Assembly: GCA_051313645.2 (NCBI GenBank) | Contig: JBNRSN020000014.1 | Coordinates: 8,618,001-8,682,000 of the forward strand | DNA: 64,000 nt | Source: Centroscyllium fabricii | Lineage: Eukaryota | Direction of reading: 5' to 3' | In this document: positions 1 through 64,000 of the stretch, piece by piece | Position numbering within the stretch: the first letter of the stretch is position 1 | Layout: the number at the start of each line of letters is the position of its first letter | Notes under the pieces: model-generated | Database searches by the model: none | Told to the model about the DNA's origin: nothing | What the model saw: the letters and a program-made list of their open reading frames with translations, nothing else | Program-made: the position numbers and the translations under genes

Positions 1-97
<97 letters not shown>

Positions 98-262
98 CTA
101 TAAAAGTGAGTCAATGAACAAACAGGACAGTTAAAGGAGAATGCCTGCACGTCTCTGCTGGCTGCATTTGACAAGAATGGCACTTACAAAAGACTCCCAA
201 ATAAACAAGTCTGGCCATCATCCAATCATGGAAAAGAACGGGTTTCCTTGTTAGCATGTTAA

Positions 263-308
263 AATATATATAAATATATGTATATATATAAATATATGTA
301 TATATATT
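263..308. repeat. TA-rich microsatellite
   Basis: atatatataaatatatgt-type repeats. Confidence 0.8.
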
Positions 309-1737
309 CATAACACAACCAAATGCACTGTTCTTTGACACAAGCAAGCCATAATGTGGAGTCTACTTACACATGTAGGATGCATGTACAGCGGGGTTTG
401 CAAGCACACCGCAGAAATAAAAGGACAATTCCTTTTAAAGTTAATGATTTACATGTGTAGACTCCAGTCAGCATGCACGGGCACCAATTGCAAAAAGCAA
501 CAACAGAGCAGCAGACTGACAAGAGCAGTGGGCCCATCCAGCGGCAGCTCTTGGAACGCATGCAGCAAAATGGCCATTTCTACTATGGCCACAGTTTGAA
601 TTTATCAAAGTCATGATCCAGCTATCAAATACCCACAGAAATGGCAAGGAAAAATAAAAGGTGAGCGGACTCATCATAATAAAACCAATATAATAAACCC
701 TTCTTCTCTTTTACTTTTTTCAATTTTGCTCTAGTCCTGCATTAGGAACCTCGATCTTTCACCTGGGCTTTTCAACAAAAAAAAAAGAGCCTACACTTGC
801 TTCGACTGTTTCTTCATGGTACTTTTCCAAATCGTGCCCTTTGGCAAGAGTGAGTGAAGAACAAAAGAGGCAGCTAGAGTACCCGGCAATGACTCCTGGG
901 CAGATCAGTGAGTTCTACACATGGAAAGTGGCAACAACAGTCCCATGGCCCAAGCACCAGATGCAAACTCTAAAGATGCGGCACGGCAACTTATTGGCAA
1001 GGATGCCCCCACCCCCTCTTGTGACAGAACTGGGAACCAAGGAAAGGCCTTTCACACTGGGCAGAAGATCATTTTGAGAGTTCACTCTGCTACAGAACAT
1101 TGCCCCTCTGCCTTCTATATCTGGAAGTGTAATTGTACAAAGTATTGGCTAAAATTACAATTAAAAAACATAAGTTCTGTGACCTTGTCTTGGAGCTGGA
1201 TTGAAATGTCTCCCAAATTCATTTAATGCGGAACCCTTACGATAGAGACTTTCACCATCATTATGGCCTAGATACAACTCAGGTCTTACAGGTGAAAGGG
1301 CACTGTACTAATCCATTGCTCAATACAGTCCCTTCCTAATATATTTAATAATTTCATTTAAAATAATATATTCATTATTTAATGTAATTTATTACATCTT
1401 TAAATTTGTATTTGGCAATAGGTGACACATCAGAGCTGTCAATCTCTTTCAATATATTGCTTTTTGTTAGAAGGATTCTTAATAACAGTCACCCATGGAT
1501 ATTTCAAAATCTTCATCACCCGTGTTAGGTAAGGTTGAGGCAGCAGGTCAGTCAGATACATGCACAAGTCTTCAATGCACCAGTGACAAAACACAAGGAA
1601 AGAGTCCAAAGCAGGGAATGGGGCCCACAGGCTTGAAGAGAAAACACAAAAGCAAAGGGATTTCTTTTGGCTCTAAAGATCTGAAAAGCCATCCATCCCA
1701 AAAAATGTACCTGTGAATGTTTGTGATGTGATTTCAG

Positions 1738-2545
1738 TACCTATGGCCAAATCCCTTTTCCCATAATGTAATCCCATTGCTTTTGGTAATATTTTATTAC
1801 CTATGCTATAATCCCATTCATGCCTTACGGTACTTTAATTGTGATCCCATTGCCTATGGTCAGGTTCCATTACCTATGATATAATTCTCATTGTCTCTGG
1901 GGTAATTACCTTAAATCAAAGGGTGTTACCTCCAATCTGCTCTCATAAGAACATAAGAATTAGGAGCAGGAGTAGGCCACATGGCCCTTTGAGCCTGCTC
2001 CGACACGGCTGATCTTCAACCTCAACTCCACTTTCCCGCCCAATCTCCATATCCCTCGATTCCCCTAGAGTCCAACAATCTATCGATCTCAGCCTTGAAT
2101 ATACTCAACGACTCAGCATCCACAGCCTTCTGGGGTAAAGAATTGCAAAGATTCACCACCCTCTGAGTGAAGAAATTCCTCCTCATCTCAGTCTTAAATG
2201 GCCGACCCCTTATCCTGAGACTATGCTCCCTGGTTCTAGACTCCCCAGCCAGGGGAATCAACCTCTCAGCATCAACCCTGTCAATCCCCCTCAGAATCTG
2301 ATGTTTCAATGAGATCATCTCTCATTCTTCTAAACTCCGGAGAGTATCGGCCCAATCTACTCATTGCTTATGGAGTACTCCTTTTGGCTGTAGTGTAAAC
2401 CTATTGCATAAGATATCATCCCAGTGCATATGGTGTGATCTGGTTACCCAAGGTCAATATCTATGGTATAGTTTCACTGCCTGAATTCAAATGCCATCAT
2501 TTACGATACAATCTCAGAGCCCAAGGTTAAATTCCATTACTATTA
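1738..2545. repeat. Degenerate ~20-bp minisatellite (cccattgcctatggtataat-like), split by a CR1 3' fragment
   Basis: Recurrent ccatt(g/a)cctatg units at 1738-1910 and 2360-2545. Confidence 0.55.
1945..2365 (-). mobile_element. CR1 LINE 3' fragment
   Basis: ORF2 C-terminus RRNFFTQRVVNL plus 3' UTR ending in (ttcttatg)n. Confidence 0.85.
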
Positions 2546-4936
2546 TAGACATAGAAACATAGAAGATAGGAGCAGGAGTCGGCCATTCGGCCCTTCGAGC
2601 CTGCTCCGCCATTCAATGAGATCATGGCTGATCATCCAAATTCAGTACTCTGTTCCTGCCTTCTCCCCAGATCCCTTGATCCCTTTAGCCTCAGGAAATA
2701 TATCCAACTCCTTCTTGAATATATTTAATGAATTGGCCTCAACTGCCCTGTGTCCAGATACACCACATCCACTGGTTCTCCCTTATCTATTCTACCAGTT
2801 ACATAGAAGCAGGAGTAGGCCATTCGGCCCCTCGGGCCTGCTCTGCCATTCAATGAGATCATGGCTGATCATTCAAATTCAGTACCCTGTCCCTGCCTTC
2901 TCCTCATATCCCTTGATACCTTCAACCTTAAGGAATATATCCAACTCCTTCTTGAATATATTTAATGAATTGGCCTCTACTGCCTTCTGTGGTAGAGAAT
3001 TCCACAGGTTCACCACTCTCTGGGTGAAGAAATTCCTCCTCATCTCTGTCCTAAATGGTTTACCCCTTATCCTTAGACTATGACCCCTGGTTCTGGACTC
3101 CCCAGCCATCGGGAACATCCTTCCTGCATCTAGTCAGTCCAGGCCTGACAGAATTTTAGAGGTTTCGATGAGATCCCCTCTCAATCTTCTAAACTCCAGT
3201 GAGTATAGGCCCAATCGACACAATCTCTCCTCATATGTCATTCCTGCCATCTCAGGTATCAGCCTGGTGAATCTTCACTGCACTTCTTCTATGGCAAGAA
3301 CATCCTACCTCAGATAAGGTGACCAAAACTGCACACAATATTCAAGGTGTGGTCTCACCAAGGCCCTGTACAACTGCAGCAAGACATCCTTGTTCCTGTA
3401 CTCAAACCCTCTTGCTACGAAAGCCAACATACCATTTTCCTTCTTAACCGCCTGCTGCACCTGCATGCTTACCTTCAGCGACTGGTGCACAAGAACACCC
3501 AGGTCTCTTTGCACTTCCCCTTCTCCCAATCTATTGCCATTCAAATAATAATCTGCCTTCCTGTTTTTGCCACCAAAGTGGATAACCTCACATTTATCCA
3601 CATTATAGTGCATTTGCCATGTTTCTGCCCAATCACCCAACCTGTCCAAATCGTATTGGAGTTTCACGACATCTTCCTCTTTGGAGATATTACATCTAGT
3701 TCCCTCGTCCAGATCATTAATATATATATTGTGAACAGCTGGGATCCTAGGACCGATCCTTGCGGTACTCCACTCGTCACTGCCTGCCACTCGGAAAATG
3801 ACCCATTTATTCCAACTCTTTGCTTTCTATCTGCCAATCAGTTCTCTATCAAAGTCAATACCTTGACCCCAATCTCATGTGCCTTAATTTTGCACGCTAA
3901 TCTCTTATGCGGGACCTTATCAAAAGCCTTCTGAAAGTCCAAATACACCACATCCACTGGTTCTCCCTTATCTATTCTATCGGTTACATCCTCAAAAAAT
4001 TCCAATAGATTAGTCAAGCGTGATTTACCTTTTGTAAATCCATGTTGACTTTGTCCGATCCTGTCACTGTTTTCCAAGTGCTCTGCTATTACATCTTTTA
4101 TAATGGACTCTAGCATTTTCCCCACTACCCACCCCACTTTTTCTCTACCAACTTTTTTGAATAGTGGGGTAACATTAGCTACCCTCCAATCCATGGGAAC
4201 TGTTCCAGAGTCTATCGAGTTCTGGAAGATGATCAGCAATGCATCTACTATTTCTAGGGCCACTTCCTTAAGTACCCTTGGATGTAGATTATCAGGCCCT
4301 GGGGATTTATCGGCCTTCAATCCCATCAATTTCCCTAACAATACTGATTTAATTCAATTCTTCCCTCTCATTAGACCCTATGTTCCTCAATATCTCTGGG
4401 AGATTATTTGTGTCCTCCTTTGTGAAGACAGAACCAAAGTATGTATTTAATTGGTCAGCCATTTCTTTGATCCCCATTATAAATTCCCCTGATTCTGACT
4501 GCAAGGCACCTATGCTTGACTTCACCAATCTTCTTCTCTTCACATATCTATAGAAGCTTTTACAGTCAGTTTTTATGTTCTTTGCAAGCTTACTCTCATA
4601 ATCTATTTCCCCCTCTTAATTAATCCCTTTGTCCTCCTTTGCTGAATCCTAAACTGCTCCCAATCCTCAGGTTTGCTGCTTTTTCTGGCCAAATTATATG
4701 TCCTCTCCTTGGATCTTATACTATCCCTAATTTCCCTTGTTAGCCACGGTTGAGTCACCTTTTTTGTTTTATTTTTATGCCAAACAGAGATGAACAAATT
4801 TAGTTCATCCATGTGATCTTTAAATGTTTGCCATTGCCTGTCCACCGTCAACCCTTTAAGTAACATTCCCCAATCCCTCTTAGCCAACTCGTGCCTCATA
4901 CCATCGTAGTTTCCTTTATTTAAACTCAGGACCATA

Positions 4937-5732
4937 GGGGGAGAATTTCCTGGAGGTGCGGGAACCTGGCGTGGATTGGTCGGGGCGGATTCCTGTCCCG
5001 CCCGCCCAAGGGCCTGGGAAGCCGACACTATTTTCGGTTAATTGCTCAATTAAATCCCCGCGTGCAGGGTGCCCCTGGTAATTGCAGCAGTCGAGTTGCC
5101 AATTACGGAGCTCAAACGGCATTCCAGGAGGTTGTCAGACAGCTGCGGCAACTGTGTGTTTACAGTTCCCATGGAAACACTCCATTGTGACATCACAGTG
5201 GAGTGGAACCAATGGGAAAGGCCAAGTGCTGTTGAGTGTCAGGTGGGCGGGCGGGCTGCAAATCTTTTGACAGCTAGGGGCCGGCTGTCAGTGGAGCTGG
5301 GAAGGTTTTTCCCCACAGCTGGTCTTCACCCAAGGGAGTGATTTACTCCTCCAGGGTGTTGAAGGCCTGGGAAGCATTTTGCTCCAGGTCCTTCAACACC
5401 TTGAAGGAGAAAATTAGCAAGACCACTGTGCTCCCGCTGGGTTTCACCTGCGGGGTTTTAGGATGGCGGGGTTTGGGTGGGAAGGGGTTGAAAATTACTA
5501 AGGGCCCTTAAAATGGCATTACAGGTGCCAATTAAGGGTCCTTAATGAGCTGAACAACCATCCCCGCTGGCTGCCGGCGGGAAAGATTCGGGGCGGGGAG
5601 ACAGGGCGGTGTAAAATGCAAAATCGGCGAGGATCCGGCGGGGGGGGGGGGGGGGGGGACCCACCGGTTCCGCTATTTTGCCGTCCAACCCACCGAAAAC
5701 CCCGCCTCACGGGGACATGAAAATTTTGGCCC
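4937..5732. mobile_element. MITE nested in CR1
   Basis: Imperfect TIRs GGGGGAGAATTT / AAATTTTGGCCC; TA flanks; CR1 is contiguous across the insert; related fragments at ~19830-20000 and ~63595-63720. Confidence 0.7.
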
Positions 5733-6171
5733 TAGTCTCTGAGTCAATTACGTCACTCTCCATTTTAATGAAGAATTCTATCTTATTATGATCGCTCCTC
5801 CCCAAGGGGCCTGCACAACACGACTGCTAATTAATCCTTTCTCATTACATAATACCCCGTCTAAGATGGCCTGATCTCCCGTTGGTTCCTCGACATATTG
5901 GTCCAGGAAACCATCCCGCATACACGCTCGGAATTCCTCCTCCACAGTATTGTTACTAATTTGGTTAGCCCAATCTATATGTAGATTAAAGTTACCCATG
6001 ATAACTGCTGTGCCCTTATTGCACGTGTCTCTAATTTCCTGTTGAATGCCATCCCCAACCTCAGCATTACTGTTTGGGGGTCTGTATACAACTCCCACTA
6101 ACGTTTTCTGCCCTTTGGTATTTCTCAGCTGTGCCCATACAGATTCCACATCATCAGAGCTAATATCTTTC

Positions 6172-6548
6172 ATAAGAACATAAGAAATAGGAGCAGGAGT
6201 AGGCCAATCGGCCCCTCGAGCCTACACCACCATTCAACCAGATCATGGCTGATCTGATCCTAACCTCAAATCTACTTTCACTCTCCATCCCGCCCGAACC
6301 CATGTGATCTCCTGGGAGAGGCGAAAAACCAGACAAAAACCCATTGGCCAATTTGGGAGAAAAAATCTGGGAAATTCCTCTCCGACCCATCTAGACGATC
6401 GAAACTTGTCCAGGAGATCACATTGCCGATCTGAACCTAGCATCACGTCCATTTACCTGCCCGCTCACCATAACCTCTAATTCCCTTTACTTTCAAGAAA
6501 CTGTCAATCTCGGTTTTAAATTTATTCAAAGTAGTAGCTTCCACAGCT
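6172..6548 (-). mobile_element. Second CR1-type 3' tail nested in CR1 ORF2, with an internal 14-bp inverted-repeat insert
   Basis: cataagaacataagaa tail; ORF2 resumes on both sides. Confidence 0.7.
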
Positions 6549-7546
6549 CTTTCCTTACTATTGTGTTAATCTCCTCTTTAACCAGCAATGCTACCCCACC
6601 TCCTTTTCCTTTTTTCCTGTCCTTCCTGAATATTGAATACCCCAGGATGTTGAATTCCCAGTCTTGGTCACCCTGGAGCCATGTCTCCGTAATCCCAATT
6701 ATATCATATGCGTTTACATCTATTTGCGCAGCTAATTCATCCACCTTATTCTGAATGCTCCTCGCATTAAGACACAAAGCATTCAGGGTGAATTTTTTAA
6801 CACTCTTAGTCCTTTTAGAATTATTATTTACTGTGGCTCTGTTTGATTTACACCCTTGATTTCTCTGCCTTCCACTTTTGCTTTTCTCCTTCCTGTCTTT
6901 TGTTTCTATCCTTGCTTCCCTTTCCTCTGTCTCCATGCACAGGTTCCCAAACCCCTGCCATTTTAGTTTAAACCCGCCCCAACAGCACTAGCAAACACTC
7001 CTCCTAGGGCATTGGTTCCGGTCCCACCCAGGTGCAAACTGTCCAGTTTGTACTGGTCCCACCTCCCCGAGAATCGGTTCCAATGTCCCAGGAAATAAGA
7101 TTTATTATTGCCTATGCTTTGTGGTATTTTGGAATGGTTGGATTGATACATTTTAATACTTTATAAGGCTTGCTTAGAGCATCTCTATGTGAATGTATGG
7201 CTGAGACTGGGAACTCACCAGTATATTGTTATTTGGGAGGTAGTGGGGGATTATTATTATTTGAGAGCAGGATGAGCGGAGTTGGTTGTAAACTTCTATG
7301 CTGCCCTAATAGCCTACAAGGTATTTCATTTACAAGAATTTTCCCTTCTATTTTACACCAAGGTTCCCACCACACAGGGACATTATCGCCCAATCTGCAG
7401 CAAGGAGTGTGGGACAACTCTGGATGGGGAGGGAACAGATTAGAATTCCAAAGTAATATTAGCAGGTTTTCATCTCATTCTTCACTTCTAACTAACTTGT
7501 TCAGACGCTAGTAAACCCGGTAAATGTCTTCTTTGTGACAGGAATC

Positions 7547-8092
7547 ACCTGCTGAAACCCTCATCCATGTTTTTCTTAGCTGGCCCCTATCTTCCACCCT
7601 CCATAAACTGAAGTTCATCCAAACCTGCTGCCCGAATCCCAACCTGCACCAAGTCCCGCTCACCCATTTCTTCTGTGCTTGCTGACCTACAATAGCTCAT
7701 AACCCACCAACGCCTTGGTTTTAAAATTCCCATCCTAGTGTTGACATTCCTCCATGGCCTCGCCCCTCCCTATCTCCGTGACCTCTTCCAGCCCTACAAT
7801 AACTCTGCGCTCCTCCAACTCTGGCCTCTTGTGCATCCCGCACTCCCTTTGCCCCACCACTGACGGCCGTGCTTTCAGCCATTTAGGTCCTAAACTCCGG
7901 ATTTCCTTCCCTAAACCTCTCTGTGTCTCTCTTCTCCTTTAGGACCCTCCTTAAAACCTACTTCTTTCACCAAGCTTTTAGTCATTCATACTAGTACCAC
8001 CTTCTTTGCCATGGTGTCCATTTTTATCTGATTATAAAGCACACTGGGACATTGTATTATGTTAAAGGCGCTATATAAATGCAAGTACTTGT
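7547..8092 (+). mobile_element. L2-like LINE 3' fragment
   Basis: Homologous to 9700-10846; ends gcgctatataaatgcaagt. Confidence 0.75.
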
Positions 8093-8737
8093 TGATTCTT
8101 GACTTTTACTTATTGTTTTCCCTTCTTGCCCTTGTTTTGCTGAATCCTATAAAGGAGCTTGCTTAACTTCCAGTTTCCATATCTGATGAAGGATCTACAC
8201 TCAAACTCATGACTTTTCTCTTTTGAAATGCTGATGGGGCTGCGGTGTATCTCCAACATTTTCTGTTTTTATTCAGAAATTCCACATTTTAGTGATGGAC
8301 CATTTTGGCAGAGGAGAGTGAGGCTTTGTATGGTCCAGACCGATCCGGTGATGGATGACTAAACAAAGTTGTACACAGGATAGATAGAGTGGTTGAGTAG
8401 ATCGACAGCTGCCTAAGTATCGTGGTGAATGGAGGGCCAAAGGTTAAGCAGTTGAGATATAGAAAGTGTCACTGTGCCACTTGGGGGAGAGTTTTTTCTA
8501 GAGAATGACACAGAAAGATGTGGAGAAGGAAAGGGGATGTTCGAAGTAATGGATACCGAGGATACGGTTGGAGATGGCCTTTTCTGTGATAGAGACCATG
8601 GAATAGAGAAGCTACGGGGGATGGCAAGGTCGAGGGAGTGGCTGTAAATATGGTTAGGAGAGTTTATACGGTGGGAGAGGTTTAGGGAGGACAGGAGGTC
8701 AGTGAATTCAGCGAAGAGAGGACAAGGGGAGCTGAGA

Positions 8738-9138
8738 GGGCGGCACGGTGGCATAGTGGTTAGCACTGTTGCCTCACAGTGCCAGGGGCCTGGGTTCAAA
8801 TCCGGCCTCGGGTACTATCTGTGTGGAGTTTGCACATTCTCCCCGTGTCTGCATGGGTTTCCTCCGGGTGCTCCGGTTTCCTCCCACAGTCCAAAGATGT
8901 GCGGGTTAGGTTGATTGGCCATGATAAATTGATCCTTAGTGTTAGGGCGATTGAATATGTGGGGTTACGGAGATAGGGTGGGATATGTGTTGATGCAGGC
9001 TCGAGAGGGATCGAGGGATATGGGGACAAGGCAGGGACGGGCTACTGGGTTTGGATGATCAGCCATGATCTCATTGAATGGCGGAGCAGGCTCGAAGGGC
9101 CGAATGGCCGACTCCTGCTCCTATCTTCTATGTTTCTA
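8738..9138 (+). mobile_element. HE1/V-SINE-like SINE: tRNA head, V-domain core and CR1-derived tail
   Basis: gggcggcacggtggcatagtggttagc head; conserved core; short tgaga direct repeats at the flanks. Confidence 0.88.
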
Positions 9139-9699
9139 TGAGATGAATGTTGAGGAGTCACTCAGTGCAGAGGTTTTCAAAAGAAAGGTGAAAAGTTCAA
9201 ACAAGGTGAAGGGCTCGAAAGAAGAGCAGGTACCAGAGGAGTAGGGGGAGCGGCCAAAGTGTGATTTGGTGATAAGGCCCATACTGTCACTGGGGCGGTT
9301 TTGGCAGGACGGGTGGTAGAAGGTATAGCAAGCCGGCAAGGCTTCAGTATGGGGCAAGGTGTCAGGATTTGTCACAGCTACAGACAGCTGATACAGGCAC
9401 AGCGGCAGAGTGGTTATGATCCTGCGCTAGTAAATTCAAATTCCACCACAGCAAGTTGTGAAACTGAATTCAACAAATCTGATCATTTGTGGGATGGCAC
9501 CAGGAAAGATCATCATAAAACCTGCCGAGTTGTAAGATGTACAAAATACATATTCTATAACTTTTTTTTTTGATGTGCCTTCGAGAACAGAGAGAAACTC
9601 TGCCAAACCGTCCTCTGTTGATTTCATAGGCTGGCTAGACTTTGCTGTACAGTAGATAGAACTGTGGAACTAACATCTGTCTGAGGCTGAACCACACTG

Positions 9700-10846
9700 T
9701 TCATAACCTTGGTGTTATATTTGACCCTGAAATGAGCTTCCAACCACACATCCGCAGCATAACTAAGACCACCTATTTCCACCTCCATAACATTGCCCGT
9801 CTCCTCCCTTGCCTCAGCTCATCCGCTGCTGAAACCTTCATCCATACCTTTGTTACCTCTAGACTTGACTATTCCAACGCACTCCTGGCTGGCCTCCCAC
9901 ATTTCACCCGACATAAACCTGAGGTGATCCAAAACTCGGCTGCCCGTGTCCTAACTCGCACCAAATCCTGTTCACCCATCACCCCTGTGCTCGCTGACCT
10001 ACATTGGCTCCCAGTTAAGCAGCGCCTCGATTAAAAAATTCTCATGCTTGTTTTCAAATCCCTCCGTGGCCTCGCCCTTCCCTATCTCTGTAATCTCCTC
10101 CAGCCCCACAACCCCCCGAGAGAGGAAAGGTCAGAGAGCAAGAGGTGTCGAGAGTCCAACTCTCTGCCGGTCCCTCCTATTGTACATCCCCTGTATCCAC
10201 CTTTTAACGCTGGAGGAACTAATTTCAAACCGGAGCACAGTTGGATAAAATGAGATGTTAGGGAAATGGAGAAGGTTGAAGATCTAAATGTCCCATGCCA
10301 GAGACTTGATCACAAAAATCTAAGCTGACACTCCAGTGCAGTACTGAGGGAGCGCTGCGCTGTTGGAAGTGCTATCTTTCAGATGAGACGATTGGACACT
10401 AGGAATTAAAGGATATGGAGATCGGGCTGGAAAGTAGAATTGAGGGCGAAGATCAACTATGATCTTATTGAATGGCGGAGCAGGCTTGAAGGGCCAAATG
10501 GCCGACTCCTGCTCCTATTTTTTGATGTTTCTATAGCTGCGCTCCTCTAATTCTGCCTTCTTGAGCATCGCTGATTATAATCGCTCAACTTTTGGTGGCC
10601 GTGCCTTCTGCTGACTAGGCACTAAGCTCTGTAATTCCCTGCCTAAACCTCTCCGCCTCGCTACCTCTCTCTCCTCCTTTAAGACGCTCCTTAAAACCCA
10701 CCTCTTTGACCAAGCTTTTGGTCACCTGCCCTAATTTATCCTTAAGTGGATCGGTGTCAAATTTGTTGTCTTAAAATACTCCTGTGCAGCGCCTTGGGAT
10801 GTTGTACTAGGTTAAAGGCGCTATATAAATACAAGTTGCTGTTGTT
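9700..10846 (+). mobile_element. L2-like LINE 3' portion, interrupted at 10120-10532
   Basis: ORF TSRLDYSNALLAGLP...LADLHWLPV; (gtt)n tail. Confidence 0.85.
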
Positions 10847-11103
10847 GAAGGCACAGCTTTGCTGCGCTAAATGGACTTTTCTCCGTTAAGGGCAAAACTT
10901 ATTCTTGAGGTGTTGGGAGAGTAGGACTGCGGTGAGGGGTGCGTGGGGCTGGGGTTGGGGGAGGGGGTGCTACAACAGAATCCAAAGCCATGCTGAAAAA
11001 AGACAGTGCAAGAAAGTAACAACAATTCACAATGCAGCCCCGCATGGCATGCCAAGGGTACTTAGTTTGTGTATGCATTAGGCTCAAAAAATTACAAACC
11101 AAC

Positions 11104-11109
11104 CGTGGT
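11104..11109 (-). CDS. CACNA1A: 6-nt cassette microexon (e31a equivalent), ACCACG = Thr-Thr
   Basis: tag|ACCACG|gttggt in the e31-e32 intron; phase 0; about 240 nt without AG and 7 YCAY motifs upstream. Confidence 0.75.
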
Positions 11110-11111
11110 CT

Positions 11112-11353
11112 ATATGTAGATGTTGTTGATGGATGATTGTAATTGGATTGCATTGGGATTAATTTGCAACCAGTTTTAAAATTAGTTGGCATGGACACAC
11201 AGACGGATACATGGATGGACACATGATATTTCATAGTGCATTTTGATTGGATGAATTATTTCAGAAGGCGTTGTGCCAATAAAGCACAGATTAAAGACAG
11301 CATGTGAAAAGATAAAACAAGAAATACATCAATCATTATAGGCAGTTCATTTT
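11112..11353 (-). promoter_or_regulatory. Splicing-regulatory zone upstream of e31a: AG-exclusion zone, distant U-rich tract and Nova-type YCAY cluster
   Basis: No AG on the minus strand for 242 nt; YCAY at plus-strand positions 11129, 11133, 11191, 11211, 11215, 11223 and 11251. Confidence 0.65.
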
Positions 11354-12769
11354 CTTTCGACAGCATTGATCTACACCAAAATACAATTGTGACAGACTGG
11401 CACACACAGGGATGGTGCACAGAGGCTGCAGGCATTGTCAGGGAAGAACAATTAACACACGTGTGTGCGCATTCACACACACTCATAGTTTGTACTTTCC
11501 TTTTAATTTGGCACTTGCATTTTTGACACTATTTTCAACTTATCATCCGTATAGCGATTGTACAAAAAGTGCCCATTTGCAGTGATTCTTATGATTTTTA
11601 TTAAGTTCTGGTGCAAAATACTGCAATTTGGACAATAATAATAATAAGAATAGCACTATTCCTAGTGAGAAAAGTAGTGCTGCTTCCAGGTTTGATAAAC
11701 AGGGCCCAAAAATAAACATCAGGTGGTAAGGGAGCACCAGTCCCATTCAGAGTGGTGGGTTAATACAGTTGGATTGTTTTTGTGGCCTCGCATACTGTTA
11801 GATCTCTGTCAGTAGTACAGGAGGCCACTGGTAAACATCCACTTTAGGTCCTACCACCCCGAATTCCCAAAGTATTCCCTAGTTGCCAGGTGCCAGTGGT
11901 TGGACCAATGTATCACTACGTAACAATGATCATCAGGCATCCAACAAAAATCTCCACATTGAATATTTTCCATTCACCACTTTTACACACACTTTCCAAA
12001 GGGGCACTGCCACCTGAAAAAATGCTTGGTAACTGGCCTCTTGCCATTTACAAACCCACAGCACAAACACATGGCAGCGCTACTTCAGCACAATATCATC
12101 AGAATTAAAATAATGTGCGGCTCTTCGCTTTCCCAAACACTTTATCATTAAGGCACTGCCCCTTTGAAAAAAAAATGTTTACGACTTTCAACCCTTAACT
12201 GTAAAAGTACTTACAATGAATAAGAAGATAAAGAGCATGCCCAGTCTGTTTTGCCTCCTGTTGCTGCCATGCTCCTTTGCTAAACAGGAGCCTTCAATTT
12301 TAGTTTTCCCTGTCATAGATTATCCTATCGTGCAGCGTTCCATACGTCCCTATTTTACATCTATATTTTTTGCATCATCACGAAGACACTGTTTACATCC
12401 CATTTTGCATTTGTCGGAATTTATGTATTTATGAAAATATGCCAGATTTTATTCATATTTTCATTACACTTTTTCAGAGAAGGTCGGTGAAAAGAGCCAG
12501 TCTTCCTTGCTGGAGGTGAACAGCTGCTGGTGGGAACAACTGATTAATCCGGATGGAACATTCTCGACAGGCTAAATGGCCTTTCCTTGTTTTTAATTTT
12601 TTTTAAATCTTCTTATAATTAATAATAACTTATCAATAATTTAAACCATGTTGTTTAGGTGGCACAGAATGGGCATGATTTCTGGACTTGGTAAGGTGAG
12701 AAATTACTCAATAGTGATTTGGGGGGAATGAGGAGAAATAGGAAATTAAGACCAGTAAAGGTCCCTGAC

Positions 12770-13085
12770 CATAGAATCATAGAATCCCTACAGTGCAGAT
12801 AGAGGCCATTTCGGCCCATCGACCCTGCACCGACATATATCCCACCCTATCCCCGTAACCCCACATATTTAATCCCCCTAACACTAAGGGTCAATTTATC
12901 ATGGCCAATCAACCTAACCCGCACATCTTTGGACTGTGGGAGGAAACCGGAGCACCCGGAGGAAACCCACGCAGACACGGGGAGAATGTGCAAACTCCAC
13001 ACAGATAGTACCCGAGGCCGGATTTCAACCCAGGCCCCTGGCATTGTGAGGCAACAGTGCTAACCACTATGCCACCGTGCCGCCC
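12770..13085 (-). mobile_element. HE1/V-SINE-like SINE
   Basis: Head and core nearly identical to the 8738 copy; (attctatg)n tail. Confidence 0.88.
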
Positions 13086-14654
13086 ACCTGTTCTGTGAAA
13101 GGACTCCTTTTGGGCGTTGTTGATTCACCATACCTGGTTTCAGATGAAGAATTATGGGAGGAAAGCAGCGCTAGCTTCTCAAACAAAAGTGAAACATTTT
13201 ATTTTTGAACTGATATTGTGAGACATTTTAGGTTCATGATGGTACTTGCGCAGAGTTCCATTCCCTACGGCAATCTGCCCATATTGTTCACCAAATGTAA
13301 AACAGAGGCAACTTGCGCTAAATCAGAATCCTTCAACTATGCACAAAAAGCATCTAGTTATACAGCCACTTCAAGTTCAACTGGGATCAATTTTAACCCC
13401 GAGTGGGTGGGGGCTGGGCACGTGTGGAACGGGATAGGCGGGAAGCTGGCGCATAGCGATTGCTGCCAGGAGAAGATTGGGCGGCCTCAGGTCTATGGCG
13501 GGGAAGTGCTTTCGGGAGGTCCCTGAGGGAAGAGGAGCTTTTCTGGGCAGGGGAGGTTGAGACTTTCCTTGTGGGGCTCGAAGCAGCACTCCCGCTCCTC
13601 CTGGCCTCACTTACCTAGAAGGACCCTCTTCATCCTTCCCACCAGCCGCAGAACTGCTTCAGACTGGCGGGGAAGCTGTGGCAATTTCCCTGCTCAAGCC
13701 ACAGTTAAAATACCATCGGGATCCTATTGATGTTATAGGACCCCAAAAACTAGCCAAATCGGAGATCGGTGGGAACAGAATGAGAAATGGAGCCATTACA
13801 TTTTAAATGCTTGTCCATTGCCCCTCCCCTCCCCGCCTTCTCCCACTATTTCAGTGAACAAAACATGGAGTATCACATCTAAAATGATCATTGTAGATAT
13901 TGAAAAACCTGTTAATTAGCACTTTAACAAATCATGAGCATAAATAATTTAAGGTAGATCCTAAATTAATGCTGCAATATCCCAATTTAAGATAGCGGAT
14001 AGATTGAGGCATTAGTGATGAAAACCTGTAACTATCTGCTCTAACCAGTTAATCTAGTTAACCTCAGTGTGAAAAACAAGTTTCAGTTGCTTGGACACAG
14101 CAAGGGTTAATGGGGCAGAGGAGCCTCTTTTAGAAGAAAACTTTGCATGTAAGAAACATTTAAAATTTGCTTTCTCCCATCATTTTCATGAATTTAATCT
14201 GCCAATTTATACAACTCATCTTTTGAAGATGTTGAGCTCTTGTTGTATCTGGTTCCACAGGCACCGTGCCCGAGTGTCCACTCCTCATCTGTGACAGTGA
14301 GTGGCAGCAAAGGCATAACATTGTGGGGGGAAGACTTGAGACTAAAAGAATCTCCCTGTGATGAGTGTTGTCCCTTTCAAAAAACCAAAAAGGGTCATTC
14401 TTCATTTGGCATCTAAATAAAATTAGAGGATATTTTACAATGATTAATGTTGGTTGCCATTCCTGAACGCCTTCAGAAGACTTTATTTAGATCAGTGTTG
14501 AGGGCTCTTCACCTGCCATCTAACCTACAAAAGCACAGAGTAAAGGAGCTGAATGGTGTACAAGACCAGAATGTCATTGGATCAGCCCCGGGGTGGTTAT
14601 TCTCCATGGTGCTAGCTTTGCAAACCAAACCAATATGAACTGTTTTCAAGGATC

Positions 14655-15165
14655 TCTTCATCTTCGACCTCTTACACTGTTCCAACGAAGCTCAACGTAA
14701 ACTCGAGGAACAGCCCCTCATCTTTCTATCAGACACTTGTCAGCTTTCTGGCCTCAACATCGAGTTCAACAATTTCAGACTATAAATTGGCCCCTGTATT
14801 TCTTTATGTATTTCTTTCCTCTTATTTCCTCACATGGTAGCTGTTAATATTGCTGCCATCATCATTCACACATCATCTAGAACTATCTTTTGTTTGTTAA
14901 CCTCTCCTTTTGTCTCGCACTATCATCCCTTTTGTCAGTCAATCTCTCCTTCCTTCCATCCGATCACAGACCTTCCCTTTGTTTTTTCCTCCCCTCCCCC
15001 CTGCCCCTGTTTAAACATCTCTCCTCCCTAGCCTTTTCCAGTTCTGACGAAGGGTTTGACTCGAAACGTTGACTCTGTTTCTGCTGCCTGACCTGCTGAG
15101 TGTTTCCAGCACTTTCTGTTGTTGTTTCAGATTTCCAGCATCCGCAGTATTTTGCGATTGTATCT
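14655..15165 (+). mobile_element. Penelope-like element 3' fragment: GIY-YIG C-terminus and pseudo-LTR with a hammerhead core
   Basis: LHCSNEAQRKLEEQ-like coding remnant; CTGACGA...GAAACGTT. Confidence 0.75.
15040..15074 (+). ncRNA. Minimal type I hammerhead ribozyme motif (Penelope-associated)
   Basis: AGTT-CTGACGA-a-GGGT/ACTC-GAAACGTT-GACT: core boxes with stem I and stem II pairing. Confidence 0.6.
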
Positions 15166-15905
15166 TCAAGGACATGGTTTGGAGCAAATCTTTAGAACTA
15201 TTAAAGTAAAAGTGGCGACAGACTCCACGATCACTGCCACAGAGCATACCTATGCTTAGATTGGCCCCTTAAAAACTCTGAGGATGACAAAACTTCCCTC
15301 GACATGAGGAAGGTAAGGATTGATCTGACTGAGGTGTTTAATGGTGTATTTACATAACGGTACAGTTTTTTAGTACACCAATATTACAATTATAATTTAA
15401 ATTCAGCCTAAATCCAGAATCAGGGCATGACTCCAGATTTGCACTACACAAGGTCAGTGTTGGTGCAAAGTGTCACACAGATGTTAAACTAATGAATTGA
15501 ATTTACAAGGTAGATAGGGATTGACTCTCCCTTCCAGAACAAGGAAGCCTCATCTTAAAATTAAAACAAAGTTAGTCAAAGGTGAGCCCAAGAAAAAATG
15601 TCGTCACATGAATGATTGTGAGAATGTAGAAAGCCTCAGTAGGGACTGAGGCAGAATCAATTGAGCTGTTTAAGAGGGAGACAGATAACTACTCAGAGAA
15701 TGAGTTATTAAGGAATATGGAGAAAGAGCAGGGAATTTGACTGAAAAATGAAAGATGTGCCATGGCCAACTAAAATGACTCAGCAGGTTTGGTAGGCCAA
15801 GTGCCATACTCCTGTTCACAGGATACTAGAGTAATTATTGTTGCCATAACAATGAGCACCTGAGATTCAATTGTCCTGCAGGGCAGGGCTCCTCCGGTCC
15901 TCTCG

Positions 15906-16198
15906 CGAACCAGAGCACACAGATTTAAGGTGATTGGCAAAAGAACCAAAGACGACATGAGGAAAAACTTTTTTACGCAGCGAGTGGTTAGGATCTGGAA
16001 CGCACGGCCTGAAAGGGTGGTGGAGGCAGACTCAATCACGGCTTTCAAAAGGGAGCTGGATAAGTACCTGAAGGAAATAAATTGCAGGGCTATGGGGAAA
16101 GGGCGGGGGAGTGGGACTAGCTGAAGTGTTCTTATAGAGAGCCGGCACGGGCTCGATTGGCCGAATGGCCTCCTGTGCTGTTACCATTCTATGATTCT
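15906..16198 (+). mobile_element. CR1 3' fragment
   Basis: MRKNFFTQRVVRIWN; attctatg tail. Confidence 0.85.
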
Positions 16199-17017
16199 AA
16201 GTGTGGAAGTATTTATTTGGCTATTCATCTGTTTAAATTACTGTATTTTCAGTGAGAACAAACACCATCACTCTCAGTATTGTCACAGAAGTAAGCACTC
16301 TCTGTTCAGGCACATTAGGCACAATGTACATTAGTGTACATTAGGCACAATCCTTAAATTCTTCTACACTACCCCAGAAATCTATCTTCATTTCCAACCT
16401 CAGGGCAACGTTCCTCATATTGCACCAGTGTGGCATTTCCATTGCTCACACCAGCCAGCCCTGCGGTCTCTCGAGTAATTTATGCCAATTTGTGCTGATT
16501 GGTTTGTGCTGGACTGGACTATCATTGGCGACATAATAAAGACAAAAGGAAAGTAGACTTTAATTGCATCTGTATGGGCCGGATTCAAACCCAGAGCCTG
16601 GAATTGAAAGGATAAAGGTCAATTTAACTGTGCAATTCCGTCCGTTTCCATTTCTGTCTGGTCGCTCACTGCCTAGAAACTTTCAATCTCCATAAACTTC
16701 AGCAGGTCCAAAAATCTGCTGCCTGTATCCTATCCTGCACCAACTCCTGCTCGCCCATTATCCCGGTCCTTGCTGACCTGCATTGTGTCCTGGTCCCCTA
16801 ATGCCTCCAATTTAAAATCCTCCTCCATGTGATTAATTCCCTTCATGGCTTCTCTTCCTCCCACCAAGCTGTGTTCCTCTGACTCTCTTGTTCGCCCCCC
16901 TCCCTTTGCCCCACCATTGGTGGCCGTGCCTTCAGCCAGCTAGATCCCAGGCTCTGGAATTTTCTCTGTAAAAGATAAAACTGATCTCAGAGAGGGAGTA
17001 TATGCTACTAAATCCTA

Positions 17018-17620
17018 CAATCATACAGGACAGGAGGAGGCCATTCGGCCCTTTGTCTCTGTGCCGGCACTTTGAAGAGCTCTCCAATTAGTCCCACACT
17101 CCCCCCCTGCTCTTTCCCTATCATTTTGCAAATGTTTCCTTTTCAGGTATTTCTCCAATTCCCTTTTGAAAGTTACTCTTGAATCTGCTTCCACTGCCCG
17201 TTCAGGCAGCGCGTTCCTGATCACAACAACTCGCTGCTTAAAAACACTGTCATCGCCTCCTGGCTTTTTGATAATTACTTTAAATCTGTGTCCTCTGGTT
17301 ACCGAGCCTCCTGCCACTGGAAACAGTTTCTCCTTATTCACTCTATCAAAACTATAATTTTGAACACCTCGATCAAATCTCCCCTTAACCTTCTCTGCTT
17401 TAAGGAGAACAACCCCAACTTCTCCAGTCTTTTCACATAACTGAACTCCCTCATCGTTGGTACCATTCCGGTAAATCTCCTCTGTACCCTCTCCGAGGCC
17501 GTCACGCCCTGTCTATAGTCGGTGCCCAGAATTGGACACAATGCTCCAGTTGAGGACGAACCAGGGATTTATAAAGGTTCAGCATAACTTCCTTGCTGCT
17601 GTACTCGATGCCTCTATTTG
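17018..17620 (-). mobile_element. CR1 3' fragment
   Basis: ERVQRRFT...LGLFSL..RRLRGDLIEVFK remnant. Confidence 0.85.
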
Positions 17621-18407
17621 GCATATTTGTCAATTTCACGCAAACAGAAATGGAGATATGTGGGAAATGGTGTAGTCTGAGGTTAGGACTGAGGTATACT
17701 AATTGAACAGAGGGAGCATTACTCTGACTCTAACTGCACTGTACCTGACCTGGGAGTGCTCGATGCTGACACGGGGTGCAGTTAAGACGGAGTCCAGAGC
17801 CAATCCACTTCACCTTTTTTTTAAATTCAGTTACGGGATGTGGGCGTCGCTGGCAAGGCCAGCATTTATTGCCCATCCCCTAAGTGCCCTCGAGAAGGTG
17901 GTGGTGAGCCGCCTTCTTGAACCGCTGCAGTCCGTGTGGTGAAGGTGCTCCCTTAATGACCTTAAGATGTCACCAAAAATACAAAGAATGAATTTCACCG
18001 CTATTTACTTCCTTTGATGGTCTTGGCGTTGCCAATCAATTGTTTCTTTAAATATTTATTTCAGATGCAGTAAATGATTAAAATAATCTCGAAATGATTG
18101 TAAAATTCTGATTGGGAGTCCAGCCCTCTGCTGCCAGAATGATCAGGCCCCATGCAGCCCTCTGCTGACAGATTAGTCAGGCTGCACTCCAAAACATTTT
18201 CAAAATGCGATTATGTGCACAAATGTTGGTGTGATCAGAACTACACAACAGGAACAGATGGAGTTGCTCCAGGAAGGCTTCAGGATTCGCAACGTCAGCG
18301 AGTCAGAAACAACCTGTCTCCTTTATTATCACAGCAGAGATGAGGCCAGTGTTTATTAATTGCTGCATTTAAGATGTTTCATGTGAATATTTCTAATGTA
18401 CACTTAC

Positions 18408-18491
18408 CCAAAATTCTGTCACTAATATATCAGTGACACTGCCCAGGACTGTGACAAAATCAAATACATTCCAAGCATCCTGAAAATAGTT
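18408..18491 (-). CDS. CACNA1A: Cav2.1 exon (e31 equivalent, IVS3): [28 protein letters not shown]
   Basis: 84 nt, cag/gtaagt; translated by hand. Confidence 0.94.
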
Positions 18492-19175
18492 CTGTGGAGT
18501 AAAAAGCAACAACATTAGGATTGCTGAATTTCTAAGTGATTTTCTCCCTTGTTCCCAGAATGTGCTGGCTCATGTCGAGCCATGGACCCCACTGGTACAC
18601 CAGTGTCTCCCCACAGTATTTCTTCTTTACGAGTCAGCTCAGACATCGAATGTTGGAAGACCATTGGGACTATAAGGCAGCACAGCCCAGCCTGAGTCTG
18701 TCCTCAGACTGATGTCCACTGGCACACTTTCCAGCACGAGGCACTGGATACTGATCAGGAGCGAGAATCTGGGGTGGTTTTTTTCACCCCCTCTCCAGAG
18801 TTGCTGCAGCCAAAATGCAGCACGTCAAGCGGCGTCAGGTCAACGAATTCACCGGGTCACGGAAGGAATGCTGCAACTGGCTTCAACGTCCCTTGGCTAG
18901 GAAAGGGAAAAATCAGTCAGCTTTCCGTTCTTGCTCACGATCCGGTGATGCTGGCAGGAAGGTGCATGCATGTCGATGTTGGCCGAGGACAGGATGGCAC
19001 CCAGATGCCAAATGGTCCAACCAACACTTGTGCCCACTCACCCATGAAGACCAGCCACTTAGGTGAGGCGGCCAAGGGTCGCCAGGACCTGTGGAACAGT
19101 ACCCTACAAGAATCAGTGCTTTCAGGAGGGGAGGGGAGAAAACAAATGGATATAAAACTCGTGTCATATACTCAC

Positions 19176-19286
19176 CAGAATTCCAAAGGCAATAATTTTC
19201 AGGATACATTCGCATGAGAACAAAATGGTGAACACCATATTGAGATACTTTAGAACATCATCATAGGACTGTGGCTGACCAGAAAA
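19176..19286 (-). CDS. CACNA1A: Cav2.1 exon (e30 equivalent, IVS2): FSGQPQSYDDVLKYLNMVFTILFSCECILKIIAFGIL
   Basis: 111 nt, tag/gtgagt; translated by hand. Confidence 0.93.
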
Positions 19287-20514
19287 CTAAAACAAGAAAA
19301 AGAAATTGTGGTTATTAATACCATATTTCTACTAACATGGACAATGGAGGCAGGGGAGAAAGATCATTGAAGCCTGTTAATTGCGACACTCTAGTATAAG
19401 TGAAGTTATTCCATTTGTCAGAATATCATTGGAGAATCATACCCACTGATTTAAACATAGAACCATGGACGTTTACAGCACAGAAGGAGGCCATTCAGCC
19501 TATTGTGTCGGAGCTGGCTCTCCTCCAGAATAATCTAAAACTAATCCCAGTGCCCCATGCTTTCCCCAAAGCCCTGTATTTTCCTCTGCTTCAAATATCT
19601 ATCCACTTTTCCCTTAAGAATGTGATGAGTGAGGAGAACATTAAAAACCTGCAAAAGGACATAGATAGGCTAAATGAGTGGGCAGAGATTTGGCAGATGG
19701 AGTATAATACTGAAAAGTGTGAAGTTATGCACTTTGGCAGGAAAAATAATAGAGCGAGTTATTATCTAAATGGAAAGAAACTGGAAAGTACTTCAGTGCA
19801 AAGGGATCTGGTGGTCCTGGTGCAGGTGGTGGTGGGAAAGATTCGGGGCGGAAAAACAGGCCTGCGGAAAATTGCAAATCAGTGGGGATCCAGCGGAGGG
19901 AGTTCGGCGGGGGTGGGGTGGTCGCGAACTCCCGGTTTCGCGATTTTAGGCCTTGCCCCGCCGGAAACCCGCCCTCACAGACCCGGGAAAATCCCCCCCC
20001 CCGCCCCGCCCCCCGATTCTATAAGAGTTACAGCTTTTCTGCTTCAATGCCAAACAGGTGAAGACAAGTCCATCAAGAAATATATGAACAGGTGTCATTA
20101 TAAAGTGGACTGGGGTTATGTTAAACCTAAGTTGGGCTCCCAGACCGTTGCAAGTTCCAATTACAACCTTGCCTGAGATTAACTGGTCTTTTTACCTCTC
20201 TGAGGAGATTGTATGACTAAATGGGGAGGGTTTATGGTGTGCATGGCTGCACCATATTTGAATAGGCCAGGCTGGATAGACCAGATTGTCCTCTTTGTGC
20301 ACTTCCAGGAAAATATTGGCTAAACTACCGGCTGGGAACCTTTTCTGGCACAAGATTATGGGAGAGCAGGGAGGAAAAATTGACGGGATCAATGACAAAC
20401 CCCACAGACGCGGTATTCCTTTGGCACTGACAGGCACCAGGAGATGTGCGGTCGCAGGAGGCAATGGTGCCAGAACACAAATGGCAAAAAGCTGAAGCGA
20501 GGAACAGAAGATCA

Positions 20515-20727
<213 letters not shown>

Positions 20728-21790
20728 TCAATTCAGCAGGAACAGTACAAATTCAGAACATTATATACTTATACAGAGGTTTATCTTCCCTCTGTTTGTA
20801 CGGGGAAGTCCTGGGCCATTATTCTGATCAACAAAAAGACAAGCTGAGAATTTGCCATTTTCACACACCAGCCACCTCTGTACTCGCTGTGAATAAGTCT
20901 AGCAATTTAGTGCCATTTGTACTTTTCGTCTAGAACTACCAAGATCTGGATTGAGACCGACCCAAATTTATTGCATTTAGGAATCATACAACTGGCATCA
21001 TTTTATCCCTTCACCTGAACTGGATTCAGTCCGTATTCTTAAGGCGAAAGGGATCGAGGGATATGGGGAGAGGGCAGGGGCGGGGTGCTGGGTTTGGATG
21101 ATCAGCCATGATCTCATTGAATGGTGGAGCAGGCTCGAGGCGCCGAATGGCCGACTCCTGCTCCTATCTTCTATGTTTCTATGTAGTGTCACCCAGTTTC
21201 CACACAGAGACAGCATCAGATCCAGCACCTGCCCCACCCCCCCACCCCCAATAACTAGGAAACAGGGCACGCCACTCTGTAATGGCATAAAATTGACTTT
21301 AAAAAGGAAATGTGCTATTTTACATAAATGATAAATATAGCTAAGTAAGTTAAGGTACAGTACTAACCAAATCTTGGCCTTTGCATAATGTTTTGACACT
21401 ATTTAAGCTTTGCTCTTTGTGGTTTAGAACATTATCGGAACCTTCTGATTGGATCACCAGCTGATAATTCACTTATCAATGTTCACTCTCTCTGTGAACC
21501 ATCCATGCTGTCCATCTCTACAGAAACAGCTGGATGCTGTGATGGGAAGACTGTCGGGTCTTTCTGGGAGGATGAGTTATAATGGGCCAAATGGTCTTCC
21601 TCATCCGCACTGATCTTGTGAAAAAGCTTTTAAAAACAGGCTTCAGATGCAGCTATATTTTGTCTTAACTTCATGCTGGTATTCCAAGCATCTTGGTGAG
21701 AAGTATAAAGAGGAATAGTCAAAGGTGGTAGGAAAGTGTCAGTCCATAGAGAGGTTGCCTACTGGCCCACAGACGCTTGGGAAAGACAAC

Positions 21791-22540
21791 GGCCCAGAAA
21801 TTCGAGTCTCAACGTGTGAGTACGGATGGAGTATTCATCTGTAGGCCCAGCTAAAGTGCCGGTTTCATGCATGCACTGTGCATGCGCGGGAAGCCTGCAC
21901 TTCCGTTCCCATGAACGAAGGGGTTAAGAGGTGGAACGTGTGCGCGGGAGCGGCAGCGTGTGCGCATTGCACTTATGGTTTTTTACAGGTTTTCCCGTGC
22001 GGGTACGTCTGCAGATTTTACACATGAAAAAAGCGGGTGTAAGGCCTGCTTTTAACAAGGTAAGTGGTGAATTAATTCAAATTAAAACATTTTTTCCACA
22101 GGTTTATTATTTTTAAATACTTTAAAGAAAGGTAAGTTTATTTTTAGCCCCTTTAGAAAATGTAATTAATTATTTCAAAAGTTTTAATTATTGTTTAAAA
22201 TAGTTATTTCATGTAATTTATAGTTATTTTAAAAATGTGATTTAAAAAAATTTATTTGAAGTTTCAGTGATGTTTTGGGGCTTGTAGTTTTCATAGTTTT
22301 GACAGCTCGTCCTGTCAAACTTATGAATGGAGCATTCCCTGCTCCGATTGGCTCTCCGTGGCCCACGTGATCCATCGCACTAACTGCGCCGCTGGGATAC
22401 GCAAGCACTGCGCGCCGGCAGTTGGAGGAGGCCCAGGATCGTAATTCCACGCGGGCCCACAGCTCAACGGCCGGCGCGCAAGGTAAGTTCAGGTTGGAGG
22501 CTTGCGCCCCCGGGAAACCTCCGACCCGAATTTCTGGGCC
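21791..22540. mobile_element. PIF/Harbinger-type MITE
   Basis: Perfect 14-bp TIR GGCCCAGAAATTCG; 3-bp TSD AAC on both sides. Confidence 0.82.
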
Positions 22541-24200
22541 AACATGAGTACTGGGTGTAACAGAGAGTAGATACAATGCAGCATCAGTGAGGGGCTTTCG
22601 GTCTCTGGGGCAGGGGAGATAAAATCTACCAGGTCCTAGAACCAAGGATATGGGACACCTCAGATCCCAGCACCCAGGAGAGATGAAATCTTACAGGTCC
22701 TCGCAACAGGAGAAATCAACTATATGCAATATACCAGGTACCTGGGAATGATTGATACTGTTGTATTGGGTTCCAAAATCAACTCAGGCCACATATACCT
22801 TTGTAACATACGCCACCACAAACAGCAGTAATCTGATGTTTATACCAATGCTACCCTTATCTGTGTGAGCCACTTCAAGGTGACTACATTGAAGTTTTCA
22901 AGATTATGAAGGGGATGGACAAAGTTGGTCTGTAACCAACTGTTAATTGTGCCGAAGGCTTCAGAGACCAGGCCACGCAAGTTAAAAATGAGGAAATTTG
23001 CTCACACTAACGTCCCTCATCTTGATGAGCAAAAATGAGTCGCCTGAAACAAAGGTTGGACTGTATGATACAGGATTAGGAAGGGAATTCATGGGGCACT
23101 TTTTATCCGGAGGGTAAGAGGGACCTGAAATAAATGACTAGTGAAAGTACTGAAGCAGAAGCGTAAAGGGATTCAAGAGACATTTAGGTGTCTATGGAAA
23201 AGGGATTGGGCAAGAAGGTGGGTTGTGAGGGTTGAGATCTATTAAAAAGGAGCAAGCTGGTTGGGCCTAATGACCAACCCCGATCCTAAACATTTCTGTG
23301 TGCATTATTCACAAGCTTAACTCCCAGAGACCAAAGAACAATACTGACATAAAACAGCAGCCAGCAACTCAACCCGGCTCCAGCAATGAACACAAACACC
23401 ACCTCATGCCCACCATAAAGGACTGCCCGAGATTCCATGCAGGAGAATCATAGAAACATAGAATGTTTACAGCACAGAAGGAGGCCACTAGGCCAGTCGA
23501 GCCCATGCCGGCTCTCTGCAAGAGCAGTTCAGCTAATCCCACTCCCCCGCCCCTTTCCATATAGCTCTGCAATTTTTTTTCCTTCAGGTACTTATCCAAC
23601 TCCCTTTTGAAAGCCACGATTGAATCTACCTCCTCCACCCTCTCAGACAGTGCATTCCAGATACTAGCCACTCACTATGTAAACTTTTTTCCCTCATGTC
23701 GCCTTTGGTTCTTTTGCCAATCACCAGTAATTCAATCCCCGGCTTCATATTATATTGAGAGAATCCCTCAATACAGTTACTGCCTCAAACACAAGGCAGA
23801 GGGTGAAATAAAACCTTTTATCACTTCAGGTGAAATTCCGTAATCCCTCACAGAAGCCTTGAATTATTATGGGCTGGGCCACACTTCAACATATTTTAGC
23901 ATGTCTTGTGGTTATAGGGGGAAGAGAATAAATCTGCACCCATTAAGATGAGGGATGTCAGTGTTGCATCCCAGTGTCAGCACCAAGGACTATCAGGTTA
24001 GATACAGAACATGTTAGATGCAAAGTAAAGATCGTTCCACTGTGCCCCAATACCAACATCAGAAACTGCGCCACTGTGACATTTCCATTTGGGATTCTAG
24101 TGCCGGCAAAATGTTCCACCTTATGTGCTATAACATTTGTAATTCAATACAGGGTACTAGCTATTTCTTGTCCCACATATAATTAATTCCTGACCATTCA

Positions 24201-24497
<297 letters not shown>

Positions 24498-24850
24498 TTA
24501 TTCTTCTTCTGGCACTGTTCATTTATGTAACCCGGTGCTGTACCTGAGGTTAATTGAGGATGTTTTAATGTATTCTTTCTTCAGGGTGATTTGCAATAAC
24601 TGATTTGGATTGGACTTTCCCGGGAGAAGATGTCCTTGTTTTGGGAGGAGTAATGAACCACAGTGAAGGGTGTCAATGCTGGGGATATTTTTTTCCAGAT
24701 TTTGCACGTAATGCTTGCATCAAGTGCTCCAAGGTCACATAGATTAGTTGCAGGGTAAAGCTCCCTGTACACTGTTTCATCAAGCACTCTTTTGTCAGGA
24801 AAAAGAATGCCTTACAACACCATTACCAGTCGCCCCTTTGGCCTTGCTAA

Positions 24851-25604
24851 AGGGGCTGTCACACCTTGACGTTTTAGCCAGCGTATGCAAATTTGGCTAA
24901 AACGCTGGTTTACGTCGGATACGTTATGGGTACGTTTTGTATACGTTAAGAGCACGCTGGCATACGTTGCATACGTCGTTGTACTTCAAGTAAGTCGAGA
25001 TTTTTTGAGCATGCACAAAAAATCTCGACGTATCTAGCGTATGATTCACACGTTCCGCATACGCTGGCCATACGTTGTAGGCACGTTAGGCGATCGTTGA
25101 CACACGTTACTTGTAAGTTAGTCATACGTCAAAATACGTCGAGATAATGTCTAGCGTACCCGGAACTTATGTCTAACCTATGAGTAACGTGCTTTGAACC
25201 TATGTGTAACGTATCTCCAACGCATATTGACGTATTTGACGTCTTCCGGACGACCACAGAACTTATGCCCCTGTCATGCCCTGTCACACCTTGATGATTT
25301 AGCTAGCGTATGCCGACGTATCAAAATTTATCTAAAACGTCGGCGATACGCTGCCGCGCGCTATGCATACGTTAGACTATCGTTGGGCATAAGTTGTGAA
25401 CGCCGACAACACGCTAAGCATTCGTTGGTATAAGTTATCTGTAAGTTATCGATACGTTCTGTGTACGTTACTAATACGTTATGCATACGTCCAACTCGTT
25501 ATGAATACGCTATTATACGCCCAAAACTGAAAAAAAGGTCGAAAGTTCAGCGTTTTAGCCAAATTTGCATACGCTGGCTAAAACGTCAAGGTGTGACAGG
25601 GCCT
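24851..25604. mobile_element. PIF/Harbinger-type MITE, very CpG-rich
   Basis: ~57-bp TIRs with 2 mismatches; TAA TSD at 24848-24850 and 25605-25607. Confidence 0.92.
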
Positions 25605-25968
25605 TAAGAGAGGTTACCGAATTCAATTATGGATGTGTTTCTGGAACCTTCCGAACCTACATCCTGCCATCATACTGTGAGCAGCTTTTTAAAAACATGT
25701 TTAGCACACACTTCCAGCGTCACCACCATTAAGATGGAAGGAAAATCTAGGAGAGCACTTGTAGTTCAAAGTACTTGTCAGAAGCCCGGGAGCCAGCAGG
25801 TAGGCTCGTATTTTTTCCGGGTCGCAGGCGTACTCCAGAGATACACCTCCAACCGCAAATTCCGGCTCACAGTTTCTAGCAAATGCTCAGAAGGTGCTAA
25901 ACAGGAGACTAAAGAATCAAAAAGAAATAAAAGATTGAAATGTAATTGTGTTTAATAACAATACATAC

Positions 25969-26109
25969 TCTGGCCAACCCTCGCCAGTAGATACAGTAAA
26001 GAGAGTCAGTAAAGCCCATAGCACATTATCGTAATGAAACTCGTATCGTTTCCACTCTCGCTTCTGTGCCTTAATATCACTTTCCCTCATGTAGACCAGG
26101 TACTGTCCC
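25969..26109 (-). CDS. CACNA1A: Cav2.1 exon (e27 equivalent, domain III pore loop): [46 protein letters not shown]
   Basis: 141 nt, cag/gtatgt; selectivity filter motif TGEGW; translated by hand, absent from ORF track. Confidence 0.95.
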
Positions 26110-26344
26110 CTGAAACAGACAGAACAAAGAAAAATGAAAGAAAGACTTAGATTTATATATTGCCTTAAAACAGCTCAGAAAAAATTCAAAGTACTTCACA
26201 TACAATAAATTACCCGGTCTGTAGAGAAAACACAATGATCAAAAACTCATGATGTATTACCTGCTGCTCTTGACCCTCAGCACCAGTACGCTCAGGTAGC
26301 AGGAATTCTGTCTTTTTCTTTCATCACTAACCCAGTAAAACAAG

Positions 26345-26580
26345 TAGGTAACTAGCACTTTAATTCTCCGCTCCACTCCCACTCCGACCTCAGCCCCTTA
26401 CACTGTTCCAACAAAACTCAACGGAAGTTCGGGGAGCAGCACCTCATCTTTCGATTAGGCACTTTACAGCCTTCTGGACTCAACATCGGGTTCAACAATT
26501 TCAAACCATAACCTCTGCCGTTATTTTTTCACATGACAGCTATTGATGATTCTGCCATTCCCATTTGCACCTCTTCTAGA
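26345..26580 (+). mobile_element. Penelope-like GIY-YIG fragment
   Basis: Homologous to 14655-14880 (HLIFRLGTLQPSGLNI remnant). Confidence 0.7.
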
Positions 26581-26749
26581 GATTGGGTCCACTGGGCTTA
26601 TGCTCGCTGGAATTTAGATGAGAGGGGATCTCATAGAAACTTATAAAATTCTGAGATGAGAAGGTTGTCCTATGAGGAGAGATTGAGTAGATTGGGCCGA
26701 TAAGCTCTGAAGATTAGAGGAATGAGAGGTGATTTCATTGAAACATTTA

Positions 26750-27492
26750 GGGGGAAAAATTCGGTTGCTTGCACCTCCCGTTAGCGCCCTAAGAGGGGCG
26801 CTAATGGGGCGCAAGCCTGGGCTGGCGCCTCCTGTGATATTCAGTGGGGCGTTGGTGAGGGCAGTAGCCGGTAGCACCCCGCGGCTCTATGCCGCTGGCG
26901 ATGACGTCAGCGAAGTGCGCAGCGCCCTGCTCGAGCCCCGGCCGCGAACATCAGTCGCGCCCACTGCCGTACCGCCGGACACTGCCAACGACAGGGTCAG
27001 GGGGGCGTGTTAGCAGCAGGGGAGTGATAATTAAAGGGAGGGGTGCCGGGCTGCCATTTTTCTTGCTGGCCAACTGCCAGCACCTGCCCCCTCTGCCGTC
27101 CCCGGCCTTCCCCGATGCCCCATCGTGGAGAGCTGGCTGTGCTCCGTCAGCCCAGCACTTCCCTTGAGTGCTGGGCTCCTTCGACGGCACTCTGATCCCC
27201 GGTAGCCCAACGGGGCTCTGGCTGGAACCGTGCTAGGCCACCCCCCTTTAATCAGGGGAGGAAGGCCTGCAGTACCGCGGCGCTCTGCAGAGCGTGGCGC
27301 AGCGACCCACAGGCCCGAAATTGAGTGGTAGCGCCTAAAGAACTAGGTGGGGCGCCTGCAGTAGCACCCGACCTCCTACTTGGGGCGCTAAAACCCAATT
27401 TCCTGAGGAGCGGCGCGAGCGTTAGCCTGCGCTAAAAGTAACGCACCGCCGAGGTTAGCGCCCAAACATAAGCGCCAACGGATTTTTCCCCC
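26750..27492. mobile_element. GC-rich MITE inserted in a CR1 fragment
   Basis: TIR GGGGGAAAAAT(T/C)CG; tta/ata flanks; CR1 gaaacat..aagattctgaggggg continues across it. Confidence 0.82.
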
Positions 27493-28629
27493 ATAAGATT
27501 CTGAGGGGGATTGACAGGGTAGAGGCTGAGAGGTTGTTTCCCCTGGCTGGAGTATCTAGAATGAGGGGGCATAGTCTCAGGATAAGGGGTCGGCCGTTTA
27601 AGACAGATGAGGAGGAATTTCTTCACTCAGACGATTGTGAATCTTTGGAATTCTCTGCCCCAAAGGGCTGTGGATGCTGAATCGTTGAGTATATTCAAGG
27701 CTGAGATCGATAGATTTAAGAGAAGACTACTTCAACTCTCAGGATAGTGTGGATAAATAAAGAGGTTAGGAATAAATTAAGATTAAAGAGGGCAAATGAA
27801 GCTAATAGATATTATTAAAGAGAGATTACAAGAAAATAAGGAAACGGTTTAAGAGGGATAAGGAAAGCAAAAAAGGAGTATGAGGAGAGAACCTTGAAAA
27901 ATATTAAAAGGAATGGTATTCTACAAATATATCAGGAAAAGGAGAATTGCTAAACATGAGATGGCATCCTTAAGAGCAGAGGATAATGAGTTAGTAGAGG
28001 ATAAGTGGAAATTGGCAGGGCCACTTAACAAGCAGCAATTGTTTACAAAGGAATAGGATAATCAGGAGGAGGTAAAGAACGAACAAACTTGCACGTGTAT
28101 AGCACCTTTTACAACCTCAGGACGTCTCAAAACATTTCACAACCAACCAAGTACTTTTGAAACGTAATCACGGTTGTGATGTAGGGAAACGCAGCAACCA
28201 ATTTGCACACAGCAAAGCCTTAATTCATCGTGAAATATTGTACAAGGTCAGGTCGCCCCCAGGGCGAACCACTTCAAATGTAATTGCTCAAATAACTGAA
28301 TCACTGTAAATTCTGATCCTTGGTGCGTGTTGCACCATATTTACATTGCATTACTTCTCTTAACTTCCTGCACCATACATCGAGAGAGGCAAGGGGAAGG
28401 TGACCTGATCTGGGGTCTCTGCGGCTTCCTGAAAGGTGCAAAGCACTGGCTCGGGTTCTGTTGGCCAATTCTCCCTCTTCTGGAATCCTCTTGACGCATT
28501 TAACAGATGTCGAGCCCTCATCGTGCTGTGAATCAGGGGTGTGACACTGTGCCCCTCACCACTCTGCAACAACATATATTTGTGCTCTGATGCACTACAC
28601 TTTTTTTAACGGGAAAGACTTTGTTGAAT

Positions 28630-29132
<503 letters not shown>

Positions 29133-29259
29133 CTAGAAGGAGAGAGCAACAAAATGAGGGAGCCAGAAAAAACTGCAACATTTGTCAGAACTGACCCGAA
29201 CTAATCACCGCTGTGTGTAACCACGCCGTAAATACATTTTTAAAGATTTCTTTTTTATT

Positions 29260-30696
29260 GGGCCAGAAATTGCAGTCCGCTGTTTCGTGCGGGTGCACGG
29301 CCATGCGGACCCCTAACGCAGCGCACCAGAATCTTACCGTTTTAGCGCTGAAAAATTGCAGTATATTTTTCAGCGTTCCTGGGCTGCGTATCAGTGCAGC
29401 CACGCTAGGTGCGCTAAATATGCGTTGCCGTGGTGCGTGTGCTAGTCTGATGCCCCGCCCACAAAGGTCTAATTTAAATGGACACGCCCCCTGATGTGAA
29501 CACAGAATCGGCAGGAAGCAAGGGAGGGCAGCAGCACATTCAATTCAATTCAATTTTTATTGTCATTGCAGAGTACTAGTACAATACAAGGTAAGTATCT
29601 TTGATTTGCAGCGGTTTTTTTGCTAACTTTTTTAAACATTGAAAGAGTTTTAAAGTTCCTTAAAGTATTTGTCATATATTTGAAGACATATGAAGGATTT
29701 GTAAGTCCTGTGCAAGATCTGAAATGTAATAATCAGCATTGTGTTTACATGTGAAATGTTTGGAAGTCGCTGAATTTTCTTTTCATTTGTTGCACTGTGT
29801 AGCTAAGTTTTAGAAACATTTAAAGACATTTAAAGTTATACATTCAGATTGTGGAAGAGCTGAAAAATTTCATTTTTAAACTTTTAAACATGTGAAGGTG
29901 AAATGTCAGGAAGTATCCCCGTTAAAGTTCAAAGAATGCTTAATGACAAAATGAGTGTTCAGTTGTTAACATGAAAAGATTTTAGGGATGTCAAAGACAC
30001 ATCACTGAAAGGTTGATTAGCAACAAATTTGTCACTTCTTCTAATTAATCAAAGCAAGCAATGGCTTCTGAAAGATCCAGCATTAAAGTTGAACTCACTT
30101 AACAGGAGCAGCTTTTCAGCAGTCCACAAACAGCAGTGAAAAACCCATTTCTCACTTATCTGGGATTGAAAACCAAACCCAATCCTTTCAGCAGTGAGAA
30201 AACAGCATGTAGGTAATTTTTAAGTTAGGATGAAATACTTTAGAACCAAACAATTGTGTACAAAAAATCGGGTGAAAAACACTTGAAAAGCCGATTTTTA
30301 AATTTTTTCAAAAACATTCAAAATCCACAAAAAATAGTAGTTAACTGCCCACAAACATCATAAAAGTCAATTAAAATTGCTAAAACTTTAAATTCAATGC
30401 TAAAAAAAGTCCTTTACCGTCTTCAATAACGCACTGCTCTCCCTAACGCACGGTTAACGACTCCTTTTTTCCCGTGCTACTTCAAACCCAGTTGCCCACA
30501 GATTAGCGCACAGAATCACCCATTTAGATCGGGATTTTTGGGTGATAATTCTTTTGTGCGTGCGATGCTGAAGCCTCTTCTGCCTCAGCATTGGAAAACC
30601 CGGATTCCTGCGCATGCCCCGTGCGATAGCTAGCACGGGAAATTAGGCGCCACTCCTGCGGGTGCTAAGCGTGCGATGGACTGGAATTTCTGGGCC
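29260..30696. mobile_element. Non-autonomous DNA transposon (Harbinger-like TIR family)
   Basis: TIRs GGGCCAGAAATTGCAGTCC / GGACTGGAATTTCTGGGCC (17/19); same terminus family as 21791. Confidence 0.75.
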
Positions 30697-30870
30697 AAGT
30701 TTTGCGATTTCACCAGAAATACCCATCAAAGGAAGTCTTCTGAACACATTTATAAACCCACTACATATGGCAAATGCAGTGATTCTTTCCTGTAATCCTG
30801 GAACCCTGTCTTCGTGTCCCTACAATGGAGGAGGAGATCTGGAACTGAAGTCACAACAAATCTTCATTAC

Positions 30871-30967
30871 CTTGAGCTTTGGCAGCCGCTTGATGGTTTT
30901 AAGGGGTCGCAGCACTCGAAGCACTCTCAGAGATTTGATGGTATTCAGATCTTTGCCTTTGCTCCCA
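30871..30967 (-). CDS. CACNA1A: Cav2.1 exon (e25 equivalent, IIIS4): [32 protein letters not shown]
   Basis: 97 nt, cag/gtaatg; phase-2 join with previous exon; S4 R/K-x-x periodicity. Confidence 0.96.
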
Positions 30968-31633
30968 CTGACAATAAAATAATACAAAATAAGCACTTCA
31001 TAGAAATAACACCAACCGTAAGACAGCCTTTTGTGGCTGTTTACAGAGAATTGTTCCTTTTTATACATCTAAAACCCTCACCTTATTTCAGGAAAGTCAC
31101 GCTAAAGTAAAACGTCACTCATTTTATTTGAGTAAATATATTCACCTGGAATGAAAGACTAGACAAACAGCGGCAATCTATAGCCATTTTGCTATTTTTT
31201 TCACACTATTTTCACAGCCGACTGTAATTTTTTTTACTGTCTTTTCTATATTTTAATTGTACTTCAGTGCAGAAACACACCCTGCGGGCAGTGGCATTGG
31301 AATGCACACTGCATTGTCTCTTAAACAAGCAGGCTGCTCTGCTCTCGCTGTTTCAAGCGCTTGAAGAACAGGCTCCATCAGGAATAAGCCAATTGGTATG
31401 TCAGTCGCTTAGATGTGATGCATTCTTTCGTCTAACGAAAGCAGTGCTGCACATATTTCTCAAACCGTTCAGATTGAAAGCTGTTTGATCTGAATAATTA
31501 ATTATCCTAATTAAATGGTGAAAAAAATGTAATAATTTTACACAATGTGTAACTATCTCATCCCAATCAAGAGTAAATCATTATTTTCTAAGTAGTGTCC
31601 CACGGTGAAAAGTTATGTTGCAGCGTTTAAATC

Positions 31634-31799
31634 TGCCTAGAAATTTGCCTCGGGTGGTGATGCCAAACGGGCAGCATCAGACTGACCGCCCATTCGTCGC
31701 AGCGTCTGATACTCAGCTCCGTTGCGACCAATAGCACTGAAGATCCGCCAATTCCATTCCGCCTGTTTTGCGCCACTGCCTGAGACGAATTTCTAGGAC
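31634..31799. mobile_element. Short palindromic MITE
   Basis: cctagaaatttgcctcgg / ctgagacgaatttctagg inverted ends. Confidence 0.6.
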
Positions 31800-34635
31800 T
31801 GTATGTTTAAAACCTGGATGTTTCAATTATGGCCCACAGCACCTTAAACCGATGGAAATCTTTGTGACAAACTGATCAGTCAGTTGTACACTTAGCGATT
31901 AGATCAATTACTGGGAATTATAAATCCACTTGTACAATTGGATGTCTTGAATCTGTCTGTCCACCTGAGGAAGCGCTCCGAAAGCTTGTGATTTAAAATA
32001 AAACCGTTGGACTATAATCTGGTGTTGTGTGACTTCTTGCATTTGAATCTGAATCTGAATCTGAAAGGGGAGGCTTAATGTCCGCCAAGGAACAGAAGAC
32101 TTTTGTTAGCAAACATTGAGAGAGAAAAGGAAACAATGCTCAAATACAAATTGCAAAAAAATAAAGGATAAACTGCATTTAGTGATTTTCTTAAACTAAT
32201 GTGAGGGATGTTAGTCTGGGGAATGGAACACTTCTTCTCAAGCACCAATGTCAGCTGCAAGCACTCTAAGATTAGGTATAGTCCAGACAGAAACAGAGTA
32301 AAGCTCCCCTTACTCTGTCACAAAAATATACCTCAGCCCTAAACTCAGAAGAGCCTCCCACCACTTCCCCTACAATGCACTAGTGTGACATGTTTTCTAC
32401 TTTTAAAACCAACCATCCTGTGGCCTTTTAGAGTGAACTTGACAACTACGTGCTGAATTATTAGTAGCTCTGTGCGAAAGGTCCACATTCATTAGGACCT
32501 GGATTGAAACTGTCCAATCTCATATCATATAGGATCCTTACCAGCAGCAGACAGAGGAAACGTTTGTCCCATCAGTCTGGGCTGCATTGAACCCAAGCAT
32601 CCAAGGTCTAACCTAATTGTGTGACCTCGATTTCGGAAAAAATACAATTTCTACCTGAATTGTTTGAAAAATTAACACGGTTTAACTTCAGTTTAAAATA
32701 CTGTCGTAACTGACACAGGAGTTAATAAACTGGAGGTGGGCTGTGTGACCTGGCCGTGACTGTATGGCGAGGTTGGCCTGGTGACCTCCCATCCTCGCAC
32801 TTGAGAACTGATGCATTTTACTTCAGTTACAGCTCTGCTGTTCAGGAAGTGCTGGCAGCAATCTCATACAACCAACTCTTCCTATTCTCATGCGAGAAGC
32901 TTCAGGGTCCCCTGAATTATTCCTGTCCCGGAGTATCTACAGAGTACCCATGAAGAATTGAACACTTACAAGGCCTCATCAATCAGTGTCAAATTCAGGT
33001 CACCACATTTATTTCCAGGTCCAAGAGGTGGATCATGGCTTGAGTTCTGATGTTTTCCTTATATCAAAATTCTTTCAAAACTCAATAATTAACACCATTT
33101 CATGATAAGGTAAAATGGATGCAAATTGCCACAATTCTTTGAGCCTGCAAACTTAGACACAGACTCGCTCTAAAATCAGAAGGGGAGCAGGTGTAATTTT
33201 AATGCATTTCACACCCATTTCTTTTGGAGAATTTCACTGGGCTTTTGATATTAAGATTTCATCTAAACTGAATTACAGATATAGCCACAACCAATGTAGC
33301 CAGTCAAGGGACTCGTCGTCCCTCACGGCGTAGGACTAGTTTATTAAACCTCCGGCCTCTGCTAAATCATCAATTGTGAGGTGCCTTTGCTTGTTAATAA
33401 TTTACTGAACATACAAAGGATGGGTAACCCGCAAGATAGCTACTGCAGAACTGCTTGCAGCCTGCCTGCTGCAAATTGAAGTTCGCAAACAGCTGGATAA
33501 ACACAAAATGAAATGTGCATTTATGAGCACCACAATATAGTGCTTCATTCATTTCTCAAATTCAGTTTCAGCAGTGAGGCATGGTATCTTGCCAACCACA
33601 ATTAGCAGGGCCAACTGACGCTGCTCAGCCCTGACTTGTGAATGTATGTTCACGTTGTGTAAGATTTGCACCTGTTACCCAATCCAAGACAAGATGGGGT
33701 CGGAGCAAGGTTCTGCAAGAGGGGCGGGCTTCCAATAGGAGCGCGATGGCATTTCAAGACACACTCAGACGTGTGAAATAGTCCTGATAGTGTGGGTGCC
33801 ACTGCGAAACAGGCCAGCCCAACAATGAGAACACAAGCAACAGATCTCCTCGTGAATTGTATAATTTTTTTATGTAGCTACTGAAAACATGTTAACTACT
33901 CAAAATTATCGAATGAACAGCCCCGGAACTAGTTCAAAACTGGGTGTGTGATCACCTTAATGTTATTAAAGTGGATTTTTTTTTAAAGCTGTGAGACCCC
34001 AGCAGACATAGTGACGTCAGTACCTCGTACCCAGCAGAACTGCAACATAATCACTTATCAAAAAGCACATATATACGTGTATAAGCAGATATAAAATTGA
34101 GTGAGAGAAAGAGAGAGATACACAGAGAGGAATAGAACACCGTGCACATTTGCTGACAGTATAATGAAGAGAAAGAGCAGACATATTACCCCATAAGGCT
34201 CCTGATCCAGCAAGTCAAGAGAGACGAGAAAAGGGTCAGTGTAAAAAAAGGACAAAAGAGCTTCAACACGTACTGCATGTACAGAGGTGAATGAGACTAA
34301 GAAAACAGAAGGCACAGTTATAAAAACCTGAAGGACCATTACAGACATTGCAGTAAATAGGGAAACAGGACACAGGAGACGCAAAGCACAGGCCCCAGCA
34401 GTCATGTCAGCACAGCTCCATTAAGAACTCAGTCAGGACATAGCCTCACTGACAAAAGTGCAGTTTTCTTTGACTTTGGAGGGGAAAATTCAAGAGAACT
34501 GAGCATTGCAATTAAAAGCTCACATTCACCTTAAAACAAATGTTAAAACATGAGGTCACTCTCTACCAGTCTGTGTTCACGTCACATCTGTCAATTTCAA
34601 TTATTTGCCGCTGGAAGTGTCATTTGGTGTCACTC

Positions 34636-34764
34636 TCACAGCACAGTGCCCACCGGGTCTTGCCCAGTGCCACCACCATGCTGGGGCAGTGTAGGTCACA
34701 GCACAGTGCCCACCGGGTCTTGCCCAGTGCCACCACCATGCTGGGGCAGTGTAGGTCACAGCAC
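34636..34764. repeat. Perfect 60-bp tandem duplication
   Basis: Two identical units plus a 9-bp partial unit. Confidence 0.95.
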
Positions 34765-37700
34765 CTGGGGTGACAATGCTGTACGTAGCTCAGCAAATTA
34801 ATTCCACTCAACCTGCCAGATTTAATGCGTAAATAAGAAATTGGTTTAATTAACCTCGCAGTGTTTAACTTCGATGCAACATGGACACACATTGGTGCCA
34901 CAGCAGTGGAGAGCAAAGCCACCTTTATAACACTCGTGCTGGGCAATAGTATTTCAGCACAAGTGCTGTCACAGTGGAATCGTGATATAATCTCGTTATT
35001 GAAATACTACAACTTACAAATTCATTTCTTCACGTAAAATACACAACAGGAGTGTTATAAATAAAATACTGACTGACATCCATGTTGCATTTTAATTACC
35101 TCTTGGGAGTCGAACTAAAACGCGTCAAAGAGGCACCAGTTCTGTCAAAATCATGAATATATAAAACACGGATGCCTGCTCAGTATGCTCTATTTCCTGT
35201 TTCCCTCTTCTGTTCTTCCCCTATGTAGCTTCTCACTGGCATGCAATCATCTCTACAAAACTCCAGGTCGACGCCTGCTTTACATCGCTTCTGAGGTAGT
35301 GCCTGTCTATGGATAAAGCACGAATGTTGGGCTTGAGAAGAAATTGAGCCACAGAAAAGTGGCCCTTAATCCTTTATCCCAATCTTCTCCATTCTCCACC
35401 TTTCCTCTGCTGTTTTGTATTGCTCCAGACTGAGTATACTGTGCTCATGTATCCACCTCCCTCCTCACATTCTTAACTTGGGAGGGTGGGGGGGGGGGTG
35501 GCGGAAGATGCCAGAACAGATTCATTTCTTACTGAAAATAGAGACTCGCGAAGTTTTGGGTGAAGTTTATCTCATAGCAAGAAAAATACACCCCAGTAAC
35601 TCGCGCAAGTGAGCACAGAGGAATAAGAAACAGAAACACAGTCGCAACTATTACATGGAGATTAAATGGCGGGAGGAATTCTATCATGTTGCAAAAGCAC
35701 AACGAGACTTCATTTCATTTGCCCTCAAATTATTTTTTTCTCAAATGAGCCCCCGCCCATCCACCCACCAAGTGCAAGAAAAAACGGAGCATGTCAATTC
35801 ACGTCTTATCCACAGATCAGCCCGTTAGAAGGAGCCTCTCATTAGTGTTCGAACATCACATCTACTGGTTGGGAAGGACTGAAGAGAATGCCACAATCAT
35901 TGGTTATTGGTTACAGTATATACTGTATATGTAATGGCTTAATATATATTGCAAGTTTATTTTTAATGATGCATCAAAATAATACCACGCTGCTCCAAGC
36001 AGAATAAAATAACGATTCATGATTTGAAAAGAATTTGCTGTTCCCATCTACTGAATATCCCATGTTGGGGTACAGCTCCAGAAGCACTGGTAGTCCTCTG
36101 GTACTTTGCCCAAATGGCCATTCTTCAGGTGGAATGGTCAGGGTTGACTGTGAAGGGAGTCGGCACAGAGTCTGACCCCATCCTCATCCAACACACAGAT
36201 TCCAGCGGGCGTTAGTGGGCAGTGAGTAGCTTTGGCCCAAGAGTAATTGTAGCAGCCTTACTGCCACCCGAGCCGATAGCAGACAACTCACCAGGGATTA
36301 AATCTCAGAACCTCCTGGTCTGTATAACTCAGTATCACCCTGAGCATTGCATGCATCAATGGGGAGGGAGCCAAAGACAGTATATGCTACATAAAATATT
36401 AGTTACCAGGCAGTGAGCCTGTAACCAAATCTCAGAGTTCATATATTCATTCCGATCTATGGACAACATTTCATCCAAAGCCCGGGATTAAGTAACAGTT
36501 TGCTCTCACGTACCTTTTACTCTTTCATCTGCCAGAACCCAGAACCAGGGAGGGCTAAAATCAGTGTCTTACCCACTGCACCACCAGAGAAATTCTAAAG
36601 GAATCATTCATTTATTTAATTGCCGATTGTTTGGTTCATTAAGTTCTCTAATCGCAGACGAGAGACGAAAGAGCAGTCGACATGCTAAACTGCCATATCT
36701 GCTGCTCTTCCGTGCCTGATTGCTTCATTAGAACAAACAACTGCTGCCCTCTGATATGATGGAGCTGAAACTCATCATTGCTGATGAACATATAGCAGTT
36801 ACCATACAAACCAGAAATATCAATTGCAATTCAGGGCGATGGTCTTCATCTTCCCCCATCCCGATTTTCTCTCTTCTTCTGAGAGCACTGACTGTATGGC
36901 TGGGGTATGGCTCCACAGGCTGGGTGCCCTCTGGTCAGTGGCGATTCTTCAGGTACAAACCCAGATGGTGAGTGTTGGCTGGATAGTTAAGCATGGAGCA
37001 AGGGATGCACATCACACTTGAGCCCAATTCTGTCTTTCCTCAACATTCACCTGCAATTTCCATTTGGAGTCATTGGGTAGCGATCAGGAGTGGGAATCCT
37101 GGCTGATTCCCAGCTTCTTACAATGCCACTTTGTTCCATTGTTGTTGCAAAGTGCGTCCCCAATGCTTGAGGGGATAAATGCACCCCCAGTTGAGCACTG
37201 AAGCACACAGGCCAGGAAGGCTCAATGTTCCAACGCCATCTGTGTTGTTAGCCAATATAAGGTGGAGGGGCAATAGAGGCACCACAGCTGGTTTCAGCGC
37301 CACTTGGCTGGTGGGGGGCGGGGGGTGTTGGGGAGAAATCAGCCAGTATTAAATTCTTGATTGCTATTCTCCTGCTGGAAAGTGTGCCATGTGTGAACAT
37401 CGGGCGAGGAGAGGATCGGGCGCAGCTGTGAGGCGCCCACAGTCAACACTCACTGTCCAGTCCCACATGTCATGGATGGCCACTTGACCCAGTACCAAAA
37501 GATGGTCACTGCCTGTGGAACCGTGTGCCAGCACAAGTCAGTGCCTTCAGGAAAGAGGAAAAAAATTAGAGCGCGTAAAAAAAATTAAAAAAAAGAAATT
37601 GTGCTTTACAGATCCTGTAGGCAAGAACACATTGTATAAAGTAGGCATGTGATGGGGATTGATGGGCTGACACTGAAAAGGAATGGGGGAAAAATCACTG

Positions 37701-38729
37701 CACACAGGAAGAAAACTCTACTGAGCAATCTGAACTTTGTACTAAAACATGCTCCAGAAATCACAATCTCAACTGATGCTTGCACTGGATGCACTTCTTG
37801 AGAAGGGATCGACAGATACTGTCAGGACATGGGTCGATAGGGGTGTAGCTGTGGCGGGACAGCAGGAAGGGTTGTCTTGCAGGTGGGGTTGGTGGTGATC
37901 TATCAAAACCTCCTTAAGCAAATGAATCAATTGTGAGCAGAAAACATGATTGTAACAGAGGCTCTCTGATGTCACTTGACAATCTTAAGCCATTACTTCA
38001 CATTGTGCATCTTCCATCCGACACTACACAACTGAATTACACAAGGCATGATTACCTATAGTACAGTAAAAAAATAGATTTAAAATCAGAAAACAATCAC
38101 TCCTGCATATATATGGTCCAAATATCTCTTAATAAAAGAGCAGGAGGGTTAGCACACCAACTGTATTAGACTATTAATAGAATATACTGTTGCAGGAACC
38201 AAGGAAATAGTACATTACAGAGAGTGTTTGCCACAATGAGAACCAGGGAGAACAGCACTGAACATGACTCCAGTCTTTTACCTCCAGATCACTTGGAGTG
38301 ATCTTTACGGTGACTGCCATTGCTATATTCTGCAGTCAGACAAGTATTGACATCAGGCCCAACTCTTGTTCGGCACCATGCCCTCTACATCCCTCAGCCT
38401 CAGCTCCGTGCATTCCAGGAAGGTAGTAAAGATGTCACTGGGCAATTCAGTATGTGGCTGTTCTGAGGCCTGGGACAAGTATCAGTCAAGTAATTGAAGA
38501 CTGTGAGGGTTATGGAGTGCACGCCACCTGCAGTGTCCACATTTCTATTTATTGAATGACTATGAACGAAGGTAGAAAAATGAGTGATGATACTACATGG
38601 ATAGAGCCTTGCTGTGAACAGTTACTGTGTTATAGAGCGATTGGACAGAGAAGGTTGAGCCTGCCATTTATATTGTTATACCCCAATTTGCTTTTCTTTT
38701 CACCCCACCTGTCCTCAAGGCGCTGTTTT

Positions 38730-40280
38730 TACATTACACAGGATATACAGCACAGAAACAGGCCATTCGGCCCAACCAGTCCATGCCGGCGTTTATGCTC
38801 CACTCGAGCCTCCTCCCGTCTTTCCTCATCTAACTCTATCAGCGTAACCCTCGATTCCCTTCTCCCTCAGATGCTTGTCCAGCCTCCCCTTAAATGCATC
38901 TAAACTATTCGCCTCAACCACTCCCTGTGGGAGCGTGTTCCACATTCTCACCACTCCCTGGGTAAAGAAGCTTCTTCTGAATTCCCCATTGGATTTCTTG
39001 GTGACTATCTTCTATTGATGGCCTCTAGTTTTGCTCTTCCCCACAAGTGGAAACATTCTCTCTGTATCCACTCTATCAAAACCTTTCATCATTTTAAAGA
39101 CCTCTATTAGATCACCGCTTAGCATTCTTTTTTCCTTTCCTGATATGTAGACCCTCGCAATTCTGGTATCATTCTTGTAAATCTCCTCTGCACCCTCTCC
39201 AGTGCCTCTATATCCTTTTTATAATACGGCGACCAGAATTGTCCGCAGTACTCCAAGTGTGGTCTAACCATAGTTCGATACAGGTTTAGCATAACTTCCC
39301 TACTTTTCAATTCTATCCCTCGAGAAATAAACCCTAGTGATTGGTTTGCTTTTTTTGTGTCGCAACTTTTAGTGATTTGTGTATTTGTACTCCGAGATCC
39401 CTTTGTTCCTCTACCCCACCGAGACTCACACCCTCCAAGTAATAAGTGACCTCCCTATTCTTCCTACCAAAATGTAATACCTCACATTTATCTGTGTTGA
39501 ACTTCATTTACCAATTATTTGCCCATTCTGCAAGTTTATTAATGTCCTCCTGTAACTTGTTGCAGTCCTCCTCAGTATTGAATATTCCCCCCCCCCCCCC
39601 CCAATTTGGTGTCATCCACAAATTTAGAAATTGTGTTTTTGATTCCAAAGTCTAAATCGTTAATATAAATTGTGAACAACAGTGGTCCCAGCACTGATCC
39701 TTGTGGAACACCACTGCCCACCTTGTCACTGTGAATAGGTACCCTTTACTCACACTCTCTGCTTTCTGTCTTGAAGCCAGCTAGCTAGCCATTCTGCTAC
39801 TTACCCCCTGACTCCGCATTCTGACCTTATTCATTAGTCTATTATGTGGTACCTTATCAAAGGCCTTTTGAAAATCTAGATACATTACATCTACTGCATT
39901 ACCATTGTCTACTCTCTCTGTTACCTCTTCAAAAAATTCAATGAGGTTGGTCAAGCAAGACTTTCCTTTTTGAAATCCATGCTGACTATTCATTATTATA
40001 CTTTTTGCTCCTAGATGTTGTTCTATTCTCTCCTTTAGTGTGGATTCCATTATTTTTCCTACCACCGATGTTAAGCTGACTGGTCTATAATTCCCTGGAC
40101 ATGTTCTATCCCCCTTCTTGAATATAGGTATTATGTTAGTCCTCTGGCACGACACCTTTTTCTAATGAATTATTATATATGTTTAGTAATGCCTCTGCTA
40201 TCTCTTCCCTGGATTATTTAAAAATGCGAGGATGTAATCCATCCAGACCAGGGGTTTTATCCTCTTTGAGTTTTATTAGT
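38730..40280 (-). mobile_element. CR1 LINE fragment (reverse transcriptase to 3' UTR), different subfamily
   Basis: GNYRPVSLTSVVGK, YLDFQKAFDKVPH, VRPHLEYC. Confidence 0.9.
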
Positions 40281-43200
40281 TTATTTTTCCAAGGTAACAT
40301 TCTGTGGCCCTCTGGTATCTCACCCAAGTGGTCAATGTGTGAGGCTTAACGGTGAGACTCAGTAGGAAATTTGACCGCAGAACAGCAGTACAGCTGAGGC
40401 AATCCTTTATCCCACATCCCCACACATGGACGGTCTATCAGGGGTCATTAGATAGTGACGGGAGCCGAGGCTGATCTTTCACTTGATGCAGATCAGCTAA
40501 CTCAATACAGCCTAGGAATTGCACCCGGGACTTTCCTGCTTAGTATCGTGCAGAACCACACCAGGCTAAGGGAAGCTACAGGTCAGTATTTATTAAGAAA
40601 ACTCGCAATTGCATCCAGCAGTGCAGCTCGTGGCTGGGCCAGGGCGCTGTAACATGGCACTCTAGGCCACAAGCGTTGCAATTTCCTGTTGAGTTCCCGA
40701 ATTTAGTTGGGATATCTGGGTGCAGGCATTGGACAGAGAGGAGGTACTTCAGGAGAACCCCAGGGTAGAGCAGCATCCTGCCATGCTCTTCAATGGCTCT
40801 AGTGGTTGGTTATACACTTGCACTATGAAGTCTTGGGAACAGGGCCAAGGCCTCAATCTATCTCAGTTGCTAGGGAGTTGGAATAATGGTGCATGGAGAC
40901 ACACAGAATAGGGAGTAAATGAAAATTATAAATATGGAGGGGGAAATTAAAAAGTTAAAATACATAAATAAGGTCCTCTGAATATCAGGTAAATGCTAAT
41001 GAACAATCCGGTGCACAATAAATGTCTTTAATAAATCCCAGCGCCAGCTGCTTGGGTGATTTACATTTCAGAGGACTCCTGATCTGACCCCAACTCCGGC
41101 GACGGCGGCGTCCTGTTGAGAAAGGTAAAAGCGATTTAAACAAAAAACACGAGCTACATAATGTCAGCGTCATGCTCACAAATGCAGTGTTGCCACTCTG
41201 TGCTCTGACCTGGCTGACCACCCCCCACCACCCCCCCCCCCCCCCCCCGCCCGCCATACCATTCCTTCCAAAATCTCTGCATGGGAAAGTCAACGCTACC
41301 ACTGTAGGGTAGGGGGGTCCAAGCCAGTCACAGCTCCAGAACAAAGACAGAGCTACATCAGTGAGCCTTGATACCAAAGGGTCCGCACTATGCATACTTG
41401 AAATAGATTACTATGATAACGCAAGGCAGACAAATACGATTGAACCCGATTGATAGCAAAAGATTTAAAAACACCATTACGCTATCAATGGCGCCCAGAT
41501 TCAGTCCCCAATTGTAACCAGGTGTCAGTGATGTATGTCTTCAGCATGTAACATGCAGTGCCTTCCGGTGCCAGGCAACACAAGCTGGTGAGAGCTGGCA
41601 TGAACTGCAGATAGGCAACAGTGGCTATTTCCATATCAGCGTTACTTATTTAGCTTTGTCATTTGTGATTTTTTTCCTCTCTCTTCCACTTCTCCCGTTG
41701 ACTCATGCCTGGGTGCGGTTCTACGGATGGCGACAAATCTCCACCACCCTGCTCATGTGACCACATGTGGGATTGGACAGTGCGCGGTGGCAGTGGGTAG
41801 CAGCGTAGTTGAGCTAGATTCTGTCCCAGCAGGGGTCACCAGTATCGATCAGGACAAGGAATCCTGGCTGATTTTTCTCGATCAGGGGGGTGGGAGGGCG
41901 GCTGTGTTTAGCTATATCAGCAGAGCCATCGGGAAGCTCTAACGCAGTGTTAGAATATTGTCTCTCTCTAATCCTCCATTATTTTTCCTTTCAGGCATTG
42001 TCTGATGGTGGTAATACACAGATGGCACGCTGTGTGGAACTGACGGGAGTGGGTTTTCTTACCAAAAGTGACTGGTGATGAATATGATCATTTATTTGCC
42101 GTAACGCCCAGGTGAAAATAGTAAGACTTGGGAACAACACGCCACCATGAATTTTAGATATTATCTCCATGGACAGGAATTTCAAGATAGCCACAAAGGC
42201 ACCTGAAGAGAAGCAACTCACACGACATAATTAATATTAAAATCCAGCCTTGTAATAATCCCATTAATATATTAAAAATTAAATTAGTAAAACTGACATG
42301 ATGAATAGCTTATTTTTGTTTAATCCCCTCAATTTCTCCCCTCCTCTCCTATGCGTACCGACTCTGGTTGGGGTATGATCCCACAGACACTTGGTGCCTT
42401 CTGCTCTTCCCCCTATTTGTGTGGGAGCCTAGACAGTGAATGTGCCAGTGTGTCCTGGTACCTGTTGGCGCGTGCCGCTCAGGCAGTGCTTTTAGCCACT
42501 GATTCTTCGGATGATCCGTGAATAGCTTAATTGCAAATGAACACCCCACCCCACCCCCAGTCCTGCCCCCATATATGTTGTGTATGCAGAATATAGAATG
42601 GCAAGAGCCCACTATCTTACAGCCAAAAGGAAGGCCAATTTTTACATTTGTCATTTCACAGCTCCCTGTTGCACACTTCCTGCCAGCCAGAGAAATTCAG
42701 CGAGTTATATCTCATCAGAGAGCAAGGGAGACATCCTTTGCTACTGAAAGGATTGCCAAGTTCTGTTGACCAGCTCAGTGGAAAGCAACCCATAATTTCT
42801 TGGCTTCTTTGACAGCTTGCTGCCAGCTAATGGGAAATGCGGTTGCACCAAATATTTATCCTTTGCCAAGCTTCGCCTCCACGGCCAGCAGTAAGCAGCC
42901 ACTCCTGAGTTTTTGATGGGGATCGACAGCCATCTTCGGGCAGTCATGAAAATCCACAATGGCGTACGAGCCAAATAAAATATGAACCTTAGCGGCTTTG
43001 AGGAATGGTTTTGTTAATTGACAAGAAAAGTAAATATGTTAATTCCACATCAGCGAACTCTGTTCTATAGTGTAAGAGGAGCTCCTCTTCTTTTTGTGTC
43101 TTCTCGCTGTGGGGAACAGTGTGAAGCAGTGCAAGGATTCACAGGCTGATTAACGGTCTCACTGGCCGCATTAATGCTTCTTCCACGGCCGTAACCATCT

Positions 43201-44081
43201 TCATAGCAGCCGATGGAGCGGTGAGTCCTCTACGTAAGGGGAGTTGTTTAAACGGTTGGTTGTGGAATGGTGTGGGTGGGGAAGACATTCAAAAACCCCC
43301 AAATGCCCTTAGTTGTTGATCACCTCACAAACTAAGATGGATGGTGAGGTGGTGAGGTTGAATGTGTTCTCAAAGGTTGATTTGACATTTCTTAAAATGA
43401 GCGTCTTCTTTTATAAATGGAAGAAAGATAAAGCTGGGAGAGAACTGGAGTCTTTCAGCGCCACCACAATAAATGTGGTGCCAATAAAGCGGAAATCAAT
43501 CGCAATGGTGGTTGCGGTTAGTTGTTTAGTATTGGTTGACAGTGAAAGTTAGCCGGTGCCGTAATGTAATGTTAGTGAAGGATGTTAATTGGTATTAGAC
43601 ACAAACGATATGAGTTTGAAAAATACCACGAGCAAAGATGAGCCAAATAGAGCCAACAATGGAGCATTTGGATAATCCAATGTCAGAATAGGCCATAGGA
43701 CAAAAGGTTATTTCATCTGAAATCATTTTTTGCTAAAAGAAACCTTCCGTCTTCCATGATGGTGGCACCGGGAGTGCCTTGCTTTAATCTTGACCCTGCA
43801 GTCATTCAGGTTCTTGCAAGATCACATAAGTCAAAAATCAGAATAATTACACTGGAGATGGTGCAAAAAAGATTCACAAGGCTGGTACCAGAACGGAGAG
43901 GTTATTTTTAAATCAGGAGAGACTGAACGGGCTGGGGCGCTTTTCTCTAGAAAAGGGAAGGCTGTGGGGTGACCTAATAGAGCTCTTTAAAATTATGAAG
44001 GGGTTTGATAAGGTGGATGTAGAAGACGTTTCCACTTATAGGGGAGATTAAAACTAGGGCCATAAATATAAGACAGCCGAC

Positions 44082-44780
44082 ACCAACAACAACAAGTATT
44101 TATATAGCGCTTTTAACGTAGTAAAACGTCCCAAGGCGCTTCACAGGACTGTTATAAGACAAAAAATGTGACACGAGCCACATAAGGAAAAATTAGGGCA
44201 GGTGACCAAAAGCTTGGTCAAAGAGGTCGGTTTTAAGGAGCGTCTTAAAGGAGGAGAGGTAGCGAGGGGGAGAAGTTTAGGGAGGGAATGGTGGAGCGAT
44301 TATAATCAGGGATGCTCAAGAGGGCAGAATTAGAGGAGCGCATATATCTGGGGGGGGGGGGGGCGGGGGGTTGTGGGGCTGGAGGAGATTACAGAGATAG
44401 GGAGGGGCGAGGCCATGGAGGGATTTGAAAACAAGGATGAGAATTTTGAAATCGAGATGTTGCTTAACTGGGAGCCAATGTAAGTCAGCGAGCACAGGGG
44501 GTGATGGGTGGATGGAACTTGGTGCAAGTTCGGACACAGGCAGCCGAGTTTTGGATGACCTCAAGTTTACGTAGGGTGGAATATGGGAGGCAAGCCAGGA
44601 GTGCGTTGGAATAGTCAAGTCTAGAGGTAACAAAGGTACGGACGAGGGATTCAGCAGCGGATGAGCTGAGGCAAGGACGGAGACGGGCAATGTTATGGAG
44701 GTGGAAATAGGCAGTCTTAGTTATGCTGTGGATATGTGGTCGGAAGCTCATTTCAGGGTCAAATATAACACCAAGGTTGA
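44082..44780 (-). mobile_element. L2-like LINE 3' portion
   Basis: NLGVIFDPEMSF...TSRLDYSN; same family as 9700. Confidence 0.87.
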
Positions 44781-44910
44781 GTTGAAACTGAGCCAGCTGC
44801 TGATGTACGGCATTTCTTGAAGGCAAACAATAAATCCAATGGGCAATTCGGGAGAAACGTCTTCACCCAGAGAGTGGGGAGAATGTGGAACTCGCTGCCA
44901 CAGGGAGTGG

Positions 44911-45862
44911 TTCAATTCAATTCAATTCAAGTTTTGTCATTGCAGAGTACGAGTGCAATACAACGAAACGAAGATTCGCCGCTCCCGAGAGTGGTGCAAA
45001 TAAGTTACATACAATTTCATACAATAAAGTACATTTCAGGTGTGCAGATACTGGAGTTTTTTGTTAGAGTTCAGGAGGCTGACAGCCCTGGGGAAGAAGC
45101 TGTTCTTGAATCTAGTCGTGCGGCTGCGAATTGATCTGTAGCATCTCCCGGAGGGCAGGGGGGCGAACAGACTGTGGCTGGGGTGTGTGGGCTCTTTAAT
45201 AATGTTCAGAGACCTCCGTAGGCAACGTTTGAGGTAGGTGCGTTCGATTGACGGTAGCTGGGTGCCGGTGATTCGTTGGGCAGTTTTGACTACCCGCTGC
45301 AGGGCCATCCGGTCTGAGATGGTGCAGTTCCCATACCAGACTGTGATGCAGTTTGTCAGTATGCTTTCGATTGTGCAGCGGTAGAAGTTGGTGAGGATGC
45401 CAGATGACAGCTTGGCTTTTCTCAGCTTCCTTAGGAAGTACAGGCGCTGTTGGGCCTTCTTAATCAGAGAGGAGGTGTTTAGTGACCAGGAGAGGTCTTC
45501 CGAGATGTGGACTCCGAGGAACTTGAAGCTGGACACCCTTTCCACCTCAGCCCCTTGGATGAAGATGGGGGTGTGTCTTCTGCTTTTAGTCTTCCGGAGG
45601 TCCACTATGATCTGCTTGGTTTTCTTGGTGTTCAGTGCCAGGTTGTTATCGGCACACCATCCCACAAGGCGCTGAATCTCATCCCTGTAGGCTGACTCAT
45701 CATTGTTGGTGATCTGGCCAACCACCGTGGTGTCGTCCGCGAACTTGATGACCGTGTTGGAGCCGTGGGCAGCCGCACAGTCATGGGTGAAGAGGGAGTA
45801 GAGGAGGGAGTAGAGGAGGGGGCTCAGCACACAGCCTTGTGGGGCCCCCGTGTTCAGGGTAA
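44911..45862 (-). mobile_element. Rex1/Babar-type non-LTR retrotransposon, 5'-truncated, open RT C-terminus, (TTGAA)n tail
   Basis: TGAPQGCVLSP..FTHDC..KFADDTTVVG..KKAQQRLYFLRKL; splits a CR1 3' fragment (44820-44910 / 45875-46045). Confidence 0.9.
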
Positions 45863-46481
45863 AGGGGGGGAGGTGAGGTTGAGGCGAATAGCACAGATGT
45901 ATTTAAGGGGAAACTGGATAAACACATGAGAGTCAAAGGAATAGGAGAATATGCTGATAGGGTGAGATAAAGAGGGGTGGGAGGAGGCTCATGTGGTGCA
46001 TAATGGCCTGTTTCTGTCCTGTTTGTCCTGTAGATTCGATGTAATATGGTTGAAACTTCTGATATACTCCAGTTCTTGAAGGCAAACAATTCAATTTTGA
46101 AATCACTGATTTTCAACACGTCCTTTATAATCTTATGGCTAGTCCTTTCGATTGAGGGGGAAATATATGTGAGGCACATCAAGCTAATTCTGGGAAGAGG
46201 GATGTCTTGCCTCTTTGCATTCTGTGATGTCTTCCAGTTCAAGTTTAGCAAGCATTGCCTCAGTTATTCCATCCCAGCCCAGCCCTTGAGTTGCTGTAAT
46301 TTAGTTTTCAAACTTTTCTGAAGATATGAATTCACAGAAAATTCCAGCTATTTGAGGATGTTAGGAAAGAGCAGCATTTCAGGAGAATTATACACTGATT
46401 AGGATCAAGCATTTTAGTTTCACTCATCTTTATTATGACATGTCTAAGCAAGAATCAGTGCCAAATTATAGATAGTATTTA

Positions 46482-46817
46482 CAGGAAACTCTCGATTTAC
46501 CAGCACCTAAATAACTGGAAATCTCTGTTAACCGGCAAAATTCAGGAGTAGGTTCAGGTAAGTTTTACTTTATATTAGTGGCTGTTCCTGGATCTGTGGC
46601 CATGTAACCGGGGTTCCTGCACCTGTTGCTAAGCAACAGGGAAGCCTGGATCTTGAAGCTGTGGTTCTTGCACCTGTTGCTAAGCAACAGGGAAGCCTGG
46701 ATTTGTTGCTGTGTACGGGGCTCTCTACATTTTACTATACCTCTCTGTAATCTGGACTTATTGATAAACCGGCACCGCGCCGGTCCCATTGGCGCCGGAT
46801 AAAAAAAGAATTTCCTG
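46482..46817. mobile_element. Tigger/pogo-like MITE with an internal 51-bp duplication
   Basis: TA TSD; TIR CAGGAAACTCT / AGAATTTCCTG. Confidence 0.7.
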
Positions 46818-49431
46818 TATTCTACTATGGATCTGTACTAATTAGGATTTAGCTGAATTCAGTCTAAAGCCAAGTGGTGTGGAGGCTCTCAACTGTGTTC
46901 CTTCTCTTAGGCTTGAGCGTAGTGTGGGAATCCAGAACAATGGAGCGATAGTGTTGTTGGTTTTTCTCAGTGTAGCTTTAGGTGATGTGTGGCTGCACTC
47001 ACATGGACTGGCATCTGAAGCCCAAGATAATCAGAACTTAGTGAATTTCCTAAATGGGAAAAATATCTGAATAGGTCTTTATTCAGAAATGAAACTTCAT
47101 AGCACATTCCAAATGTCCCACTTCGAACCTCAGGTACTAACTGAGGTAGGTCTGGTTTGGTGTTCACGCGCTCCCCTCCCATTCTTACCTGGATGTAAGG
47201 AGGCTTCACATTGCTGTTCCAGAGGAGACGGTGGGGAGGCCCAACTTAGATTTCTTTGCGGATATAATTAACTCTGCTTCTCAGTTGTCTACCAACGAGT
47301 GCATCAAGTTATCAGAGGACCCCTCCCCTTTAGAAGGCCCATCTTTTACCTCATTTGAGCCTTTGGTGACCGGTGAAAAGACCTCCAGGAAATCAGGACT
47401 GTTTTTGATAGCCAATTATGGGAATACAAATCAGACAAAAGAAGAGAAATAAGAAAAACAAGAGAAATTCTAAAGCCCCTCCAGTGGCTGCATTGCTGAA
47501 TGCACCGCATTTGCAATACGGAGCAATGCAGAGCAGGAAGATATCAGATTGGAGTATTGGACTGTGTTGAGCTAGCTTATCCCAGCTAGTCTGTCCATAA
47601 CTTCACTTAGCCTCCTTCAGATAGGGAAGGCAAAAAAAATCAGCAAGGATTCTTGTTTCTGGTCACTGTCTGTGACCCCACCAGAACATGTATGTATATG
47701 GATGTGGATTGAGGTCTTGACCAGGGTCAGATTAATGCCCCCATGATTCAACAGTCTGCTGACAGCCACAGTCCAAGCTCACACATGAAGACCAACCAGT
47801 TGGGTGAGGTACCAGAGGTCAGCAGCTTCAGGTGAGGAGGGGCAAAAACTTGAAAAACAAAACCAAAACAAGAAATGGTAAGTAGGTCAAAAACTTTTGG
47901 TGATGAAGGTTTGAACAGTGGATAACACCGTATGTACCAACCCTAGTGTGCTTCTCAATAAATAGCTTTTTGGCTCAGTAGTGCATTGATGGGTCGCCAT
48001 TTTTGGTGTCTACACTTCAGCATTCTAATGACCTCGAATAAACTATGGACATGTTTAATGATAATTTAATACATTTTTGGATCTCTTGTTGTCGACATAA
48101 CTTAAGACACAAAAATGCCACATTTTGGTGACGCTGTATTGAAATCTCACCAAGATAGGTTCAAGCAGCGAAACCCAATGTGACGTGCACCAACATGCAA
48201 CATGCAACTGTATCCCTCGACAGGCAGACCCGGCTCTGTGCTATGTGTTATTTTCTCAACCATCAATTTGCACCATATTCAAAAGGAATCCATCTCAGTT
48301 ATTCAATGAACGTGCATCATGGGATCTCCTTCCTCCATAGCATCAGGCAGAGAAGATCATTCCACCCTAAGACCATTTGGACATGGTTGGGACAAGTGAT
48401 CTGCGATGAGCCAGCAAATCCCCTGAATTCCACACTCACTGTGTGTAGCACTGCTTGTTGCCCGAAGGCTATCATTCTGCATAAAAAGTCCCGGAAAGAG
48501 CGACAGTAGCTGTTTCCGAGTGGATCTGAGCAATAGCAAATCACTTGTCCCAGACATGAACACCACAGATGAAAAAGTTCGATCATATCAGCGTGCAACA
48601 AGTCGGCTCTGGGGTAAAGTATCAGGGACCATTTAAATTCTTAACATTCATAAATTTCTGAAATCTTAATAGTCCAGGAGAGTTTGAAACATTCATATCA
48701 TTTCTACTTTGTCTAAATAATGATTACACTGTTTTATTGTTTAATACTTGCTCCCCATTTTGCATCTTATTTCTTCCACTTTCTTGTTTTAACCTGGCCA
48801 CACCCTGTACTATTCACCAACGAGGGAGTGGCTAGACAACATCCTCCCAGGTTCCTAGCTCTGCTCATTTCCAATTAGGAGTGTAATGGACGGACTCTGG
48901 TTTGCTCTCCCTCAATCCAGAGAAATGCATTGACGATTGAATGGCTTCTACCCCTGGCCTCCTCAGTAGGTCAACTGAGGTCTGGAACTCCTCATGGGAA
49001 TGACAGTGATTTCTACAACTGTATGTGCCACCCAAAGTGCAGTCAAGTTTGAACAACAGCTAAGTATATTAGTGATGCTGCTATGGCAGTGCTCCTCTGA
49101 ACTTTCCTCTCTTGTTCCTCTTAAGGTCCACATACACTGTCACAACATCACTATGGATGAGGAAGACCTTTCAGCCCATCATAATTCACCCATTTAGAGA
49201 GATTCTAATGTACCCCACCCCGCAACCTCCATTCTTTCTTAAATTATTCCATGTTTTTTGTCTCAACCACTCTATCTGGAAGTCTATTCCACAATTCGAT
49301 TATTCTTTGTGTGAAGGAGAATTCGCTGTCTTAAATTCTGTCCTGAAATGACCTTTTACTAGTTTGAACATGTGTCCCCTTGTTCTACTCTCACGGTTTA
49401 ATTTAAAACAATAGTCCTGGTTAATGTTTAC

Positions 49432-49552
49432 TGTAATAGAGCCACCTGGTGGACTACTGATGTATACAATAATAAAGCCATATGCAGTACAGTTCTTATT
49501 TGGAAGCCATGTTGTGCTGTTGTACATATATGCTGTATCCCAAGATATCACA
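49432..49552 (+). repeat. 5' LTR (121 bp)
   Basis: About 90% identical to 54655-54779; contains AATAAA. Confidence 0.93.
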
Positions 49553-49556
49553 GAAT

Positions 49557-49569
49557 TGGCGATGAGGAT
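49557..49569 (+). other. Primer-binding site, probably tRNA-Ser(GCU)
   Basis: TGGCGATGAGGAT versus expected TGGCGACGAGGAT. Confidence 0.7.
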
Positions 49570-49728
49570 CTGATTGCAGATTCCCTAGCTGAAATTTTTG
49601 TTGGAGGATAATCCTGCCAACCGATGGAAGGACTGTTAGAGGTTCTTCGTTTTGTAGAAAAACTTAAAAATTGAAGGTAAATTTCGAGCACACGTGGCTG
49701 AACTGTTGTCGTCGTTGCCAGAGTCCAG

Positions 49729-52700
49729 ATGGCCATGCCTATGGGAATAATAGGGCGCTTGGGTGAGTTCCAACGCGACAGAGAAACTTTCGGAGCATAT
49801 GTGGAGCGTCTAGAAATGTTTTTCACCACGAATAGTATCGTCAAAGTCTCCGATGATGTAAACCGTAACCGGGCGGTTTTAGAAATGAAATGGGCTACTT
49901 TTTTGACTGAAGCAGGCCCCGAGATGTATGAAACCCTGAAAAATTTGCTTGTTCCTGCCAAGCCAAACACACTGAAGGAGATCCTAACCAAATTAGAACA
50001 GCACTACAGTCCTGAACCCCTGGAAATTGCTGAAAGTTATCGTTTTAGAACACATGATCAATTAAATGATGAGGGTATCAGTGAGTACAATGTAGCTTTA
50101 TCCATTCACTGTCATTTCAGAAACTTTCAGGACCGAGCTTTGCGTGATCGCTTTGTTTGTGGGTTGAAAAATGAATGTATCAGAAGTAAATTGTTGACGA
50201 CCCTTAAATTTACTTTTGACTTAGCTTGTCATACAGCTATGTTGATGGATATGGCCGACTGATACTCCCGAGAGTTCCGCGCTATTTCCAGTCATCAGAC
50301 AACCGAGGTGAATCGGCTGCAGGCTAATAGTAAAAGGCAGTTGGGCCCCAAGGCCTCAGCAACTGGCCAAGGTAATTGACGTCGTGCTATCAGTGCCTGG
50401 GACAGCACATCGCTCAAAGCTGTCCATATGTGGAGGCAGAGTGTTTCCACTGCAAGAAAACTGAGCATCTTGTGAAGGCGTGCCGACAGAAGAGTAAACC
50501 AACTGGCAATGCTCGAAGTAGAAATCGGCAGACACTACATACCGCTGAAGAGAAGCAGCAGGACGTGGAATTTCTGGAGATTCATGTTATCAGGAGTACG
50601 ACGGTATCCAACAGCGATTTGCGAGGTGTAGATGTCGCAGGAACCAGGATAGCCATGGAAATCGACACTGGTGCATCCGTGGGCATAGTACCGGAATCAC
50701 TAGATCTCGACAAGTTGCGTGATTATCGACTAGAGAAATCGAAGGTATGGCTGTGAGGCTACTCAGGACAGCAAATCTCTGTAGTAGGACTACCAGTGAA
50801 ATACAAGGATCAGTGTCAGCTTGCCCATCATAGTAGTGGCAGGAGACAAGCCTGCCTTGATAGGCAGAAATTGGTTGGGATCACTGATACTGGATTGGAA
50901 TGAGATTTTTCGTGTGGAAGCGAAATTTGCATCGAAAGATGATGTCATCAAGCAGTATCCGAAGGTGTTCAGCGAAACGGGCAGCCCGATACAAGACTTC
51001 AAGGCAAGTGTCAGAGTGCAGAAGGATGCAAGACCAGTTTACTGCAAGCCACGTCCCATACCATACGCACTCGAGGAGAAAGTTGAACAAGAACTTAAAA
51101 GACTAGAAACTGAGAACATTATCTCTAAGGTAGATCTGAGTAATTGGGCTACATCCATTGTTGTTGTACCTAAGCCTGATGGTAAGGTAAGGTTGTGTGG
51201 TGATTATAAGATAACCGTAAACCAGGTTCTAGAGTGTAACCTACCCAATACGTTGCCAAATGTGGAAGATTTGTTCACACAAGTGGCCAGGTCTTTTCGA
51301 AGTTAGATCTAACAAACACCCACCTACAACTTGAGTTAGATGAAGAATCCAAGTCATGCCTGATTATAAATACTCACCGAGGCCTATATCAGTGCAACAG
51401 GCTACAGTGCATGGCGGCACGGTGGCATAGTGGTTAGCACTGTTGCCTCACAGCTCTGGAGACCCGGGTTCAAATCCAGCCTCGGGTACTATCTGTGTGG
51501 AGTTTGCACATTCTCCCCGTGTCTGCGTGGGTTTCCTCCGGGTGCTCCGGTTTCCTCCCACAGTCCAAAGATGTACGGGTTAGGTTGATTGACCATGATA
51601 AATTGACCCTTAGTGTTAGGGGGATTGAATATGTGGGGTTACGGGGATAGGGATCGAGAGATATGGGGAGAGGGCAGGGGCGGGGTGCTGGGTTTGGATG
51701 ATCAGCCATGATCTCATTGAATGGCAGAGCAGGCTCGAAGGGCCGAATGGCCTACTCCTGCTCCTATCTTCTATGTTGCTATGTTTCTATTTGGAGTGTC
51801 TTCTGCCCCTGACATATTCCAGGGGGTGTTGAAGCTTTGCAAGGAATTGAAGGGATGGTGTGTCATTTGGATGACACTCATTTCAGCACCAAACAGGCAA
51901 ATCCATGATGAGTTGCTGACTGAAGTGCTCAAACGGTGAGAGAAGCACGGAGTGTGAGTGACAGCTCACAAGTGGGAGTTGTTTCAAAACTCAGTGGAGT
52001 ACTTAGGACACCGAGTAGGCAAAGATGGTTTACATCCAATCAAGGGAAAGCTGGATGCAATCAGAAATGCACCTGCTCCCAAGAATGTCTCTGAACTTCA
52101 ATCATTTTTGGGTCTTTTGAATTATTACGGAAAGCTCCTCCCAAACTTGGCTTAATTGTTACATCCACTGAATGAGCTGTTGAGAAAACAGGTCCCTTGG
52201 AAGTGGTCAAAGAGTGTAAATGCCAGTTAGTAGAGAACCATGTTAGTTCACTATGAAGTATCTAAGGAGATCAAGCTAGCATGTGACGCCTCTCCATATG
52301 GAGTTGGGGCAGTGATCTCTCATGTACTAGATAGTGGGGAGGAGAGACCAATTGCTTTTGCTTCACGCACTCTCAGTGCCAGTGAGCGGAATTATGCGCA
52401 GATTGAAAGGGAAAATTTGTCATTGATTTTTGGGGTCAAGTTGTTTCACAAATACTTGTTTGGTCATGTTTACCATAGTTACAGATCATAAGCCCCTAAC
52501 AGCAATCCTCCACCCAAAGTCCCCAGTTCCAACCTTAGCTGCAGCCCGAATGCAGAGATGGGCTTTGTTTTGTCAGCGTATATGTATGACATTGAGTACA
52601 GATGATCAGCTGATCACAGTAACGCTGATGCTATGTCCAGGTTGCCATCCCCATCACAGGTTACGCCCAATAAGGAAGAAGTGTTCTATTTCTCATACAT

Positions 52701-53930
52701 TGATGAGCAGCCAGTCACAGCCAAAGAGATTGGTAGGGCAACCAAACGTGACTCAATTGTGTCAAAGGTGTATCATTACATAGCAGATGGATGGCCAAAC
52801 CAGGTATCAGAGGAAGGTATCCATCCATACTTCATTCGTAGGAATGAATTGTGAGTGATTAAAGATTGTATCATGTGGGGAGCAAGAGTGGTTTTCCCAA
52901 ATAGGTTCAGGTCTAAATTGTTAGAGCTTCATGACCAGCACCTGGGAATGTGTTTGACCAAGAGCTTTGCACGCAGTTACTTATGGTGGCCAGGTTTAGT
53001 TCAGAAGTCAGTGTACAACATGTCAATCGGTGAGCAAGAAACCACCATTACAGCCATGGAAATGGCCTCCCAGAGTGTGGCAAAGGTTACATGTAGATTC
53101 TGCTCAGCTAGAAGGACAGCAATTGTTCACAGTGATAGATAGTCACTCGAAGTGGGTAGAGGTGTTTCCGATGTGGATAATAACGTCAAACAAAACACTA
53201 GACAATTTGCAAAGATTGTTTTCTTCATACGGCCTTTCAGTAGAAATTGTGCCTGATAATGGGCTGCAATTTTGTTCAGAAGAGTTCACACAGTTCATGA
53301 GCAGAAATGGTGTGAAATATACCAAAGTTCCACCGTACCACCCTGCTTCAAATGGTGCAGCAGAGCGCACAGTACAAATTGTTAAACGTGCCCTCATCAA
53401 GCAAATGTTGGATCCAAATCCAAAGAAACGTCAGTTGTCGTTGGACCACAAACTGGGAAATTTTCTGATTACCTATCGGAATACTCCTCATACCACTACT
53501 GGTAGAAAACCAGCAGAATTGTTTCTCAAATGACAGCCACGAACCAGGTTCGCGTTGTTAAAGCCAAACTTGGCACGATCTGTAGGAGAGAAACAATCAA
53601 GGCAGAAAGAGAGTCATGATAAAGGTAGAGTTAGAGAGAGAAGTGTGAAGTTGAACCAGAAGGTTAGAGTGAAGAACCATCACCATAAATGGTTAAAGTG
53701 GTTACCAGGAAGAGTAGTGAAGATATGTGGACCGCTCACATATTTGGTCAAGATGTTTGATCATGGAAAGGTTAGGTTTGTTCACATTGATCATATCTTA
53801 GCGACAGATGTGGAAGGAGTTGAAAGCTGGGATGATTCAATTTATTCTGATGAGTCAGATAGTCTTGTTACAAGTAGAGTACCAGTAGCAAATCCTACAT
53901 CAGACCTTCCAGAAGCAAGTCCAAGACAAA
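49729..53930 (+). pseudogene. Disrupted gag-pol: two CCHC knuckles, protease (IDTGAS), RT (RLCGDYK), RNase H (ACDAS), integrase (DNG..YHPASNGAAER)
   Basis: Collinear ORF fragments with stops and frameshifts. Confidence 0.92.
51413..51790 (+). mobile_element. HE1/V-SINE-like SINE inserted in the Gypsy RT
   Basis: Same head, core and CR1 tail as the 8738 copy. Confidence 0.88.
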
Positions 53931-53931
53931 G

Positions 53932-54272
53932 TGAGGGGCATAGATAGGGTAAATAGAAAGGAACTTTTTTCTTGGTAGAGGGGTCAATAACAAGGGGGCA
54001 TAGTTTCAAGGTAAGGGGTGGGAGGTTTAGAGGGGATTTGAGGAGGAACTTTTTCACCCAGAGGGTGGTTGGAATCTGGAACTCACTGCCTGAAAGGGTG
54101 GTGGAGGCAGGAACCCTCACAACATTCAAGAAGCATTTAGATGAGCACTTGAAATGCCATAGCATACAAGGCTATGGACCAAATGCAGGAAAATGGGATT
54201 AGAATAGACAGGGCTTGCTGGCTGGCACGGACGCGATGGGCCGAAGGGCCTCTTTCTGTGCTGTATGACTCT
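53932..54272 (+). mobile_element. CR1 3' fragment inserted in Gypsy
   Basis: TRGHSFKVRGGRFRGDLRRNFFTQRVV. Confidence 0.85.
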
Positions 54273-54654
54273 AAAGTCAGAATTCAAGTCGGAGCCTGAG
54301 TCAGGCAGACAAACAGTCAGAAAGTGTACAGAGTCCAAATGTAGATCAAGGTCAGCCCTTGGAGAAAAATTCTCCGCATGCTCAGCCTAGAATGAGTCAA
54401 AGTCCTGCAACAAGATCTGAAAGTTCTGTTCAAAAAAGAAGATATTCTCTTCGAAACAGAAAGCCAGTGATTAAGTTTAATCTGCAAATATGGAAAATAA
54501 GTTCATATCTTTTGTTTGTGCTACAGAATTCTATAGTAGAATTTGGAAACATAAAATGGGTTCTATTTAGAAATGTGTACCAAGAGTTGTGTATACCATG
54601 CACGTCATGTACAATGATTATTTGCTATGATTAACTTCTTCAATAAGGAGGAAG

Positions 54655-54779
54655 TGTAATAGAGCCACCTGGTGGACTACTGAAGTATAGAATAATAAAG
54701 CTATGTGCAGTGCAGTCCCTACTCAGAAGCCATGTTGTGCTGTTGTACATATATGCTGTCTCCCGGCCAAGGTATCACA
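54655..54779 (+). repeat. 3' LTR (125 bp), preceded by a polypurine tract
   Basis: aataaggaggaag immediately upstream. Confidence 0.93.
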
Positions 54780-55214
54780 TTTTCTATATCCTTAATAATC
54801 TTATACACCTCTATAAAACCACCTGTCAGTTGCCTTCTTTCTAGCCTGAGAAGCTCTCTAATCAGACCTCTATGGATTCTTACTGTGACTTATTCTTTTC
54901 CAGGTCCTCCTCCCTCAATATTTCCTTCCTCATGCAGTCTACAGCCTCTTAAAACTCAAACTCATTGGCACCTAACTCCTAGATTTAGCTTGTCTATCTC
55001 TTATACTTTTCAACTTTGGTGATGTCCCACACAATGGGCCTTGGCCTTTCCTCCAGGCTGCTGAAAAACCCTTGGGATTTGAAACAAGGGTCTCATTACG
55101 AGAACTTTCCTTGAACCGCTCCCTAGGATCTGCAATCTAAACTGCAGCTTCACAATTCTGCTTTAAAATGTGACAGAGAAGCTGGCGTGTAATGGATATT
55201 CAGAAGCAGCCAGT

Positions 55215-55430
55215 AGTCTCAAGTCCAATCAAGAGTTCAGATACATAGAGTAACATATATCTGGGAGTGAGATGCAGTCTGGAATCGAATCGAAGGTTTG
55301 GATGGTTGATACATAGAACAATGGGCGTGCACTCTAGACTGGAATCTAATTGAGGAGTTCAGATGGACTTTACATATAATAATGGCTATCTGGCAGTGAG
55401 TTACAGTCTGGAATCGAATTCAGGAGTTTA
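55215..55430. repeat. Degenerate ~60-70-bp tandem repeat, about 3 units
   Basis: Recurrent (c/t)ag(t/a)ctggaatc(g/t)aat unit. Confidence 0.65.
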
Positions 55431-58400
55431 TAATTAACATTTATAATTTACAAGCATCAAATTGTAACTTTCAAAAGTGAATCTGATATATACTTGAAGA
55501 GGAGAGATTTGCAGGGCTCTGGGGAAAGAGTGGGGGGTGGGGCTAACTGAATAGCTCTTTCAAAGAGCTGGCACAGGTACGATGGGCCGAATGGCTTCCT
55601 TCTGTGCTGCATCATTCTATGTGAACTCAAAGGGTAGATTATTGCCTTGCAATTACGTTGTGGGTGTAATATATTACAGATGTATCTTTAATTTTACTAA
55701 GAGGGTTTCTTCAATGGTCATCAGCTGACTGAGAAAGGACCACTTTTCATTGGCACGCAATAACTTTATACTGAGGGATCAACGACTGTGACGTGTTGAG
55801 TAAGAAATAATAGCCATGATTTTCCGCTTCTCTGCTTGCCAGTCTGTGATTTTTCCTGTCCATTAAATAGAGGGAAAATCGCAGGTTGGCACGTGCACAA
55901 GTGGGAAGTCCCGACTAATTGGTTATTGGGAAATTTTACAATCAACTTCTAGTATACCCAACTAAACAAGACACTTGTGGGGACAGAATTACTCAATCAC
56001 TGCAAATCCATTCATGAAGAATTACTCAGTCATTGTCCAGTGACATTGTAAACGTATTCATCAAGACCTTCTGTTGGTATTTCTTTTCAAACATGTTTAC
56101 AATATCACTACACAAAGTAAATCCCCCATGTTATAAGTGCTGAGATGCTGATTTCTCTAAATATTTCAGACAATGACTCGTGATCCAGTGTCTTGAGGCC
56201 AAGACTGCGGAGAATCAACACTATTCACAGGGAACACAACTACATCAGGATTACAGAAGCAAGTTTTCAATTCTCAACCCCCACCCCCTGAATAAAAATA
56301 TAGTAAAAATAAGTAAAGGAAAACCGCAAATATTGGAAATCTGAAATAAAAGCAGAAACGCTGAAAGTACACAACAGAAGAAGGAGCGCAGACAAAGTAA
56401 TATTTCAGGTTGGGCCCTATGTCAGAGGTGGTACATTCAAGCTGGGGAATCCCCTCCCTTCTCTCTCTTCACTTTCTCAGACATGTCCTACCTCAGCTTT
56501 GTTAAAAGGGTTTCTGACTGTGCCAGCTCTGACGAGCGGTTCCACCCAAACTCTTAACTTATCCCTTCGCTCTCAGGTGTTGACCGACTGCTGTGTACAT
56601 TCATAATTTTCTGCCTATTTATAAATATAATATAGTTTTTTTCATTCTTTCAAAAGTTGGTTCAGAAAATAATATGAATGAGAAAGTATTTTGGTGGATC
56701 AGTATAATTCTCCAGTTATACTTTATAATGCTCAGCATTAGACAGGCAGGACAAATGAAGCATGGCACATGTTATATGAAGCATGTATGTGACAGAACAT
56801 GCGCTGGTACAGGAACAGGTCTTGGACATCTCTCACATAAGATAGTGGTGAGGGAGTGACAGACAGAAAGCAGTAGCTAGTGACCTAGTTAGTAAGCAAC
56901 AATCCATCACTAACTGCAACTTCTGTCCCAGCAGACACAAATGTACTATTTCAAGAAAAGATGGGAACACCATGTTTTATTTTGTTGCAGTCTTGGACTC
57001 CCTCTGGATCATCTCACCCCATCTTTCGTATAATGCAACATCATCGCCCCCCGCCCCCTCCACAGTAACAACACAACTGCTAGGTGCAAGACCAAAATCC
57101 AACTGGTCCAATCTGGACTTGGATAGCTGATGAGATAGAAGGAATACCATAAATAAACAATGACCTGATTTGAAATTTTTGAATCTTAAAAGCACATTGC
57201 ACCACTTGCTGGTTTTAGGTATCACAAGATATGCAAACCGTGGGAACCCTTCCATCCCTCCTGAGGTAGCTGTGCGCCACGCCGCCACATGCAAAAACAC
57301 CTCTATTATGCCATCAAAAAACAGCTCATAAGAAATAGAAGAAAATATCAAGTTTGAAAAGGCCATTCAGCCCATTGAGCTTAACACTCTAATTCGCCCA
57401 GTCTAACGTCCAACTGGAACTCTCCTAATGTCTCTGATTCCACTGCCTTAACTCGCAATTGCTCCAAATATTAATTACCCTTCAATAAAGACACTTTTTC
57501 TAAGATCTGTTCTCTAGTACTATTAGCCTAACTGATCTAAAAGGAATAATCTCTGTTCACCTTGCCCACATCATTTAATATTTTATATACACATCAATGG
57601 GGATAACCTTTAACCACCTTCGCGCTGGCGTGTAGAGCTTAAGCTGCTCTAACTTTCCTTGAAGCTCATCCTCTTTACAATTTGGATCATTCTTGTTGCT
57701 CTTCCCTGCATCTTCTCCAATGCCTTTGTGCTCCTTTTGAAGTACAATGACTAGAGCTGCACACAGCGCTGTGTGAAGTCTGACCAGTATAGTGTAAAGC
57801 CTCATCATTTCCACGCTGGATTTGTATTCCACTGTCCTATGTCTCCCAGCATTCTATCTGCTCCAAGTCCTTTAAATAAAATATTTAAAACCAGGTTGAA
57901 GGCACCAACATAATGTTGGACTATTTCATGAGTTACAACTGTGTCAGTTACATATACACATTAGCCTGTTACCTGTGCCCCTAATCAGACTGAATGGGAG
58001 CGTCACGGAATGCCAGGTACATCTTCGGGCATTTGTTTCTGTTGCTGGGGGTGAGTGATGGTTAAATGGTTATGATAGGTAGGAAATTATAGGAATAAAA
58101 GGTATGAAAATAGGGATAAATAACTCAAAAATGGGGAAATTGGGCATGGAATAATTAACGAAGAATGATGGAAGGCCTGAACTGCACCAAATGGGATATT
58201 TACAGAAATTTGAATCGGATATTTTTAAAGAATACTTCATGTAGTTATTGGTTGAAGTGGACTGATCACATATAGCCCCAACCAATGGTGAAAAGCTTGT
58301 TGCAGTTGATCTACAGCCTACGTTTCTACGGCAATGCTTTCAGAAACAACTTTTAAATTGTATTCACTACTTAGCGATTTTCACAATTTTCAGCGTTTTC

Positions 58401-59513
58401 ACAAGTGTTTGTAATTTTTTTTTCTTTTTTATCTCCCCACCTCAACATGCAAACACCTAGAATCGCTGGGAAGGAGAGGGGAAGGGTACCCAGATGAGCA
58501 AATATACCAGGACACACATCCTCTGTACCTCAAGACGAGAGGAGAGTGGTTTAATTTCTTGTGCCAAGGCCTCAATTAACGTTTTGGCAGCCCTACCCCA
58601 GTCTTAAAAATGCTGGCTAATGTTTGGCCTGATTATCCACAGCTATGGTTAGTTTCCCTTCTAATTTTAATCCCTTCCTCCCCTGAGGGCGTTGACTCAT
58701 GGTGAGTTACAGACCTATGGGCGATAGCTGCCCTTTGGTATCTCACTCAGTCTTCCTGTCGGAGCAGGGCAGTGAGTGTCGGCAGGCTACTTGACCGTGA
58801 GTAGTCATCACACCCGAGACCCACATCCAAACTAGGAAGAGTGACTGAACGATGGTTAGGAGCTGAAATCCCAGCTGAGCTTTTAAACCCTCACTAACTG
58901 AAGGGTGCTAAAGCCAATTATAGCACCTCTCCCACTGTCCTAAAGGTCAACCAACTCAGCATGGACCCTGGGATCTTTGTGGTCTGTATAGCTCAGTACA
59001 AGTGCCAACTGAGATACCAGGGTCGGAGCACTGGTTATTAGAACAGAAATGACTTTTGGCAAAAGAACGTTTAATGTATTTACATGACAATCTTCTGTCC
59101 AGTATCTTAATGAAGGTACTAATTCCTCTATTTTCAATGGGTTAACACTTCTGTTAAAATATGGGACATAGGAATGCCATATGAACTTGCTCAGCTTTTA
59201 TCCACTTTCATCAACAGCAATTTCTATTGTGTTCATTGTGTTTACATTGCGCTAGTCTTCAAAGGAACACTGCTCCTCAAACCTGTTCCCAAACCCCACC
59301 CCAATCTAGCATTGAACACTTATGAAAACTTAAAATTTGAGAACAGTTGCTAAGTACAGACAGCATGCATTTCATGTCCTCTCTCTGCAAGCATAGAGAT
59401 ACTAGCAGAGTGTACATACCGTGACAAACTGAGAAAGAATGAACGCGCTGCATACACTGTTCTGAGGTAGCAAACCCTTCCAAGCAGGCACATGAGGTCA
59501 GGAAGAAACTTAC

Positions 59514-59620
59514 GTGAAGGCAAAAGCCACCAGTGCACCGCTGACTACGATGAAATCCAGAATATTCCATAGGTCTCTGAAGTATGCTCCTTGATGCAGG
59601 ACTAAGCCAAGGTCAATCAT
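59514..59620 (-). CDS. CACNA1A: Cav2.1 exon (e24 equivalent, IIIS3): [36 protein letters not shown]
   Basis: 107 nt, aag/gtaagt; LVLHQGAY and AFAFT are Cav2.1-type rather than Cav2.2/2.3. Confidence 0.96.
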
Positions 59621-59964
59621 CTTTAAACGCAAAGAGGAAATAAATAAATGGCACTTGACGATCATATTCACATTTTTTCCTTCACTACTGTACTCTGAAA
59701 GGTGCTGACACATGCTGGAGTATGATAGCAGCCCCCCAGCACCTGACTCATTCTCCAAGTTTAAGCAGAGAGTGCTGGCAGACTGTTCAATTCTAAAGAG
59801 CACCACGTCCTCCCATCGACCAACATTCATGCATCGATACGCTAACCTTTTCCACTTTTCACTACCAATAGCATAGCGAAGTGGAAACTCTGGCTAATTT
59901 TTCCTTCCTAGCCCAGGGTACTGAGGCCAGTTGTAGCTTACCACCCGCTATCCCAGCCAAGATT

Positions 59965-60570
59965 TTATTTTATTCGTTCATGGGGTGTGGGCGTCGCTGG
60001 CAAGGCCAGCATTTATTGCCCATCCCTAATTGCCCTTGAGAAGGTGGTGGTGAGCTGCCTTCTTAAACTGCTGCAGTCCGTGTGGTGAAGATGCTCCCAC
60101 AGTGCTGTTTGGGAGGGAGTTCCAGGATTTTGACCCAGCGATGCTGAAGGATCGGCCGATATATTTCCAAGTCAGGATGGTGTGTGACTTGGAGGGGAAC
60201 TTGGGCCTGCTGCCCTTGTCCTTCTAGGTGGAAGAGGTTGCGGTTTGGGAGGTGCTGTCGAAGAAGCCTTGGCGAGTTGCTGCAGTGCATCTTGTAGACG
60301 GTACACACTGCAGCCACGGTGCACCGGTGGTGGAGGGAGTGAATTATTAAGGTGGTGGATGGGGGGGCCAGTCAAGTGGGCTGCTTTGCCCTGGATGGTG
60401 TCGAGCTTCTTGAGTGTTGTTGGAGCTGCTCTCATCCAGGCAAGTGGGGTGCATTCCATCACACTCCTTACTTGTGCCTTGTAGATGGTGGAAAGGGTTT
60501 GGAGAGTCAGGGGGTGAGACACTCGCCGCAGAATACCCAGCCTCTGACCTACTCTTGTGGACGCAGTATT
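59965..60570 (-). mobile_element. Non-LTR retrotransposon 3' end (CR1/L2 group); same tail at ~17820-17950
   Basis: STIYKAQVRSVME..PLAW remnant. Confidence 0.75.
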
Positions 60571-61607
60571 TATCCCCCAAGTCCAAACTTTACACAGAAT
60601 TACATAGAAACTCCAACAAGGAAACAGACTGTTTGACCCAACCAGTCCCCGTTGGGTGTTTGTGCTCCACATAAGCGGTATTCCTAATCCCATGTCCCAG
60701 CTTTGTTCCCATATCCCGTTCCTTCAACTACCTATTATTAAACATCAATAAGGTCTCTGCTTCAATCACTAACTCTGGCAAGTGCATTCTATGGTCTAAT
60801 GACCTTCTGTGTAAAAAGGTTTCTTCTGCCTTGTCCTAAATCTCTTACATTTAATCTTATATCTAGGTCCTCTTTTTTTCTAGACTCCTCAACCACTAGA
60901 AGCAGCGTGTTGCTATCGAGCCGATTCCACGTCTTCATAATTTTAAATATTAACAGACGGGTAGCCTAGTGGTTATAGCACTAGACTAGCAACCAAGACA
61001 TCATGAGTTCAAATTCCACTATAGCAAGTTGTGAACTGGAATTCAATAAATCTGGTAAAGTGACCATAAAAGCTACCATTTTGAAGCTAAAGCCCAACTG
61101 GTTTACTAATATCTGCAAATTTACTGTTAAAATAATTTGTTTTGCATCCAGAGCATCACACACAAGCTTCCCATTGTTTCAATGTAGACTCATGTCTCAA
61201 GGTTTTGATTATTTTTCATAGTTGAAGTCGTGAACCAATCATTCAGATAGCGGGTGGGGGGGCGGGAATCAGTTCCCCCTATTCTAATTGGTCATAGAAA
61301 GAGTGAATCTTTGGAGAAAAAAAAATCAGCTCTTTGTTTGGGGCAATCTCTGTCCCCGGCAAACACAGAAAATAAGGAAAAAAACCATAATTGAGCTCTA
61401 TATCCATCAGAATGTTTTCGTCCCCTGGGGAAGAATTTCTTTGAGAATTATGTATAACAAAATCATGACCCTGTTCTTTATAAATGTCACAAACAGCACT
61501 CAAGTAAATTCTTCTTCCCCTTCCGCTGCCCCCACCACCATTAGCATCGTTTCAGACCTATCCTGCCACTCACACTTTTCTTTTTTCGAGATCTTGTTTA
61601 GAATGTC

Positions 61608-62540
61608 AGCTGTGGCTCAGCGGTAGCGCTCTTGCCTCTGAGCCGGAAGGTTCTGGGTTCAACACTTGAGCACATAATCAAGGCTGGCACTCCCAGTGCA
61701 GAACTGAAGCAGCGCCGCACTGTCGGAGGGTCAGTACTCAGGGAACGCTGCACTGTCGGAGGGGCAGTGCTGAGGGAGCGCCGCACTGTCGGAGGGGCAG
61801 TACAGAGGGAGCGCCGCACTGTCGGAGGGGCAGTACTGAGGGAGTGCCGCACTGTCGCAGGGGCAGTACGGAGTGAGTGCCGCACTGTCGCAGGGGCAGT
61901 ACTGAAGGAGTGACGCACTGTCGGAGGGGCAGCACTGAGGGAGTGCCGCACTGTCGCAGGGGCAGTATTGAAGGAGCGCCGCACTGCCGGAGGGGCAGTA
62001 CTGAGGGAGTGCCGCGCTGTCGAAGGGGCAGTACTGAAGGAGTGCCGCACTGTCTGAGGGGCAGTACTGAGGGAGCGCCGCACTGTCAGAGGGGCAGTAC
62101 TGAAGGAGCGCCGCACTGTCGGAGGGGCAGTACTGAGGGAGTGCCGCACTGTCGGAGGGGCAGTACTGAGGGAGTGCTGTACTGTCAGAGGGGCTGTACT
62201 GAAGGAGCGTCGCACTGTCGGAGGGGCAGTACTGAGGGATTGTCGCACTGTTGGAGGGGTAGAACTGAAGGAATGCTGCACTGTCGGAGGGGCAGCACTG
62301 AGGGAGGGCCGCACTGTCGGAGGGGCAGTACTGAGGGACTGCCGCACCATCGGAGGGGCAGTACTGAGGGAGCGCTGCACTGTCGGAGGGGCAGTATTGA
62401 GGGAGCGCTGCACTGTTGGAGGGGCAGCACTGAGGGAGTGCCGCACTGTCGGAGGGGCAGTACTGAGGGACGTCCCAAAGCGCTTTACAGCCAATGAAGT
62501 ACTTTTGAAGTGTAGTCACTTTTGTAATGTAGGAAACCAC
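61608..62540 (+). repeat. SINE remnant with an expanded 33-bp minisatellite (~23 units, 61703-62470)
   Basis: Unit actgagggagtgccgcactgtcggaggggcagt; tRNA-like head at 61608. Confidence 0.9.
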
Positions 62541-63476
62541 TCCCAGTACTGCCTGTTAACGACCTGCGCACCTTTTCCCCCATTACTGGGGCTCCGGACC
62601 ACTATCGGTCACAGAAAATATACCAGTTATACTAAATTGCTCAAAGCCGTCAGCAGAATCTGACAGTCAAAGTTTAGTCCAACCTCATTATTACGCAATA
62701 AGGTACAGCAAATGGGCAGCTCATCTCTTCAAAGCCTCTGTATTTTCCCCAAAGTTTTTTTCCTGAAGAAGCCAACTCCTCACTGGGGTACATTTCCATG
62801 TGATGGCTGTCCTTCTAGTACCACAGCCAAGTGAGCATGCTTCACATGCAAGCCTAGAAAGCGAGCACTGGCTAATGATCACAGGTGAGCAATCACATCA
62901 GAAGCTATCCCAATCCTCTGCTTCCCTGAATGCAACACACTTTGCAGATTCAGTCTCTGAATAATTATAGATACTTAGAACTTACAGCACAGAAACAGGC
63001 CATTCAGTCCTGTTTATCTATGCCAGTGTTTATGCTCCACCTGAGCCTCCTCCCACCCCATCAACATATCCTTCCATTCCTTTCTCTCTCATGTGCTTAT
63101 CTAGATTTCCCTTAAATACACCTATGCTATTCATCTCAACTATTCCCTGTGATCGCAAGTTCTCACTACTGTCTGGGTAAAGATGTTTCTCCTGAATTCC
63201 CTACTAAATTTATTAGTGATTATCTTATATTTATGACCTCTAGTTTTGGACTGCCCGCAAGTGGAAACATCTTCTCTACGTCTAACCTATCAAATCCTTT
63301 CATAATCTTAAAGACATCTATCAGGTCATAAGGAATTAGGGAATTTATCTCTGGCAGATTTTTCCCTCTCTAACCCAGGCCGGCTGAGATCGGTTAACTC
63401 AGCCCAGACCAGGGATTATCCCTGTGGCCTTCCTGCTGTACATGACGCAGATACTCACTGGGCAGTGCCTACTTAC

Positions 63477-63536
63477 CTTAATAACCATTTCAAAGGTAAA
63501 GACTCCTGTAAATACATAGTCAAAGTATCTTAAAAC
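63477..63536 (-). CDS. CACNA1A: Cav2.1 alpha1 exon (human e23 equivalent, IIIS2): VLRYFDYVFTGVFTFEMVIK
   Basis: 60 nt, cag acceptor and gtaagt donor; peptide matches Cav2 IIIS2. Confidence 0.95.
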
Positions 63537-64000
63537 CTGTGGAAAGAAGGAATGAAAATAATGAGCAAAATCAAATTTGCACAGTCTAGTCATAGAGCAG
63601 GATTTTCCTGAAGGTGTGGGAAATAGGTGGGATCCCGACTGATCACTCTTTCTGGAGGGTGTGGAATCCCCACGCAATTTTGGCTTAATTGGCCAATTAA
63701 GTCCCCGAGTGTGGGAAGATCGTAGCAATTGAGTGATTTTGTCTAGAAACGGGGCGGGCTTTGACCTGTGTGAGCAGCAGAGCCTATGATTGGCAGCTGT
63801 ACTGATAGGATTGATGTTTCTCTTTCTGTGGTTTCAGGGCATTATGATGTCATAATGCTATGTCAACAGATGAAACCACAAATCTAAGAGTGACAGCTTT
63901 AAGTAGGCTGTCTCTGTTTGTGGTTTCAGTGGAATGTAAACAGAAACTGATCCACTGGGTGATTGACACTTTGCTTCACAGACACAGCTCGCAGCGCGAT

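Follow-up and report, generated by a model that had tools for sequence, protein, structure and literature searches.

Exon 31a (e31a) of the mammalian Cav2 channel genes is six nucleotides (nt) long, adds Asn-Pro (NP) or Glu-Thr (ET) to the channel, and slows its activation (PMC5279877; also PMC2311404). A two-residue change in the IVS3-S4 loop also alters the affinity for omega-agatoxin IVA (PMC2311392). The locus described here raises the question of whether a shark Cav2.1 gene carries a counterpart of this exon and, if so, what it would encode and how its inclusion would be controlled. A first-pass annotation had placed such an exon in Cav2.1, between the segments IVS3 and IVS4, within the 64-kb stretch of DNA analysed here (the window). 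Ten exons frame the candidate, and we list them with the intron that would contain it.

19176-63536, minus strand: eight further CACNA1A exons with AG/GT bounds, covering IIIS2 to IVS2 (63536-63477, 59620-59514, 30967-30871, 29132-28972, 26109-25969, 24450-24249, 20703-20539 and 19286-19176)
18408-18491, minus strand: upstream constitutive exon of 84 nt with AG/GT bounds, matching IVS3 of human Cav2.1 and Cav2.2 and ending in TEFW
98-18407, minus strand: host intron of 18,310 nt, phase 0, split by the candidate microexon into an upstream part of 7,298 nt and a downstream part of 11,006 nt
1-97, minus strand: downstream constitutive exon, truncated at the window edge and forming the start of IVS4

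All ten exons are bounded by AG and GT, and together they give 408 stop-free codons from IIIS2 to IVS4. The 408-residue product finds its best match in bowfin Cav2.1, at 91% identity, with teleost Cav2.2 proteins reaching at most 85%. In a tree of 33 rows, with neither shark nor intact tetrapod Cav2.2 among them, the shark sequence falls within Cav2.1 with a branch support of 95/96. We also scored the 15 columns that distinguish Cav2.1 (17 proteins) from teleost Cav2.2 (12 proteins), a fragmentary walrus row being excluded; 13 of these diagnostic columns are of the Cav2.1 type, one is of the Cav2.2 type and one is neither. On the human structures, the 165-nt exon at 20703-20539 scores 118.5 bits against Cav2.1 and 104.4 against Cav2.2, and two shorter exons give near-ties. 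The most divergent exon best matches a Callorhinchus fragment (83%), which fits a cartilaginous fish. That exon's matches and the two near-ties had hinted at a Cav2.2 host, a reading overturned by the 408-residue comparison, the tree and the diagnostic columns. By these comparisons the host gene is a chondrichthyan-like CACNA1A, and both the Cav2.1 identity and the IVS3-S4 location claimed at first pass are supported. Separately, we observed that the 141-nt exon at 26109-25969 (minus strand) encodes an IIIS5-S6 outer loop one residue longer than that of human Cav2.1 or Cav2.2.

The candidate and the elements around it are as follows.

11280-11337, minus strand: U-rich tract in distal position; a candidate distant branch point, TTGAT (11332), is predicted from sequence just 5' of it
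11112-11353, minus strand: AG exclusion zone of 242 nt, the longest in the intron and reached in 0 of 300 shuffles
11105-11254, minus strand: YCAY motifs forming a candidate Nova silencer, starting at 11254, 11226, 11218, 11214, 11194, 11136 and 11132, and within the exon at 11108
11110-11112, minus strand: 3' splice site TAG; the pyrimidine tract next to it is weak, as judged by pyrimidine fraction
11104-11109, minus strand: candidate 6-nt cassette microexon ACCACG of the e31a type (YAG/GT bounds, phase 0, frame kept, Thr-Thr as in teleost Cav2.2a)
11098-11103, minus strand: 5' splice site GTTGGT (ACG/GTTGGT), weak by matrix score and U1 duplex

The full sequence TAG/ACCACG/GTTGGT occupies 11112-11098 on the minus strand, deep in the 18,310-nt intron as had been claimed. 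The junction between the exons at 18491-18408 and 97-1 is in phase 0, and with the 6-nt insert the protein reads TEFW-TT-KNIINL, which bears out the proposed Thr-Thr (TT) reading. The 6-nt option is the only one that keeps the frame; the next GT dinucleotides, at +10 and +14, both shift it. The candidate lies in a CACNA1A gene, in the phase-0 IVS3-S4 intron, is six nucleotides long, is bounded by AG and GT, preserves the frame and encodes a dipeptide homologous to known inserts.

Short motifs of this form are not rare in so long an intron, which contains 34 instances of YAG-N6-GT (2.5% of its 1367 AGs). Among these 34, ACCACG is the sole one that codes for TT, ET or NP, and also the sole one preceded by an AG-free zone longer than 57 nt; a random hexamer would encode TT about once in 256. 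The donor context G/GTTGGT occurs once in the intron, at the microexon. We found no second copy of the region 10850-11600 within the 64-kb window, and Rfam returned 0 matches.

An independent comparison came from protein models of other vertebrates. We fetched 461 proteins, of which 169 contained the IVS3-S4 loop and 113 of these had a loop of the Cav2.1 type. An exact TT insert at the IVS3-S4 junction was present in 12 of the 169, all of them teleost Cav2.2a models, from nine species ranging from carps to perches and salmon (Micropterus, Toxotes, Thunnus, Centroberyx, Trematomus, Gasterosteus, Salmo, Sinocyclocheilus and Cirrhinus). Two Micropterus isoforms, one without TT (P0217) and one with it (P0218), show that the insert is facultative. 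In alignment, the teleost TT falls on the ET of human Cav2.2 (PDB 7mix), where human Cav2.1 (8x90) has a two-residue gap. The upstream exon of a teleost cacna1b-like locus (L006) ends in AAT/GTAAGA in phase 0. A shifted donor or acceptor would not account for the teleost dipeptide, because the first residue would then be Val or the insert would end in AG; by inference, the Cav2.2a insert needs a microexon of its own. The shark site had been picked from the DNA before this match was known. The shark and teleost inserts share both the dipeptide and the exon junction, and the teleost one is present or absent among the isoforms of one species; they differ in that the teleost insert belongs to Cav2.2, not Cav2.1, and is known from database protein models (NCBI/UniRef) only. 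Our literature search found no paper on the teleost cacna1ba TT insert.

No two-residue insert appeared in any of the 113 retrieved Cav2.1-type loops, mammalian ones included. The expectation that automated annotation would miss the exon therefore stands for the retrieved Cav2.1 models and fails for teleost Cav2.2a, where 12 models carry TT. Likewise, the dipeptide had been called a different one, which is right relative to mammals (NP, ET), but TT is shared with teleost Cav2.2a. Protein searches for chondrichthyan isoforms, of which the word-index ones covered proteins of at most 2000 residues and so excluded full-length channels, returned no chondrichthyan protein across the junction and only short fragments from Callorhinchus, Chiloscyllium and Rhincodon. 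A metagenome scan yielded 37 loci, 11 of them translated and two teleost cacna1b-like, both ending less than 400 nt from the upstream exon; none spanned such a vertebrate intron. Other small inserts were seen at the same junction: a single Met in 18 teleost Cav2.1 models (P0010, P0019, P0044, P0055, P0091, P0096 and others), perhaps a 3-nt microexon, and a Gln in three teleost Cav2.2b models, where a tandem acceptor is possible.

Because the teleost TT matches in the ET column, and only one of the 34 intron candidates codes for TT, ET or NP, we consider the six shark nucleotides likely to be a true orthologue of e31a, and a spliced 6-nt exon at this site very likely. Like the mammalian CACNA1A exon 31a (NP; P-type versus Q-type), the candidate lies in the same paralogue and intron, is six nucleotides long in phase 0, falls in the IVS3-S4 loop and has YCAY motifs in the silencer position; it differs in encoding TT where the mammalian exon encodes NP, and its splicing and Nova control are predictions. 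With the mammalian CACNA1B exon 31a (ET) it shares the length, a large intron, the alignment column and Thr as second residue. That exon belongs to the other paralogue, and its first residue is Glu where the shark has Thr, so that the shark insert adds no charge. The mouse Cacna1b e31a intron spans 10-12 kb (PMC5008151).

Upstream of the candidate, the preceding AG lies at 11355-11354 on the minus strand, leaving an AG-free zone of exactly 242 nt (11353-11112), with the U-rich tract about 170-215 nt upstream of the microexon; both features appear as first described. The zone is the longest gap among the intron's AGs, the runner-up being 102 nt. In 300 dinucleotide shuffles of the intron the longest gap averaged 92 nt and peaked at 159, and the zones at the ten constitutive acceptors of the window measure 16-62 nt. 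A second branch-point candidate, CTAAT, starts at 11185, at -76. A large AG-free zone is a predictor of a cassette exon, and the set of Gooding et al. 2006 comprises 165 human exons whose zone measures at least 150 nt and has a U-rich tract at its 5' end (PMC1431707). At 242 nt and with a distal pyrimidine tract, the shark candidate resembles these distant-branch-point exons, although it is far shorter than most of them and its branch point is a prediction. On the antisense strand AG-free gaps extend up to 161 nt. As a control, the longest gap anywhere on the sense strand is 263 nt, ends at 43453, and precedes no recognizable in-frame exon with a good donor; a long AG-free gap alone therefore does not prove an exon.

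That longest zone merits description in its own right. It belongs to a region (43716-43300, minus strand) of the IIIS3-S4 intron, where exon e24a is expected, other Cav2.1 e24a sequences being SSTR, SSSR and SSAR. Two bases beyond its AG stands TCC AGT TCT (Ser-Ser-Ser), with no donor, and about 100 nt farther on lie a dense YCAY cluster, in the Nova enhancer position, and tag/TTT/gtgagg at 43331. The region is possibly a decayed or unusual e24a; a search of this 28.5-kb intron for a 12-nt e24a gave no convincing exon of the SSxR type. The same intron holds a 9-nt candidate that would keep the frame, cag/TCACTTTTG/gtaaga (42071-42063, minus strand); its donor is fair, its AG-free zone measures 53 nt, and YCAY motifs lie to either side. 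At 53734-53473 (minus strand) a possible 107-nt stop-containing exon goes with an AG-free zone of 153 nt whose pyrimidine tract is strong. This zone is probably due to chance, because it is antisense to what looks, from the text of its open reading frames, like a decayed element of the Gypsy type (49700-53950, plus strand). Elsewhere, the first intron of the window carries long open frames on both strands, tandem-repeat-like, in units of about 11 codons (61600-62660), and several decayed LINE-like reverse-transcriptase pieces with repeated 3' ends lie in introns at 1500-10850 and 45000-45900.

The splice sites of the candidate are weak. Between -20 and -4 its acceptor has a pyrimidine fraction of 0.53, compared with 0.71-0.88 at the ten constitutive acceptors of the window. 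The donor scores -1.3 against 4.1-8.7 for six constitutive donors, on a rough weight matrix whose weights are approximate and are not those of MaxEnt. Its predicted U1 duplex, at -5.2 kcal/mol, is among the weaker ones, the duplexes of nine constitutive donors running from -4.6 to -12.2.

The first-pass annotation had further described an intact silencing architecture, with YCAY motifs upstream and CCAC in the exon. The motifs are present: the 242-nt zone contains eight, seven within its last 150 nt and one in the U-rich tract, and in addition there are the exonic CCAC and another YCAY 62 nt past the exon start. Their positions agree with silencing, since the Nova map assigns YCAY around the 3' splice site to the silencer position (PMC2014790). 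Their density does not bear out the claim to the same degree. The count of eight between -150 and +6 was matched by 5 of 410 tiles of this strand of the window, but relative to shuffles of the region itself it is not above local composition (mononucleotide, p = 0.063; dinucleotide, p = 0.85), and the constitutive acceptor at 63536 has six YCAY across the same span. In mammals, the text of PMC12149502 states that Nova2 favors e31a skipping in both genes, even though a table in that paper gives exon 31 a "+" for Nova2, contradicting its own text; promotion of Cacna1b e31a skipping by Nova2 is reported in PMC5633781, and Nova2-driven skipping also in PMC10676324 and PMC3849787; all four papers cite Allen 2010. 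Because the YCAY count is not above local composition, we only infer Nova repression of the shark exon.

Several other explanations of these observations deserve weight. The foremost accepts a real microexon and denies Nova the main role: the CA-rich, AG-poor spacer would be a side effect of the distant-branch-point layout, and inclusion would depend on PTB-type proteins bound to the U-rich tract, or else on SRRM3/4 acting through UGC. The shuffle results for YCAY favor such an account, as do the TCTT/TTCT motifs between -214 and -157 and the three UGC at -43, -59 and -82, all inside 90 nt, and the layout of SRRM-type exons indeed combines long AG-free zones with UGC (PMC8797185). On the other hand, the YCAY motifs lie around the 3' splice site and extend into the exon, as the Nova map has it for silencing, and the mammalian e31a is itself repressed by Nova2 (PMC12149502, text; PMC5633781). 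SRRM3/4-dependent neural microexons moreover have a strong donor with UGC near the 3' splice site (10.1101/2024.09.17.613571); the nearest UGC of the shark site is the one at -43, and its donor, weak by two rough scores, is unlike those of the mammalian targets. We therefore regard this account as unlikely, while acknowledging that the same weak donor also counts against our preferred explanation, typical neural microexons having strong ones (10.1101/2024.09.17.613571). Less probable still is a relic of an ancestral e31a that the shark lineage no longer, or hardly ever, splices. The weak donor, the weak proximal tract and the lack of a two-residue insert among the 113 Cav2.1 proteins would suit a relic, but without selection the 242-nt zone would fill with AGs (the shuffle maximum being 159), and the AG, the GT and both TT codons are all intact.

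The two remaining alternatives seem to us very improbable, to about the same degree. The acceptor could be real and pair with a donor farther downstream, at +10 or +14, giving a frame-shifting exon and decay of the transcript. The GT at +10 does form a more stable U1 duplex (-6.1 kcal/mol, compared with -5.2 at +6), and either choice shifts the frame; but then it would have to be a coincidence that ACCACG fits the TT/ET column of the paralogue. Alternatively, the site could be a chance A/C/T-rich, AG-poor stretch of intron that happens to end in YAG-N6-GT, as the 34 such motifs, the antisense gaps of up to 161 nt and the 263-nt sense-strand gap with no clear exon might suggest. For this to hold, the longest gap of the intron, a motif found at 2.5% of its AGs and a 1-in-256 dipeptide would have to coincide.

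Our preferred explanation, which we consider probable as a whole, is that the candidate is the cartilaginous-fish orthologue of CACNA1A exon 31a, a Thr-Thr cassette under Nova repression. Spliceosome assembly would take place at the distant branch point with its U-rich tract, some 200-230 nt upstream, followed by scanning to the first AG, as has been described for exons behind long AG-free zones (PMC1431707); with the proximal tract and the donor both weak, the exon would by default be skipped. Further repression would come from Nova bound to YCAY, both in the exon and in the stretch that separates it from the branch point, so that inclusion would be confined to Nova-poor neurons, with skipping predicted in most brain neurons. 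An included exon would lengthen the extracellular S3-S4 loop of voltage sensor IV by Thr-Thr and, if it acts as NP and ET do, slow activation. Lacking the proline, the shark dipeptide would probably miss part of the structural and toxin effects of NP. The toxin effect of e31a may not carry over to the shark form: the proline is missing, and Cav2.1 of zebrafish has been described as rather insensitive to omega-agatoxin IVA (PMC7939481, citing Wen 2013).

The proposal that the switch predates the split between sharks and bony fishes already follows from the presence of e31a in both paralogues. The exon class itself is already known, and the new element here is that TT matches between the paralogues. 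On grounds of parsimony, since TT is common to the shark Cav2.1 candidate and teleost Cav2.2a, it is possibly the state before the duplication and not specific to sharks; this argument draws on two lineages, the shark one represented by a candidate exon. The codons ACC and ACG are each one base away from Asn and Pro codons, respectively. Tentatively, then, and at somewhat less than an even chance, TT was ancestral in the Cav2.1/Cav2.2 precursor and was kept for more than 400 million years in shark Cav2.1 and teleost Cav2.2a, with NP (P- to Q-type) arising later by two single-base changes, ET arising by changes in the first codon, and the distant-branch-point, Nova-silenced layout being retained. 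Our literature search, which covered few subscription papers, turned up no account of a shark Cav2.1 e31a or of a TT form; splicing atlases such as VastDB, or RefSeq shark models, could list one.

The e31a switch is a classic case of two residues altering the gating and toxin sensitivity of a calcium channel. The site is an example of a candidate 6-nt exon detected from DNA alone, and it opens no new mechanism. If true, the match between the shark TT and that of teleost Cav2.2a would polarize the history of e31a, with TT ancestral and NP and ET derived, and the TT form would offer a natural control that separates the effect of loop length from that of particular side chains, Pro and Glu.
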